DNA of 64,000 bases. Origin: Vulcanimicrobiota bacterium. GTDB taxonomy: Bacteria; Vulcanimicrobiota; Vulcanimicrobiia; Vulcanimicrobiales; Vulcanimicrobiaceae. The position numbers were made by a program, and so were the translations under genes. The notes beneath the pieces are model-generated. The model saw only the letters and a list, made by a program, of their open reading frames with translations. It ran no database searches and was not told the DNA's origin. The stretch lies in NCBI GenBank assembly GCA_963714015.1, contig OY970223.1:1920001-1984000 (forward strand), written 5' to 3'. Shown one piece after another: positions 1 to 64,000 of this stretch. Position 1 is the stretch's first letter. The number at the start of each line of letters is the position of its first letter.

Positions 1-300
1 CCAGAAGATGACGTAGACTTTCGGGTTGGGCTGAATGGGACCGCCGCCGTACTGCAAATTGTTTGCCGGCGGTTGAACGCTCCGGAATCTCGCAGCTTCT
101 TGGCGCGTCGGGAAGTAGTGAACGAGGTGTCCGTTATCCGCCATTCGTGTAAAGCTCGACGCGCCGCCGGCTCCCACCGGTGAAACGTGCGTCGATGCCG
201 GAGCGTTTTGCGAACCGGGAACCGCCCCGGTTTGACTGCCGCAAGCAGCCAAAATTGCCGATGCGGCTGCAAAGGCGGCTACAGTTGAAAGATTTCGCAC
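1..300 (-). CDS. Partial lipoprotein running off the window edge, possibly a Phi-1/EXORDIUM-like secreted domain
   Basis: Read manually (absent from the ORF track). GTG at 300 follows GGAGG. Translates MRNLSTVAAFAAASAILAAC (lipobox) ... LQYGGGPIQPNPKVYVIFW, open to position 1. Confidence 0.7.
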   Translation of the reverse strand, partial: MRNLSTVAAFAAASAILAACGSQTGAVPGSQNAPASTHVSPVGAGGASSFTRMADNGHLVHYFPTRQEAARFRSVQPPANNLQYGGGPIQPNPKVYVIFW

Positions 301-413
301 AAATAAAACCCTCCCGAGGTTTTTGGTGCAGCGGTGATATGAGGCCGACGTTTGTCGGGCGCCCATGGTTTCCTAGTGGCACTTAACCGATAGCTGACAT
401 TTGCCTGAAGAAC

Positions 414-992
414 CTAAAGCAGGTTCACCTGCCCTGTTTTCAAGTCGTAGACGCCGCCCGCGACCTGGACGCGACCCGCTTCGACTGCATCGCGAATTAC
501 GGGCGCCGAGTCCTCGAGCAGCCCAACCGTGCGCCGCACGTTCTCCACTACCGCCGCGTGCCACAGATCGTCGGCTCTTCCGGCCGCACGTACCGCCGGC
601 ACGACTGCGTCGGCCAGTGCCTGCATACGTCCCGGAAGCGGGACGCCGGTTTGGATAAAATCGATTGCGGCCTTGACTGCACCGCAAGACGTGTGTCCGA
701 GTACCATGATGAGCGGCGACTCGAGCACGGCGGTGGCGTATTCGATAGAGCCCAGGGCGGCTTCGCTCAGGAAGTTGCCCGCGAGGCGGACCACGAAAAT
801 TTCTCCCGGGTCGTGGTCGAAAATGGCCTCCACGGGGACTCGCGAGTCCGCGCACCCAAGGACCGTCGCGAAAGGCCGCTGCAGGGCGGCTAAGCGCGAG
901 ATGGTCTCGATCGTCGGCCTGCTCGCCGGCGTTCCGGCCACGAACCGGGCGTTACCGTCCATTAGGTTCTGAAGTGCATTTCGTCCGGGCAT
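414..992 (-). CDS. Beta-class carbonic anhydrase
   Basis: Zinc motifs CADSRV and HTSCG, plus GEIFVVRLAGN. ATG 992 is preferred over TTG 1061, which would overlap the rplJ promoter. Confidence 0.92.
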   Translation of the reverse strand: MPGRNALQNLMDGNARFVAGTPASRPTIETISRLAALQRPFATVLGCADSRVPVEAIFDHDPGEIFVVRLAGNFLSEAALGSIEYATAVLESPLIMVLGHTSCGAVKAAIDFIQTGVPLPGRMQALADAVVPAVRAAGRADDLWHAAVVENVRRTVGLLEDSAPVIRDAVEAGRVQVAGGVYDLKTGQVNLL

Positions 993-1016
993 CGGCGCGG
1001 AGCGTTCGGCGGCCCC

Positions 1017-1046
1017 TTGCAGCGGTCCCGGGCCCTCTGCTATGAT
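1017..1046 (+). promoter_or_regulatory. Sigma70-type promoter for rplJL
   Basis: TTGCAG-N18-TATGAT with an extended -10 TG, just upstream of the L10 leader. Confidence 0.6.
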
Positions 1047-1057
1047 GTGCGACGGCT

Positions 1058-1195
1058 CCAAAGACCGTAGCTCGTCCCCTCGGGGACCTTAATGCCGGAA
1101 ACGGCGGCTACCGAGGACGTGATACGAGGTGCATTGCGCGGCGCGCAATGTGGTTCCGATGCGTTCCTTCGGCAGGCTGGAGGAGCGCTTTTTAT
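1058..1195 (+). ncRNA. L10 leader (ribosomal protein autoregulatory RNA) with attenuator terminator
   Basis: AAGACCGTAG...TTAA...CTACCGAGG core upstream of rplJ. Hairpin GCGTTCCTTC/GGAGGAGCGC plus TTTTT at 1161-1193. Confidence 0.85.
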
Positions 1196-1260
1196 TAGCC
1201 CCGTCTGGAGGTGACTCGAACATCAGGCACTCCGCCGATGCCGGGGGCCGAAGGCCGGGC

Positions 1261-1320
1261 GCCCCACGCGCTTTGCGTGTGGGGGGCGTGACGCGCGAAG
1301 CGCGGATACGCCTGTTAAAC
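1261..1320 (+). repeat. Dispersed two-hairpin element, copy 1 (rplJ leader)
   Basis: CCCCACGCGC-TTT-GCGTGTGGGG then GGCGT-GAC-GCGCGAAGCGC-GGAT-ACGCC-TGTTAAAC. Matches copies at 30636, 31815, 46388 and 46655(-). Confidence 0.7.
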
Positions 1321-1331
1321 GGAGCACACTC

Positions 1332-1865
1332 ATGCCAACCGCCAAAAAAGAGACCGCGATTGGAGAACTGAAAGACCGGCTTGCCAAGTCGGGCAATCTG
1401 TTTTTCACAAATTATGCGGGCTTGACCGTTCAGGAGATCACGCGCTTGCGCGGCGAGCTCCGCAAAGACGGCAGCACGTACGCGGTCGCGAAAAACACGC
1501 TGTTTTCGATTGCCGCGGGCGAAGATCTCGCGCGGCAGCTCGAACAGTTTTTGCATGGTCCTACGGCCATCGTGTTCGCCGGAGACGATCCGGTCGCGCC
1601 GGCCAAGGCGATCAAGAAATTCTCCGACGACGTCAAACCGATCGAAGTCAAGGCCGCATTCATCGAAGGCCGTGTCGTCGATGCAGCGCAAGTCAAGGCG
1701 CTCGCTGCGCTTCCTTCTCGCGAAGAACTCCTCGCAAGGATGGTTGGTTCGATCGCCGGCCCGCTGCGCGGTCTCGTTACCGTGCTTTCGGGAAATCAAA
1801 GCGGACTGGTCCGCGTCCTCAATTCCATCCGCGAGCAAAGAGAAGCCGCGGGTTCGAACGCTTAA
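1332..1865 (+). CDS. rplJ: 50S ribosomal protein L10
   Basis: YAGLTVQEITRLR, AKNTL and LPSREELLA motifs. Confidence 0.98.
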   Translation: MPTAKKETAIGELKDRLAKSGNLFFTNYAGLTVQEITRLRGELRKDGSTYAVAKNTLFSIAAGEDLARQLEQFLHGPTAIVFAGDDPVAPAKAIKKFSDDVKPIEVKAAFIEGRVVDAAQVKALAALPSREELLARMVGSIAGPLRGLVTVLSGNQSGLVRVLNSIREQREAAGSNA

Positions 1866-1883
1866 AGGAGACCCTTACGTATC

Positions 1884-2258
1884 ATGGCATTAGCCGAAAT
1901 CATCGAATCGATCGATAAACTCACCGTGCTCGAGCTCGCGGATCTCGTCAAACAGCTCGAAGAGAAATACGGCGTCAGCGCCGCCGCTCCGGCGATGATG
2001 ATGGCCGCCCCAGGCGCCGGCGCCGCAGCCGCACCGGCCGCCGAGAAGACCGAGTTCGACGTTATCCTGCAGAGCGCGGGCGCCGAGAAGATTAAGGTCA
2101 TCAAGGCCGTGCGCGAGATCACGAGCCTGGGCCTTACCGAGGCCAAGACGTTCGTTGAGAGCGCGCCCAAGCCGGTCAAGGAAGGCGTCAGCAAAGACGA
2201 GGCCGAGAGCGTTAAGAAGAAGCTCGAAGACGCAGGCGCGAGCGTCGAAGTCAAGTAG
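1884..2258 (+). CDS. rplL: 50S ribosomal protein L7/L12
   Basis: [28 protein letters not shown]. Confidence 0.99.
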
Positions 2259-2275
2259 CCGCCGCGATATCAATG

Positions 2276-2310
2276 AAAAGGGGAGTGTGCCTTACGGCAC
2301 GCTCCTTTTT
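2276..2310 (+). terminator. Intrinsic terminator after rplL
   Basis: AAAAG-GGGAGTGTGCC-TTAC-GGCACGCTCCT-TTTT. Confidence 0.85.
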
Positions 2311-2380
2311 GCTTTTGCGGTGCTATACTTCGGCTAGGGTCAGCCACAGTCTCTTAAGACTGTTAATCGGAGGTGCAGAG

Positions 2381-2839
2381 ATGCGCAGATTCTCGATTTC
2401 CCTGGCGGTCCTGCTCTTTGTCGTGTGTGCGGCCGGAACGTATGCCGCGAATAGCCCGACGATCGTCATGCCCTCGCAACTTAAGTGGAGCACGGCAGCG
2501 GTTCCAAAGGGAATGTCGATGGCGGTTGTGAGCGGAAATCCGAACGGTACGGGATGGTACGTGGTTCGCATCAAGATGAGCCCGGGATCGAAGTTTCCCG
2601 TTCACGTGCATAGCGGAGACGAACGCGTCACCGTTTTGCAGGGCACGTTGCTCGCCGGTATCGGTCCGAAGTGGAACACCGCCGCGATGAAACCGCTTCC
2701 CGTCGGAACGTACGTCGTCATGCCTGCGGGAGTTCCGCATTACGTGATGGCTCAGGGCGACGTTATCGTCGACGTTTCCGGTCAAGGACCGATGACCACG
2801 AAGATGCTCGGGAGCGGCGGCGGCAACACGAGCATGTAG
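2381..2839 (+). CDS. Secreted cupin-domain protein
   Basis: GGAGG before ATG 2381, signal peptide, HVH..ERVTVLQG and PAGVPHY cupin motifs. TGnTATACT at 2321-2329. Confidence 0.8.
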   Translation: MRRFSISLAVLLFVVCAAGTYAANSPTIVMPSQLKWSTAAVPKGMSMAVVSGNPNGTGWYVVRIKMSPGSKFPVHVHSGDERVTVLQGTLLAGIGPKWNTAAMKPLPVGTYVVMPAGVPHYVMAQGDVIVDVSGQGPMTTKMLGSGGGNTSM

Positions 2840-2868
2840 ATTCCGTTTGGCGGCCGAAACCCGGGTCC

Positions 2869-3372
2869 ATGAACGGACCCGGCCAGCCGCCGCTCGGAAC
2901 GACGGCGCTCATCTATGTCATCCTCATCGCACTCTTCGTCTGGCGCACGATGCGCCCGATGCGCGTCAGCGCCGCGCGCATTTGGTCGCGCCCCATCCTT
3001 TTGGTTTTAGTTACGGCCGTTTCGATTTGGACCGAGCAGGCAATGTCGCACGGACCGGCGTGGGAAATTGCCGCAATCGTTATCGCGGGCGCGATTCTTG
3101 GAATTCCGCTCGGCATCGTGCGCGGGCGGCACAGCGAGGTCAAAGGAACGGAACGCCCGGGCGTTTTTTACGTGCACTCCTCGCCGGTGGTGGTCGTCGT
3201 CTGGCTGCTTGCGTTTCTCGCGCGCGCGGTGGTGCGTTATGCGCTGCCGCATGCGAGCAGCGGAGTAACGGTGTGGAGCCTCGGGCTGCTGGCATTCGCG
3301 ACCTCCGCTATCGCGGTGTCGGCGTACATGGTTCACCAGAAGCTGATCGTCGTGCAGCGGGGAACGGCTTAA
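2869..3372 (+). CDS. Membrane protein, CcdC/DUF1453-like
   Basis: About five hydrophobic helices. ATG 2869 is in frame with the track ORF. Confidence 0.6.
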   Translation: MNGPGQPPLGTTALIYVILIALFVWRTMRPMRVSAARIWSRPILLVLVTAVSIWTEQAMSHGPAWEIAAIVIAGAILGIPLGIVRGRHSEVKGTERPGVFYVHSSPVVVVVWLLAFLARAVVRYALPHASSGVTVWSLGLLAFATSAIAVSAYMVHQKLIVVQRGTA

Positions 3373-3394
3373 CGCCGATCCCCGCTTTTCAGTA

Positions 3395-5443
3395 TCACCA
3401 GATCTGGCACTGCTGCGACTTGGGCCGAACCATCGGGTCGTTCAACTTGCAGAAGAAGGCCTTCGCAAACTGCGGCATGTCGCTCAGGGTTTGATTTACG
3501 CGGAACTTGTCATAGCCGTGGACGTCCGTTTCGGCGGCCATCCGGATGTACTCGGGTCGATAGTCGCTGGCCCAAACTTGCGCCCATCCCATGAAAAAGC
3601 GCTGCTCCGGAGTAAACCCGTCGATGACGCGGCGCGGATGCTGCGCCTGGTATTTCTCGAACGCCTTGTAGGCGATCGTCAATCCGCCCAAATCGGCGAT
3701 CTCTTCGCCTTCGACTTGCTTGCCGATTTCGTGCACGCCCGGAAGCGGCTGGAGTCGATTCCACTGATCGACGATGCACTGCGTGCGCGCGTTGAAACGC
3801 GCCGCGTCAGCCGGCGTCCACCAATCGGTTAGATTGCCGACCGCGTCAAACTTGCGGCCGGAGTCGTCGAAGCCGTGCGTCGACTCGTGACCGATCACGG
3901 CGCCGATGCCCCCGTAGTTTACCGCCATATCGGCGTCTTTGTTGAAGAACGGCGGCTGAAGAATGCCGGCGGGGAAAACGATCTCGTTAATCGTCGGATT
4001 GTAATACGCATTGACGGTAGGCGGCGTCATCCCCCACTCCGTGCGATCGACCGGATGACCGATCTTCGCATTCTCGAAATCGGTTTGGAATTGCGCCGAC
4101 GCCAGGATGTTCTTTCCATAGAGGCCGCGCGTGATCGCGAGCTTACCGTAATCGCGCCACTTGTTGGGATAGCCGATCTTCAGTTCGAAGGCGTCGAGCT
4201 TCTTGATCGCAAGTGAGCGCGTGCGCGGCGACATCCACGAGAGCGTGCTGAAGTCGTCGCGAAGCTCCGCCTTGATGTTCTGGACCATCGCAAGAGCGGA
4301 CGCTTTGGCGGAAGGCGGAAAGGTCTTCTGCACGTAGATTTGGCCGAGCGCTTCCCCCAGGTTGTTGTCCGTCGCGGCGACGCAGGTCTTCCACCGCGGC
4401 CGCTGCGCTCGAGCGCCTTCCAGAGTCTTGCTGTAAAAGTTCCAGTTTTCGTCGACGAACTGCTGCGGCAGCGCGGTAGCGAAGGCGTGCACGACCTGCC
4501 AGCGCAGATACGTGTGCATGTCCGGCGCAGGCATCGACGAGATCATTTGCGAGACGGCCTTGAAGTACGCCGGCTCTTCAACGTTCAGCGGCACCGTGGC
4601 GGGAACGTGGTACGTGTCGAAATAGGAGGCGAACTGCATGTTCGGCGCGATGTTTTCTGCGTTCGCGAGCGTCATCTTATGGTACACGGCGGCCGGATCT
4701 CGCTGCTGAACGATCGTCAGCTGATTCTTTGCCAGCGCCGTCTCGGTCGCCAAGACCGATGCCGCTTCTTGTGAAGCGGCCGCCGGCGAGTCACCAAGCA
4801 GCTGGAACATCTTCGCGACATGCTGCTGATACTCGGCGAGAGTCTCTTTGCTCTTCGCGTCCGTGCGCGTGTAATAATCGCGATCGGGAAGGCCGAGCCC
4901 GCCTTGAGCGAGGTCGGCGAGATTTTGCGTGCTGTTCTTGTAATCCGGCGATGGGCCGAAGCCGAAGAACGCGTTTACGTTAGCGGCTTGGAGCTGCGCC
5001 AGGGTTTGGCCCAAATTCTGAGGCGTTGCATCGGCAGCCAGCTCGAGGAGGGAAGCAATCGGCTTTGTTCCGGCGGCGTTGATGGCCGCCACGTTCATGC
5101 AGCTCGCGTAGAAGTCGCCGATCTTTTGTTCGTTGGATCCGGCGGGAGCTTTGGCGGCAGCGGCTTGATTGAGAATTCCGTGCAGCACGTCTTGATTCCG
5201 GTCCGCAAGTTTTTGAAAGCTGCCGTACCCGGGATATGCCGCCGGAATGGGATTGTGCTTTATCCAGCCGCCGTCGGCAAATTGATAAAAGTCGGTGCAG
5301 GGCTTGCAGGTACGATCGAGGTTGCCCAGATCGATGCCGCTCTGCAGCCCGACCGCGGCGCGAACGTTCGGATCGACGATCGCGAGTGCCAATAAGCTTG
5401 CAGCAGCGACGACTCGAAGAGCCCCAGAGTATGTAAAGCGCAT
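3395..5443 (-). CDS. Secreted M13 family metallopeptidase (PepO/neprilysin-like)
   Basis: VNAYY, GAVIGHESTHGFDD and GEEIADLGG motifs. Signal peptide. Confidence 0.95.
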   Translation of the reverse strand: MRFTYSGALRVVAAASLLALAIVDPNVRAAVGLQSGIDLGNLDRTCKPCTDFYQFADGGWIKHNPIPAAYPGYGSFQKLADRNQDVLHGILNQAAAAKAPAGSNEQKIGDFYASCMNVAAINAAGTKPIASLLELAADATPQNLGQTLAQLQAANVNAFFGFGPSPDYKNSTQNLADLAQGGLGLPDRDYYTRTDAKSKETLAEYQQHVAKMFQLLGDSPAAASQEAASVLATETALAKNQLTIVQQRDPAAVYHKMTLANAENIAPNMQFASYFDTYHVPATVPLNVEEPAYFKAVSQMISSMPAPDMHTYLRWQVVHAFATALPQQFVDENWNFYSKTLEGARAQRPRWKTCVAATDNNLGEALGQIYVQKTFPPSAKASALAMVQNIKAELRDDFSTLSWMSPRTRSLAIKKLDAFELKIGYPNKWRDYGKLAITRGLYGKNILASAQFQTDFENAKIGHPVDRTEWGMTPPTVNAYYNPTINEIVFPAGILQPPFFNKDADMAVNYGGIGAVIGHESTHGFDDSGRKFDAVGNLTDWWTPADAARFNARTQCIVDQWNRLQPLPGVHEIGKQVEGEEIADLGGLTIAYKAFEKYQAQHPRRVIDGFTPEQRFFMGWAQVWASDYRPEYIRMAAETDVHGYDKFRVNQTLSDMPQFAKAFFCKLNDPMVRPKSQQCQIW

Positions 5444-5491
5444 AGTTCTCCGTAGAAGGGCGGTGAATAGTCCACCTCTTCGACTCGAGAT

Positions 5492-6406
5492 TTAGCAGAA
5501 CTTCCAGCCTGGCGGGCACGTCGGGCGAGGCAGGCCGGCGTTCTGTCCTGCGGGTCTAGTTCGCGCCGGGCGGGGTGCGCCGGATTGGCGCCGCGGCGCG
5601 CCGCATCCGCCTTTGTATTGGCTGTAGAACCCCGAATAGCTCAACGGCGTACCGCACGCTTCATTCGGGTTGAAATTTCCGAACAATCCGGGATCCGATG
5701 CAAACTCGTCCTCCAGCGCGCCGATGCGGTGCTCGTTGCTCGGGTGATCCGAGACGAATTCCGGTTGATTGGAGAGATTGGCGTTTTGAAACGCTTGCAT
5801 GAGCCACACGAGTCCCCACGGGTCGATGCCCGCTTGCGCGCAGGTTATCGCGCCTTTGTGATCGGCGTTCTCTTCCACGTCACGCGAGAAATGGAGCGAC
5901 TCCAGGTTTGCAGCGATGTTGATGATCGAGTTCGCATATCCGCCGACGCTGCGCCCGAACAGCAACTCCAAGCCCGTCGCATACAGGGAGAGCCGTTGAT
6001 TCTTTGCGTACAGGTTGTAGACGTCGTGGTGGATGTCGTGTGAGGTTTCGTGACAGAGCACTCCCGCGAGTTGTTCTTTGTTCTTCACGAATTTCATCAG
6101 CGCCGTCGTCACGTAGACGTTACCGCCCGGAACGGCAAACGCGTTGGGGTCGCTTTCGTTGACCAAGATGAAGTGGAACGGAACGAAGTACTGCGGGTCG
6201 GCAATTCTTGCAATGCGGGCGGCGATGGGATTCAAAATGCCGTAGTACGGCGACGAGGTGACGATCTCGCCTTTTTGCTGCAGTTGCTGGTACTCTTGCT
6301 GCCCAATCTGCATTTCGGTCTGCTCTTCGTCCGTGTATGCACAAGCCGGCGCCGCGCCGGCCAGCGCGAGCACGCTCGCAAGTATCACCGCCCAAAACCG
6401 GTTCAT
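5492..6406 (-). CDS. Secreted M48 family metallopeptidase
   Basis: NAFAVPGG, HETSH, FSRDVEENAD, SDHPSNEHRI. Confidence 0.92.
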   Translation of the reverse strand: MNRFWAVILASVLALAGAAPACAYTDEEQTEMQIGQQEYQQLQQKGEIVTSSPYYGILNPIAARIARIADPQYFVPFHFILVNESDPNAFAVPGGNVYVTTALMKFVKNKEQLAGVLCHETSHDIHHDVYNLYAKNQRLSLYATGLELLFGRSVGGYANSIINIAANLESLHFSRDVEENADHKGAITCAQAGIDPWGLVWLMQAFQNANLSNQPEFVSDHPSNEHRIGALEDEFASDPGLFGNFNPNEACGTPLSYSGFYSQYKGGCGAPRRQSGAPRPARTRPAGQNAGLPRPTCPPGWKFC

Positions 6407-6437
6407 CGTTTCCTTATTCCTCTCCGAGGCTTCAACG

Positions 6438-6475
6438 AAAAGGAAGCGAGGGCCGTCTCTCGACGCGCCCTCGCT
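6438..6475 (-). terminator. Terminator after hppA
   Basis: AGCGAGGGC/GCCCTCGCT stem followed by TCCTTTT on the minus strand. Confidence 0.6.
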
Positions 6476-6503
6476 GCTTTTGGATACCGGAGCTTCGTTG
6501 GGC

Positions 6504-8654
6504 TTAGTGCACCAGGAAAGCGACCAGCAGCAGGGCTACGATGTTCAAGACCTTGATCATCGGGTTGATTGCCGGTCCGGCGGTATCTTTGTACGGATCG
6601 CCCACGGTGTCGCCCGTAACCGCAGCCTTGTGCGCTTCGGACCCTTTACCGCCGTTGTGTCCGTCTTCAATATATTTCTTGGCGTTGTCCCATGCGCCGC
6701 CGCCGCTGGTCATCGCAATTGCCAGGAAGAGGCCGGTAACGATTGCGCCGACCAGAATACCGCCCATGATCTGCGCGGCTTCGATCCCGCGAAAAACGCC
6801 GATCGCGCCCAGGATCACCACGATAACCGGCACGCCTACGGGAATGAGCGCCGGCACGATCATCTCTTTGAGCGCGGCGCGCGTCACGATGTCGACCGTC
6901 GAAGCGTAGTCCGGTCGCGCCGTCCCGGCCATGATGCCGGGATTGTTCTTGAATTGCCAGCGCACGTTCTCCACGACTTTGCCGCCGGCGCGTCCGACGG
7001 CTTCCATCGACAGCGACGAGAAGTAGAACGGCAGCATACCGCCGATCAGCAAACCGGCCAGAACGAACGGGTTGCTGATTACGAACTGCCCTTGCAGGGC
7101 TTGCATTGAGAATGCTTCTCCCGCCGGCAAACAATGCGTCGGCAGGACCGAACAATGGTTGGCGAGTTCTTGCAGAAACGATGCGAACAAGACGATCGCC
7201 GCCAACCCCGCGGAACCGATCGCATAGCCTTTGGTCACGGCTTTAGTGGTGTTGCCGACCGCGTCGAGCGGATCGGTGACGTTGCGAACTTCCTGCGGAA
7301 GCTCCGCCATCTCGGCGATACCGCCGGCGTTATCGGTAATCGGCCCGAACGAATCGATCGCCACGATGATGCCGGCCATCGAGAGCATGGCCATAACGGC
7401 GATACCAACGCCGTACAATCCGCATAGGCTGTACGAGCAAAGGATCCCGACCACGATGACGATTCCCGGCAGTGCGGTCGCCTGCATGGAAATGGCCAGG
7501 CCGCTGATGATGTTCGTTGCGTGGCCCGTAATGGAGGCGTTCGCGATACGCTGCACCGGCGAGAACTGCGTGCCCGTAAAGTATTCGGTAATCCACGTGA
7601 TCAGTCCGGTGATAGCCAAACCGATTGCGGCGCAGCCCCAAATGGCGAGCGCGCTTTCCGTGTGTCCTTCAACGAAGATGCCCGCTCCGAACTCCTTGAC
7701 GGTAACGAAATAGAACACGACCGCCGATATGAGCCCGGCTACCGCCAAGCCGACGTACAGCGAATTCATGATCTTGGCGCGATTGACGTTTCCGATCCCG
7801 ACGAAGAAGGTTCCGATGATCGACGCGACGATCGAAATCGCTCCGAGAATAATCGGGAAGGTCGTTGCGCCTGCTATCTTTCCCAGGACGAGATTGCCGA
7901 GCAGCATCGCGGCGACGGTGGTGACGACGTACGTTTCGAACAAGTCGGCCGCCATGCCGGCGCAATCGCCGACGTTGTCGCCGACGTTGTCCGCAATGAC
8001 CGCCGGGTTGCGTGGATCGTCTTCCGGAATTCCGGCTTCCACTTTTCCGACCAAGTCGGCGCCGACGTCCGCCGCTTTCGTATAAATGCCTCCGCCCAAG
8101 CGCGCGAACACGGAAATGAGCGAACATCCGAACGCCAGCCCGATCATGGCGCCGAGCGACTTCGCTTCGTCGCCCGCGTTGAGCGAGAGCAGAATCCAGT
8201 AGTAGCCCGCGACGGCTAGGATGCCGAGCCCGACCACGAGCAGTCCGGTAATGGCGCCGCCGCGAAAAGCTACGTTGAGCGCAGGGCCCAAACCGCCGCG
8301 AGCGGCTTCGGCGGTGCGCACGTTCGCGCGTACCGAGACCATCATGCCGATGAAGCCGGCGGCGCCCGATAGAATGGAGCCGATCAAGAACCCGACGCCG
8401 GTCTCCCATCCCAAGCCGAAGCCGATGATGATGAAGAGCACCACCGCAACGATCGCGACCGTGGTGTATTGGCGCTTGAGAAAGGCCATCGCGCCTTCCT
8501 GAATGGCTCCGGCGATCTCTTGCATCCGTGCGTTTCCGGGCGAGCGGCGGACGATCCAGCTTATAAGGTACAGACCATAAAGAATGGCGAGGATGCCCGC
8601 GCCCACACCTAAATAGATGGCCACGTAGGTGCCAATCCCACTCTGAGAGCTCAT
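6504..8654 (-). CDS. hppA: Membrane H+-translocating pyrophosphatase (K+-independent type)
   Basis: [26 protein letters not shown] (Lys at the K+-independence site), [10 protein letters not shown]. Confidence 0.96.
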
Positions 8655-8741
8655 TCGAATCCTTACGGGTAAGTGCAGTAAATAGCCGCCCGTGCCGTCG
8701 TCGCGACGTCGCAGGGGCGGGTATTGGTCGGTCGGATTGCT

Positions 8742-9293
8742 CTAGACCGCTGCTGCTTCCTGCTCTTTAAAGCGTTGGTACGCTTCCTGGATGATGCGCC
8801 GGGCAGCCGCGGCATCTTGCCAGCCCTCGGTCGAAGTCTCCTTGCCCTCCAGCAACTTGTAGGTCTCGAAAAAGTGCTGGATCTTGCGCACGGTGTGAGG
8901 AAAAATCTGCGTGTAGTCGTGAATGCCCTCAAAGGACGGTTCACCGACCGGTACGGCTAGGACTTTGTCGTCTTCCTTGCCTTCGTCGAACATCTTCAGC
9001 AGCCCAATCGGCCGGGCAGCGACCAAGCAGCCCGAAAAGGTCGGTTCGATCGTCAGAATCAGCACGTCGAGCGGGTCGCCGTCCAGCGCCAGAGTCTGGG
9101 GCGTAAAACCGTAATCGCCGGGATAGTGGATCGGCGAGTGCAGCGCGCGATCGAGCCGGAAGATGTCGAGCGACTTGTCGTACTCGTACTTGTTGCGAGA
9201 GCGCTCCGGGATCTCGACGACGACGTTGATTTCGTCCGGCGCCTTCTCGCCGAGGGGGAGATGCAGATAGTTCTTGGGAGCAGGCAGCGGCAT
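8742..9293 (-). CDS. ppa: Soluble inorganic pyrophosphatase, family I
   Basis: NKYEYDK, YPGDYGF, DGDPLDV, HFFETYK. Real start is MPLPAPKNY at 9293. Confidence 0.95.
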   Translation of the reverse strand: MPLPAPKNYLHLPLGEKAPDEINVVVEIPERSRNKYEYDKSLDIFRLDRALHSPIHYPGDYGFTPQTLALDGDPLDVLILTIEPTFSGCLVAARPIGLLKMFDEGKEDDKVLAVPVGEPSFEGIHDYTQIFPHTVRKIQHFFETYKLLEGKETSTEGWQDAAAARRIIQEAYQRFKEQEAAAV

Positions 9294-9352
9294 ATCGGCC
9301 CCGGCTTTCCGCGCCCGGAGAACGCGTCCCCCCAAGCGAAACCTCCCGCCGC

Positions 9353-10536
9353 ATGGTCGAGGACGTCGAATTCTTGGTAGTAGGTTGCGGCCCGTCGGGT
9401 GGAATTGCGGCGCGCGAAGCAGCCGCCCGCGGCATCGAGACGCTGGTGCTCGAGAAGGACAGCGTCGTCGGCGCGAAGCGCGTTTGCGCCGCCGGTTTGC
9501 GACCGGGCTTCTGCGAAATCTTCGACGTGCCGCGATCGATCGTGCATTGCGACACACCGCGCCTCGCGCTCTTCGACGTCGATTTCCGGGAATACGAAGT
9601 CTTCTTCGGACCCGGACACACGACGACGCGTGAAGAGCTGGACGGCACGATTGCGGATCTCGCGCGATCGGCCGGCGCGCAGGTGCGCACGTCGGCGCTC
9701 TTTCGATCCGTGCAGCGCGACGGAAATCGGATTCTGGTGGACTACGTCGACACGGCGGAATCACAAAGGCGCACGGTGGCCGCGCGCCACGTGTTCTTCG
9801 CACAAGGCTCGACCGCAAAATTGGAAGAGAGCGATTTCGCATACGGGCGCTGGTCCGAAGGACTCATTACGACGTTGCAATACCGCGTCTATTTGGAACG
9901 TCCGGCCGCGGCTATTGCATATCAAACGCTGGAGATGCATTACTTTCCGGCGCATGACGGACGAATGTCCGTTGCATGGATGTTCCCCAAGCGCGATCAT
10001 CTGGCAATCGGTTTGGGCGTCATGGGAAAGATTCCGGGAGTGCAATTGCGCGCAGAGCTGGATCGTTTCACACGCGCGTGCAAGAGCGCCTCTATCCCGG
10101 GATAGCGCACACGATCAAGCTGGAGGGACACCTGCTTTACGGCAGCGATCCGCGTCCGGAGATCGGTGCGAACGGCGCGATGGTCGGCGGTACGGCCGCC
10201 GGACTCGTAGACGCCACCAATGGCGAGGGGATTTACGAAGCCGCGATGAGCGGCCGGTTTGCTGCGGAAGCCGTTGCGAAAAGCCGGCTGGGAACCGGTT
10301 CGGCGCACGCGGCATACGCGCGAGCCGTCAAACGCCGGTTTTACCGCCGGCTGCGCCACCGCTCGCATCTGATGCGGTTTCTCGAAGCCCGGCCGGCGCG
10401 CTTTGCGCTGCTTTTCGAACAGCTCGCGAAGGCTCCGCGCTTTGCCGACATCTTGCAGCGGGAAGACCACGAGCGCTCCATGCGCGATCGCTTGTATCTC
10501 TACGGGCAAGCCTTACGCTTTGCCGTCCGTGCCTAA
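9353..10536 (+). CDS. Geranylgeranyl reductase-family FAD oxidoreductase, frameshifted near 10070-10080
   Basis: GCGPSG Rossmann motif and WMFPK in ORF 9353. GTAAGLVDATNGEGIYEAAMSG follows in the next frame. Confidence 0.85.
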
Positions 10537-11370
10537 TTGCTGGTTACGATCACGGACACCGAGTTTCGACAACTTCGCGAAGCGATTCGCGAGAAGTTCG
10601 GCATTTTCTACGACGATTCGAAGTTGTTTCTGCTGCAGAGCCGCCTGCAGACCCGGCTGCTCAAGCGAAGCGTTCCGGACTTTACCGCTTATTATCGCTT
10701 CTTGACGACCAATCCCCAGCGCGAGAGCGAGTGGGACGACCTGGCGTCGGTACTCTCGAACAACGAGACGTATTTTTTTCGTGAACGCGCGCAATTGGAC
10801 GTGCTTACGCACGAGGTGCTCGAGGATTACAAGCGCAGCGGCGCGCCCAAACTGCGCGTTTGGTCAGCCGCGTGCTCGACCGGGGAAGAGCCGTTCTCTC
10901 TAGCGATGGCGCTTCTGGAGACGTTCCGGCTGCCCGCTTCGGAGATTCAGATCAAAGCGAGCGACATTTCGCCTCGGGCGCTGGAGAAGGCAGGCATAGG
11001 TTTCTATCGAGAACTTAGCTTTCGCGCTACCCCGCCGGGGTTGATTCAGAAATACTTCCGGCCCTTCGAAGGCGGCTTCCTGATCTCGGACGAGATTAAG
11101 CGGATGGTCCAATTCTTCCGAATCAATCTGTTAGATGATCAGTCCGTGGCCAAAGCCGGCCCGGTAGACGCAATTTTCTGCCGGAACGTGCTCATCTATT
11201 TCGACAAGCCGACGCAGAAACGCGTCGTCGAAGCTTTCGCGCGCGCGCTGCGGCCGCGCGGTTACCTTTTCCTGGGCCACGCCGAATCGATCATTCGCTT
11301 AACGGATCGCTACGAGCCGGTCGTCACGCCCAAGGCGATCTACTATAGATTGAAAGCCGATGCGCATTAA
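10537..11370 (+). CDS. cheR: Chemotaxis methyltransferase
   Basis: NETYFFRE, WSAACSTGEEP, IFCRNVLIYF. Confidence 0.97.
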   Translation: MLVTITDTEFRQLREAIREKFGIFYDDSKLFLLQSRLQTRLLKRSVPDFTAYYRFLTTNPQRESEWDDLASVLSNNETYFFRERAQLDVLTHEVLEDYKRSGAPKLRVWSAACSTGEEPFSLAMALLETFRLPASEIQIKASDISPRALEKAGIGFYRELSFRATPPGLIQKYFRPFEGGFLISDEIKRMVQFFRINLLDDQSVAKAGPVDAIFCRNVLIYFDKPTQKRVVEAFARALRPRGYLFLGHAESIIRLTDRYEPVVTPKAIYYRLKADAH

Positions 11371-12424
11371 CGTCCTGGTGGTCGACGACTCGGCTTTCAT
11401 GCGCCGGGCGATCACGAAGATGCTGGAGAGTGAACCGGAAGTGACCGTCGTCGGGACGGCGCGCAACGGCGAAGAGGCTATTGCCAAGACCGAACAGCTC
11501 AAGCCTGACGTCATCACGATGGACGTCGAGATGCCGGGCATGGGCGGGCTCGACGCGTTGCGTCAAATAACGACGCGTTGCGACGTTCCGGTTATCATGG
11601 TAAGCGCCCTCACGCAAGAAGGCGCAGAGACGACGCTGCTTGCGCTCGAGATTGGCGCCGTCGACTTTATTCCGAAGCCCGATTCGGCATACGTCAACAT
11701 CAGCGACGTTGCGCGCGATCTCATCGCAAAGATTCGCATCTTTGCGAGCCGGCGCGCGGCCCCCAGGAGCGGTGCGCGTCCGAAAGTCTCGCTCCCGCCG
11801 CTGCTTCCGCATATCGCGCGCCCGGGCCGCGACGTCTTCGAATGCTTGGCAATCGGCACGTCCACCGGAGGACCGGTCGCGCTTTCACATATCATCCCTT
11901 CGCTGCCGGGCGACTTTCCGGTTCCGGTGATCATCGTGCAGCATATGCCGGCCGGCTTTACGCGGCCGCTCGCGGATCGTTTGAACTCCACGAGCAAGCT
12001 CACGGTGGTAGAGGGCGAAGAAGGGATGCCGGTTCAAAAAGGCTTCGCCATCGTCGCACCGGCAGGCCGGCATCTGACGCTGCGCCGCACCGGTACGGGT
12101 CTATTCGAAGTCGCGCTGCAATCGGACGATCGGCGTTCGCTGCATGTTCCGAGCGTCGACGTGATGACCGCCTCGGTTGCCGACGCCTACGGTGTAGGGA
12201 CGCTCGCAGCCATTTTGACCGGTATGGGCCAAGATGGGGTCATTGGTTTACGCCGTGTAAAGGACGCCGGCGGTTTTGTCGTGGGGCAAGACGCAGCCAC
12301 CTCCGTCGTCTACGGCATGCCCCGAGCGGCCGCCCAAGCGGGTTTGGTGGATCGCGTGCTGCCGCTGGATCAAATCGCCCCGGCTCTGTGCGAACTCACG
12401 AACACTTCCTTCGCGCGCTCTTAA
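11360..12424 (+). CDS. cheB: Chemotaxis methylesterase response regulator
   Basis: Receiver domain plus GTSTGGP, VQHMP, LTGMGQDG. Confidence 0.97.
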   Translation: MRINVLVVDDSAFMRRAITKMLESEPEVTVVGTARNGEEAIAKTEQLKPDVITMDVEMPGMGGLDALRQITTRCDVPVIMVSALTQEGAETTLLALEIGAVDFIPKPDSAYVNISDVARDLIAKIRIFASRRAAPRSGARPKVSLPPLLPHIARPGRDVFECLAIGTSTGGPVALSHIIPSLPGDFPVPVIIVQHMPAGFTRPLADRLNSTSKLTVVEGEEGMPVQKGFAIVAPAGRHLTLRRTGTGLFEVALQSDDRRSLHVPSVDVMTASVADAYGVGTLAAILTGMGQDGVIGLRRVKDAGGFVVGQDAATSVVYGMPRAAAQAGLVDRVLPLDQIAPALCELTNTSFARS

Positions 12425-12521
12425 CGCAATTCTGTGTAAGGAGCAGGCGAGATCAGTAGGAGCAGCCACCCGTTCGGGCAATAATGCCTTCTGCTACGGA
12501 CAACCGTCCTTCGGAGCGTGA

Positions 12522-13361
12522 ATGAGACTGAACCGAAGTTCGCACCGCTACGTGATCGGCGGCGTCGAACTCTCCCGAGAAGAGATCGTTCACAAGTATT
12601 TGCATCTCGTCAAGTACGTGGCGGGCCGCATCTCCGTCAATCTGCCTCCGAACGTCGAGCTCAACGATCTCATCAACGACGGCATCCTCGGTCTGATCGA
12701 CGCGATCGAGAAATACGACGACGGGCGCGGCGTAAAGTTCGAAACGTACGCCATAACGCGAATCAACGGCGCGATTTTGGATGCGCTGCGATCGCTCGAT
12801 TGGGTTCCGCGCGCAGTCCGTCAGCGGGCTCGCGAACTCGAGCGCGCCTACCAGCAGATCGAAGCGGAATTCGGCCGCGTGCCTACCGAAGACGAACTTG
12901 CCGGGAAACTGGGCATTACGCGCAAGGAGCTCGACACGCTCATGCAGCGCGTGCGCGGCACGTCCGTCCTTTCGCTCGAAGAGTTCTTGCCCAACGAGAA
13001 GGGCTATGAGATTCCGCTCGTCGATACGCTCAAAGATTCCGGCAACGACGTTACCGCGGCCGTCGAACAGCGCGAGATCAAAGCCTCGCTGGTTACCGCC
13101 GTCCAAGATTTGCCCCCGCAAGAACGCACCGTGATCTCGCTCTATTACTTCGAAGGCTTGACCCTCAAAGAGATCAAGAGCGCGCTCAACGTCTCCGAGT
13201 CCCGCGTATCCCAGATCCATGCCCAAGCGGTCATTCATCTGAGGCAGAAGTTGCGGGAGCTCAAGTCCGATCTGGGGTACCGTGAGGGCGACCCCAACGT
13301 CAAACAGAAATATTTACGCAAAAACCCTCCGGCTGCCGATAACGTAACTAGGGCCGGTTAG
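12522..13361 (+). CDS. fliA: FliA/WhiG (sigma28) family sigma factor
   Basis: KFETYAITRINGAILDALRSLDWVPR and VSESRVSQIH. Confidence 0.95.
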   Translation: MRLNRSSHRYVIGGVELSREEIVHKYLHLVKYVAGRISVNLPPNVELNDLINDGILGLIDAIEKYDDGRGVKFETYAITRINGAILDALRSLDWVPRAVRQRARELERAYQQIEAEFGRVPTEDELAGKLGITRKELDTLMQRVRGTSVLSLEEFLPNEKGYEIPLVDTLKDSGNDVTAAVEQREIKASLVTAVQDLPPQERTVISLYYFEGLTLKEIKSALNVSESRVSQIHAQAVIHLRQKLRELKSDLGYREGDPNVKQKYLRKNPPAADNVTRAG

Positions 13362-13410
13362 GCGCAGCGCACGGCGGGCGCCCGGCTGGTCCGGCGAGAA
13401 GGCAACCGTC

Positions 13411-13737
13411 ATGGCGATTAGACCGGTAGATTTGCAGCTCGCGTACTTGGCCGGTCCACAGAACGCGGCCACCGTGAGCAGCGCGCAACAAGCCCCGCAA
13501 GCCGCCCAACAGGCGGCTCAGTCGGCATTTGCCGCCGAGCTCACCAAGCGCGAAGAGTCCGTTGACGAGCCTCAACACGTCGAGGGCCAAAAAATTCGCG
13601 ATCGCCGCGAACGCAATCCGTCGGAGCAGCAGCGCCGTAACGGACGCCGGTATCCCGAACGGACCGATGAGCAGGGACTCTTCTCGCCGGAGTATGACGG
13701 CGGCGAGGACGAGCACCTCATCGACTTCACCGCGTAG
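13411..13737 (+). CDS. Hypothetical flagellar-associated protein
   Basis: MAIRPVDLQ...LIDFTA, a pattern typical of small flagellar-operon proteins. Confidence 0.7.
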   Translation: MAIRPVDLQLAYLAGPQNAATVSSAQQAPQAAQQAAQSAFAAELTKREESVDEPQHVEGQKIRDRRERNPSEQQRRNGRRYPERTDEQGLFSPEYDGGEDEHLIDFTA

Positions 13738-13800
13738 ACCCTATGTACGGCATGAGCCGGGTCGCCGCGGAGGCTCTCGGGCGCGGCCCTCCCGATCGAC

Positions 13801-15441
13801 TTGTCCGCGGACCTCCTTGCGCAGATATCGGTGGGCGACGTCCTCGAGGCGATGGTCTTAGCGCCCCAAAACGGTCAGGACCTCATCCAGATCTTGGGCC
13901 GGCAAGTTGCCGCGCAGCTTCCTCCGGGAATACATCCGGGCGAAGTGCTGCTGCTTCAGGTGACCGGTTTTTCGAATACGCAGATTTTCGTGCAGAATCT
14001 GGGGCCGTACGACGGCCAGAATCCGCCCGCTGCACTCCTGCCGGATCCTTCGGCATCGGTCGTTCTTACCGCGGCCACGCAAAATGATGCCCCGGCCGCG
14101 CCTTCACCCCCATCACCGCCCGTACCGCCGGCGAGAACGCCGGCCGCGCCGCCGCCGTCGGTTTTCGTTGCCGCTTCCGTCCGGCCGGCCCCGGCAGCAC
14201 AAGGCAACGGCGGTGCCGCCGAAGCCGTAAATTCCGCCGTACAGCGCGCGGCCGCGATCGCGAACAGCGTCGAAGCGCGCATCGCCGCAGCGCAAACGGC
14301 AAAGCCGCCGCAAACCGTTCAACCGCAAGTGTTTACACTGCGGCCCGCGATGACCGGAGCCGCACCACCGGTCCGGCCGTCGCCGGTACAGGCCGCGGTG
14401 CAGAACGCAGTGCAGAACGCCGCCGGGACCGCGCAGCGCGTGATTCAAACGGCTGCCGATCTCATCAAGACCTTGCGGCTTCCGGATACGCCGCTCGTCC
14501 GGACCGCGTCCGCGATAGCGCCTCAGGCTGCAGGACGTTTGCCTGCGGTGCTCGCTCGACTTGAAGCGGCCCTGCCGCGAGAGTCGGCAGATCCTCGCGT
14601 GTCGACGCTCCGCATAATCGCCGCATTCGTTGCGCGGATCGCGCCGCAGAACGAGGAGACGCTGGCCGCCCAAATATCGGCGTACGTTTCAAACGCCGTT
14701 GAAGGGGCGGAGTCCAAACTGGTACAGCTGCTCCAGGCTGCCGGATCGGCTGCTGCCGGTCAATCGCCGGATTTCGGCGGTAAGGCCGCGGCGCGCGAGC
14801 AGACGCCGGTCTCGGGTCCCGCGCAGCATCCGGACGCGCGCAGTGCGCCGATCGTGCAGTCGGCCTCCCAAGGACGCGCGCTCGAACGGGCTGCGGCGAT
14901 CGACCACGACCTCAAATCGCTGGTGCTCTCGTTGCTGCGCGATCCGCCTGCCGAGCGCGGCACGACGCTGACGCAAGCGCTCAACGAGACGCTGATCACG
15001 CTGACGGGAACGCAGCTCAACACGCTTTCGAATAGTTTGAACGATGCGCGCGCCGTTACGATAGCGCTTCCCGTTTTTTATCGGGAGGGCGGAAAGCCGG
15101 CGCAGATTCGCATCAGTCGCGACGGCGACGGAACCGCTGCGAAGCTCGACGCCGACAATTTTCACATCGCATTCGTCTTGGATACGGCGAATCTCGGAAC
15201 AGTCGCCATCGATCTGCAGACCGCGGGACGCGCCGTGAAGGTCGATGTAAAAACGGAACAATCCAGGGCCGCTTCGAGATTCTCCGACACTCTGTCGGCG
15301 TTGCGATCGCGCCTGGAGGATCTGCGTTATCGCGTCTTGTCGGCCGGAGCGAGCGTCGCGGAGCGCAGAACGGCGCAGGTTCCGGCGCGCACGGAGCAAA
15401 GGCCGGGCCGCAGCAGTTCCGGCGTGGACATGCGCGCGTGA
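13801..15441 (+). CDS. Ala/Pro-rich FliK/YlqG-like protein (true start perhaps ATG 13752 with an indel)
   Basis: C-terminal LDTANLGTVAIDL FliK-like motif. Sits directly before a FlhB-C-like gene. Confidence 0.7.
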   Translation: MSADLLAQISVGDVLEAMVLAPQNGQDLIQILGRQVAAQLPPGIHPGEVLLLQVTGFSNTQIFVQNLGPYDGQNPPAALLPDPSASVVLTAATQNDAPAAPSPPSPPVPPARTPAAPPPSVFVAASVRPAPAAQGNGGAAEAVNSAVQRAAAIANSVEARIAAAQTAKPPQTVQPQVFTLRPAMTGAAPPVRPSPVQAAVQNAVQNAAGTAQRVIQTAADLIKTLRLPDTPLVRTASAIAPQAAGRLPAVLARLEAALPRESADPRVSTLRIIAAFVARIAPQNEETLAAQISAYVSNAVEGAESKLVQLLQAAGSAAAGQSPDFGGKAAAREQTPVSGPAQHPDARSAPIVQSASQGRALERAAAIDHDLKSLVLSLLRDPPAERGTTLTQALNETLITLTGTQLNTLSNSLNDARAVTIALPVFYREGGKPAQIRISRDGDGTAAKLDADNFHIAFVLDTANLGTVAIDLQTAGRAVKVDVKTEQSRAASRFSDTLSALRSRLEDLRYRVLSAGASVAERRTAQVPARTEQRPGRSSSGVDMRA

Positions 15442-15752
15442 ACGGCCGTTTCTTCGATTTTCGCAAGAAAGTCGCGCCCCGTCCCGCAGCGGCCGCGCTG
15501 CGATACGATCCGGTCGGAGACGACGCGCCGCAGCTTATCGCGGCAGGGCGCGGATTGATCGCCGAAGAGATCGTCCGTCTTGCGAAAGAGCACGCGATTC
15601 CACTCCACGAGGACGCTCAGCTGGTCGAAGCGCTCGCGCGTTTGGAACTGACGGAATCCATCCCGCGCGAACTCTACGCCGTCGTGGCGGAAGTGCTCGC
15701 GTACGTGTTTCGCGTCGATGCTGCCGCAGCGCGCCGCAGCCACGCTCGCTAA
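15438..15752 (+). CDS. FlhB C-terminal-like protein (FlhX/YlqH; EscU/YscU family)
   Basis: AAALRYD..APQLIAAGRG..IPRELYAVVAEVL. Confidence 0.9.
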   Translation: MNGRFFDFRKKVAPRPAAAALRYDPVGDDAPQLIAAGRGLIAEEIVRLAKEHAIPLHEDAQLVEALARLELTESIPRELYAVVAEVLAYVFRVDAAAARRSHAR

Positions 15753-15756
15753 GCGG

Positions 15757-17064
15757 CTACAACGAAGCTTCTGCCTCGCCTTCGGCCAAAGCCGGCGCGT
15801 TCGTGTGCTCGGAGGGTTTGGCGATTTTGTCGTAGATCCACAGCAGCAGCGTGGTCAGAAAGCCCACCGCCGTAACGGCCGGCCAAATCAGCGCGGGTTG
15901 ATGCGTTACCTCGCCGAAGTGATGCAGCAGCGTTCCGCCGAACCATCCGCCGACGAACGAACCGATGCCGATCGGCAAGAACGCGAAGCCCATGTAGGTA
16001 CCCTGCTGTCCCCGCGGCGCCAGACGCGAGATGTACTCGTAATAGCGCGGCGCCTGCGTGATTTCCCCGAGCGCAACCAGCACCAGACTCAATACCGCCG
16101 TTATGACGCTGCCTCTCGCAGCGATGATTAGCCAGCCGGCCGACGTCAGCAACGTTCCCAGCACAATCGCTTGAAATGCCGGCATCCGGCGCGTAACGGC
16201 GCTCACGGCGACGGTGAAGCAAATCACGATGAGCGGGTCCGTGATGAGAATCATCGCCGTATTGGCGTTGGGATTGACGTAATTCTGAATGTAGATCGGC
16301 AGGATGAGGTACTGCTGCCAGAAGACGATCCAGAAGCCCGAAAAGATCAGAAGAAACACGACGAATCGAACGTTGCTCAGAACGACCAGCAGATTTCGTC
16401 CCACTTGTCCGAGCGCCGGTATAGGCTCCGTGCTGCTGCGGCGCGGTTCCTTGAAAAAGATCACCACGACGAAGATCATGAGAAAAACGCTGAGCGCCGC
16501 CAGCATGAAGACGCCCTCGGGACGCATGCGTGAATGCATCCATCCGGCGAGAAACGGTCCGGCGGTGCTGCCGATGTTGACCATGGTGTAGTAGATCGCG
16601 TAGCCGACGGAGCGGACGTTTTCTTTGGACGCGCGGGCCGTCGTTCCGACGACGGAAGGCTTGACCAGCGCAATGCCGAGCGCCGGTAAAAACAGAACGA
16701 CGCCGACGAGCAATCCCAGCGGTATCGTGCTGCGGACCGGAGCGAACCACGGCGCGCCGATCGAACCGATTAAGAAATACGCGCACGTGAGAATGAAGTA
16801 CGCCGTCGAGAGCGCGCGCCGGAATCCGATCTTGTCCGCGAGCGCACCGCCGAAAACCGCCATTACCCAGACGGCGCCCCCGAAGAGTCCACTCAGGGTT
16901 GCGGCGGTCGCGCTGGGAAACCGCAGCGAGTCGTGCAGGTAGAGCGCGAGGACCGAAAAAACGGCGTAGTATGACAGCCGTTCGAAAATCTCGCTGATGT
17001 TGGCGACCCAGAACGGGCGCTCGAATCCCGTCCGGACTTCGTCAATCCGCTGCGCGAAGCTCAA
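15757..17064 (-). CDS. MFS transporter (POT/peptide-like)
   Basis: EIFERLSYY and GGALADKIGFRR motifs. About 12 TM segments. Confidence 0.9.
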   Translation of the reverse strand: MSFAQRIDEVRTGFERPFWVANISEIFERLSYYAVFSVLALYLHDSLRFPSATAATLSGLFGGAVWVMAVFGGALADKIGFRRALSTAYFILTCAYFLIGSIGAPWFAPVRSTIPLGLLVGVVLFLPALGIALVKPSVVGTTARASKENVRSVGYAIYYTMVNIGSTAGPFLAGWMHSRMRPEGVFMLAALSVFLMIFVVVIFFKEPRRSSTEPIPALGQVGRNLLVVLSNVRFVVFLLIFSGFWIVFWQQYLILPIYIQNYVNPNANTAMILITDPLIVICFTVAVSAVTRRMPAFQAIVLGTLLTSAGWLIIAARGSVITAVLSLVLVALGEITQAPRYYEYISRLAPRGQQGTYMGFAFLPIGIGSFVGGWFGGTLLHHFGEVTHQPALIWPAVTAVGFLTTLLLWIYDKIAKPSEHTNAPALAEGEAEASL

Positions 17065-17137
17065 CGCGTTTTCCTCAGTATCATGAGCGAGGGTTTTCTA
17101 GGCTGGCTGCTTGGAGCCTTACGGAGCGGAGGTTGAG

Positions 17138-17308
17138 ATGTTGACCAAACTGCGCGAATTCTTCGTGACCTGGCTGCGCGTCGTCCGGGGCTCCCGCAAG
17201 CGTCCTCCGGGCGAACCGCCGGCGGGCGCAGGTGTCGGGGCCAAATTGCCTCCGACGGTGCCCTCACTCTCCGGCGCCAACGCGCGCGCCTTTCCGCCGG
17301 AAGAATAG
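17138..17308 (+). CDS. Small hypothetical protein (56 aa)
   Basis: GGAGG before ATG 17138. Amphipathic N-terminus and Pro-rich tail. Confidence 0.5.
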   Translation: MLTKLREFFVTWLRVVRGSRKRPPGEPPAGAGVGAKLPPTVPSLSGANARAFPPEE

Positions 17309-17368
17309 CTCGGTCTACTCACCTACCCGAACAGGAGTTCGATTCTTGCCGGTGAAGGGGGCATACCC

Positions 17369-18286
17369 GTGAGCTTTTTCGCCAAGATTCGAGCTTCATT
17401 CGGGAAAGCGCGTGAAACGCTCGCGGGAGTCCAGGCGCTCGGGCGAGCCCGCCGGCCGATTACGGCCGAGGTCTGGGAAGAGCTGGAGGAGTTGCTGCTC
17501 CTGGCCGACTTCGGCGTACCGACGACCGAGAAGATCGTATCCGGCTTGAAAACCGTGGCGAAGCAAGAACTTTGGGCCACGAGCGATCAAATGGTCGCCC
17601 GTTTTCGCAAGGATGTCGAGCGGTTTCTCACGCTGCCGAACGCCGAACTGAATCTTTCCAACGGCCCGGCCGTGGTGCTGGTAGTCGGCGTCAACGGCAG
17701 CGGTAAGACCACGACGATCGGCAAGCTCGCAACGCGTCTAACCAAAGAGCGCAAGCGCGTCCTGCTCGTCGCGGCTGATACGTTCCGGGCCGCGGCGGCG
17801 GAACAACTTGCGATATGGGCCGATCGCAGCGGCGCCGATTTCATTCGCGGCAAAGAAGGCGCCGATCCGGCGTCCGTCGTCTTCGACGGATTGCAGGCCG
17901 GCAAAGCTCGCGGTGCGGACGTCATCTTGGTCGACACGGCCGGGCGTCTGCAAACGAAGACGAATCTGATGGAAGAGCTCAAGAAAATGCGGCGGATCAT
18001 CGAGCGTGAAACCGGCGCCCCGCCGGCTGAGACGCTGCTCGTGCTCGACGGCACTACCGGACAGAACGCGATCTCGCAGGCACGGCTCTTCCACGAGGCG
18101 ACTGCGCTTACCGGCGTCGTCGTGACGAAGTTGGACTCTACCGCAAAAGGGGGCGTCCTCGTTGCGATCGTCGATACGCTCGAGGTTCCCATCAAATTCG
18201 TGGGTTTGGGTGAATCCGCCGACGCGCTTCGACCATTCCTCCCTTCGGAGTTTATCGAAGCGGTCTTTGAAGGCTCGGAATTTTGA
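17369..18286 (+). CDS. ftsY: SRP receptor
   Basis: GVNGSGKTTT, DTFRAAA, DTAGR, TKLDSTAKGG. Confidence 0.97.
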   Translation: MSFFAKIRASFGKARETLAGVQALGRARRPITAEVWEELEELLLLADFGVPTTEKIVSGLKTVAKQELWATSDQMVARFRKDVERFLTLPNAELNLSNGPAVVLVVGVNGSGKTTTIGKLATRLTKERKRVLLVAADTFRAAAAEQLAIWADRSGADFIRGKEGADPASVVFDGLQAGKARGADVILVDTAGRLQTKTNLMEELKKMRRIIERETGAPPAETLLVLDGTTGQNAISQARLFHEATALTGVVVTKLDSTAKGGVLVAIVDTLEVPIKFVGLGESADALRPFLPSEFIEAVFEGSEF

Positions 18287-18311
18287 AGACGGCAATTTCA
18301 ATGCCAGGGTG

Positions 18312-18354
18312 TTGGCATTAGACGGTGATAGCGTGATACTCGTAATAACGTACG
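18312..18354 (+). promoter_or_regulatory. recA promoter with candidate LexA box
   Basis: TTGGCA-N17-GATACT immediately followed by the near-palindrome CGTAA-TAAC-GTACG. Confidence 0.45.
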
Positions 18355-18381
18355 CACTTTAGGACAGGAGAGCAGAAAACA

Positions 18382-19419
18382 ATGGCAGCGCAAGACGAAC
18401 GGCAAGCCGCCCTGAGCAACGCACTGGCGCAGATCGAGCGGCAGTTCGGCAAAGGCTCCATCATGCGCATGGGTGAGATCCAGGAACGCATGTCGTTCGA
18501 GGTCATACCTTCCGGCTCCATCGCCATCGATTTGGCTTTGGGCGTCGGCGGTTTTCCGCGCGGGCGTATCGTCGAAATTTACGGTCCGGAGTCCAGCGGT
18601 AAAACGACGCTTGCGCTGCATGCCATTGCCGAGGCGCAAAAAATCGGCGGTACGGCGGCGTTCATCGACGTGGAGCACGCGCTGGATCCGAATTACGCGG
18701 CGGCCCTCGGCGTCGATTTGGATAATTTGCTCGTCTCACAGCCGGACACCGGCGAACAGGCGCTCGACATCGCGGAGATGCTGGTCCGCAGCAATGCGGT
18801 CGACGTCATCGTCGTCGACTCTGTAGCCGCACTGGTGACGAAGGCCGAACTCGAAGGCGACATGGGAGACACCCACGTCGGTTTGCAGGCGCGGCTCATG
18901 TCGCAGGCCCTGCGCAAACTCACGGCAGCAATATCGCGCAGCAAATCCGTCATGATCTTCATCAATCAGCTTCGCGAAAAAGTCGGCGTCATGTTCGGCA
19001 GTCCCGAGACCACTTCGGGCGGCCGGGCGCTCAAGTTCTACGCTTCCATCCGCTTGGACGTGCGCAAGCTGGAGCAGATCAAGGTAGGTCAGGAGGTCGT
19101 CGGATCGCGGACGCGCGCCAAGGTCGTGAAGAACAAAGTCGCCCCGCCGTTCCGTCAAGCCGAGTTCGACATCACCTATGGCCGCGGAATCAGCAAGATG
19201 GGATCGATTCTCGACGTGGCGCTCGAACGCAACGTCGTGGGCAAGAGCGGTTCGTGGTACACGTACGGTGAGACGCGTATCGGTCAAGGACGTGAGAACG
19301 CGAAGTCTTATCTCGAAGAGCATACGGACTTGGCCGACGAGATCTCGGCGCGCATTCGCGAAGAGATCGCCGGTAACGTTTCGCGCAACGGTTCGGCGCA
19401 GCCGGTCGCCTCGGAGTAA
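18382..19419 (+). CDS. recA: Recombinase A
   Basis: [31 protein letters not shown]. Confidence 0.99.
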
Positions 19420-19428
19420 CCGGCGCAC

Positions 19429-19902
19429 GTGGCAGCCGCCTACGTCGCGGCGTTGCGGCTGCTCGCCCAACGGAGGCTGACCGAGGCCCAACTTTGGCAG
19501 AGGCTCGAGCGCCGTGAATATTCCGCCGACGAGATCGGCATCGTCGTCCAGCGCTGCAAACGCGAAGGCTATCTGGACGATCGGCTCTATGCGCAGCTCT
19601 ACGTCGAGCAAAAGCGAAAATCGGTCGGCGACGCGCGTTTGATCGGCGAGCTGATCCGCAAGGGCATCGAGCGTGATGCGGCCCGCGCGGCGGTGCAGAA
19701 CGGATCGACCAAGGAGTCCGAGCGCCTCGACGAGGCGCTCGAGAAACTCTTCCGCGCGAAGCCCGGCCTCAGCTATCCGTCCGCGGCGCGCGCGCTGGAG
19801 CGGTTAGGTTTTCCGGCCTCGCTCATCTATCGCAAGCTGCGCGATCATGCGGCGCAGTTCGGGCCGTTCGCCGATATGGCCGAGGTGCTCTCGAGCGCAT
19901 AG
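19429..19902 (+). CDS. recX: RecA regulator
   Basis: Follows rec[22 protein letters not shown]. Confidence 0.9.
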
Positions 19903-21056
19903 GTCAGGTCGCCGATGAGATCCGGCGCATCTTCGATGCCTACGGAGAGTCTGAGCAGATCGTCGGTCACGCCGAGCGTTACGCGTTCCTGCGCCGTCAG
20001 CGGTCCATGCGTCATTACCGCCGGGCTGCAGATCAGCGACTCGACGCCGCCGAGCGAGGTGGCCAAGTTGAAGATCTTCGTGACTCGCGCGACGGCGTGC
20101 GCGCGCTCCTTGCCGCCGCGAGGCCGGAACGAGACGATCCCGCCGAAGCCGGTCATCTGACGCTTCGCGAGCTCGTGCTGCGGATGAAGCGGCAGGCCCG
20201 GATAATACACTTGCGCGACATCTTGCCGGCCGCTAAGAAAATCGGCAATTTCGAAGGCGTTGCTTTCGTGCGCGCGCATGCGCAGCGCGAGCGTCTTCGC
20301 GCCGCGCAGCGTCAGATAAGCATCCCACGGACCGGGCACGGCGCCGACGGCATTCTGATGAAATTTGATCTGCGCGTGGATCTCCGCGTCGTCGGTAATG
20401 ACGGCTCCGCCAATCACATCGCTGTGTCCGCACAAATACTTGGTCGTCGAGTGCATGACGACGTCGGCGCCGAGCGCGATGGGCCGCTGAAAGTACGGCG
20501 AGGCGAAGGTGTTGTCGACGGCGAGCTTGCATCCCGGCGCCTTGAGCGCGCAGAGTGCAGCGATGTCGACGATCTTCAGGACTGGATTGGTGGGGGTTTC
20601 AATCCAAAAAAGCCGGGTGTTCGGCTGAATAGCGGCTCGAACCGCCTGCAAATCGCACATATCCGCGAACGTCGTCGTAATCCCGTAGCGCGGCAGAACC
20701 TGCGTGAGGAGACGATGCGTTCCGCCGTAGATGTCGAGCGTGGCGACGATGTGATCGCCGGCGCGGAGAAGTGCGGCGATACCGGCGGCGGCGGCCATGC
20801 CCGATCCAAAGGCGGCGGCAAACTGCGCGCCCTCAAGATCGGCAAGCTGCGCCTCTAGCGCACTCCGGGTCGGATTCGCCGTTCGCGAGTAGTCGTAGCC
20901 CTTGGTGACTCCGACGTCCGGCAGCGTGAAGGTGGCCGTCTGATAGACCGGGACGATGGTGGCGCCGGTGGCGCTGCACGGATCCTGTCCCGCGCGAATT
21001 GCGCGCGTCGAGAATCCGCGAGTCGCTCCGGAGCGGCCAAATGACTGATTCGGCAT
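19845..21056 (-). CDS. Cystathionine gamma-synthase/lyase family PLP enzyme
   Basis: [41 protein letters not shown] 21056 follows GGAG. Confidence 0.93.
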
Positions 21057-21071
21057 GAGTTGCACTCCGTA

Positions 21072-21110
21072 AATGACGACGGCCCCTCACTGCTTTAGTG
21101 AGAGGCCGTT
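21072..21110 (-). terminator. Attenuator hairpin upstream of the cystathionine enzyme
   Basis: AACGGCCTCTCACT-AAAGC-AGTGAGGGGCCGTC stem with a weak U-tail (GTCATTT). Confidence 0.6.
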
Positions 21111-21137
21111 GAACGCTTATCTGTTGCGGGGGGAAGC

Positions 21138-21218
21138 TTAAGCGAAAGACGACCTCTGCCGGCGCATCTCTGCGCGGCACATCATCGAACGCACCATCTC
21201 GCTCCGTCCGGTCAACAT
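21138..21218 (-). CDS. Met/Cys-rich leader peptide MLTGRSEMVRSMMCRAEMRRQRSSFA
   Basis: 26-aa ORF starting 7 nt after the -10 of TTGACA-N18-TAGGTT (21255-21226). Five Met plus one Cys. Confidence 0.7.
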   Translation of the reverse strand: MLTGRSEMVRSMMCRAEMRRQRSSFA

Positions 21219-21251
21219 TGGGGCCAACCTACCATACCCGGCCGTAAAGTG

Positions 21252-23238
21252 TCAATGCATATATGTTTCCACCCACCGTAAGATGTCCGAGTAATACCGG
21301 TCGATTTGCACCGGCCGGCTCGGCGAATGATGGGCACCCGGCAGCCCGACGAAACGAACCGGAACGTGACGATCGGCCAGGTCGTGATACAGCTCGAACG
21401 ACTCGCTGATGGGCACCGTCTGGTCCGCCGTCCCGGAAAGGATCAACGTCGGCGTGGTGATTTGGTTTGCGTACGTAATCGGCGATCCGCTTACGTACAG
21501 CGGGGCCACCGCCGGATCGGTCGGCGTTCCTCCGAGCGAATCGCGAGTCCATGCGAGGTTGCCGGCCGCGGAAAGATCGTACTCCTCGCGCCAGTCGATC
21601 GCGCCGTCTGCGACGACCGCACAGCGCCAGATATGTTCGTGTCCGACGAGCCACGTCGTCATGTAACCGCCGTATGAATGGCCGACGACGGCTATGCGCG
21701 CGGTGTCTACGGCGCCGGTTTTCTCGAGTGCGGCAATACCCGACATGACGTCGCTTCCGGGTCCCACGCCCGGATCGGCGAAGATCGCGTGTTCGTGCTC
21801 GTTCCCTAAGTCGTCGCTGCCGCGATAGTTCGGTTCGAACACGATGTATCCGGCGGCCGTCAAGCCGTAACGCAGACGCCCGATTTCCTGATCGCCGAAC
21901 GTCTGCTGCGACTGTGCCTCGGGTCCGCCGTGACTATAGACGACCATCGGATACCGGTGGCCGGGCTGATAGCCGACCGGATACGTCACGATGCCGTCCG
22001 AGCGTTCACCGTCCGGAGCGGTCCACTGCAGCACGCTGCTTCGTCCGTACGTATAGTGCAAGAATGCGGAATTCAGCGAGGTAAGCTTTACCGGCAGAAC
22101 ACCGGGCGTCGCCATGTAGTACAGACTCTTTCGGTGTCGACGCATTGCTGCCGACGAAGGCAATGGCGCCGGACCGGCCCACGTCAAACTCCGCGACGGA
22201 GACGTTGCCGAGATCGATCCGCTTCGCGTTTCCGTTGACGGGCTGCTGCCAAAGTCCGACGGTCGTGCGATCGTCCGCCATGGCGATCAAACTTTTTCCG
22301 TCCGGCATCCATTGAGCTTGCAGGACGTCGCGATCCAGCCGTCCGCTGACGTCGTTGTCGCCGTTGAAGACGTTCATGACGCTGACCGGTCCGGGACCGT
22401 GCGGATAGATATACTGCACTTGCGGGCCGGCCGGCGAGAACTGCGGCTGATATTCGTATTTCGGGTGGTTGGTGAGCATGCGCACTGCGCCGGTGCGCAC
22501 GTCTGCGATTGCGATGCGCGTGCGGTCCGAATCGCTCTCGTCGGCGTCGGCTTGCTGCGCGAACGCAATCGATCTTTCGTCTCGCGACCACGACGGATCG
22601 CTCGGAGCGCCGACGAAGGGCGGCGCCGCCTCGAGCACGCTCCACGTACCCTCGGTCAAGCGTCGCGCGTTTCCACCGCCGGACGAAACGATCCACAAGT
22701 GCGAGGGCTGCGGCGGTCCGTCGGTCAGATAGCCGTCGTCGTGGATGTCGAACAGGTCGTCGTGGCGCTTCTGGGCGGCCGCGTTCATCGGATCGTCCTC
22801 GGTCACGTAAACGAACGTCTTGCCGTCCGGACTGAGCGCATATTGCTCGACGCCGTTCTTGGCGTTCGAAATTTGACGAGGCGCTCCGCCCGAAGATCGG
22901 ACAGTGAAGATCTGGTCCTGCTTGTTGCGCCCTTGCGCGACGTATGTGACGCCGTCGCCGGTCGGAGTCCATTTCGGCGACGAAATATCGGTCGACGGCT
23001 TCGTCAGCGAATGCATCGCGCCGGTTGCGACGTCGATGACTTCCAGCGTCGTAAGATGCTTGTCGGCGGAGAGATTCGTAACGGTCTTCAAGAACGCGAC
23101 GCGTCTGCCGTCCGGAGATACGGCTGGCGCCGAAATGCCGATCAGCGCGTTGAACGCCGGCATCGTTATCGGTTTGGCTGCGGCGGCCATCGGCAGAAGG
23201 GCAGGCAGCACAGCAAGTGCGAGGATGCGGTTCTTCAT
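21252..23238 (-). CDS. Secreted S9 family peptidase, frameshifted near 22125-22130
   Basis: Signal peptide and beta-propeller (SPDG repeats) in one frame. HGGP, GHSYGG, DQTVP, GAHH in the next. Confidence 0.9.
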
Positions 23239-23346
23239 GCCGCGATTATTGCACTTTACCGAACGGACCTACTGCCATGGAGGCCGATTGCCGAGCCTTT
23301 AGAGCTCGGTGTCCGGCGAGCGGCATACAGGGGCACTAGAGCCGGT

Positions 23347-24036
23347 ATGCCGGCCCTGAAAATCTTGATTGCGGAGGACGACCCCGCGATACGCGAACTG
23401 CTCACGCATCATCTCGAGCGTGAAGCGTTCGACGTGCTTGCCGTGGGCGACGGAAATGCAGCCCTTCGTGCCGCACGCGCAGTCGCGGACGTGGTGATTT
23501 TGGACGTCGGCTTGCCGGCAGTGGACGGTTTCGAAGTGGCTCGGGCGCTGCGACGCGAGAAGTGCGAGATCCCGATCATCATGCTGACGGCGCGGGCGGA
23601 GGAGATCGATCGCGTCGTGGGATTCGAGCTCGGCGCCGACGATTACATCGTCAAACCGTTTTCGCCCCGCGAAGTCGTCGCGCGCGTGAAAGCACTGATG
23701 CGCCGCGTCGGTCAAGCCGACGATCGTCCGCCGTCGCTTCTCACGTTCGGGCGCTTGGAGATCGACGAAGCCGCGCGCGAGGTGCGCGTGGACGGAACGA
23801 ACATCAAACTGAAGCCGCGCGAATTCGGACTGCTGTTGGCGCTTGCCGGCAATCCCGGCGTCGCGCTCTCGCGCCGCACGCTCGTCGAAAAAGTCTGGGG
23901 CTTCGACTTCGAGGGCGACGAGCGAACGGTCGACGTGCACATCCGCCGGGTCCGCTCGAAAATCGAAGAGGAATGCAACTTGCCGCGCATGCTCCACACG
24001 GTGCATGGATTCGGCTATAAATTCGCGCGTTCGTAA
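23347..24036 (+). CDS. OmpR/PhoB family response regulator
   Basis: ILIAEDD, GADDYIVKPF, ERTVDVHIRRVR, TVHGFGYK. Confidence 0.95.
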   Translation: MPALKILIAEDDPAIRELLTHHLEREAFDVLAVGDGNAALRAARAVADVVILDVGLPAVDGFEVARALRREKCEIPIIMLTARAEEIDRVVGFELGADDYIVKPFSPREVVARVKALMRRVGQADDRPPSLLTFGRLEIDEAAREVRVDGTNIKLKPREFGLLLALAGNPGVALSRRTLVEKVWGFDFEGDERTVDVHIRRVRSKIEEECNLPRMLHTVHGFGYKFARS

Positions 24037-24040
24037 GAGC

Positions 24041-25181
24041 GTGAGAAGAAGCACCAAGGCGCTAGGTCTTCACGCGCTGCGCGCGCCGCTCGGCGCCGCG
24101 GTTACGGCCGCGCCGGTCCCACTGCTCGCGCTGCGCTTACCTGAATTCGAGCGTATCGCGTGGCGCGACGGCAAGCCCGCGGCAAAAAGACTCGAGCAGC
24201 AGATCGCGCGTACGTTCGTCAACGCTTCAGCGCGGTTGCTGCGTGCCGGAGATTTGATCGGGCACGATCCGGGCAGCGACGTCTTCGTCATTGCAATGGC
24301 AGCGCCGGCCCGCGGGCGTCCCGCGCCCTCGCCCGCCGATTGCCGCATGGTGCTGGAGCGCGTTGCAGCAGCGCTGTCGTCAAGAGACGTCCGCGTGGAA
24401 AGCGGGTGGACCGTTCTGCAGCATTTTGACGCCGGCACGCCGGTAGAGGCGTGCGTTGCTCGCGCTCTCGAACGCGGCGCGCGCGAGCGCGAACGCTACG
24501 AATTTTTCGCGGCGATCGGACATGAACTGCGCACTCCGCTCACGCTCTATTCGAGGATATCTGGAGACGCTCATCGAGAGTGAGGTCGACCCGGTCACGG
24601 CGCGTCGTTTTCTGCAGACCGCCCAGCGGGAAGCGCTGCGAATGGGACGTTTACTCGAGGGCATGTTCGAGTTTTCGCTGCTGGATCTCTCGGCGGGCGC
24701 GCTGCTCGGCCGGACTTGCGACATTGCGGCGCAGATGGAGTCGGCATGCGAGATCGTTCGCCCGCTCGCGAAGTCCCGCCGGGTCCATCTGCGTGTCGAA
24801 TTGTGCGAGGCGGCCGAAGTGCTGATCGACCCGGATGCCGCTCTCCAGCTGCTCGTCAATTTAATGGATAACGCCGTCAAGCACGGACGCGAGGATGGTG
24901 TGGTGCGAGTTGCGGCCCTTGCAACTGAAGCCGAGGTCCGTGTGCTGGTGGACGACGACGGTCCCGGCGTCACGCCTGCGGAACGCGAATCGATCTTCGG
25001 CTTGCGCGTGCGGGGTTCGCAAGCTTCGGCGCGCCCGGGGACCGGCATCGGCCTTGCCATCGTAAAGATGATAGCCGAGAGCGCCGGGGGCCGCGTGTGC
25101 GTTGCGGAGTCGCCTCTCGGCGGCGCGCGCTTTGAGGCTTGGCTGCCTCGGCGAGCGGAATCGGAAGCGCGCGCGTCGTAG
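24041..25181 (+). CDS. Cytoplasmic sensor histidine kinase, frameshifted near 24545
   Basis: HELRTPLT / SIRGYLETL split across frames. NLMDNAVKH, DDGPG, GTGIGLAIV. Confidence 0.88.
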
Positions 25182-25191
25182 ACTTACGCCC

Positions 25192-25515
25192 GTGGAAACA
25201 CGGTTCGCGCATCGCAGCGAAGCTGAATTCGCCGGTCTTCTGGACTTTTATCAGGTCGAATGGGTTTACGAACCTTGCAGTTTTCCAATTGTGCGCGACG
25301 AGCACGGCAAGGCTCGCGAGTGGTTCACTCCCGATTTCTATCTGCCGCAGTTCGACCTCTTCATCGAAATGACGGTGCAGAGTCCGCGCCTGCAATCCCG
25401 TAAGAACCGCAAAATGCGGTTGCTGCGGGAAGCATTTCCCGACGTTGCGATCAAACTCTTTACGCGCCGCGACGTCGAGCGCGTGTTCTCCGGCAGATTG
25501 AGCCGCGCTTCGTGA
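25192..25515 (+). CDS. Small PD-(D/E)XK-like protein
   Basis: SEAEFA..W.YEP..FTPDFYLP..LFIEMT motif. Confidence 0.7.
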   Translation: METRFAHRSEAEFAGLLDFYQVEWVYEPCSFPIVRDEHGKAREWFTPDFYLPQFDLFIEMTVQSPRLQSRKNRKMRLLREAFPDVAIKLFTRRDVERVFSGRLSRAS

Positions 25516-25525
25516 GCGGCGCTGA

Positions 25526-26050
25526 GTGCTAGCCGAAAGGCTGTTCGACGAGGCGGCGATTCAGGCACGAGTGCGCGAGATCGGCGAATCGATCGCGCGC
25601 GATTACGCCGGCAAAAGGCCGATGATCGTGGGTGTGCTTACCAGCGCAGCCGTTTTCGTAGCCGATCTCACTCGCGCGATAGAAATTCCGTGCGAATTCG
25701 ACTTCATCGCGCTCTCGCGTTACGAAGGTGAGGCGCAGGCGGGACAGAGCATCGCCTTCGTCAAGGACACGTCGGCATCGGTCGAGGGGCGCCATGTCGT
25801 TCTCGTCGAGGACACTATCGACACGGGCCTGACCTTGCAGTATATTGCGAAGACACTGCGCGCACGTCAGCCGGCCTCGCTGGAGGTCTGCACGCTCTTG
25901 GACCGGCCGCACCGCCGAATTGCGAGAATCGAGCCCAAATACCGGGGCTTTCAGATTCCCGACGTTTTCGTCGTTGGGTACGGGCTCGATTATCTTGGAC
26001 GTTACCGGGAGTTACCCGAACTGTACGCGCACGGGAGTTGGCCCCAGTGA
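25526..26050 (+). CDS. hpt: Hypoxanthine phosphoribosyltransferase
   Basis: VVLVEDTIDTGLTL and FVVGYGLDY. Confidence 0.92.
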   Translation: MLAERLFDEAAIQARVREIGESIARDYAGKRPMIVGVLTSAAVFVADLTRAIEIPCEFDFIALSRYEGEAQAGQSIAFVKDTSASVEGRHVVLVEDTIDTGLTLQYIAKTLRARQPASLEVCTLLDRPHRRIARIEPKYRGFQIPDVFVVGYGLDYLGRYRELPELYAHGSWPQ

Positions 26051-27350
26051 GAAGGTTCTTCGCCGCGGTTTTCGCGCTCACATTGGTCTTGCCGCAAGCT
26101 TCTTCGGCACTGGACTTGCAGTCGATTCAGCGCGCGGCGCAAGACTATCAGAATCCCAACGTGCACCTGCAGGAGATGTATCGGGCGGCGCTGCTCGATA
26201 CGACGAAACTTGCGCAAGAAGCGCCCGACGGCACGGCGTACGTGGCTACCGGCGACATTCCGGCGGAGTGGCTTCGGGACTCGAGCGCGCAGGTTCGTCC
26301 CTACCTTTATTATGCCAGGACAGGATCCCACGATCCGGCAGCTGCTTCGCGGCATCATCGCGCGCCAAGCGAAGTATCTCCAGATCGATCCGTACGCGAA
26401 CGCCTTCACGCTCGACTATCGCGTCTGGGAGCAGAAGTTCGAACTCGACTCGCTGGCCTACCCGGTGACCTTGGCATGGAGCTGACTGGCATCAGACCGG
26501 CGACGCGTCGATCTTCACGGTCGACGAACAGAAAGCGTACGACGCAATCCTTGCGACGATGGAACGCGAACAAGACCACCCGCGCAATTCCACCTATACG
26601 CACAAAGAGCTCGCCGACGGCGGTAAAGGGCGGCCCGTCGCCTTCACCGGGATGATTTGGACCGGCTTTCGTCCTTCCGACGACGCGTGCTATTACAACT
26701 ATTTGATCCCTTCCGAGATGTTCGCCGTCGTCGCGTTGGGCGACATGGCGCAGATCGAGAGACAGGTCTATCACAACCTGATAAAAGCCCACGAAGCGCA
26801 GTCGCTGCGCGACGAGGTGCAGCGCGGAATTCAGCGTTACGGAATGGTACCGATCAAAAAGTACGGTTACATTTACGCGTATGAAGTGGACGGCCTTGGA
26901 CACGCGCAATTGACGGACGACGCGAATGTTCCAAGCCTGCTCTCGGCGCCGTATATCGGTTACACGACGGTGAACGATCGCTACTATCTGAACACGCGAG
27001 CCTTCCTGCTCTCGCAGGACAACCCGTCGTATTATTCCGGCGACGTCGCACGCGGAATCGGCAGCTACCACACGCCGGATCACTGGGTCTGGCCGCTCGC
27101 CCTCGTGATCGAAGGACTGACTGCCTCGTCGCAAGCCGAGAAGCAAGACGTGCTCAACCAGCTGCTCGCAAGCGATCCCGGCGATCATCTGCTGCACGAA
27201 TCGTTCGATCCGAACGACCCCAAGCGCTATACGCGCGAAGATTTCGGCTGGCCGAACGCGCTCTTCAGCGAATTCGTCATGACATCGTTTCAGGGTATAA
27301 GCCAGATTCCGATGGGAGACTCGTCCGATCTCCAATTCATGAATGAGTGA
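26047..27350 (+). CDS. Secreted glycoside hydrolase family 125, two frameshifts (~26320, ~26483)
   Basis: TGDIPAEWLRDS, DPYANAF, EQKFELDSL, FRPSDDA, DDANVPSLL and WPNALF spread over three frames. Confidence 0.88.
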
Positions 27351-28587
27351 CTCTTCAACCGATGATGGCGGCACAGGCGGCACTGCCGACATCATCGTGG
27401 GCATTCAGTGGGGCGATGAGGGCAAGGGGCGGGTCGTCGATTACTATGCCGGCGACTATGACGTCGTCGCGCGTTTCGGCGGCGGCGATAACGCCGGACA
27501 TTCCATACGCGTCGGCGATCGCAAACTTGCGCTGCGTATCGTACCTTCAGGCGTGCTGCAAGAGCGCTGCGAACTCTTCATCGGCGGCGGAACCGTCGTC
27601 AGCCTGGAAGGGCTCATTGCGGAAATCGAATCCCTGCAAGCTGCCGGCGTCGACCTGAAACGTCTGCGCATTTCCGATCGCGCGCAGGTGGTCTTTCCGT
27701 ATCACGCCGAGCAAGACCGTGCTTCGGAGGCTGCGCGCGGCGCACATGCGATAGGTACGACCGGCCGCGGAATCGGACCGGCTTACGTCGACAAAGCGGC
27801 GCGCATGGGCATCACGTTCGGCGATCTGCTGCGCAAAGACGCATTAGCGGACAAACTCCGGCTCAAAGGCGCGGAAGATCTCGTTGCCCCGACGCTCGAA
27901 GCGGCCGCACGGATCGCTTCGCACATCGTCGACGGCGTGGAGTATCTCCATGGCGCACTCCAAAACGGAAAGCGCGTGCTCATCGAGGGCGCGCAGGGAT
28001 CGCTGCTCGACGTCGGTTACGGCACGTATCCGTACGTTACCAGCTCTCACACCATCGCCGGCGGCGCATGCATCGGGCTTGGGCTTGGACCGACCGCGGT
28101 CGGACGAGTCGTTGGCGTGGTGAAGGCGTACTGCACGCGCGTCGGAGGCGGCCCCTTCCCATCCGAACTCCTCGACGAGACGGGCGAACGGCTGCGCGTC
28201 CAGGGAGGCGAGTTCGGAGTCGTAACCGGCCGGCCGCGGCGCTGCGGCTGGTTCGACGCCGTCGCCGCGCGGTATGCAACGCGCATCAACGGGCTGACTT
28301 CGGCCGTGGTCACGAAATTGGACGTGCTCGCGGGGTTCGAGCGCATCGGAATCGTAACGGGATATCGCTTGCACGATAAGCAGGCGACCTTCGCCGATGC
28401 GATTCAACCCGGCCTCACGGTAGACGTGGAGTACGCGGAAGGCTGGGCGGAAGATCTGAGCGACATTCGCCGGATCGCCGATTTACCAGCGGCGGCACGC
28501 GCCTACTTGGAGCGCATCCAAGCGGTCCTTGCGGTGCCCATCGAGTGCGTCTCTTTGGGGCCCGAACGCTCTCAACTCGCCCGTTAA
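27343..28587 (+). CDS. purA: Adenylosuccinate synthetase
   Basis: QWGDEGKG, GTTGRGIGPAY, EGAQG, TGRPRRCGW. Confidence 0.98.
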   Translation: MSDSSTDDGGTGGTADIIVGIQWGDEGKGRVVDYYAGDYDVVARFGGGDNAGHSIRVGDRKLALRIVPSGVLQERCELFIGGGTVVSLEGLIAEIESLQAAGVDLKRLRISDRAQVVFPYHAEQDRASEAARGAHAIGTTGRGIGPAYVDKAARMGITFGDLLRKDALADKLRLKGAEDLVAPTLEAAARIASHIVDGVEYLHGALQNGKRVLIEGAQGSLLDVGYGTYPYVTSSHTIAGGACIGLGLGPTAVGRVVGVVKAYCTRVGGGPFPSELLDETGERLRVQGGEFGVVTGRPRRCGWFDAVAARYATRINGLTSAVVTKLDVLAGFERIGIVTGYRLHDKQATFADAIQPGLTVDVEYAEGWAEDLSDIRRIADLPAAARAYLERIQAVLAVPIECVSLGPERSQLAR

Positions 28588-28613
28588 GTTTTGCATACCC
28601 CGAAATGTCTGCG

Positions 28614-28640
28614 TAAAGCGCTCTGCTTAACGTCCGATAC
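28614..28640 (+). promoter_or_regulatory. Sigma28 promoter for the fliF operon
   Basis: TAAA-N15-TCCGATAC. Confidence 0.7.
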
Positions 28641-28752
28641 TAGGTTAAGAAGTCGAGGCAATCCGGCATTGGGATTGCTTTGATACGCCGCCGGGCACGG
28701 ATGCCGGGTGCGCAGGCCATGGTCGGCCGCGTTGAGAGTTTAGGTGAACTAG

Positions 28753-30407
28753 TTGGATCGCATCACGTCGTCGTGGAACGATCTTGCCGGCCGGCTTAGA
28801 GCCCTGTGGAATGGTCAAAACGCCCAAAACCGCACGCTCATGGCCGGTATTGCTGGTGTCTTCGTCGTCGCGCTTGCGGCGATGATGGTTCTGTATGCGG
28901 TTCATCGTCCTTCGTACGAAGTGCTGTTCTCGAACCTCTCCGCGTCCGATGCAGCATCGGTCACGCAACATCTCAAAGATGACAAGGTCCCGTACCAACT
29001 CTCCGACGACGGCAAAACCGTGTACGTACCGTCCCAGAACCTCTCCGACGAGCGAGTTGCGATTGCCGGATCGAACGTCATCAAAGGCGCTTCTACCGGA
29101 TACGAGCTGTTCGATCGCACCAACTTCGGCATGACCGAGTTTGAAGAGAACATCGACAAGACGCGCGCGATCGAAGGTGAACTGGAACGCACGATCGGCG
29201 GCCTGGATCCCGTGGAAGCTGCGCGCGTACACATCGCAGCTCCCGACCAAACACTGTATTCTTCGGATCAGTCCGAGAGGACCGCCTCCGTCGCGCTGAC
29301 GCTCAAACCAGGCATGGATCTCACGCCGCAGCAGGTCGAAGGCATAACGATGCTCGTTTCGCATGCCGTCGCAGGGCTCAAACCCGAATCGGTCACCATC
29401 ATCGATCAGGACGGCCAAGTGCTCATTCCGGCTGCTGGTGCTTCGGCCGACTCGCCGGACCCGCTCAACCTGACGCAAGAACAGCTCGTTGCCAAACAGC
29501 GCTACGAGAGCGCGCTGCAGGCAAGCATTCAATCGATGCTCGATCAGACGCTGGGTCCGCGTCACGCCGTCGCTCGCGTTTCGACGAAGATGAATTTCGA
29601 CGCGAACACGACCGAGACGAAGACGTACGCGCCGCAAGGCACGGTGCTTTCTTCGCAGAGCAAACGCGAATCGTACAATGGAACCGGTCCGCGTCCGGCC
29701 GCTGCCGGCGTTCCGGGGACGACCAGCAACATTCCGACGTATCAAGCGCAGCAGCAAGGCGGAAACAGCCGCTACAACAAGTCGGAAACGACGACGAACT
29801 ACAACATTTCAGAGTCGAACACCAAGCACATCGACGCTCCCGGCAAAGTGATGCAGACCAGCGTCGCCGTCGTTCTCAACAGCGCAACCGCCGCCGCGAC
29901 CGGCGGACCGCGCGCGCAGCAGCCGTATCAAATTACGCCCGCGATGCGCCAGCAAGTGCAGAATCTCGTCGTCGCCGCAGCCGATTTGAATCTGAACAAC
30001 GGCGATCAAGTTTCGGTCGAGGCCATTCCGTTCAATCCGATGGTTACGGGCACGCCCGGCCTCGGCAATGCCGCTCCGGCCGCGGGACGATGCTCGGGAT
30101 TCCGGTTTGGGCGCTGATCGCCGTGCTGGGAGCCGGCGCACTGCTCGGATTCGGTCTGCTGATGGGCCGTATGCGCCGCCGTTCGTTCAAGCCGGCGATG
30201 GAATTGCCGTCGTTCGACTCGACGCTCGCTGAAGAGCTGCCGCCGTTCGAAGAGCATCCGATGCTCGACGGCGCGCCCGGCATCGCCGCACCGATTCGTT
30301 CGGCAGCCGATCTGACGCGCGAACAGATGATCGAGTACGTCACGACGGTTGCTCAAGAGAATCCGGACAGCATCGCCAAACTCGTGAAATTGTGGTTAGC
30401 GGAATGA
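28753..30407 (+). CDS. fliF: Flagellar M-ring protein, frameshifted near 30085
   Basis: GYELFD..FGMTEFE, RAIEGELERTI, ARVHI. Second TM and ENPDSIAKLVKLWL lie in the next frame. Confidence 0.95.
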
Positions 30408-30424
30408 ATAAGATGAAATCATCG

Positions 30425-30589
30425 CGGCGCCCTCGGGGAGTGAACGAATCTCCCCGGCGCCCTCGGGGAGTGAACGAATCTCCCCGGCGCCCTCGGGGAG
30501 TGAACGAATCTCCCCGGCGCCCTCGGGGAGTGAACGAATCTCCCCGGCGCCCTCGGGGAGTGAACGAATCTCCCCGGCGCCCTCGGGGA
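30425..30589. repeat. 30-bp perfect tandem repeat, 5.5 copies
   Basis: Unit CGGCGCCCTCGGGGAGTGAACGAATCTCCC. Forms CTCCCCG/CGGGGAG hairpins. No spacers. Confidence 0.97.
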
Positions 30590-30635
30590 ATCTTTGGTTT
30601 GCCGGAATGCATTACGCGCCTTGAGCTTCTCGGGG

Positions 30636-30690
30636 GCCCCGGCGCTTTGCGCTGGGGGGCGCGGAGGCTCAGAGCGGAGCGCCTTTTAAA
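30636..30690 (+). repeat. Dispersed two-hairpin element, copy 2 (before fliG)
   Basis: CCCCGGCGC-TTT-GCGCTGGGG GGCGC-GGAG-GCTCAGAGC-GGA-GCGCC-TTTTAAA-ATG. Confidence 0.8.
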
Positions 30691-31770
30691 ATGGAATCGC
30701 CAATCGTCAATTTGAGCGACGTGCCCAGCGATCTGCCGGATCCGGGATTCGCGCTCGGCAATTTCGGTTCCATCGACGTATCGGGCCCCGAAAAGGCTGC
30801 GATTCTGATCATCACGCTGGGACTCGAACTCTCGGCGACGATCTTCAAGTTCTTGCGGCAAGACGAAGTCGAGCGCATCGTGCTGGAGATCGCGAAGATC
30901 TCGACCGTGCCGCTCGAGAAGCGCGATTCCGTAATTACGGAAGCGTATCAGCGCGCCATAGCGCTCAAGTATATCAACGAAGGCGGCATCGAGTACGCAA
31001 AGGAGATTCTCGAGCGCTCGTTCGGCGCGGGCCAAGCCGACGACATGACGAACCGGCTGTTCGCTGCGCTCAAGCACGGCAATCCGCTGGAGCTGATCAA
31101 GAAGACCGAACCGGCGCAGTTGCTGCAGTTCATCCAAGACGAGCATCCGCAGACGATCGCGCTCATTCTCGTGTACATGGCGCCCGACCAAGCCGGCGCG
31201 GTACTTTCGGCGCTTCCGCCGGAGCTGCAAGCCGAAGTGGCGATGCGCATTGCAATCCTTCAGAAGACCGCGCCCGAGGTGTTGGAACAATTGGACGAAC
31301 TGCTCGGACGCCGGCTGCTCGTCAGCGGGGCCGATTTTGCCAAAGCCGGCGGCGTTCAATCGCTCGCGAACGTCATGGGATTCGTGGATCGCGAGACCGA
31401 GAAAAACATTCTCGAAGGTCTCTCCAAGCGCGATCCGGAGCTTGCGACCGAGGTCAAGAACCTGCTCTTCGTCTTCGAAGACATCGTCAATCTGGACGAC
31501 CGTTCTATCCAGCGCATCCTCAAAGAAGTCGAAGGCAAGGATCTTGCGCTCGCGCTCAAGGCCTCAAATGACGACATGCTGGCGCGAGTCTTCAAGAACA
31601 TGTCCTCGCGCGCCGCTCAAACGCTGCGCGAAGAGATCGAGCTGCTCGGCCCGACGCGCATGCGCGAAGTCGGCAAGGCGCAGCAGGCAATCGTCGACGT
31701 GATTCGGACGCTCGAAGAGAACGGCCAAATCGTCATCGCGCGCGGCGCCAAAGACGAGAAGCTCGTTTGA
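30691..31770 (+). CDS. fliG: Flagellar motor switch protein
   Basis: EKAAIL, GGIEYA, EHPQTIAL, FVFEDI, NMSSRAA. Confidence 0.97.
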   Translation: MESPIVNLSDVPSDLPDPGFALGNFGSIDVSGPEKAAILIITLGLELSATIFKFLRQDEVERIVLEIAKISTVPLEKRDSVITEAYQRAIALKYINEGGIEYAKEILERSFGAGQADDMTNRLFAALKHGNPLELIKKTEPAQLLQFIQDEHPQTIALILVYMAPDQAGAVLSALPPELQAEVAMRIAILQKTAPEVLEQLDELLGRRLLVSGADFAKAGGVQSLANVMGFVDRETEKNILEGLSKRDPELATEVKNLLFVFEDIVNLDDRSIQRILKEVEGKDLALALKASNDDMLARVFKNMSSRAAQTLREEIELLGPTRMREVGKAQQAIVDVIRTLEENGQIVIARGAKDEKLV

Positions 31771-31814
31771 TGCGCTCGATCGAGATCGCGTCCTGCTGTA
31801 GACGGCAGGCTTCG

Positions 31815-31862
31815 GCCCTGCTCGCTCGGGGGCGCGGAGGCTAGGCCGCAGCGCCTTTCCAA
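31815..31862 (+). repeat. Dispersed two-hairpin element, copy 3 (before fliH; first hairpin degenerate)
   Basis: GGGGGCGC-GGA-GGCTAGGCC-GCA-GCGCC-TTTCCAA-ATG. Confidence 0.7.
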
Positions 31863-32717
31863 ATGGGACGGGTCGTCAAAGGTGCGCAGGTAGCGCAACA
31901 GACGTATCAACTCAAGCCGCCGCCGGCTAACGGTGCGCGGCATTCGGCGTTTGCACCGCTCGAAGAAGATCCGCTGTTTGCGCAAGGCCTGCATGACCTT
32001 ACCTTCTCCGAAGCTGCGCCGCCGCCGTCGATTGACTTCGAAGCGCTTCGCGCCGAAGCGGAGCAACTGGTCGAAGACGCTTCGCGTGACGCGCAAGCGC
32101 TCGTTCGGGACGCCCAAGCCCGCGCAGTGGCGCTGCTGGAAGACGCCGAGCGGCGCGTCGCGCAAATTGAAGGTGAAGCGAAAAACCGTGGCCTCGAACA
32201 GGGCGTCGCCGATGGACGCGCCGCGGCGCAGGCCGAGATGGACGAGATGCTCGAGACGATGCGCGGTTTGGTGCAGATGGCGCTGGCGGAACGTCACAAG
32301 ATCATCGAGACTGCCGAACCCGAGATCGTCCGGCTCTCGGTCGCAGTCGCGGAGCGGATTCTCAATCAGCACATAGCCTTGGATCCGCACACGGTTCTGG
32401 AGATGGTCAAGTCCGCCGTCATGCGGCTGGTCAACCGTGAGAAGGTGACCGTTCGCGTTAATCCGTCGGACATCGAAATCATGCGCAGTCAGCGCGAGCA
32501 GCTGATGGCGATGAACGACATCGACAACATGCGGATCATCGAGGATCAGCGCGTCGATCGCGGAGGCATCGTCATCGATACCGACGCAGGAACGATCGAC
32601 AGCAAGATTTCTACGCAATTGCGGGAGGTTCGCCGGCTCCTGGCGGTGGACGATTCGCTGACAGTGCCGGCCTCCGCCGGCCCGGCGCTCGTGAATCCGC
32701 CCGCCCAGGCCAGTTGA
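31863..32717 (+). CDS. fliH: Flagellar assembly protein
   Basis: GxxxG repeats, VRVNPSD, VDRGGIVIDTDAGTID. Confidence 0.92.
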   Translation: MGRVVKGAQVAQQTYQLKPPPANGARHSAFAPLEEDPLFAQGLHDLTFSEAAPPPSIDFEALRAEAEQLVEDASRDAQALVRDAQARAVALLEDAERRVAQIEGEAKNRGLEQGVADGRAAAQAEMDEMLETMRGLVQMALAERHKIIETAEPEIVRLSVAVAERILNQHIALDPHTVLEMVKSAVMRLVNREKVTVRVNPSDIEIMRSQREQLMAMNDIDNMRIIEDQRVDRGGIVIDTDAGTIDSKISTQLREVRRLLAVDDSLTVPASAGPALVNPPAQAS

Positions 32718-34046
32718 GTTCCATGTCCACGAAGTCTTCCGGTCTTCTGCGCGGACCGCTATATCGGCGCGCTCGACTCAGCCGATCTGATGCGCCAAAA
32801 CGGCAAGGTGCGCCAGGTGATCGGCGTGGTGATCGAGTCGATCGGTCCGAACATGGCGGTCGGCGAAACCTGCCACATTCAGTACAAGCGCACTGCCGAA
32901 CCGGTGCTTGCCGAAGTCGTCGGATTTCGGGATAACAAAGTGCTCATTATGCCGCTCGGCGACTTGATGGGCATCGGCGCGGGCAGCGAAGTCGTGAGCC
33001 TTGGCAAGCCCCTCGAAATCGGCGTAACGGATCAATTGCTGGGACGCGTTCTCGACGGGCTCGGCCGTCCCATCGACGGAAAAGGCCGCATCTTTGCCGA
33101 GAAGCGCGCTCCCATTACCGCCGCGCCGCCCGACGCGCTCACGCGCAAACGCATCTCCCAGCCGCTCTCGATCGGCATTCGCGCGATCGACGGAATGCTC
33201 ACGTGCGGCAAAGGCCAGCGCGCCGGCATCTTTGCAGGCAGCGGCGTCGGAAAATCGACGATTCTCGGTATGATCGCGCGCAACACGGCCGCCGACGTGA
33301 ACGTCATCGCGCTAATCGGCGAGCGCGGCAAGGAAGTTCGCGACTTCATCGAGCGCGACTTGGGCGAGGAAGGGCTGCGGCGCAGCGTCGTCGTGGTTTC
33401 GACGAGCGATCAGCCGGCGCTCGTGCGCATCAAAGCCGCCTTCGTCGCGACGACCATTGCGGAGTACTTTCGCGATCAAGGGCTCGACGTGATGCTGATG
33501 ATGGACAGCGTGACGCGGTTTGCCATGGCTCAGCGCGAGGTAGGTTTGGCGATCGGCGAACCAACGACGACCCGCGGCTATACGCCTTCGGTTTTCGCGC
33601 TGCTGCCCAAATTGCTGGAGCGCGCCGGAACCTCGCATACGGGGACGATCACGGGCCTTTATTCGGTGCTCGTCGACGGCGACGACATGAACGAACCGGT
33701 CGCGGACGCCGTGCGCTCCATTCTGGACGGTCACATCGTTCTCTCCCGCAGACTTGCCGCGGCGAACCAGTATCCCGCGATCGACATCCTTTCCAGCGTC
33801 AGCCGCGTCATGCCCGACGTCGTCGACCAGAATCAGTCCTCTGCGGCATCCGCGGTGCGCGACGTTCTCGCAACGTACCGGGATGCCGAAGATCTCATCA
33901 ACATCGGCGCGTACGTCCCCGGAAGCAATCCGCGCGTCGATCTGGCCATCTCTAAAATAGAAGCGGTGCGTCACTTCCTCAAGCAAGGCATCTACGAGAC
34001 GTCCGACTTTGCGCTAACGCTGAATCAACTTGTGAGCGTGGCATGA
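32714..34046 (+). CDS. fliI: Flagellar export ATPase (probable N-terminal indel near 32750; intact ORF from 32790)
   Basis: AGSGVGKST, GERGKEV, DSVTRFA, DGHIVLSR. Confidence 0.95.
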
Positions 34047-34080
34047 TCTTTTCGAGAGCCTGCCCGAGGACGCCGCGGAG

Positions 34081-34536
34081 ATGAGATCGTTTAAATTCAT
34101 GCTAAAGCCGGTGCTCGATCAACGGGAGCGCATCGAGGACGAAAAGCAGCAAGCTTTTGCGGCGCGGCAAACGGAGCTCAAGGCGGCTCAGGACGAGCTG
34201 GCGCGTTTGAACGGAGAGTTCAAACGCTATTCGGTCGCGCTGCGTGAGGGTCATGCGACACTCACGAGTGAGGAGCTGCGCCGGCATTACGCCCATCTTG
34301 AGTATCTGGACCGTTGCATGGTGATGCAGCATGCCGCCATTTCGCAGCACAAAATCGCCGTCGAGAAGGCTCGCAAGGATCTCGTAGGGGCAAGCAAAGA
34401 CCGCAAAGTCATCGAGAAACTCAGAGAAAAACGGTTCGAAGAACATCAAGCCATGGAGGCTGCGTTCGAACAAAAGGAGTTGGACGACAGTAACGCCCGA
34501 CGTCGCGAAAAGACCGGGCAAGGGAGTCTGCTATGA
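34081..34536 (+). CDS. fliJ: Flagellar export chaperone
   Basis: FKFML..VL, KVIEKLRE, EQKELDD. Follows fliI. Confidence 0.9.
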   Translation: MRSFKFMLKPVLDQRERIEDEKQQAFAARQTELKAAQDELARLNGEFKRYSVALREGHATLTSEELRRHYAHLEYLDRCMVMQHAAISQHKIAVEKARKDLVGASKDRKVIEKLREKRFEEHQAMEAAFEQKELDDSNARRREKTGQGSLL

Positions 34537-35147
34537 TCGTTACCCGCCGCCGCCGTAAACCGTTTCGCTGGAAGCGCGTCGCCGTCCCCGCCGTCGTTGC
34601 GGTGCTGATTGCCGCTGTTTTCGTGTGGACGCCATCCCGCAATTGGGTGGCAAACCAGCCTGCCCTGCGCCCAGTCGAGCGGCCGTTCAACGTTGCCGGA
34701 CAATTGCAAACGATCTCCTCACAGAACGCGCAAATCGCAGCGCTTCAGAAGCAGCTGTCGGATGCGCGTGGAGCGATTGCGGATCGCGACAAGCAGATCG
34801 GTGACCTGCAAACGCAGCTGAACAGCGCTCAAGAAGAAGCCGCAACGGCGAAGGCTGCGAAGGTTGGACGCAGCGCGCCGGCACCGGCGGCGCAGAGTGC
34901 CGGCGAGACGATGGTCGGTCAGTCCGATCTCGCTTCGCAAGCGACTCCCGACCTGCGCCGCACCGCCTCAGTCTGGGCCGCCATGGATCCGGACGCCGCC
35001 GCCAAGGTCGTTCAGCGTTTGCCGGACGACTACGTCGCGCGCATTTTCGCAATAATGCCGCCGGACGCAGTCGGTGCGATTTTGGAGACTTTGCCGGCCC
35101 CCTACGCGGCACGGCTAACCGAGGACCATCCCGAACTCAGTCACTGA
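34533..35147 (+). CDS. YlxF/MotE-like protein (TM, coiled coil, MgtE-N-like)
   Basis: AAMDPDAAA..MPPDAVGAIL repeats. Follows fliJ. Confidence 0.75.
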   Translation: MIVTRRRRKPFRWKRVAVPAVVAVLIAAVFVWTPSRNWVANQPALRPVERPFNVAGQLQTISSQNAQIAALQKQLSDARGAIADRDKQIGDLQTQLNSAQEEAATAKAAKVGRSAPAPAAQSAGETMVGQSDLASQATPDLRRTASVWAAMDPDAAAKVVQRLPDDYVARIFAIMPPDAVGAILETLPAPYAARLTEDHPELSH

Positions 35148-35184
35148 CGGAAGGTAAGCGGCAGGTGCCGCTAAACTGACGGGT

Positions 35185-35766
35185 ATGGGCCCGGATCTGA
35201 TCAGCGCATGGGCCTCGCTGGGTACCGCCTTCGTGATCGGAGCAAGCGCTATCGCAGCGCTCATACAGCTTCGTCACATGCGTGCGGGCAACCAGCTCGA
35301 GGCGCTCCTTTCACTGGAACGCGACTTCCGTGCGCCGGACGTTCAAGCTGCGCTGCGGTACATTCAGGCGGAGCTCCCGGAACGGATGCAGGAGCCGCGT
35401 TACCGCTCCGAGCTCGAGACGATCGGCTACGTCGATCCGGACGTGCATTCCGAACTCATCGTCTGCAACTGGTTCAACGAAATCGGCACGCTCGTCAAGC
35501 ACCGGCTGGTTTCGGAAGACGCTTTCATGGACTTGTTCGCGCGGTTGATAGTCTATTGCTGGCGCCTAGTCGGTCCGGCGGTTGCGGTCATGCGACGCAC
35601 GCGCGGCGACTTCCAGTACCACGATTTTGAATATCTGGCTCTGCGGGCGCAGACGTGGCTCGAGCGCCATCCTCGCGGAATTTTCCCTTTGGCATCGGCT
35701 CGCAAGCCGCTCTCCGACCCCTGGAAAGAATTGGATAAACGCCGTGTCGACGAGGTAACTGCATAA
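35185..35766 (+). CDS. Hypothetical membrane-anchored protein (DUF4760-like)
   Basis: N-terminal TM, NWFNEIGTLVK, DFEYLA. Confidence 0.65.
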   Translation: MGPDLISAWASLGTAFVIGASAIAALIQLRHMRAGNQLEALLSLERDFRAPDVQAALRYIQAELPERMQEPRYRSELETIGYVDPDVHSELIVCNWFNEIGTLVKHRLVSEDAFMDLFARLIVYCWRLVGPAVAVMRRTRGDFQYHDFEYLALRAQTWLERHPRGIFPLASARKPLSDPWKELDKRRVDEVTA

Positions 35767-36242
35767 TGTTTCGACTGCTCGCTGCGGCGCTCGCCGCATC
35801 CCTGATCCTTACGGCCTGCAAAGGCTCCTCGACGTCCGCGCCCCCAGCGTATTCGAACATCTCCGGCGATTACTCCGGAACGATGCAGGATGCGCAGCTC
35901 GGCAGCGGTACAGTCGTGGGCACGCTGGCGCAGCACGGTTCGTCCGCAGGCGGTCAAATGACCGAGACTACCGGCGGCGGCGCTCAGAATTTCCAGTTTT
36001 CGGTGACAATAGATACGTCGAATAACATCACCGGCGCCATGGTCATCGACGAATCGTCCGGAACGACGTGTACGTTCAGCACGACCGGAGTGTACGATCC
36101 CTCGAGTAATGCGATTTCAGGAACGTACACGGCCGTCACGAATTGTTCGGGTGATACCGGCACGTATACGCTCGCGCAACAATGCTTCGACACGGTCACC
36201 AGCCATGGTAAGCGCCGTATCCTCGGCGTGCGCAAGTGTTAG
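35766..36242 (+). CDS. Lipoprotein
   Basis: LTAC lipobox. Thr/Gly-rich beta strands with further Cys. Confidence 0.8.
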   Translation: MFRLLAAALAASLILTACKGSSTSAPPAYSNISGDYSGTMQDAQLGSGTVVGTLAQHGSSAGGQMTETTGGGAQNFQFSVTIDTSNNITGAMVIDESSGTTCTFSTTGVYDPSSNAISGTYTAVTNCSGDTGTYTLAQQCFDTVTSHGKRRILGVRKC

Positions 36243-36270
36243 CGGCTGCGGCGGCGCGGGGCTAGCAATC

Positions 36271-39003
36271 TCAGGATGACAAGCGCAGTGCGTCGGATTC
36301 GGAGAGACGCCGGCCTTCGTCCCTGAGACGCGCGAACGCGCCGGCGGGGACGCAGCTTTCGAGATGCTGCGCGATGTGTTGAAACGCGATGTCGTCCGCC
36401 GCGGTGCGTGCCCAGTTCATCGCTCGCGTGCGGGCGTCGGCGTAGCCGAATAACCGCACTGCTTCTTCGGGATTCTTTTTTGCGTGCTCGGGCGAGCAAA
36501 ACGCCATGGCGAGCGCTGCGATGAGCTCGTGGCCCGCGTCGCGTGCCAAACGAAGCGCCTCGCGGGCATAAGGTATCGCGCCTTCGACGTCGCCAATCGT
36601 GAACGAGTAGAGAGCAAGATTGCTGCACAGGTACATGCGCGTGTCCGAATCGGCGCAGCTGAGCGCTTCGACGGAAAGATCGATGGCGTTCCGGTAGAAG
36701 CCGGCGGAGGCTTCGGCTTCGGCCCACCATTGCCGAACGAGGCATGCTTCCTGCGGATCGCGCAGCGAGTCGAGTGCGGCGAGCGCTTCAAGGAATTGCG
36801 CGCGGGCATTCTCTATTTGATCCGGCGGCAGCGCGAAAGCGCAGCGCCGCAGAACGTGCGCCAACAGGTGTGAATCACCCGATTGCCGGGCTCGCTGCAG
36901 AGCTTCTTCCGCGTAGGGTTGAGCCTGCGCGTAGCCTTGTCGACCGGCGTAAAGCTGCGCGGCCTGAGAGAGCGCGCGAGTGAGCGCGCGATCGTCGCCG
37001 GCCTTCCGCGAGAGTTCTACGGCGCGCAGCGCGCAGGGAAGCGCCGATTCGTGTGCCTGCTGATTCGTATAGAGCATGGAAAGCCCGTACTCGAGACGCG
37101 CCGCCGTATCGGACGGCAGATCTTCAGTCCGTTCTCTTGCCGAGTTGCACCACGCAATGCCCTCGGAAAGAAGGGAAAGCCGAAGGAAGATCGGCGCCGT
37201 GTTTGCAGCAATCGCGGCACCGAGGCCCGGATCGCGCTTTTCGTCGAGCGACCAGCGCAGCGCCGCGCGGAAGTTGTCGAGATCCGGCATGAGCTCCGCG
37301 AGCCAATTTTCCGGCGGATCGGCATCGAACTGGGCATAAGCCGTTTGCGCGCGCCGGGCGTAGTACAGTGCGTGGCGCTGGTACAAGCTCGACGCCTCGC
37401 CGGCCTCGTGCAGACGGTTCTGCGCGTATTCGCGAATTGCCGTGAGGACGGTGTAACGCTCCTCGCCCGGCGGTTCGGTGTCTTGCAATTTTTGCTTGGC
37501 GTAATCCTGAATGCTTTCCAGCAGATGATATCGCTGCTGGGCTCGATCGACGTCTGCTACGATAAGGGACTTGTCGACGAGCGAGGATAGCAGATCCAGG
37601 ATCGTCCATTCGTCGAGCGACTCGTCGCTGCAGACGCCGCCGGCAGCTTCGAGCGAGAAGCTTCCGCTGAAGACGGCAATTCTCCGAAAGAGCGCCTTCT
37701 CGGAGGCATTGAGAAGTTCGTAACTCCAGTCGATCATCGCGCGAAGCGTCTGCTGTCGCGGAAGAGCGGTGCGCGTGCCGCCGGTAAGGATCCGGAAGCG
37801 CTCGCTGAGCCGGCGAAGCAGCTCTTCCAACGAGATGGCGCGCACTCGGGCGGCGGCAAGTTCGATTGCCAGCGGTATGCCGTCCAAATGTCCGCAAATC
37901 CGATCGATCGCCGGCTGGTTCTCAGCCGTTGCGGCAAAGCCGGGCAGAGCGCTCCGCGCGCGCTGAACGAAGAGCCGCACCGAATCTTGCCGGTCGAGCG
38001 GCGGCAAGCGATAAACGGACTCGCCGGGCAGGTGCAGCAGTTCGCGGCTCGTCGTAAGAATCGTGACGCGAGGGCATCGTTCTCGAATCGAAGCGACGAC
38101 TCGAGCGGCGGCCTCGATGACGTGCTCGCAGTTGTCCAGCACGATCAGCAGTTCGCGGTTGCGCAGGTAGGTGACGAGTGTCCCGACAGCATCGTCCCCT
38201 TCTGCCGGAGCTTCAAGTGCGGTTAGTATCGTCGCCGGAACCAGCTGCGCATCGGCGAGCGGAGCCAGATTCACGAACCACGCTCCGTCCGGCATTCGAT
38301 CGATCGCATCCGCCGCGCACTGAAGCGCGATGCGCGTCTTCCCCACGCCGCCGGTTCCGGCGATTGTCACCAGCGTGCTGTCTGCAAGCAATCTGCGCAC
38401 GTTGACGACGTCTTCCTCTCGTCCGATGAATGCAGTGGATTGGGTCGGCAGATTGTTCGGAATCGCGTCCAGGGTGCGCAGCGGTTTGAAATGCGTGGGA
38501 AGATCCGGCGCGACGAGCTGGTAAATCCGTTCGGGGCGTTCGAGGTCCTTGAGATGAAACGTCCCGAGCGCGCGCAGCGAGATTCCGGGCGGAAGCGAAT
38601 TCCCGGCGGCGTCGGCGAGGGTGCCGGATGCGACTACTTGGCCGCCGTGCGCCGTGCCGAGTATCCGCGCTACGCGATTGAGCGGGGGTCCGAAAAAGTC
38701 GCCCGCGCGTGCTTCCGCTTCGCCCGCGTGGAGCGCCATGCGCACGCGCAGTCCATCGACGGCAGACCAATCTTCCGCCAAAAGCGAACGCTGCGCCTCC
38801 AGCGCCGCTCGCAGAGCATCCTCCGGTGAATCGAACGTAACGCAAAACGCGTCGCCGACCGTTTTGAAAACGCGGCCGTTGTTGGCGTTCATCGCGGACC
38901 GGAGAAGCTCGTCATGCCGGTTCACCGCCTGCTGCATCATCGCAGGCTTGGCTTCCCAGCGGGCCGTGCTGCCTTCGATGTCGGAAAAAAGAAAGACCGG
39001 CAT
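36271..39003 (-). CDS. Class III adenylate cyclase-STAND ATPase-TPR protein
   Basis: FSDIEGST, KTVGDAF, GTGGVGKT, LDNCEH, LDGIPLAIELAAAR, helical repeats. Confidence 0.93.
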   Translation of the reverse strand: MPVFLFSDIEGSTARWEAKPAMMQQAVNRHDELLRSAMNANNGRVFKTVGDAFCVTFDSPEDALRAALEAQRSLLAEDWSAVDGLRVRMALHAGEAEARAGDFFGPPLNRVARILGTAHGGQVVASGTLADAAGNSLPPGISLRALGTFHLKDLERPERIYQLVAPDLPTHFKPLRTLDAIPNNLPTQSTAFIGREEDVVNVRRLLADSTLVTIAGTGGVGKTRIALQCAADAIDRMPDGAWFVNLAPLADAQLVPATILTALEAPAEGDDAVGTLVTYLRNRELLIVLDNCEHVIEAAARVVASIRERCPRVTILTTSRELLHLPGESVYRLPPLDRQDSVRLFVQRARSALPGFAATAENQPAIDRICGHLDGIPLAIELAAARVRAISLEELLRRLSERFRILTGGTRTALPRQQTLRAMIDWSYELLNASEKALFRRIAVFSGSFSLEAAGGVCSDESLDEWTILDLLSSLVDKSLIVADVDRAQQRYHLLESIQDYAKQKLQDTEPPGEERYTVLTAIREYAQNRLHEAGEASSLYQRHALYYARRAQTAYAQFDADPPENWLAELMPDLDNFRAALRWSLDEKRDPGLGAAIAANTAPIFLRLSLLSEGIAWCNSARERTEDLPSDTAARLEYGLSMLYTNQQAHESALPCALRAVELSRKAGDDRALTRALSQAAQLYAGRQGYAQAQPYAEEALQRARQSGDSHLLAHVLRRCAFALPPDQIENARAQFLEALAALDSLRDPQEACLVRQWWAEAEASAGFYRNAIDLSVEALSCADSDTRMYLCSNLALYSFTIGDVEGAIPYAREALRLARDAGHELIAALAMAFCSPEHAKKNPEEAVRLFGYADARTRAMNWARTAADDIAFQHIAQHLESCVPAGAFARLRDEGRRLSESDALRLSS

Positions 39004-39004
39004 A

Positions 39005-40351
39005 TTGCTGCGCGTTTACCGTACGAGGGAAGGGCGCCCAATCCCGCTCGCGCAATTACGGCGCATCATTTCCGCATCGAACAGCCGCACCATTGCCGCG
39101 GATACGCTCACGCCCATCTCGGCCTATCGCGCCCTCGCGACGACGGGAGCTTCATGCTTGCTCGAGAGCGTCGAAAGCGGCGGCCGCATTTCGCGTTACT
39201 CGTTTATCGGCATCGACTACTTGGACGCCAAATCGTTTGACGACGACGGCTCGCTGATCGAAAACGTGCGCGAGTTCGTGAAGGACACCGGACTCGACGC
39301 CCTGGTCGCGTTTTCGTATGACGCCGCCAGGACGGCTGCGCGATTGAAGGCGCGCGAGCCCTCGCAACCCTTCATGCCCGCGGCCTACGTCGCCATTCCG
39401 CGCACCTGGCTGATCTTCGACCACTTCACGGACCGGCTTTCGATTACGAGCGATTCGCCCGCACGGATCGACTCGTGCCTGGAGCAGCTGCTCGACTCGC
39501 ACGTCTGCCTTCCGCAGGAGGTTCGTGCGACCAGTGCGATGCAAGCCTCGCTGGATCGAACCGGCTATCTGCAGCGCGTTGCGCGCGTTAAGGAATTCAT
39601 CCGCGACGGCGAGGTCTACCAGTTGCAGCTGGGAATTCGCTTTAGTGCGGAGTTTTCAGGAAGCGCGCTGGACTTGTATCGCGCGATTCGCTCCCGCAAT
39701 CCGTCGCCATACATGTTTTTCGTCGATTCGCCGTTCGGACAATTGCTCGGTGCGTCACCGGAATTTCTCGTGCGCCTGGAGGGACGGCGCGCGCGGATCC
39801 GTCCGCTTGCCGGTACGCGTCCCCGCGGCGGCAACGAAGCCGAAGACGCCGAGATCGCGCAAGAGCTGTTGAGCAATCAAAAAGAACTCGCCGAGCACGT
39901 GATGCTCGTCGATCTCGGGCGTAACGATTTGGGCGCCGTCTGCGTTTTCGGAAGCGTGCGCGCTACGGAGCTCCTGCAGATCGAACGCTACAGCCATGTG
40001 ATGCACATCGTATCCGATTTGATCGGCGAACTGCGTCCGGAGTGCGATGCGCTCGATTTGTTCGCGTCGGGGTTCCCGGCGGGCACCGTAACGGGCGCGC
40101 CCAAGATTCGCGCCATGCAGCTGATCGACGAATTGGAGCCGGCAGCGCGCGGCTTCTACGCCGGCAGTGTCGGACGCTGGGCCGCCGGGGGCGATTTTGA
40201 CTCGTGCATCACGCTGCGCAGCGTGCACGTCGAGCGCAATACTGCCTACTGGCAGGCCTCGGCCGGAATCGTCGCCGACAGCGATCCGGACGCGGAATAC
40301 GACGAGGTGATGCAGAAGACGCGCATCGCCCGCACCGTTTTAGGATTATGA
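39005..40351 (+). CDS. trpE: Anthranilate synthase component I (start uncertain, 39005-39090)
   Basis: LLESVE (Trp feedback motif), NPSPYM, ASPE, PLAGTRPRG, EHVMLVDLGRND, FPAGTVTGAPK. Confidence 0.92.
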   Translation: MLRVYRTREGRPIPLAQLRRIISASNSRTIAADTLTPISAYRALATTGASCLLESVESGGRISRYSFIGIDYLDAKSFDDDGSLIENVREFVKDTGLDALVAFSYDAARTAARLKAREPSQPFMPAAYVAIPRTWLIFDHFTDRLSITSDSPARIDSCLEQLLDSHVCLPQEVRATSAMQASLDRTGYLQRVARVKEFIRDGEVYQLQLGIRFSAEFSGSALDLYRAIRSRNPSPYMFFVDSPFGQLLGASPEFLVRLEGRRARIRPLAGTRPRGGNEAEDAEIAQELLSNQKELAEHVMLVDLGRNDLGAVCVFGSVRATELLQIERYSHVMHIVSDLIGELRPECDALDLFASGFPAGTVTGAPKIRAMQLIDELEPAARGFYAGSVGRWAAGGDFDSCITLRSVHVERNTAYWQASAGIVADSDPDAEYDEVMQKTRIARTVLGL

Positions 40352-40358
40352 TGACGCG

Positions 40359-40973
40359 GTGAAAACTCTGAAAGTCTTGTTCGTCGACAATTTTGACTCG
40401 TTCACGTACAACGTCGTGCATCTGCTCGCGACGCAAGGCGCCGAACCCGAGGTCGTACATAACGACGATCCGCGCCTAACCGCCGGAGTTCTCGATTCCT
40501 TCGACGCGATCGTGGTGGGGCCGGGCCCCGGGAATCCCGCGCAGACGCCTCAAGTCGTAGAACTGATCCGCGAAGCAGTCCGGCGCAAAATGCCGGTATT
40601 CGGCGTATGCCTCGGACTGCAGGCGATCGGCGAAGCTTTCGGCGCGTCCGTCGTTCATGCGCCCGTACCGATGCACGGCAAGGTCTCGACCATCGCTCAC
40701 GACGGAAGCGGACTGTTTGCCGGGATCGATCGGCCTTTGCGCGCGACCCGCTATCACTCCCTTTGCCTGGACGCGTCGACGATACCGGAGGACCTCGAGG
40801 TTACCGGGCGCAGTGAGGACGGCGTGGTTCAAGCCGTTAGTCACCGCTATCTGCCGGTCAGCGGCGTGCAGTTTCACCCCGAGTCGGTGTTGAGCGAACA
40901 CGGCGATCGGATCGTCCGGAACGCCCTCCGGCTTGACAGGGCTGACGGCTCGATGCTATTGTCCCAGCAATGA
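40359..40973 (+). CDS. trpG: Anthranilate synthase component II (glutamine amidotransferase)
   Basis: DNFDSFTYN, GPGPG, GVCLG, RYHSL, QFHPES. Confidence 0.93.
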   Translation: MKTLKVLFVDNFDSFTYNVVHLLATQGAEPEVVHNDDPRLTAGVLDSFDAIVVGPGPGNPAQTPQVVELIREAVRRKMPVFGVCLGLQAIGEAFGASVVHAPVPMHGKVSTIAHDGSGLFAGIDRPLRATRYHSLCLDASTIPEDLEVTGRSEDGVVQAVSHRYLPVSGVQFHPESVLSEHGDRIVRNALRLDRADGSMLLSQQ

Positions 40974-41038
40974 CTCTCTCGGCCGCGCGCTATTCCTATT
41001 GGTGGTATGTTACCGCACTTGCAGTGCCGGTGAGTTGA
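40970..41038 (+). CDS. Aromatic leader peptide MTLSAARYSYWWYVTALAVPVS
   Basis: ATG 7 nt after the -10 of TTGACA-N18-TATTGT (40933-40962). Y-S-Y-W-W-Y codon run. Confidence 0.85.
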   Translation: MTLSAARYSYWWYVTALAVPVS

Positions 41039-41073
41039 GCGCGCGTTTCCGAAGATAGTCTCTAAAGAACTTC

Positions 41074-41110
41074 AGAAGGCCGCCCTTACCGGGGCGGCCT
41101 TCTTGTTTTG
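41074..41110 (+). terminator. Attenuator terminator before DAHP synthase
   Basis: AGAAGGCCGCCC/GGGCGGCCTTCT stem followed by TGTTTTG. Confidence 0.85.
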
Positions 41111-41138
41111 GTACCACAAGCCGGAAATGGATGAAGCG

Positions 41139-41963
41139 ATGTACACGCTTGCGAGCAAACAGAAACAGTCGAACACGGTCGTCATGGTTGAGGACGTGCC
41201 GTTCGGCGGCGGCGGCTTCACGATGATTGCCGGACCGTGTTCGGTAGAGCACCGCGCTCAAATCGAAAGCTCCGGGCATTTCGTCGCGGCTTGCGGCGCG
41301 CGCATGCTGCGCGGCGGTGCATATAAGCCGCGCACCTCGCCTTACGCGTTTCAAGGTTTGGGTGACGAAGGGGTCGAGCTCATCGCGCAAGCCGGCCGGC
41401 TCGCAAGCATCCCCACCGTCGTGGAGGCGCTGTGCGATGCGAATCTGCCTTTGCTCAGCGAGCGCGTCGCAATGATTCAAATCGGCGCGCGGAATATGCA
41501 AAACTTTTCGCTCCTCAAAGCCGCAGCGCGGACCGGAAAACCGATTCTGCTCAAGCGGGCAGCCTCCGCAACGCTGGACGAAGTACTCTATGCAGCCGAG
41601 TACGTTTTGGTCGAGGGGAATCCCAACGTGGTCCTGTGCGAACGTGGAATCCGCGGGTTCGATCCGCAGACGCGCAACGTGTTCGACCTCGGCGGTGCGC
41701 TGCGCTTAAAGGAACTGACCCATTTACCGGTTATTGCCGACCCCAGCCATGCTTGCGGCCGGTCGAGCCTGGTGGAGCCGGTCGTTCTGGCGGCTGCCGC
41801 GGCCGGCTTGGACGGCGCTATCGTCGAGGTACATCCCGAGCCTTCGCGAGCGCTGTCCGACAAGGAGCAGGCGCTCGATTTTCCGGCTTTCGAGCGCCTG
41901 ATGCGCCGCCTGGGCGCCCTGCTGGGATCCGAGGCTAACGTTCCGCTCGCAGCCTGCCGATGA
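41139..41963 (+). CDS. aroF: DAHP synthase type I-beta, catalytic barrel only
   Basis: IAGPCSVE, KPRTSPYAFQG, IGARNMQN, DPSH, EVHP, SD.EQ. Confidence 0.93.
   Translation: MYTLASKQKQSNTVVMVEDVPFGGGGFTMIAGPCSVEHRAQIESSGHFVAACGARMLRGGAYKPRTSPYAFQGLGDEGVELIAQAGRLASIPTVVEALCDANLPLLSERVAMIQIGARNMQNFSLLKAAARTGKPILLKRAASATLDEVLYAAEYVLVEGNPNVVLCERGIRGFDPQTRNVFDLGGALRLKELTHLPVIADPSHACGRSSLVEPVVLAAAAAGLDGAIVEVHPEPSRALSDKEQALDFPAFERLMRRLGALLGSEANVPLAACR
41936..41963 (+). promoter_or_regulatory. Candidate sigma28 promoter for fliK-flgD-flgE
   Basis: TAAC-N16-GCCGATGA, 8 nt before ATG 41972. Confidence 0.5.
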
Positions 41964-41971
41964 CCTGATTA

Positions 41972-43450
41972 ATGACATCTCAAATTGCAGCTATCGGAGC
42001 GGCAATCGCGTCCACCGGACGAGCGCTTCCCATTGCGGGTCAAGGGCTACGCGGTCTCGGTAAGGGACTCGAATTTGCCGGCGAGCTGGATAAGAAGCTG
42101 CAGAGCGGTTTGAGCAAACAGAGCATTCTGAATGAGATTGCAGCACTGCTTCAATCCGGAACTCCGTTAGCGTCAGTGATCGACGGCATTGCCTCGAAGC
42201 TCTCGAGCGCTTTGATCAAGGCGACGGGAAATGCCGGTGACGCAAACGCGCAAAGTACGCTCAAACGCGCGCTGGCATCAGCGTTGGCGCCTCCGGGCAC
42301 CAGTCCACCGGGCAGCGGCACCGAACAAGCCGAAGCCCTCGCGCAACAACTCACGAACATCGTGAACAGGTTGGCGGGGGTGACGAATACTGCAGGGCAG
42401 CAGAGCGAATTCCCGGGAGCAAACTTGGACGCCGAAACGGCGAGAGAAACCCCGGCCCAGCAGACGAAACCCACGACCGCCCAACCCGATCAGGGTGCCG
42501 CGGCCGCTCTTAGCGCATTCGTCGAATCGCTCTTGAACGGTGCAGCTTCCGGTGCGGCAAAGGCAGCGGCCGACGCATCGGCGGGCACGCAGCCCGCGCA
42601 AACGGCACAAACGGCCCAGTCCATTCCGCCCGCGCAACAGGCGGCATTGCCGGACTTTCTTACGCGTATGCTGACCCGAGCGGCGAACGCAGAGGCGCAA
42701 CGCGGGGGCGATACGCTTGCGGGCGCAGTGCAGCCCGGTGCCTCGTCGCACCAATCGAGCGCAACCGGTGCGCCGGTCCCATCCTCAGCGATGCTCTTCG
42801 AACGGTTGCTCGCGATCGTCGCGGAGCAGCAAATGGGTTCGCAGTCCGATGGGGACGCCAAGGATCAGCAAGATTCTTCGGGCGGCGCAGCGCCGCAAAC
42901 GCAAACCACCAACACCGCGCAGACGCCTATTGCAGCGCAGAGTGCAAGCGTACCGGCGGCATCCGCGCAACCGACGGCACAACCGGCTTCGGCCTCGTCG
43001 TACACGACGATCGACCCTCAAGCGGTCATCGAACAAATCGTCAAGGGGATCTCGCTCCAGACGACCGGCAGCACCTCACAGATACAGTTGCGTCTTCAAC
43101 CGGAGCATTTGGGCGACGTTTCGCTCAAGATCACGGTTACAGGCAACACGATCAATGCGAACCTCGTAGCGCAAAACGGGGCCGTGCGCGACGTGCTGCT
43201 CTCCAATCAACAACATCTTGCACGCTCGCTAGCCGAAGCGGGACTTTCACTCGGAAAGTTCTCGGTCGACGTCTCCGGCGGAAATGCCGGATTCACCCAG
43301 CAGCAATCGCAACAGCACGCCCGGTTCGGCCGCTCCATCACGGCCGGCGGGTCGCTGCTCTCGCAGCAAGACGAACCCTGGGAAGATCAGCGGTACGGAC
43401 CGTCGCTCGTCACGAGCGCCGGGTCGCTGGTTTTCAACTATCTGGCTTAA
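41972..43450 (+). CDS. fliK: Flagellar hook-length control protein
   Basis: Low-complexity N-terminus, LRLQPEHLGDV motif, precedes flgD. Confidence 0.88.
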   Translation: MTSQIAAIGAAIASTGRALPIAGQGLRGLGKGLEFAGELDKKLQSGLSKQSILNEIAALLQSGTPLASVIDGIASKLSSALIKATGNAGDANAQSTLKRALASALAPPGTSPPGSGTEQAEALAQQLTNIVNRLAGVTNTAGQQSEFPGANLDAETARETPAQQTKPTTAQPDQGAAAALSAFVESLLNGAASGAAKAAADASAGTQPAQTAQTAQSIPPAQQAALPDFLTRMLTRAANAEAQRGGDTLAGAVQPGASSHQSSATGAPVPSSAMLFERLLAIVAEQQMGSQSDGDAKDQQDSSGGAAPQTQTTNTAQTPIAAQSASVPAASAQPTAQPASASSYTTIDPQAVIEQIVKGISLQTTGSTSQIQLRLQPEHLGDVSLKITVTGNTINANLVAQNGAVRDVLLSNQQHLARSLAEAGLSLGKFSVDVSGGNAGFTQQQSQQHARFGRSITAGGSLLSQQDEPWEDQRYGPSLVTSAGSLVFNYLA

Positions 43451-43462
43451 GGAGAACAACAA

Positions 43463-43939
43463 ATGGCAGGCATCGGCTCCCTTCTCGGGAGCACTCAGCC
43501 GACGACGAGCGTCTCGAATTCTTCGACGCTGGGATCGGCCGCAAATCAACAGTTGGGAGCGAACGAGTTCCTTCAGCTGCTTACCACGGAGCTGCAAAAC
43601 CAAGACCCGACGCAGCCGGTCGACGACACGCAATCCGTCGCCCAACTCGCACAGTTCTCGGCATTGCAGGCAACCGACGAACTCAATCAGTCGTTCCAAA
43701 ACTTCCAGTCGAACTTCGGCGTACTGCAGGCCAGCACGCTCATCGGTAAATCCGTGAGTGTCGAGGTTTCCAACTCTTCCACCGGAAACTCGTCGAGCAT
43801 CTCGGGTACCGTCACGGGGATTCAAGTACAGAACGGTCAACCGTATTTTACGATGAACAACTCGTCAGGACAGCCGATCGACGGCGCCAACGGTCAGCCC
43901 GAACTGTTTTCGACCTCGCAAATCGTTCAGATAGGATAA
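43463..43939 (+). CDS. flgD: Hook capping protein
   Basis: FLQLLTTELQNQDPTQP..AQLAQFS. Confidence 0.95.
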   Translation: MAGIGSLLGSTQPTTSVSNSSTLGSAANQQLGANEFLQLLTTELQNQDPTQPVDDTQSVAQLAQFSALQATDELNQSFQNFQSNFGVLQASTLIGKSVSVEVSNSSTGNSSSISGTVTGIQVQNGQPYFTMNNSSGQPIDGANGQPELFSTSQIVQIG

Positions 43940-43943
43940 GGGT

Positions 43944-44357
43944 GTGGACTCCAAGGATTTGAACGCCGTCAACCGCAGCACTCCGGGAATCATTCCGGGG
44001 CCGGCGCCGCGTCCCGCGGGCACGCCCGTCCAGATTCCGCCGACTTCGGGGCAGAGTTTCCGTTCGCTCCTCGAGCAGCAGCAGGGCGCGACGGCGGCGC
44101 AGCCGCTCAAATTCTCGGCGCACGCGATGCAGCGTCTGCAGTCGCGCAACATTCAGCTCAGTCAGGACGACATCTCGCGCATGAACGTGATGGCCGACAA
44201 GGCGGCGCAAAAGGGCGCGAAACAGTCGCTCTTCATGATGCGGGACGTTGCCATGGTGGTCAGCATTACCAACAGAACAGTCATAACCGCGGTCGATCAA
44301 GATTCGATGAAAGAAAACGTCTTCACGAACATTGACAGCGCGGCCGTCATCAACTAA
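43944..44357 (+). CDS. Flagellar operon protein, TIGR02530-like
   Basis: LKFSAHAMQRL..RTVITA..ENVFTNIDSAV. Confidence 0.9.
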   Translation: MDSKDLNAVNRSTPGIIPGPAPRPAGTPVQIPPTSGQSFRSLLEQQQGATAAQPLKFSAHAMQRLQSRNIQLSQDDISRMNVMADKAAQKGAKQSLFMMRDVAMVVSITNRTVITAVDQDSMKENVFTNIDSAAVIN

Positions 44358-44373
44358 CGACAAATCATCTCTC

Positions 44374-44430
44374 TCGAGGTGGACCGCTGGGCGGAGCCTC
44401 GACGCGGCGCGGACCGACAGACGCGCTGCG
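44374..44430 (+). promoter_or_regulatory. Twin GGACC hairpin motif in the flgE leader
   Basis: TCGAGGT-GGACCGCTGGGCGGA-GCCTCGA and CGCGGCGC-GGACCGACAGAC-GCGCTGCG. Confidence 0.6.
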
Positions 44431-44454
44431 AACCGCTAGGAAAGGTCAACAACC

Positions 44455-46233
44455 ATGGGATTCATGAACTCGATGTACACCGGGATCTCCGGTATGAATG
44501 CGTATCAAACGCAGATCGACCAGATCTCCAACGACATCGCCAATGTTGGGACGACCGGCTATAAGGGCCAGGACATGACGTTCTCCGACATGTTTTATCA
44601 AAACACCGGCTTTGCCAGCGGCCCAAGCCAAACGTTGGGCGGCGTTAATCCTCAGCAGATCGGCCTGGGCGTCAAGGTGGCCGACATCTCGACGAACTTC
44701 TCGCAGGGCGGCTTCGACACGACCGGCGTCAACACGAACCTCGCAGTCAACGGCGACGGGTTCTTCGTGCTGGGTAACACCGACGGCAGCGGAATTCCGA
44801 CGTACACGCGCGACGGGAACTTCTCGCTCAACTCGAACGGCCTGCTTTACGATCCGGCAACGGGCTTGGCGGTCCAAGGATACATGGCCAATTCGCAAGG
44901 CGTGGTGCAAGCGAACGGACAGCTCGGAAACATCACGGTGCCGATCGGTTTGACCTCGCAAGCGACCGCAACGGGATCCGGCGCCAAGGTCGGCCCCTCC
45001 GGCGATAACGTCTTCGACGTGCAGATGGGCGGAAATCTGGATCAGAGCCAGTGGCAGCTCGAAGAGCAAGGCATCATCAACGGCAACGGCCCCGGCCAGG
45101 GTCAGAGCGACACGATCTCCACGACGATTTACGACTCGCTCGGCAACGCGCACCAAGCGTACATCACGTATGTTCCCGATGCGACCGGTGCGACGCCCGC
45201 AGCAGTTGCGAGCGCCGGTGCGGCCGACACGTCGGGCGCCGTAACCGTTGCGACCGGCACGCCGCAGAACGACATCATCACGGTCACGGCTAACGCCGCG
45301 GGAACGCAGGCGACCATTACCGACACGAACGGCTTCAATCAAACGTTCAACGCCGGGCAGCAGGTTACAGTGGGCGGCGCAACGTTCACTTTGGCCACTC
45401 CGCTTCCGTCCAACGGTGTGCAGACGATTACCGTTACCGGCGCGACCACCGGTCTTCCGGCGAGCGTAAACAATTCTCAAGGCAGTGCCGTCACACCGTC
45501 AACGCGTTGGAAGGAAGAGGTTTACTTTACCGACGGTACGATGGTCAACGGCCAGCCGGCGACGTCTTCGAGCCCGGCAACGCTAGGCTACGCCTACTAC
45601 GATCAAAACGGCCAGTTCATCAACACCTCGAGCAGCCTGGGCGTTCCGGGTACGGCTCTGACGACGAACCTGCATAAGGCAGGGGCGCAACCGTCCACCG
45701 CAGCGGGCGACGCGCTCAGCATTACGAACTGGGGCATCGCGAACGGCAATCAGCCGGCGCCTGCGACGATTGGTTTGGATTTCGCGGACGTGACCTCGCT
45801 GGGAGCGACCAGCGCCAGCGGCAGCGGCTACACCGCTACAGTGGTAACGCAGAACGGTTATCCGGCCGGCACGCTCTCGAACATCACGGTCGGCCAAGAC
45901 GGCTCGATCACGGGCGCGTTCACGAACGGTCAGAACAAGACGATCGGTCAAGTAGCGCTCGCGACGTTCCAAAATGAAGGTGGTCTGCAGCGCGTCGGTT
46001 CCAACGGGTTCGAGGCGACTGCGGCTTCGGGTCTCGCGCAGGTCGGTTCGGCCGCCGCCGGACGTTTCGGCACGATCGAATCGGGTCAGTTGGAAGAGTC
46101 CAATGTTTCGCTCGCCGACGAGTTCACGAAGATGATCGTCGCGCAGCGCGCCTTCGAAGCGAATACGCGCGGAATCGACACCGCCGACCAGAACATGCAA
46201 GACGTTCTCGCCATCCGCGGCAGCGAGAACTAA
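44455..46233 (+). CDS. flgE: Flagellar hook protein
   Basis: SMYTGISG..NDIANVGTTGYK, YTRDGNF, LEESNVSLADEFT..QRAFEAN. Confidence 0.96.
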   Translation: MGFMNSMYTGISGMNAYQTQIDQISNDIANVGTTGYKGQDMTFSDMFYQNTGFASGPSQTLGGVNPQQIGLGVKVADISTNFSQGGFDTTGVNTNLAVNGDGFFVLGNTDGSGIPTYTRDGNFSLNSNGLLYDPATGLAVQGYMANSQGVVQANGQLGNITVPIGLTSQATATGSGAKVGPSGDNVFDVQMGGNLDQSQWQLEEQGIINGNGPGQGQSDTISTTIYDSLGNAHQAYITYVPDATGATPAAVASAGAADTSGAVTVATGTPQNDIITVTANAAGTQATITDTNGFNQTFNAGQQVTVGGATFTLATPLPSNGVQTITVTGATTGLPASVNNSQGSAVTPSTRWKEEVYFTDGTMVNGQPATSSSPATLGYAYYDQNGQFINTSSSLGVPGTALTTNLHKAGAQPSTAAGDALSITNWGIANGNQPAPATIGLDFADVTSLGATSASGSGYTATVVTQNGYPAGTLSNITVGQDGSITGAFTNGQNKTIGQVALATFQNEGGLQRVGSNGFEATAASGLAQVGSAAAGRFGTIESGQLEESNVSLADEFTKMIVAQRAFEANTRGIDTADQNMQDVLAIRGSEN

Positions 46234-46387
46234 TCCGTAGCCTTTTACTCAACGCGCGCAACGACACGGAGGTCGTACCTGTGGGCCGGGCGGGGAACCG
46301 CTCGGCCTTCAGCGTAACCAATCATCGCGGCAGCGTCGGGGAGGTGATGGTTTGATCGAATCTACACGCGCCATGAGGAAAATGGGG

Positions 46388-46440
46388 GCCCCATCGGTTA
46401 CGATGGGGGGCGCGCAGGCAAGGCCGGAGCGCCTTTTAAC
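46388..46440 (+). repeat. Dispersed two-hairpin element, copy 4 (before flbD)
   Basis: CCCCATCG-GTTA-CGATGGGG GGCGC-GCA-GGCAAGGCC-GGA-GCGCC-TTTTAAC-GTG. Confidence 0.8.
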
Positions 46441-46635
46441 GTGATTCAGCTTCTGCGGCTCAATGGGCAGCCCATCATGGTGAACGCGGATTTGATTGAA
46501 TCGGTGGAGACCACGCCGGACACGGTGATCACGCTGGTCAGCGGCAACAAGCTCATCGTGCGCGACTCGATGGAGACGATTCAGGCCCGCATCATCGAGT
46601 TCAAACGAAAAATTTACGGTTCCCCGAGCGCTTGA
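46441..46635 (+). CDS. flbD: Flagellar protein FlbD/SwrD
   Basis: MIQLLRLNG..NADLIE..TPDTVITL..G. Confidence 0.93.
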   Translation: MIQLLRLNGQPIMVNADLIESVETTPDTVITLVSGNKLIVRDSMETIQARIIEFKRKIYGSPSA

Positions 46636-46654
46636 TCGCGCTCGATCCCCAGCC

Positions 46655-46718
46655 GTTTTAACGGGCGCTCCATCATCCGCAGGTCGGCGCCGCCCGACGG
46701 CAAAGCCGCCGGGTCCCC
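46655..46718 (-). repeat. Dispersed two-hairpin element, copy 5 (inverted, after flbD)
   Basis: Minus strand reads CCCGGCGGC-TTT-GCCGTCGGG C GGCGC-CGA...GGA-GCGCC-CGTTAAAAC. Confidence 0.65.
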
Positions 46719-46748
46719 GCATCTCCTGCCGTTAGAGCGTAACGCCAT

Positions 46749-46775
46749 TTAAGGTTGGCCCGGTCCCGCCGATAC
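46749..46775 (+). promoter_or_regulatory. Sigma28 promoter for motAB
   Basis: TTAAG..GCCGATAC, 8 nt before ATG 46784. Confidence 0.65.
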
Positions 46776-46783
46776 AGTTAGGG

Positions 46784-47620
46784 ATGGACTTCGCCACTCT
46801 GCTCGGCCTCATTATAGCTTTTGGGGCTATCTTCATTGCCGGCTGGGTCGGCCACACGGATGCGCACGTGCTTTTCGGACGCTGGGAGGCGATCCTATTG
46901 ATCGTCGGCGGCACCATCGGCGCCACGATGACGTCCTTCCCGCTGCGCACGTTCACCAAAGGGTTTTTCGGCGGGTTCAAAACGGCGTTCACCGAGCCGG
47001 TATATCACGAGCGCGACGTTATCGCCACGCTTGTTTCCTTTGCGGAGAAAGCTCGGCGCGAAGGTTTGCTCGCGCTCGAAAACGAGGCGGCGGCGCTGGA
47101 AGACGACTTCATGCGCAAAGGCATCCAACTCGTCATCGACGGCCGCGACACCGACGTCATCCGGAAAGTTCTGGAAACGGAAGTCAGCTACGTGCAGGAA
47201 AAAGGCACCAAGGCTGAAGCCGTGTTCACGAATCTTGGCGGGTACTCTCCCACGCTGGGCATCATCGGAACGGTTCTTGGTCTAATCGGCATGCTCAAAG
47301 GCCTTGCCGGCATGGGCGGAAGTTCGAATGTCGCCGGCGGCATCGGCACCGCTACCGCGCAAGCTTTCGTGGCGACTTTTTACGGCATCATGTTCGCAAA
47401 TCTGCTGTGGCTTCCGCTCGCGAACAAGATCAAAGAACGTTCCGGCCAGCTGCTGCTGCTGCGAGAGATCATGATTGAGGGCATTCTCTCGATCCAGGCC
47501 GGGGACAATCCGCGTCTGCTCGAGGAGCGTCTGCACGCCTTCCTCGATCCGCAAGAGCGCGAAACCGAGATCGAAGAAGGCGGAGCCGTCGCGGAGCAGC
47601 CCAGCTACTCCCCAACGTAG
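46784..47620 (+). CDS. motA: Flagellar stator protein A
   Basis: KARREGLLALE, PTLGIIGTVLGLI, ATFYG. Confidence 0.96.
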   Translation: MDFATLLGLIIAFGAIFIAGWVGHTDAHVLFGRWEAILLIVGGTIGATMTSFPLRTFTKGFFGGFKTAFTEPVYHERDVIATLVSFAEKARREGLLALENEAAALEDDFMRKGIQLVIDGRDTDVIRKVLETEVSYVQEKGTKAEAVFTNLGGYSPTLGIIGTVLGLIGMLKGLAGMGGSSNVAGGIGTATAQAFVATFYGIMFANLLWLPLANKIKERSGQLLLLREIMIEGILSIQAGDNPRLLEERLHAFLDPQERETEIEEGGAVAEQPSYSPT

Positions 47621-47628
47621 CGACATTC

Positions 47629-48396
47629 ATGAGCCAGCCGATTAAGACGGCCGCGCGCGCCGCCGAAAGCAAGTTCCGCAAGAAGACCGAGGACACCAAG
47701 GTCGAGACGGCCGGCATGATGCGCTGGCTGCTTACCTATGCGGACATGATCACCCTCATGCTGGCGCTCTTCATCATCCTCTTCGCGATGTCGAGCATCA
47801 ACCGCGTAAAGTTTCAGGAATTCGCGCACGACGTCTCCGGCGGATTCGACAACGAGTGGGCGGTCAACCAACCGCCGAACGGCGGGCAGAACGGCACGGA
47901 GCCGTTTTATTCAAATTCGAACATTCCCGCGATCCAGCGTGACCTTCAGCGCTATGTGGTGCGCAACCACCTCCAGGACCGCATGCAAGTCGAGATGAGC
48001 AAGCGGGGCCTGGTCATCACTTTACTCTCCGATAACAGTTACTACGATTCGGGCAGCGCGCAGTTGCGGCCCGAGACTAAGAAAATTCTCGATGAAGTCG
48101 ATGCTTTCTTAAGAAAGAACGACAACCTCATTCGCGTCGAGGGCAACACGGACAACGTGCCCATTGCTACGGCAGATTATCCGAGCAACTGGGAACTGTC
48201 CACGGCGCGTGCCGTCAACGTCGTGCGGTATCTGGTGGAGCAAGACCACGTGGATCCCGAACGAATCTCGGCGGCGGGATATGGACAGTATCATCCACGG
48301 ACGGATAACAGTACGCCGGAGAAGCGGCAGCAAAATCGCCGGGTCGACATCGTACTGCTCAATGCCAACCTCTCACGAGCCGAAAAGGGGCAGTAG
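47629..48396 (+). CDS. motB: Flagellar stator protein B
   Basis: WLLTYADMITL and OmpA-like NWELSTARA..NRRVDI. Confidence 0.96.
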   Translation: MSQPIKTAARAAESKFRKKTEDTKVETAGMMRWLLTYADMITLMLALFIILFAMSSINRVKFQEFAHDVSGGFDNEWAVNQPPNGGQNGTEPFYSNSNIPAIQRDLQRYVVRNHLQDRMQVEMSKRGLVITLLSDNSYYDSGSAQLRPETKKILDEVDAFLRKNDNLIRVEGNTDNVPIATADYPSNWELSTARAVNVVRYLVEQDHVDPERISAAGYGQYHPRTDNSTPEKRQQNRRVDIVLLNANLSRAEKGQ

Positions 48397-48402
48397 TCCG
48401 TC

Positions 48403-49395
48403 ATGTCCAGTCTCTCGCAAGAAGAAATCGATGCGCTCATAAATCAACTTGCCACCGAGCCCGCGGCGCGCGACGCCGCTCTCGAAGACAAGAAGATCAA
48501 GTCATTCGATTTCCGTTTCAACAAGCGTCTCGACAAGTTCTCCAACAACCAGCTCCAAACGCTTCGCACGCTCCACGAGAACTTTACCCGCCTGCTGAAC
48601 AACTCGCTCTCCGTCTATCTGCGCACCCGCGTGGAGGCAACGATCGTCTCGATCGAGCAGATCAGTTACGGCGATTTTATCGCGTCGATCGGCATCCCGT
48701 CCATCCTGTCGATCTTCTCGATGGACCCGCTTCCGGGAAGCGGCATCGTTCAGGTCGATCTCAATTTGGTCTTCTCGATCATCGATCGTCTGCTGGGCGG
48801 CCCGGGATGGTTTCCGCAGAAACTTCGCGATTTGACCGACATCGAGCGCACGCTTATGCAACGGTTCATGGCGCGCATGCTGAACAGCTACCGCGAATCC
48901 TGGAACTACTTGCTGACGCTCTCGCTCAAGATCGAGGCGCTCGACTCCAATCCGCAGTTCATTCCGCGCATCATTCCGCTCGACCAAATCGTCGCGTACG
49001 TTTCGATGGAGCTGAAGGTCGGCGAGATGACCGGAGTCATGAACTTCTGTCTGCCGTATCTCGTGCTGCAGTCCATCAGTACGCAGCTTACCGATTTTCA
49101 ATGGTCGCCGACGGTCATCGCGGGCCGGGGCATGACCGAACAAGATATTCAGCAACTCGCGCGCAACGTCGAGCGCGCGCCGGTAGACGTTCAGGTCGAG
49201 CTCGGAAAGACGATGGTTTCGCTGCGTGACCTCGTCGCGCTGCAGCCGGGTGACGTCATTCTGTTCGACAAACCCACGGATGCGCCGCTGGTCGCCCGAA
49301 TCAACGAACGCGAGAAGTTTCGCGTCTATCCCGGAGTGCACAAAGACCGCCTGTCCGTGCAAGTTGCCGACGTCATCGAAAATGAGGATCAATAA
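48403..49395 (+). CDS. fliM: Motor switch protein
   Basis: LSQEEIDAL, LHENFTR, IDRLLGG, C-terminal SpoA domain. Confidence 0.95.
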   Translation: MSSLSQEEIDALINQLATEPAARDAALEDKKIKSFDFRFNKRLDKFSNNQLQTLRTLHENFTRLLNNSLSVYLRTRVEATIVSIEQISYGDFIASIGIPSILSIFSMDPLPGSGIVQVDLNLVFSIIDRLLGGPGWFPQKLRDLTDIERTLMQRFMARMLNSYRESWNYLLTLSLKIEALDSNPQFIPRIIPLDQIVAYVSMELKVGEMTGVMNFCLPYLVLQSISTQLTDFQWSPTVIAGRGMTEQDIQQLARNVERAPVDVQVELGKTMVSLRDLVALQPGDVILFDKPTDAPLVARINEREKFRVYPGVHKDRLSVQVADVIENEDQ

Positions 49396-49400
49396 GCGCC

Positions 49401-50297
49401 ATGGCCGACATTCAACAACTCACTAACACTATGCTGGGGGCCGCCGGCGCCGTTTTGGGACGCCTCGTGGACCAGCCGATAACCGCAAGCGCCGCATCCC
49501 GCAACGATCACGAAGGCTCGATCAAGATCGATGCCGGCGAGCTCGTCACGTGTGCCGATGTTCCTTCGCTCGGGCTCAAAGTCGTCGTGCGTTTCTCCAG
49601 CGCCGACGTGGCGCAGGTCGTCAATCTCATGCTCGGCGGCGGAGACGACGGTGCCGAGATGGGCGCAATGCAACTCTCCATCGTTTCCGAAACGGTCACG
49701 CAAATCGCCGGCGCAATGGCCGAGGAACTGGCCAAAGGGCTGAACGTCGATTGGTCGGGCATTCGCGCGGACCTTTGCACCGACGCGACCAACTTGCCGC
49801 CGCCGCCGTTTGCTTCTTACGAAGGAACCGTTCAAGTCGGCGCCGATGTTGCAGCGCGCGTAGCCATAGATTTCGACGGCATCGCGGTCTCAAAGATCGG
49901 CGGCGCGGGCGCTGCGCCCGAACCTGGACCGCCGGCGCCCCGCGTCGCACCAGCATCGCCCCCGGCACCAGCACGCCGTCAGGCTCCTGCGCCGGCTGCG
50001 CAGCCCGTTTCGTTTGCGCCGATGGCGCCGACGGCGGCGCGGGCTCCGCTGGGCGGAAATAACTTGGATCTCGTTCACGACGTGCCGCTGCAGATCAGCG
50101 CGGTGCTCGGAAAGACGGCTCTGACATTGCGCGACGTCGTGACCCTTTCGTCCGGCAGCGTCTTCGAGCTCGACAAGCTCTCGACGGATCCAATCGACTT
50201 GTACGTGAACAACATCCTGATCGCCCGCGGAGAGGTCGTCGTCGTAGACGACAAATTCGCGGTGAAGATCAGCGAGCTGAACCCGAGCGTCGAGTAA
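49401..50297 (+). CDS. fliN: FliN/FliY-like switch protein with extended N-terminus
   Basis: C-terminal NLDLVHDVPL..ARGEVVVVDDKFAVKI. Confidence 0.85.
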   Translation: MADIQQLTNTMLGAAGAVLGRLVDQPITASAASRNDHEGSIKIDAGELVTCADVPSLGLKVVVRFSSADVAQVVNLMLGGGDDGAEMGAMQLSIVSETVTQIAGAMAEELAKGLNVDWSGIRADLCTDATNLPPPPFASYEGTVQVGADVAARVAIDFDGIAVSKIGGAGAAPEPGPPAPRVAPASPPAPARRQAPAPAAQPVSFAPMAPTAARAPLGGNNLDLVHDVPLQISAVLGKTALTLRDVVTLSSGSVFELDKLSTDPIDLYVNNILIARGEVVVVDDKFAVKISELNPSVE

Positions 50298-50303
50298 CCG
50301 CTG

Positions 50304-50654
50304 ATGGGTTTTGCCGGCCAGTATATCCTGGCTTTGCTTGTAGTTGCCCTCATGCTGTTCGGGCTGTACAGCGTGGTAAGAGCACTTGGCCGCGGCCGCT
50401 TGGTGACGTCGACGGACCGACGCCTCATCACGGTCGTAGAATCGACGTTTCTCGCTCAGAACACGACGCTGCACGTCGTGAAGGCGGGCGAACGTTACTT
50501 CCTAATCGGCGGCGGCAGCGGCCACGTCTCGAACCTGGCGGAAGTTCCCGCAGGACAGGTCGAGCCTTGGCTGCAGGAACAACGGAATCTGTTCGCTGCG
50601 CAAACGCAGTCCATCGCCGGCTTCCTCAAACAACTGCGCAAGCCGCAAACGTAG
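50304..50654 (+). CDS. fliO: Flagellar biosynthesis protein
   Basis: TM followed by VVES..L..LHVV...FLIG. Lies between fliN and fliP. Confidence 0.8.
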   Translation: MGFAGQYILALLVVALMLFGLYSVVRALGRGRLVTSTDRRLITVVESTFLAQNTTLHVVKAGERYFLIGGGSGHVSNLAEVPAGQVEPWLQEQRNLFAAQTQSIAGFLKQLRKPQT

Positions 50655-50660
50655 AATAAC

Positions 50661-51467
50661 ATGATAGCTTTCTTCAAGCGCTTGTGGTCGAGGCACCAAG
50701 CCTTCTTGATCGTGAGCGCCGTGGCGATAACGTGCCTCTGGGTGATTCCGGCGGTGGCACAAGCCCAGAGTGCGCCGGCTGGTCCGTCCGTGCCGATCCC
50801 GCAGTTCAACTTCGGCGTTGCACAGGCCAAAAATCCTAAAGACGTCGCCAGCGCGCTTCAGATTTTGCTGCTGCTGACGGTCTTGGCGCTCGCGCCGACC
50901 TTACTCGTGCTGGTGACTTCGTTTACGCGCGTCATCGTCGTGCTTTCATTCGTGCGTACGGCGCTCGGAACGCAGACCGTTCCGCCCAACCAAGTGTTGG
51001 TCGGACTCGCTCTGTTCCTGACGTTCTTCATCATGGCGCCCGTCGTGAAGGACGTCAACCAGAACGCGCTGCAGCCGTATCTGAAAAACCAGATCAGCCA
51101 GAGCATTGCCTTCGACCGCGCGTCCCAACCGCTGCGCAAGTTCATGTTCAAGCAGACGCGCGAGAAGGACTTGCAGCTCTTCTATTCGCTCTCGAACGAA
51201 CCGCGGCCCGCAACGCAGGCCGATGTGCCGACCTACATTCTGATTCCGGCGTTCGTCATCTCGGAGTTGAAAACGTCGTTCGAGATCGGCTTCGCGATTT
51301 ACGTGCCTTTCATCGTCATCGACATGGTGGTCGCAAGCATCCTGCTCTCCATGGGCATGATGATGATTCCGCCGGTGATCATCTCGCTGCCGTTCAAGAT
51401 TTTGATCTTCTTACTCGTCGACGGATGGAATTTGACGGTGAACGCCATCTTCCAGAGCTACCGGTGA
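50661..51467 (+). CDS. fliP: Export gate protein
   Basis: TSFTR, PPNQVL, PAFVISEL, MGMMMIPP, LVDGW. Confidence 0.97.
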   Translation: MIAFFKRLWSRHQAFLIVSAVAITCLWVIPAVAQAQSAPAGPSVPIPQFNFGVAQAKNPKDVASALQILLLLTVLALAPTLLVLVTSFTRVIVVLSFVRTALGTQTVPPNQVLVGLALFLTFFIMAPVVKDVNQNALQPYLKNQISQSIAFDRASQPLRKFMFKQTREKDLQLFYSLSNEPRPATQADVPTYILIPAFVISELKTSFEIGFAIYVPFIVIDMVVASILLSMGMMMIPPVIISLPFKILIFLLVDGWNLTVNAIFQSYR

Positions 51468-51469
51468 CT

Positions 51470-51690
51470 GTCAGGGGTTCCGATGTTTCGTCCGGCAATC
51501 GCTGTCGAACTTCCCCTCCTTGGGAAGTTCGCCGCTACGCCGCATTTTCGCGAGCGCTAAGCGCTGAAGAAACCATCCTGGTTTGCGCGAAAATGTCGGA
51601 GTTTGCCGCACGAAACATCACAACCCCTCGCATGACGCCCACTCGTAGATGGCGAGCACCGAGGGCGAGTGCGCTTGTGATGTTGCGATT
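51470..51690. other. Highly structured intergenic element (candidate RNA or MITE-like foldback)
   Basis: 26-bp imperfect terminal inverted repeat (51473/51628) enclosing two 10-bp helices, one of them further branched. Confidence 0.7.
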
Positions 51691-51704
51691 GGAGGCTGCC
51701 CAGC

Positions 51705-51974
51705 ATGCAATTCGGTGATGCAATAAGCCTCGGGCGGGACGCGATCTTCGTCTGCTTCATGGTCGCCGCGCCGGTGCTGCTGATCTCCATGGTAATCGGC
51801 CTGGCGATCTCGATCTTCCAAGCCGTTACGCAGATTCAAGAGCCGACGTTGACGTTTATTCCCAAGATCATCGGGTCGTCGCTTGCGATTCTGTTCTTCG
51901 GTCCGTTCATGCTTGCGATCCTCACGGACTTTCTGAGCCGGATACTGCTGCACGTCAAAGACTACGTACATTAG
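51705..51974 (+). CDS. fliQ: Export gate protein
   Basis: FQAVTQIQEPTLTFIPK. Confidence 0.97.
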   Translation: MQFGDAISLGRDAIFVCFMVAAPVLLISMVIGLAISIFQAVTQIQEPTLTFIPKIIGSSLAILFFGPFMLAILTDFLSRILLHVKDYVH

Positions 51975-52756
51975 TGCTCGACCTCTTCAACATCCACCAG
52001 GGCCAGTTCGAGACGTTTCTGCTGATCTGGCTGCGGACGTCGACGATGCTGTACGTCTTCCCGGTGTTCCAGGCCCAGCAGATCCCGACGTTGGTGCGCA
52101 TCGGCCTGGGGATGCTCGTCTCGTTCGTGCTGTTTCATGCCGTGCCGACGATGCATCCGCTGCCGGATCTGGGCGCTCTGGTCGTTGCGGCCGTCAGTCA
52201 GGTCGTGCTTGGCCTCATCGTGGGATTCGTCGCGTATCTGGTGTTCATGGGCATCCAGTACGCGGGCGAAATACTCGATACGCAGATCGGCTTTGCCATC
52301 GCCAACGTCATCAATCCCGCGACGCAGCAGCAAGTCAGCGTCATCGGTGAACTCGAGCTGACGCTCGCGACGCTTCTCTTCCTTATCACGAACTCGCACT
52401 TGCTGTTTTTGGAGGGCATCGGCGGGTCGTTCCATCTGGTGCCGCTTCCGTATATCAACATGGACCCCGTCCTCGTCGGCGGCGTCGTTTCGATCATGCA
52501 GCAAGCGTTTCTGGTCATTCTCAAGATTGCGGCGCCCCCTGCCGTCGCGCTGTTCATGGTGAACATCGGCCTGGGTCTGATGTCCAAGGTTGCCCCGCAG
52601 ATGAACGTCTTCGTCGTAGGTTTCCCGCTGCAAATCGGCGTCGGTCTGATGATGATGGCCGTCAGCGTTCCGCTGCTGGGCTATGTAGCGCCGCAGTTAT
52701 TCAATCAGACCGCGCACCAAATGGACGCCGTGATGCGCGCTCTCGCGGTTCATTAG
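51974..52756 (+). CDS. fliR: Export gate protein
   Basis: AGEILDTQIGF and PQMNVFVVGFPL. Confidence 0.95.
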   Translation: MLDLFNIHQGQFETFLLIWLRTSTMLYVFPVFQAQQIPTLVRIGLGMLVSFVLFHAVPTMHPLPDLGALVVAAVSQVVLGLIVGFVAYLVFMGIQYAGEILDTQIGFAIANVINPATQQQVSVIGELELTLATLLFLITNSHLLFLEGIGGSFHLVPLPYINMDPVLVGGVVSIMQQAFLVILKIAAPPAVALFMVNIGLGLMSKVAPQMNVFVVGFPLQIGVGLMMMAVSVPLLGYVAPQLFNQTAHQMDAVMRALAVH

Positions 52757-52810
52757 GCGAGAATTTCTCCGATTGGCGGACTGAAAAAGCCCTAGCGCGA
52801 AGCTTCCGCC

Positions 52811-55606
52811 ATGACGACTCGGACCCAAGCCGAGGCGCTGTCGCGGTCTCGCCCTAGCGGCACCGTCACCTTTCTGTTTTCGGATATCGAGGGCAGCACC
52901 GCGCGCTGGGATGCCGACCGCATCGCAATGGCATCGGCGTTGTCTCGCCACGATTCACTAATGCGCGCGGCGCTCGACGCTCACGGCGGCTACGTCTTCA
53001 AAACGATGGGCGACGCTTTCTGCGCGGCTTTCCGCACAGCTTCGGATGCTGCTGACGCGGCACTGGAGGCGCAGCGGGCTCTTCGGTTCGAGGATTTCTC
53101 CGCGGTCCATGGGCTGCGCGTGCGCATGGCGTTACATAGCGGGACGGCGGAAGAACGCGATAGCGATTATTTCGGCCCGGAGGTTAATCGCATCGCGCGG
53201 TTGCTCGCGATTGGACACGGAGGGCAAATCCTCGTGTCGGCAGCGGCCGTGGATCTTTTGCGCGATGCGATGCCCTCGCAAGCGAGTTTGCTCGACTTGG
53301 GCGCGCATCGGCTGAAGGACCTTACGCGTCCCGAGCAAGTGTTTCAACTCGCCGCGCCGGATCTCTCTGCGGAATTTCCGCCGCTGCGATCGCTCGAGCA
53401 TTTGACGAACAATTTGCCGGCGCAGCTTACAACGTTCGTCGGACGCGATCGCGAGATCTCGGAGATCGTCGCGCTCCTCGCGGAGCACCGGCTGGTTACG
53501 TTAACCGGTGCCGGAGGTGCAGGCAAGACGCGATGTGCGATCCGGATCGGCGCCGATCTGCTGAACGGCTGGAAGGACGGAATCTGGCTCGCGGAGCTGG
53601 CACCGCTAGCGGATTCGGCACAAGTCGCAAACGCGATCGCCCAAGTTTTGCACGTGCAAGAGCAGCCGAACAGCGCGTTGCTCGACACCATTGTCGCTTA
53701 CCTCAAGCACAAACGTTTGCTGCTGCTTCTCGACAATTGCGAGCACCTGATCGAGCAAGCGCGACGCGCAGCGTCCGCCATTTTGCGCGATTGCCCAGGC
53801 GTACGCATTTTAGCAACGAGCCGCGAGCCTTTGAATATCTCCGGTGAGGCGGCGTATCGCATGCCCTCGCTGGCCGTTCCGCCCAACGCAGAGATGCTCG
53901 TGAAAGAGGGAACATCCGCTTATGGATCGGCGCAGCTCTTTCTCGATCGCGCGCTTCTGAGCAGCAGCCGGTTTACACTGTCGGATGAGAATGCGTCGTC
54001 CGTTGTGGAGTTGTGCCGCAGGCTCGATGGAATTCCGCTCGCAATCGAGCTCGCTGCTGCTCGTGTAAAAATTCTCTCGCCGCAGCAGCTCGTGCAGAAA
54101 CTCGACGAACGCTTTCGCGTCCTGACCGGGGGCGATCGCCGCGCGCTGCCGCGTCATCAGACCATGCGTGCACTGATCGACTGGAGTTACGACCTGCTCT
54201 CGCCCGAAGAGCGCGCGTTCTTCAGGAAACTCTCTATCTTTGCGGGAGGATTTACGCTCGAGAGCGCGGCCGCGGCCAATGCGAGTGCGGACGAGATCGA
54301 CGTGCTCGATCTGCTTTCTTCACTCGTCGACAAGTCGCTCGTGCAGGCGGAACTTACGGAGAGCGGCACGCGCTACGGCTTTATGGAATCCACGCGCCAG
54401 TACGCGCGCGAGCGCCTAAGAGAATGCGGGGAGGAGCAAGACGCCGCGCGCGGCCACGCTTTTGCCTTCGGCAAAGCAGCCTCGCAAATCGATAACATGT
54501 GGGAAACTCTGCCGGATAGCGAGTGGCTTGCGCGCGTCGGGCCGGAGATGGAGAACTACCGCGCAGCACTGCATTGGGCGTTCGGCGCACAGGGTGACGT
54601 TACGCTCGGGCAACGGTTGTCCGCGGCTCTGCGAAAGGCGTGGATATCGTTCGGCGTGACGGAAGGACGGCGGTGGCTGAAGACCGCTCGGGAACGTTCC
54701 GGCACGGAGACGCCGGCGGAGGTCGTTGCCGCACTGGATCTGTCCGAGGCAAGCCTGGCTTCCGGGTTCCATCAATTCGAAACGACGCTCACCTGCGGCG
54801 AGCGCGGCTTGGAAACCTACCGCGAACTTGGCGATCCGCAGGGCCTTGCGCTGGCGAAGGAAATCGTCGGAGACGCGCTCGTAACGGTTGGGAAAATTGA
54901 AGAAGGCACAGTACTGCTGCAAGAGGCTCTCGCCGAACGCCGTGCGCTCGGAGCTCGCAAATCAGTCGCGGGCCTGCTCGTCCTCGTTGCGCAAGCGCGC
55001 TGGTTCGCCGGCGACACGCCTGAAGCACGCAAGCTCTTCGCTGAGGCCTTGACGGCTGCGCGCGCTGCCGGCGGCAAACGTCTGTCGGCAATCATCGCGA
55101 GCAACTTTGCCGAATGCGAATTTGACGCCGGCGACGGCGTGGCGGCCGTGCGGCTGGTACGGGAGGCGGCAACTATACTTCGCGAAATCAACGACGCGCA
55201 ATTGCTTCCCTTTGCGCTCACGAACGAGGCTGGATATCTGCTTGCGCTGCAGCGCTATGACGAAGCCCGCTCGAGCGCAATAGAAGCGCTGGCCTTCGCG
55301 CGCGATTTGCAGTATGCCGTGCCGCGGCTGCTTGCGCTGCAGCGGCTCGCCGCCGTCGCAGCGTTGCGGCCGGACGACAACGCGCAAGCGCTCGAGAACA
55401 TGCGCTGCGGTGCCCGCTTGTTCGGTTATGTCAACGCGGGCTTTGCGCGGCTCGAAGAATCGCCCGACGAAACCGAGCGCATGCAGAACGACTCGGCCGT
55501 CCCCGTACTGCGCGACGCATTGGGAACCGAAGAGGTCGCGAACCTCATGCACGAGGGCAGCTTCTGGACGGAAGATCGGGCGCTCGCGGAAGCGATGCAG
55601 ATCTAA
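52811..55606 (+). CDS. Class III adenylate cyclase-STAND ATPase-TPR protein (paralog of 36271)
   Basis: FSDIEGST, KTMGDAF, GAGGAGKT, LDNCEH, LDGIPLAIELAAAR. Confidence 0.93.
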   Translation: MTTRTQAEALSRSRPSGTVTFLFSDIEGSTARWDADRIAMASALSRHDSLMRAALDAHGGYVFKTMGDAFCAAFRTASDAADAALEAQRALRFEDFSAVHGLRVRMALHSGTAEERDSDYFGPEVNRIARLLAIGHGGQILVSAAAVDLLRDAMPSQASLLDLGAHRLKDLTRPEQVFQLAAPDLSAEFPPLRSLEHLTNNLPAQLTTFVGRDREISEIVALLAEHRLVTLTGAGGAGKTRCAIRIGADLLNGWKDGIWLAELAPLADSAQVANAIAQVLHVQEQPNSALLDTIVAYLKHKRLLLLLDNCEHLIEQARRAASAILRDCPGVRILATSREPLNISGEAAYRMPSLAVPPNAEMLVKEGTSAYGSAQLFLDRALLSSSRFTLSDENASSVVELCRRLDGIPLAIELAAARVKILSPQQLVQKLDERFRVLTGGDRRALPRHQTMRALIDWSYDLLSPEERAFFRKLSIFAGGFTLESAAAANASADEIDVLDLLSSLVDKSLVQAELTESGTRYGFMESTRQYARERLRECGEEQDAARGHAFAFGKAASQIDNMWETLPDSEWLARVGPEMENYRAALHWAFGAQGDVTLGQRLSAALRKAWISFGVTEGRRWLKTARERSGTETPAEVVAALDLSEASLASGFHQFETTLTCGERGLETYRELGDPQGLALAKEIVGDALVTVGKIEEGTVLLQEALAERRALGARKSVAGLLVLVAQARWFAGDTPEARKLFAEALTAARAAGGKRLSAIIASNFAECEFDAGDGVAAVRLVREAATILREINDAQLLPFALTNEAGYLLALQRYDEARSSAIEALAFARDLQYAVPRLLALQRLAAVAALRPDDNAQALENMRCGARLFGYVNAGFARLEESPDETERMQNDSAVPVLRDALGTEEVANLMHEGSFWTEDRALAEAMQI

Positions 55607-55611
55607 CGAGT

Positions 55612-56924
55612 TCAGCGGCTGTCGAACCGCCCCGCATAAATGACGCCGGCTTGCTCGGCTGCCGAATTTTCACACTGCATCGCGACGAAGTTTCCCGACC
55701 TCAAGACGCGGAAAAGCGATCCGCAGTGCGCCGGATAACGTTGTGCCTTGTCCGTGAGAAGGTCGAGAACTTGGATCGTCGCGCCGTCGCTTACCGCTAT
55801 CGTGTCGTCCGTTTGCACGAGCGCCGGTTCGTTCAGGGACGGGTCGTACTCGTACGCCATAACGCGCCGCCGAATCGCCCGATCGCCTTGAAGGCGAGTA
55901 GCATAAAGTCCATCGCCGGTCTGGGTATACAGCTCTCCGCGGCGGAAAGCCATCAATGTCCCGGCACCTTGAACGCGCACAGGCAACTGCAAGAACGGAG
56001 CAGTATCGAGGTTGTAACGGTAAATTGAATCGCCCGTTTGAAACGCAACCTCGCTGCCGTCGACGATCGGATTTGCTATTCCCGTATCGGGACCGTACAG
56101 TGCCGAATCGGGCCGGTACGCCCAGTCTTTTTGAATTTGACCGGTTTGTGAACTTAGCCAATGGATGCGCGTGAGCGCGTAACCGTCTTCATCTATGGTC
56201 GCTGAACTGGCCGACGCATGCACGAGTACCGCTTTGCCGCGGATTCCAAGAATGCGCGCAATACCTGCAGGCTTTCCGGGATCATCGCCCGTGTGGGCGT
56301 TACCGGATGCGGCGTCGATGACCACTATCGACTCTTGAATCGGTTCACCTTCAGCAACTGAAACAAAAACAGACGCAGGGGCGACGAGCTGGTTAGCTCG
56401 TCCGGTTTGTGCCTGCCAAAGAATTTTGCCCGTACGAGGGTTCAGGCGCGTTACATTCTCTCCCCGAACGAACAGCATGCCGCGGATCTCCGAGAGTGCA
56501 GATTTCCGGGGTCCGAAACGCTACTTCGCCAGAGCAGCGTGCCCGATCTCTTGGCGAGCGCGAAGACCGTGCGATTCGGACCGATTGCGTAAACTCGATC
56601 TTGGTCCACAATCACGTCACCGAACGTCGTTGCGCCGGCAGTTTGCCAGCCGTCGCGTCGAGTGACCACATTTCGCTCTGCGACCTGGCCGCCGGCAGAA
56701 ACGGCGTAAAGCAGGTTTTGGTCCAGCGCCGGCGTGCTATCCGGTGAAACGGATGATATCGTGTCGAGCACTTGCCTGAGCGGCGGCGATGACGGCGGTG
56801 CGTCTTTTACTAGGACCGTAATGGAATGCTCGGTCCGGTAGCCGCCGGGCACGGCGCCGGACTTCGGCGCGAATCCCGCGGCAAAAAGTCCCGCTATTAG
56901 AGAAAGCGCCGCGACCTTGCGCAT
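55612..56924 (-). CDS. Secreted PQQ-like beta-propeller protein, frameshifted near 56490
   Basis: Signal peptide MRKVAALSLIAG. ALAKRSGTLLW and LNPRTGKILW repeats in two frames. Confidence 0.7.
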
Positions 56925-56935
56925 CCGGTGCGGAT

Positions 56936-57958
56936 CTAAAAGTAGGTGAACTGCCCGATCTTGTTGGCCGCTTGCTCGACGAAGTAAATCTTGTCGTCCG
57001 CTCCCAGGACCATGTTCGCGGGCGAAGATTTGGCGGTCGGAATTTTGTATTCGGCGACCTTCAAGGTGGTCAGATTGAACGAACCGATCGCGTTGTTCAC
57101 GGGGTCGGTGAAATAGAGATTGTTGTCGATGCCCACCGTCAGTCCCAGAGCGCTGCCGGCTCCGCTGAGCGGATATTCCGTGAGCGATTGGGTGCTTGGC
57201 ACGAGCCGGCCCAACTTTGGTGCGGCGGGGTTGTCCTCGGTGAACCAAAGCGCGTCGTCCGGTCCGAGCACGATCGTCGTGGGGTAGGCTGAGCCGGCGG
57301 GCAGCGGCACTTCCAAATCGACGGCGCTCGTCAGCGGGTTGAACCGGCCGATCTTAGCGGCACTGCGCTCGGTGAACCAGACGTCGTTGTCGGGCGCCGC
57401 CACTAAGCTGGACGGCCCCGCGTTGGCCGTCGGGATGGCATACGGCCCGGCCGCGACCTCGACGGTGGTGCTGATCGTTCCGATGGCGTTTAGCCCCGGC
57501 TCGGTCAGGTACAGGGTGGAACCCGGGCCCGGCGCAATCGCGGTCGGCGCCGCGCCGGCGGGAAGCCCGAACTCGGTGGAGGCGCCCGAAACCAGCGTGG
57601 CGACCTTATCGCCGGCAGTCTCGACGTACCAAATGTCGCCGTCAGCGCCCGTGGTGATACCGGTGGGCTGGGCGGCCGACGTCTTTGGCAGGTAGCGATT
57701 GAACGTGTTGGCCGCGACGTTGTAGGCGGTAATGGCCCCGGCCGTCTGGTCGGTGATATAAAGAAGGCCGTCGGTGCCGAGGGTGATACCGACGGGTCCC
57801 GCGTCCGCGACGGTGTTCGGGAACTCGGCGCTGACTCCGGTGGGGTTTGGCGTCGGGGTAGGGGTGGCGCTGCTGCCGATCAGCTGCCCATGACCGCACG
57901 CAGTCAGGCACAATGCCGCGACAACCCCACCTAAACCAAAGCCAACCTTGAGCCGCAT
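56936..57958 (-). CDS. Vgb-like (virginiamycin B lyase family) beta-propeller lipoprotein
   Basis: LTAC lipobox. Repeated P..I..GPD..LWFTE blades. Confidence 0.85.
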   Translation of the reverse strand: MRLKVGFGLGGVVAALCLTACGHGQLIGSSATPTPTPNPTGVSAEFPNTVADAGPVGITLGTDGLLYITDQTAGAITAYNVAANTFNRYLPKTSAAQPTGITTGADGDIWYVETAGDKVATLVSGASTEFGLPAGAAPTAIAPGPGSTLYLTEPGLNAIGTISTTVEVAAGPYAIPTANAGPSSLVAAPDNDVWFTERSAAKIGRFNPLTSAVDLEVPLPAGSAYPTTIVLGPDDALWFTEDNPAAPKLGRLVPSTQSLTEYPLSGAGSALGLTVGIDNNLYFTDPVNNAIGSFNLTTLKVAEYKIPTAKSSPANMVLGADDKIYFVEQAANKIGQFTYF

Positions 57959-58093
57959 ACCTCTCCTTTAGAAAAAGGCGCGCCCCGCCGGCACGCGCGC
58001 AGTCCGCGGTATTCGTCGCCCCGGGGGAGGGTCCCGCCGGTGTTAGACGGGGTTAGGCGGCCTTGCTCGGGGTTAAGACTCCGTGCATTGCTG

Positions 58094-58119
58094 TAACACT
58101 TAACGTAAGCGGCCGATGA
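58094..58119 (+). promoter_or_regulatory. Candidate sigma28 promoter for flhBA
   Basis: TAAC-N14-GCCGATGA. Confidence 0.5.
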
Positions 58120-58149
58120 TAGGTCTAGACGCCTGAAGGGGCGTTTCTT

Positions 58150-59214
58150 ATGCCTAGACCGGAGCAAACCGAAAGAGCCACTCCGAAGCGCCGGGAAGAG
58201 GCGCGAAAGCGTGGCCAGATTGCGAAGAGCCAGGATCTCGCCGGAGCAGCGGTCTTTCTTGCGGGTGTCTTTGTGCTGCACGCAGTCGCGGGCATCACGT
58301 TCCGCAACGTCTCGACAGCCATGGAAGCCGTGCTCTGGAGCACTCACCAGCAACAGGATTTGACCGTTCGATCCGTCTGGATGGTCTTTGCGCGCGCCTT
58401 CGGCGCCATATCGCTTGCGATGATCGCGCTCTTCGGCGCCGCCATCGTATCGGCGATAGGAACGAACGTGCTGCAGACCGGCTTTTTGATAACGCTCCAG
58501 CCGCTGAGCCCCAGCTTCGCCAAGATCAATCCGGCCCACGGCTTGCAGCGGCTGTTTTCCAAGACGGTGCTGGTGAATCTCGGTAAACAGCTGCTCAAGC
58601 TGGGCGCCGTGATGGTGATTCTTTACACGAGCGTGATGGCCAATATCAACACGCTCTTTATGTTGGGCCAGATGTCTGCCAGCCAGATCGTCGGCTTCAC
58701 CGGCGATTTGATCTTTTCGATCGGTTGGAAATTCGGGTTCTTGCTCGTCGTGGTTGCGCTCATCGACTACGCCTACGAACGCTGGCAGTACGAAGAGAAC
58801 CTCAAGATGAGCAAACAAGAACTCAAGGACGAATACCGGCAGAGCGAAGGGAACCCTGAGATCAAAGGCGCGGTCAAACGGCGTCAGCGCGAATTCGCCC
58901 GCCGCCGGATGATGGCGGCCGTTCCCCGTGCCACGGTCGTCGTCACGAACCCCACGCACTTCGCCATCGCCCTGGAATGGGACGAATCCAAGATGGACGC
59001 GCCGGTCGTCACGGCCAAAGGCGCCGACTTGGTAGCCAAACGCATTCGCGAGATCGCCAAGGAACATGGCGTCCCGATTATGGAGAATCCGCCGCTCGCG
59101 CGCACACTTTACGCTAAAGTCGAACTCGATCAAGCGATTCCGCCGAATATGTACGCGGCAGTCGCGCAGGTGATCGCGTTCGTCTTCAAACTCAAACGGA
59201 AGACGATAGCATAG
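58150..59214 (+). CDS. flhB: Export switch protein
   Basis: [20 protein letters not shown]. Confidence 0.97.
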
Positions 59215-61353
59215 TGGCAACCGCTCAGATCGCCCGGACCTCCGGCAGTATCGCCCAGCGCATGAGCGCAACGGCCCCGGTATTCGTTGCCGGCGCATCG
59301 GTCATGCTGGTCATGCTGATGATCGTGCCGATCCCTTCGGTACTGCTCGACTTCCTGTTGTCGATGAACATCATGGTGGCGCTGCTGATCATCGGCGTCT
59401 CGCTCTACGCGGAGAATGCGCTGGCCTTCAGCGTCTTCCCCACGCTGCTGCTTATCGTGACGCTCTTCCGGCTCTCGCTGAACATCACGGCGACACGGCA
59501 GATTTTGCTGCATGGCTATGCCGGCGAGGTCATCAACTTCTTCGGGCAGATCGTCATCGGCGGCAATTACGCGGTCGGCTTCGTCATCTTCTTGATTTTG
59601 ATCGTCATTCAGTTCGTCGTCATCACGAACGGTGCGGGCCGCGTCGCCGAAGTTGCGGCTCGCTTTACCCTGGACGCCATGCCCGGCAAGCAGCTCGGCC
59701 ATCGATGCGGATCTCAACGCCGGTCTCATCACCGAGGCCGAAGCCCGCCAGCGCCGGCGGGACATTCAGCGCGCGGCCGACTTCTACGGCGCTATGGACG
59801 GCGCGAGCAAGTTCGTGCGGGGCGACGCCATTGCGGCGCTCATCATCGTCGCGATCAACACCGTCGGCGGCTTCATCGTCGGCGTGGCGCAGGAGCATAT
59901 GACGCTGCTCCAGTCGCTGCAGCACTTCACGCTGCTGACGGTCGGCGAAGGCATCGTCACGCAAGTCCCCGCGCTGCTGATTTCGACGGCGACCGGTATC
60001 GTGGTTACGCGCGCGGCTTCCGAAGGCGATTTCGGCGCGGATCTGACGCGACAGCTCGCCGGTCAACCCAAGGCCATTTTGATCGCGGCGGTCATGACCG
60101 CTCTGTTCGGACTCGCGCGGCTTGCGCCGTGGTTCATGCTGCCGCTCTCGGCCGGACTCTTCATCTATTACTTCCGCACGCGCAACCTCAAACCGGATCA
60201 GCGCACGGGTCAGGCTGCCCTGGCCGGTCAGCAGACTGCCGTCACCGGTGGTTCGGGGACTCCGGCAATCAAACCGGCCGAGTCGGTCGTGCCGCTGCTC
60301 TCGTACGATCCGATGGAACTCGAGATCGGCTTCGGACTCATTCCGCTGGTGGACACGACGCAAGGCGGCGATCTGCTCGAACGCATCACGTTGATCCGCC
60401 GTCACGCTGCGCGCGATTTAGGGATCGTCGTTCCGCCGATTCGCGTTCGCGACAATCTGCAGCTCAAGCCCAGCACCTACGTCGTAAAGATTTACGGTTT
60501 GGAAGTCGCATCGGCAGAAGTCATGGTTAGCCGTCTGCTGGCGATGAACCCCGGCACCGCAATGGCGCCAATCGACGGCATTCCGACGACGGAGCCTGCG
60601 TTCAATCTGCCCGCGCTCTGGATTCCCGAATCCGGAAAGGCGGAAGCGGAAATGGCGGGCTACACGGTCATCGATCCGACGAGCGTCATTGCAACGCACC
60701 TCACCGAGCTCATCAAGAGCCATGCGCCGGATCTGCTTGGGCGGCAAGAGACGTCGGCGCTGCTCGACAACGTCAAATCGCACTACCCCGTCGTCGTGGA
60801 AGAGCTGGTTCCGAATCTCTTGACCGTTGGCGAGGTGCAGCGCGTGCTGCAGAACCTGCTGCGCGAGCGCATACCGATTCGCAATTTGCTGATGATCCTG
60901 GAGAGTTTGGCGGACGCCGCGCGCGTGAGCAAGGACATCGATTTCCTAACCGAGCGCGTGCGTTCGGCGATGGCGCGCCACATCTGCGCGGAATACTCGG
61001 AGGACGGATTGCTCTCCGTCATCACCGTCGATCCGCGTTTGGAAGCGCTGCTCGGCGAAGCGGTTCGCCGCGGCGAGGACGCGTACGCACTGCTCGATCC
61101 GAACACTGTGGCCAAGATTTACACGTCCTTGACCAAACAGATGCAGGCTGCGCAGTCCTCGGGTCTGCATCCCATCGTGCTCTGCTCTCCGTCGGTTCGT
61201 CTTGCGCTCAAACGGCTCACGGAACGTGCCGCACCGCAGCTCGTCGTGCTCTCGTACTCGGAGATCGCGCCGGGGCTGCGCGTCGAGTCGATCGGTCAGG
61301 TCAATACGACCGATGAAACGACCGCGCCCCAGATGGAGCCGGCGGCCAGATGA
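59214..61353 (+). CDS. flhA: Export apparatus protein, frameshifted near 59696
   Basis: [18 protein letters not shown] / [18 protein letters not shown] split by one extra base. Confidence 0.96.
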
Positions 61354-62018
61354 TCTTCAAGCTCTTCAAGCCCGCGCCGAAGAAGCCGGCCGTTGCCGAA
61401 GAGAAGCTGCCGGTGCTGAACTCGTTCGTCGACGTGACGATCCCCGGGCGAGCCACGCGCTCGGTCCCCATCGAAGGCGTGAGCGGGCGGGAGATCGTCG
61501 TTCGGGACGTCGTCGGCCGAGCGGGGGACCGGGCCTCGTTCGTTTACGAAACTCCGGCCGGGAGGTTTCGCTTCGGCGCCACGCTGATTGCGCTCCGCAA
61601 TGGAATGAGCGTTTTCGGAATGCCGGCGCGTATCGAAACGGTCGCCGGCGGAGCGCAAAAACGCTCCAGCGTTCGCATGGACGTTCTGATAACCGGCGGC
61701 TGGCGCTTTGCGCCCGGCGGAGTGCCCGTCGGCGACTTTTTGCGTGCCAACATCCGCGACATCAGCCGCGGCGGATGTGCGCTCATCATCGATCGCCAGT
61801 GTAAAGTCGGACAGATGCTCGAAGTGCGAGTCAATCTGCGGGGCAATACGCCGCCTCTGACGGTGCTGGCCGAGGTGAAGCGTTCGAAGCAGATTCCGAC
61901 ATCCGGCAAGTTTTCGCACGGTTTACGGTTCCACGGGCTGCGTCCCGACGAAGATCAGACTATCCTGGAATTCATCAATACGAAAACGGCCGAACTGCGG
62001 AACCGAGGTCTAGCGTGA
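61350..62018 (+). CDS. PilZ-domain (YcgR-like) c-di-GMP effector
   Basis: RSSVR (RxxxR) and DISRGG motifs. Confidence 0.85.
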   Translation: MIFKLFKPAPKKPAVAEEKLPVLNSFVDVTIPGRATRSVPIEGVSGREIVVRDVVGRAGDRASFVYETPAGRFRFGATLIALRNGMSVFGMPARIETVAGGAQKRSSVRMDVLITGGWRFAPGGVPVGDFLRANIRDISRGGCALIIDRQCKVGQMLEVRVNLRGNTPPLTVLAEVKRSKQIPTSGKFSHGLRFHGLRPDEDQTILEFINTKTAELRNRGLA

Positions 62019-62106
62019 GCCCGGAGCGCCCGCCGGCTCCTAATGAAAATCGCCCCTCCGGCCGATTCCACACAAGAGACCTTTCTAAGAACTTTGGGAG
62101 CGCGTA

Positions 62107-62469
62107 ATGAGCAAGCGGGTCCTGATCGTCGATGACGCCGTCGTCATGCGAATGATGATCAAAGGGATACTGAGCAAGAACGGATTCGACGTCGTCGGTG
62201 AAGCCCAGAACGGGCTTGAGGCCGTCGACAAGTACAAGGCGCTGAATCCGGATCTCGTCACAATGGACATGGTCATGCCCGAGATGGACGGAATTAGCGC
62301 CGTCCGGCAGATCATCAGTCACGATCCGGGTGCAAAGATCATTATGTGCACCTCGATGGGACAGCAGGCTTTGGTCGTCGAGGCTATTCAAGCCGGCGCC
62401 AAGTCATTCATCACCAAGCCGTTCCAACCGCCGAAAATCCTCGAAACCATCAACAAGGTGCTCGCGTGA
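62107..62469 (+). CDS. cheY: Chemotaxis response regulator
   Basis: Single receiver domain before cheC and cheA. Confidence 0.9.
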   Translation: MSKRVLIVDDAVVMRMMIKGILSKNGFDVVGEAQNGLEAVDKYKALNPDLVTMDMVMPEMDGISAVRQIISHDPGAKIIMCTSMGQQALVVEAIQAGAKSFITKPFQPPKILETINKVLA

Positions 62470-63077
62470 GTACGCAAACTCTGAATCTCAACGAACTGCA
62501 GAAAGACGCGCTGAAAGAGGTCGGGAACATCGGTGCGGGTCACGCAGCGACCGCGCTCTCGCAGCTGCTCAACGCAAAGATCAACCTGAGCGAACCGCGC
62601 ATCGACGTTATTAAGTTTCGCGATCTCGCCACGCGCGTCGGCCACGAGAACCGCATGGTTGCCGCACTGCACATGTATATCCGCGGCGAAGCGCCCGGAC
62701 AAATCGTCGTTCTATTCGATCGGGAACAGGCGCTGGACTTCGTCGCGACGTTCCTCAAGCGCGTCATCGGCGACATCCAGATCTTCGACTCGATCTCCGA
62801 TTCGACGCTCAAAGAGATCGGCAACATCATCGCCGGCTCGTATCTGTCGGCAATCAACAATCTGACGGGACAGAACGTTCTGCCTTCGGTTCCGACGCTC
62901 TCGTACGGCACGATTCAGGCAGCCTTCCGGACCCTGATGTCGATTCTTCCCGATCAGGACGTGTTCTTGATCGAGAGCAGCTTCCTCGACAAAGAGAAAG
63001 AAGTCTCGGGCCAGTTCATCCTGATCCCCGAAACCGGTTCGCTCGGACCGTTGCTCGCCGTCTTCGGAGTCGAGTGA
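62466..63077 (+). CDS. cheC: Chemotaxis phosphatase
   Basis: DALKEVGNIGAGHAATALS and STLKEIGNI. GTG overlaps the cheY stop. Confidence 0.93.
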   Translation: MSTQTLNLNELQKDALKEVGNIGAGHAATALSQLLNAKINLSEPRIDVIKFRDLATRVGHENRMVAALHMYIRGEAPGQIVVLFDREQALDFVATFLKRVIGDIQIFDSISDSTLKEIGNIIAGSYLSAINNLTGQNVLPSVPTLSYGTIQAAFRTLMSILPDQDVFLIESSFLDKEKEVSGQFILIPETGSLGPLLAVFGVE

Positions 63078-63104
63078 GCGCGCCGCCGAGGCGGCTTAGG
63101 TCTC

Positions 63105-64000
63105 ATGTCCGACGATTTATTCGATAGAAGCGAGTTCGTCTCGTACTTCCGCGACGAAGCGGAGGAACTGCTCCAGCAAATCGACGCCGATCTGCTTCAG
63201 CTCGAGGACTACGTCGCGTCCGGACGGGCAGACGACGAACTGGTCAACTCGCTCTTCCGCGCGCTGCATACGATCAAAGGCAGCTCCGGCATGCTGCAGT
63301 TCACCGACGTTCAAGCCTTGGCGCACAAGTTGGAGAACCTGTGCGATCTGCTGCGCAAGGAGCGCATGCCGCTCTCGGAGAGCTGCGTCGACATCCTCTT
63401 TGCAGGACGAGATTTTCTAACGGATCTTATCGAGTCGGCGATCGGCGCGAAAGAGCAGCCGTCGGGGCTCGGCGAATATTCGTCGCGGCTCGATTCATTC
63501 GTCGCGATCTACGAAGAGACCGCGAACGTCATCGAAGGCAAGTCCGCCGAATTGGTGTTTGCAGAAGCGGCCGCCGGAGAGCATGGGGGCCGGCGAACAG
63601 CAAGTCGCGGCGTTCGAAGCGGAGGTTGCGCGCATGCTCGAGCAGGCGCAGCTCGCCAAAGAATCCGCTCCGGCGCAGGTCGACAGCGCAGAAGCGCTCG
63701 ACGCCCTGACGCAGGAAGCCCTTTCCGGTTTGGTGAGCGCGCAAATCGAATTGCAGGCGGATCCGGCCAAAGCCGACGTCCCTCCCCCGCCGCCCGAAGT
63801 CGAAATGCCGGCAGCACCGAAAGCCAAAGATAGTAAAGACGGCAAGGAGCGCCGGGGCGCCGCGCATCAAACGATTCGCGTCGACATCGAGCGTCTGGAT
63901 CTGCTGCTCAATCTCGTCGGCGAACTCGTGATCAACCGCACGCGGATTTCGGATATCGCCGGCACGCTGGAGCGATCGCTCACCGGCAAGAACGGCGCAG
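63105..64000 (+). CDS. cheA: Chemotaxis histidine kinase (partial, frameshift near 63585)
   Basis: Hpt FRALHTIKG. TIRVDIERLDLLLNLVGELVINR in another frame at the window end. Confidence 0.93.

Follow-up and report, generated by a model that had tools for sequence, protein, structure and literature searches.

A two-hairpin intergenic repeat directly before start codons in the Baltobacteraceae

Introduction

Why should a ribosomal protein gene and three flagellar genes of one bacterium all begin downstream of the same pair of hairpins? The four genes lie in a 64-kb stretch of DNA (hereafter the window) for which an earlier note, made from the sequence alone, described a two-hairpin element in translation-initiation regions and offered two readings, a REP/MITE-like repeat or a translational control RNA. 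The element is a previously undescribed, lineage-specific dispersed intergenic repeat. We propose, with a probability of roughly 0.55, that it is a portable ribosome-binding repeat resembling MIRU and REP2, whose 3' end would provide a ready-made (re)initiation site.

Copies and architecture of the element

Copies in the window were scored with the covariance model R1 in a whole-genome search. All five copies reported earlier were recovered at about the same positions, the inverted one as a weak and degenerate match, and Pfam agrees with the gene identities that had been assigned (L10, FliG, FliH and FlbD). The features are as follows.

1237..1322, + strand: rplJ leader copy, subtype B; R1 52.6 bits, E 8.6e-11; Pfam Ribosomal_L10; small hairpin GGCC-GAA-GGCC, hairpin 1, then hairpin 2 GGCGT..GCGCG-AA-GCGCG..ACGCC
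30425..30589, + strand: tandem repeat, 30 nt x 5.5, a duplicated 5' module of the unit
30564..30693, + strand: fliG unit; R1 75.5 bits at 30609-30693; Pfam FliG; hairpins 1 and 2, tail TTTTAAA, ATG at 30691
31781..31865, + strand: fliH copy; R1 57.6 bits; Pfam FliH; hairpin 1 degenerate, hairpin 2 intact (inner stem GGC-TAG-GCC), tail TTTCCAA, ATG at 31863
46320..46443, + strand: flbD full unit; R1 82.2 bits at 46361-46443; Pfam FlbD; 5' module AATCATCGCGGCAGCGTCGGGGAGG, hairpin 1 CCCCATCG-GTTA-CGATGGGG, hairpin 2 GGCGC-GCA-GGC-AAG-GCC-GGA-GCGCC, tail TTTTAAC, GTG start at 46441 (GTGA overlap)
46654..46745, - strand: inverted degenerate copy between flbD and the next gene; R1 24.5 bits, E 0.0047 (weak); no ORF after the element

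The full unit is about 125 nt long and, as laid out in the flbD copy, runs from a 5' module through a variable middle to hairpin 1, hairpin 2, tail and start codon; within it, a 60-nt RNA core is conserved, whose two hairpins directly adjoin each other. The unit alignment carries a conserved 5' motif, CTCGGGGAGG, and by eye shows no evident terminal inverted repeat. The roughly 60 nt that the earlier note saw shared upstream of the fliG and flbD copies are real and form part of this unit. Each 30-nt repeat at 30425-30589 can form the hairpin CTCCCCG-GCGCCCT-CGGGGAG, and the same repeat family also matches the 5' end of the flbD unit (46320-46343). Shortened copies retain GGAGCGCC and the tail. 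Subtype B, seen at rplJ, has a longer hairpin 2 and an extra small hairpin; here the gene has its own GGAG after the element, and the ATG (1332) is 19 nt away.

Within hairpin 2 the GGCGC/GCGCC stem is invariant and the internal loop G-N-A/G-N-A is conserved, with a GGAG inside the 3' half that begins at -15/-14 relative to the start codon. CsrA-type GGA sites and a K-turn were considered for this loop and rejected, on the grounds that its middle base varies and that it is symmetric. In all three flagellar genes, exactly 7 nt separate hairpin 2 from the start codon (fliG GCGCC-TTTTAAA-ATG, fliH GCGCC-TTTCCAA-ATG, flbD GCGCC-TTTTAAC-GTG), as had been claimed. The accompanying claim that these starts have no free Shine-Dalgarno (SD) sequence holds in that none of the flagellar copies has a separate one; it overlooked the GGAG in the 3' half of hairpin 2.

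Evidence for RNA structure

Across 67 copies, 96.2% of cells in paired columns can pair, against 83.9% in shuffled alignments, and none of 500 shuffles reaches the observed value; the covarying stems suggested by the earlier note are thus borne out. In eight of the 14 pairs both partners vary (105 cells in the same 67 copies). G-U pairs are frequent, one pair being AU in 27 copies, GU in 26 and GC in 11. Compensatory changes are also found between orthologues in place: the inner stem of the fliH copy is GGC/GCC here and GCC/GGC in a congener, and the same kind of change is seen in hairpin 1 at rpmJ and rplF. The two hairpins are therefore backed by covariation, G-U pairs and orthologue compensation, and the sense-strand G-U pairs together with the in situ compensatory changes point to selection on RNA. 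Single-sequence folds contribute less: z-scores are modest (-3.0 to +1.2; -2.96 for the flbD unit, whose minimum free energy fold contains both hairpins, and -2.10 for rplJ), and it is covariation that carries the argument for structure. Together with the number of strong copies in the genome (below), the covariation places the occurrence of the element far beyond chance.

The earlier note recognised no named family, and Rfam agrees: the window has no match at gathering thresholds, L10_leader included, and a permissive scan of seven element loci returned only noise at E~1 (mir-1890, ClpQY_promoter). Attenuator-like alternative pairing was rejected, as RNAalifold recovered no conserved alternative structure among the four GGCGC/GCGCC segments; single-sequence folds show alternative pairing in the fliG copy only.

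Distribution in the genome, family and phylum

A scan of the genome and its relatives with the covariance model, the check put forward at the outset, found the element well beyond the window. The 3.56-Mb genome holds 47 strong copies at 29 loci, 11 of which carry tandem arrays of two to five units. Copies are present in 47 of the 71 sampled genomes of the same family (Baltobacteraceae, Eremiobacterota/WPS-2), and the same search of 79 genomes from 20 other families of the phylum found none. Viral contigs gave no match. Literature on repeats or RNA motifs in Eremiobacterota/WPS-2, Vulcanimicrobium or Baltobacteraceae held nothing relevant by title or abstract among the matches listed.

Copy number ranges from 0 to about 45-48 among family genomes and differs even inside the genus (47 copies here, eight and seven in two congeners); one family genome that is 97% complete (G008) has no match. 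Between loci, copies share no more than 84% identity (median 59%), and a recent burst has therefore not taken place. Carrier genes include those for L10, L11, S19, L14, L5, L6, L36, AtpA, GyrA/B, MreB, FliG, FliH and FlbD, as well as an aminotransferase and a release factor, where the copies precede the first gene. In other genera rplN, rplF, rpmJ, rpsS, atpA, pknB, nusA and rplK recur as carriers.

A few copies precede or separate tRNA genes, in some cases antisense, and one ends 8 nt short of the mature 5' end of a tRNA-Ser. The only back-to-back pair (2740117/2740209) is located within a tRNA cluster. In one genus, all 11 copies examined belong to a longer composite repeat of about 250 nt that lies away from start codons. 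Translation is therefore not the whole story.

Filled and empty sites

Orthologous sites are filled in one genome and empty in another, even inside the genus. The gap between fliF and fliG is 283 nt here and 3-4 nt in two congeners, whose native junction reads GGAG-TAG-CGC-ATG with the element absent. At rplN, a 68-nt insertion is flanked by CAAATGA where a congener has a native GTGA overlap. The rplF and rplE sites vary among six genomes, and at rplF one congener keeps a "solo" remnant that joins the 5' end of the unit to its tail. Two insertions are bordered by direct repeats, the 7-nt CAAATGA at rplN and an 8-nt pair with one mismatch at fliG (ATGAAATC/ATGGAATC); because they overlap the tail consensus of the element itself, they may reflect microhomology.

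These features, along with the tandem arrays, copy-number swings, composite form and antisense copies, speak for a REP/MITE-like DNA repeat that is purely selfish or neutral, with hairpins that would serve only its mobilisation as single-stranded DNA and an adjacency to start codons that would reflect insertion preference or microhomology. We nevertheless regard a purely selfish repeat as quite improbable. The Y1/RAYT transposase (PF01797) is absent from all 16 family genomes searched, this genome included, while the same search was positive in six of 14 controls; TnpB (PF07282) occurs in four of the 16, none of them copy-rich, and is missing from the copy-rich genomes searched (G000, G007, G009 and G015). 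Near-identical copies at different loci are lacking, the G-U pairs and compensatory changes suggest selection on RNA, and GGAG is enriched only where a start codon follows (below). Moreover, the element is not neutral where a native SD has been lost, because the gene must still be translated.

Between the two readings offered by the earlier note, REP/MITE-like is thus the better fit, favoured by filled and empty sites, the copy-number range, tandem arrays and the composite form away from starts. An ordinary REP it is not, given that the 16 family genomes searched have no Y1/RAYT transposase and that copies do not lie in terminator regions.

Docking at start codons

At 26 of the 29 loci the element lies in sense orientation directly before a start codon, so that copies are neither randomly oriented nor located in terminator regions; the sense bias that had been predicted is clear. 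In 21 of these loci the start is 6-9 nt away, with no separate SD and no room for another, and in the other five it is 16-25 nt away and has an SD of its own. The pattern recurs in the genus of G015, where all 20 copies examined (of 40 matches) aim into a start codon, 16 of them at 5-8 nt. A co-directional upstream gene is present at 20 of the 26 loci on a crude ORF map.

Several sequence signatures accompany this position, with enrichment tests that count related copies as independent. GGAG stands in the 3' loop of 95 of 110 start-abutting copies, against 50 of 88 others (Fisher, 4e-6) and three of ten copies with their own SD (2e-4); the 5' loop shows no comparable difference between start-abutting and other copies. 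Some first-gene copies (aminotransferase, release factor) have GAAG in place of GGAG. An NTGA overlap is found at 16 of 21 copies, compared with 33% of 1126 control starts (p 5e-5), and at 28 of 42 in relatives. The spacer is A/U-rich and predicted to be open, and the region from -7 to +10 has a predicted unpaired probability of 0.55 versus 0.39 in 150 SD-led controls (p 7e-6). The anti-SD of the genome is canonical and the usual SD peak lies at -12..-8, which places the GGAG of the element 3-4 nt further from the start; like the GAAG copies, this counts against the reading proposed below.

Each forward copy had also been credited with an orphan upstream initiation signal. Part of this falls away: GGAGGTGA at 46340 and its counterpart at 1207 are the element's own 5' motif. 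For the stop-overlapping ATGs at fliG and fliH the idea is partly right, and rplN and rplF have similar ones, each opening a short ORF that bridges the element. At fliH, for example, an ATG overlapping the fliG stop (TGATG, 31768-31772) begins an ORF of 24 codons whose stop is the TAG within the loop of hairpin 2. Such bridging ORFs, running from upstream stop to start, occur at rplN, atpA, gyrB, fliG, fliH, rplF and tadB (seven of about 15 intercistronic loci). GC-rich DNA often has open frames, which weakens this count. One frame open through the element is distinctive in copies with a 7-nt spacer and not in those with a 6-nt spacer.

Other candidate signals gained no support. A leader ORF after the GGGGAGG motif was rejected as a general feature: a start codon follows in ten of 21 copies and the frame ends at the main start in two, with one further copy ending 25 nt inside the gene. 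A split SD, in which the G-run 5' of hairpin 1 would be brought next to the tail, is neither favoured nor disfavoured: runs of at least five G are present in 36 of 41 start-abutting and 23 of 29 other copies, with no difference between the two. A consensus scan of the units at 30000-47000 found neither a sigma-70 promoter nor an intrinsic terminator within them, although the promoter consensus may not be that of the phylum. A sigma-54-like GG..GC motif is visible by eye in one or two copies and is not conserved.

A proposed portable initiation site and its alternatives

We propose that the element multiplies locally by tandem duplication, is now and then gained at or lost from new sites, and survives almost exclusively where a cistron begins, in sense orientation, because its 3' end would be a ready-made site of translation (re)initiation. 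The GGAG in the 3' strand of hairpin 2 (-15/-14) probably acts as the SD, and the rigid hairpins would hold the 6-7-nt A/U-rich spacer single-stranded. The start is flanked by stop codons, a TAA within the tail, the TGA that overlaps it as NTGA and a TAG in the loop of hairpin 2, such that a ribosome arriving from upstream could be halted next to the start codon and re-initiate there. With a built-in initiation site, the element could occupy the gap from one stop codon to the following start within operons, and it could replace a native SD without killing expression. We infer that the structure acts at the level of RNA.

Alternatively, the element may act primarily on RNA processing, stability or transcription, either as an endonuclease site at which operon and tRNA transcripts are cut and the new ends protected, or as a partial terminator or anti-terminator, with effects on translation secondary. 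Its location in the spacers of polycistronic mRNA and tRNA units, including the copy before tRNA-Ser, is consistent with this, and in this genome the GC-rich hairpin followed by TTTT looks terminator-like. The five loci with their own SD likewise indicate that the element is not only an SD substitute. Yet a simple terminator scan of 30000-47000 does not flag hairpin 2 in any of the four copies there (fliG, fliH, flbD and the inverted one), the tails of relatives (GTTAGA or TTCAAA) have only two to three T each, and a terminator within the S10/spc and flagellar operons would be harmful. A conserved alternative-pairing switch is missing, and the 6-7-nt spacing and the GGAG and NTGA enrichment are specific to start codons. 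We therefore consider a processing element unlikely.

A dedicated cis-regulatory RNA, in which the hairpins bind one trans-acting protein, small RNA or ligand, has a similarly low probability. That factor would jointly control, at translation initiation, a growth-linked regulon comprising ribosomal proteins, tRNAs, ATP synthase, gyrase, release factor and flagellar genes. Sequence in the stem and internal loop is kept across many genera beyond what pairing needs, orthologous copies carry compensatory changes, the position relative to the start is strict, and carriers are mostly housekeeping or translation genes that recur in other genera. However, closely related genomes manage without the element at these very genes, some genomes of the family have no copy at all, the number of copies varies between 0 and 48, no specific pathway unites the carriers, and no candidate partner was found; tandem arrays and a composite form away from starts are also unexpected for a regulator site. 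In a related version, which we judge improbable, the two-hairpin core would be a dedicated ribosome-recruitment or control module that positions the 30S subunit with little or no SD pairing, or the site of one factor. Were that so, a single handle would act on the translation of ribosomal proteins, ATP synthase, gyrase and flagellar genes, and perhaps on tRNA maturation, and the family would have a new growth-control regulon.

Likeness to known systems

The reading as a portable ribosome-binding repeat draws on two precedents. The closest is MIRU, the mycobacterial interspersed repetitive units (Supply et al. 1997, as described in PMC12548453 and PMC3184786). In those descriptions, MIRU and our element are alike in being short and GC-rich, with about 40-50 copies per genome in operon gaps, gene-sense orientation, tandem arrays and filled and empty sites in relatives. 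MIRU inserts at start codons with a -4 (ATGA) overlap and an internal ORF coupled to the gene, as these accounts present it; the element has its NTGA overlaps and some bridging ORFs. It differs in having no sequence relation to MIRU, in belonging to another phylum, and in its ~125-nt unit, covarying core, bridging ORF that is not general, and embedded GGAG that apparently serves as SD. The lengths of its array units, too, are mostly not multiples of three.

The second precedent comprises the Neisseria REP2/CREN and Borrelia plasmid IR repeats, which have two stem-loops and lie directly upstream of ORFs, carrying an RBS and ATG (Delihas 2011, PMC3184786). The element shares with REP2/CREN the two stem-loops, an RBS-like GGAG and an adjacent ATG. 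As REP2/CREN is outlined there, a promoter lies inside the repeat, in front of regulated genes, and the hairpins stand at its 5' end, whereas a scan of our units at 30000-47000 found no sigma-70-like promoter, and the copies sit mostly within operons and have hairpins at the 3' end that abut the start (6-7 nt). The TAACTGA direct repeats of Beggiatoaceae, for which MacGregor (2015, PMC4679880) suggested a role in translation, are by that account arrays of an unstructured heptamer, in contrast to a structured 60-125-nt unit with covariation.

REP, BIME and REPIN sequences resemble the element as GC-rich imperfect palindromes in tens to hundreds of lineage-specific extragenic copies. Unlike them, the element has no Y1 transposase in the 16 family genomes searched, does not form inverted pairs, is not found downstream of genes and keeps a strict orientation and distance. 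In bicistronic-design leaders and the split RBS of phage T4 gene 38, a structure or short upstream ORF presents the start codon independently of context; these are single natural or engineered cases, and the element is a dispersed repeat family.

If our reading holds, dozens of core junctions between cistrons (S10/spc, L11/L10, ATP synthase, gyrase, flagellar) have been rebuilt around one portable structured cassette in a family whose phylum is almost uncultured. Sister species in which one and the same gene has a filled or an empty allele would then constitute a natural experiment on how far an RBS can be replaced by a standard module. Beside MIRU and REP2, the element would also be a third independent example of repeats surviving on translation signals of their own, which suggests a general way for selfish repeats to be drawn into gene expression. 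In practical terms, it is a clean family-level marker and a source of annotation errors: starts that lack an SD, spurious long ORFs running through arrays, and possibly assembly breaks.

A family of two-hairpin repeats

All five copies described in the earlier note (upstream of rplJ, fliG, fliH and flbD, plus one inverted) are present in the window, and scanning all 3,562,638 bp of the genome (G000) with a regular expression places them within a far bigger family. A covariance model and genome scan had been suggested as a check; run with a model (R1) built from 24 aligned copies, one per locus (82 positions, 14 pairs), the scan recovered 51 matches at E<=1. Of these, 47 have E<1e-6, and these strong copies lie in 29 loci. 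The four forward window copies score 52.6-82.2 bits, and the inverted copy (46654-46745, minus strand) is present as claimed but degenerate, scoring a weak 24.5 bits (E 0.0047). An Rfam search gives no matching family, in agreement with the earlier failure to recognise a named one; viral contigs gave no match, and a literature search found no description. The element is a real, strongly non-random and undescribed repeat family.

The full unit, as seen in an alignment of copies (A1), is approximately 125 nt long and consists, from 5' to 3', of:

5' module, AATC..CGGCGCC-CTC-GGGGAGG
variable middle
G-run
hairpin 1, CCCC with 2-5 variable pairs, loop, GGGG
hairpin 2, adjoining hairpin 1, GGCGC / G-N-A / 3-bp stem with 3-nt loop / G-N-A / GCGCC
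tail, TTTTAAA or like it

In subtype B (rplJ, rplK, gyrA, pdhB), hairpin 2 is longer and takes the form GGCGT...ACGCC. The sequence GGAGGTGA, previously taken for an orphan initiation signal, corresponds in A1 to GGGGAGG, a conserved part of the 5' module, and a 30-nt tandem repeat (x5.5) upstream of fliG is a duplication of the same module. When the flbD unit is folded to its MFE structure, AUCGCG at the 5' end (window 46324-46329) pairs with CGUGAU in the start-codon region (46439-46444) and closes the whole unit, an arrangement seen in one copy.

Genomic position and carrier genes

Within G000, 21 gene-proximal copies end 6-9 nt 5' of a start codon, with no space for a separate Shine-Dalgarno (SD) sequence, and five others (mreB, pdhB, rplK, rplJ and a SIS-domain gene) lie 16-25 nt from the start, with a separate SD in between. 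A further 18 are internal to tandem arrays, all in the same direction. The upstream gene is co-directional at 20/26 loci on a crude ORF map, so most copies are intercistronic. By Pfam, the downstream genes encode translation proteins (L10, L11, S19, L14, L5, L6, L36 and a release factor); flagellar proteins (FliG, FliH, FlbD); AtpA, GyrA, GyrB, MreB, LpxA and IscU-like, PDH E1-beta-like and NuoN-like proteins; and PknB, a PurP-like protein, a class-V aminotransferase, a T2SSF/Tad protein, a WYL regulator and a SIS/biotinyl protein, while one has no Pfam match. The two genomes of the same genus (congeners) carry copies upstream of polA, rpsS, rpmJ, fliH, ftsY, nusA and rplK. Among pattern-found copies of other genomes, a start codon (ATG, few GTG) lies at 6-8 nt in 63/132. 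In the relative G015, which has 40 matches in all, each of the 20 examined aims into a start, and for 16 the distance is 5-8 nt.

Downstream of one subtype-B copy, the GyrA-like ORF (G000:C1:1029543-1030736) is just 397 aa, with Pfam DNA_topoisoIV covering profile positions 1-326 of 432 (stretch L167); a split or frameshifted gene or a mis-assembly may be the cause. The rplE (L5) start at G000:C1:2280573-2280670 is ambiguous between an ATG abutting hairpin 2 (MLRLKEKY; relatives have MAARLKEKY or MNRLKEKY) and a TTG 9 nt further (MKEKY).

Other copies lie away from starts. Three occupy tRNA clusters of G000, two of them antisense and one sense, the last being 38 nt 5' of tRNA-Arg; congeners have two before tRNA-Ser genes, the G001 copy ending 8 nt 5' of the mature tRNA-Ser(cga) end. 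Such spacers, with sense and antisense elements, are found outside the window at G000:C1:2500203-2500525 and 2739529-2740374, and in two G001 stretches (L206, L208). In G006, another relative, all 11 examined copies (of 14) sit in a composite repeat, about 250 nt long and not adjacent to starts (L238-L248), in which the two-hairpin core is followed by at least two further conserved hairpins (CCCCACGATGC-GTTA-GCATCGTGGGG and GCGATTTCGCA-TGG-ATGCGAAATCGC). Translation therefore cannot account for all copies, whether tRNA-adjacent, antisense or composite, and a site for a common regulator and an element of processing, stability or termination are less likely rivals to the reading given below.

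RNA structure and covariation

Both hairpins were recovered by RNAalifold. Pairs were counted over 67 copies from G000 and the R1-found copies of 13 other genomes; in this alignment, fitted to R1 and thus favouring the structure, 96.2% of pairing cells can pair versus 83.9% when shuffled (0/500 shuffles reach 96.2%), both sides change in 8/14 pairs (105 cells), and slid controls all pair far less. For the inner stem of hairpin 2 the copies show GCC/GGC, GGC/GCC, GCU/AGC, GUC/GAC, GGU/ACC and GAU/AUC, and compensatory changes separate orthologous copies of different species (fliH, rpmJ, rplF). G-U pairs are common (one pair is AU 27, GU 26, GC 11), consistent with folding of the sense strand, and the structure probably acts in the RNA. 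Folded one sequence at a time, copies give modest z-scores (-3.0 to +1.2), as expected for DNA of 61% GC. An ordinary terminator in G000 is pictured by the canonical bidirectional terminator-like hairpin at window 41074-41103, with 13 pairs and T-tracts on both sides, in contrast to hairpin 2.

Translation signatures and proposed mechanism

The 3' internal-loop triplet of hairpin 2 and the next base read GGAG in 95/110 start-abutting copies versus 50/88 others (Fisher 4e-6) and 3/10 copies with their own SD (2e-4), related copies being treated as independent in both comparisons; the 5' internal loop has no comparable difference between start-abutting copies and others. An NTGA stop/start overlap, with A after the start codon, occurs at 16/21 copies versus 33% of 1126 control starts (p 5e-5, again counting related copies as independent), and A follows the start codon at 28/42 copies in relatives. 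The start region is predicted unpaired at 0.55 versus 0.39 in SD-led genes (p 7e-6, with the same treatment of related copies as independent). All three features point towards a role in translation.

With its canonical CCTCC, the 16S tail would pair with the element's GGAG, which begins at -15/-14 versus a peak of -12 to -8 in ordinary genes; truncated copies retain GGAGCGCC and the tail. TAA or TAG is often present in the tail and TAG in the hairpin-2 loop, so incoming ribosomes would be halted some 21 nt or less from the start. Full bridging ORFs run from the upstream stop at rplN (ATGA...ATGA, 23 codons), atpA, gyrB, fliG, fliH, rplF and tadB, though not at every locus, and re-initiation may take place at the element. 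We read the element as a repeat-borne, portable, structured initiation or re-initiation cassette: the hairpins would hold the upstream RNA clamped, the GGAG of hairpin 2 and the A/U-rich tail would serve as ribosome-binding site, and the nearby stops would permit coupling. With a built-in binding site and coupling, the repeat would be tolerated in the space from one stop codon to the following start, where it could replace a native SD.

Gain, loss and mobility

Copy number differs within the genus, with 47 in G000 versus 8 and 7 in the congeners. Both congeners have GGAG-TAG-CGC(G)-ATG at fliF-fliG, a native SD at the fliF end and a 3-4-nt gap; G000 has a 283-nt gap, and its native SD has turned to GGAA. 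At S17-L14, a congener has a native GTGA overlap, G000 a 68-nt truncated element between two CAAATGA copies, the relatives G007 and G017 an element, and G006 and G008 gaps of 6-7 nt. The L24-L5 element is found in G000 only, among seven genomes compared. At S8-L6, the element is present in G000, G007 (x2) and G017 and absent from G006, G008 and G011; G001 has a 30-nt gap (L249:4987-5017, TGAGCAAAACGATATTTGGGGCGCTGAAAA), an apparent solo remnant in which the unit 5' end is fused to the tail across the GCGCC repeat, a possible footprint of loss via recombination between GCGCC repeats. The fliH element is shared by G000 and G001, and the relative G002 has just GTAGCGCC, tail and ATG. The repeats flanking the rplN and fliG copies, together with this GCGCC-bounded remnant, hint at microhomology-mediated events in copy movement.

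A purely selfish DNA repeat is the third, likewise less likely rival. The family is old and dynamic with no recent burst, given that copies at different G000 loci reach at most 84% identity (median 59%) and array neighbours are nearly identical. Neither a REP/RAYT nor an IS200/IS605 identity held up: Y1 transposase was not found in 16 family genomes, nor TnpB in the copy-rich G000, G007, G009 and G015.

Comparison with known repeats

T4 gene 38, STAB-SD and put RNA were also weighed for comparison. The element probably belongs among the repeats that dock at start codons with their own translation signals. MIRUs are the closest, described in PMC3184786 as having 40-50 copies in polycistrons; also close are the Neisseria REP2/CREN and Borrelia IR repeats, which the same paper depicts as two stem-loops with promoter, RBS and ATG directly upstream of genes. 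The TAACTGA repeats of Beggiatoaceae, as presented in PMC4679880, are a looser parallel. By sequence, the element lies outside all of these families.

Phylogenetic distribution

Among 40 relatives searched, 20/24 genomes of the same family have matches (up to 45 per genome; for three positives, the unpublished G010, G021 and G023, only counts were taken), versus 0/5 in another family of the same order and 0/11 in another family of the same class. An even phylum sample gave at least 47/71 family genomes and 0/79 genomes in 20 other families, counts that are lower bounds because filters were stricter. When 185,579 species genomes were scanned for an exact pattern, at least 126 stretches matched; among the 80 matches listed, 66 fall under Eremiobacterota, WPS-2, Vulcanimicrobiota, Baltobacteraceae, Elarobacter, Lustribacter, Aquilonibacter, Cybelea or Vulcanimicrobiaceae names, eight are labelled "uncultured bacterium" and six come from three MAGs labelled Limnocylindria, Binatia and Acidimicrobiaceae. 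Judging from these names, the element-bearing family is probably Baltobacteraceae. Marker genes put the completeness of G000 at 89.6% although it is one contig of 3.56 Mb; the marker set is perhaps ill suited to this lineage.
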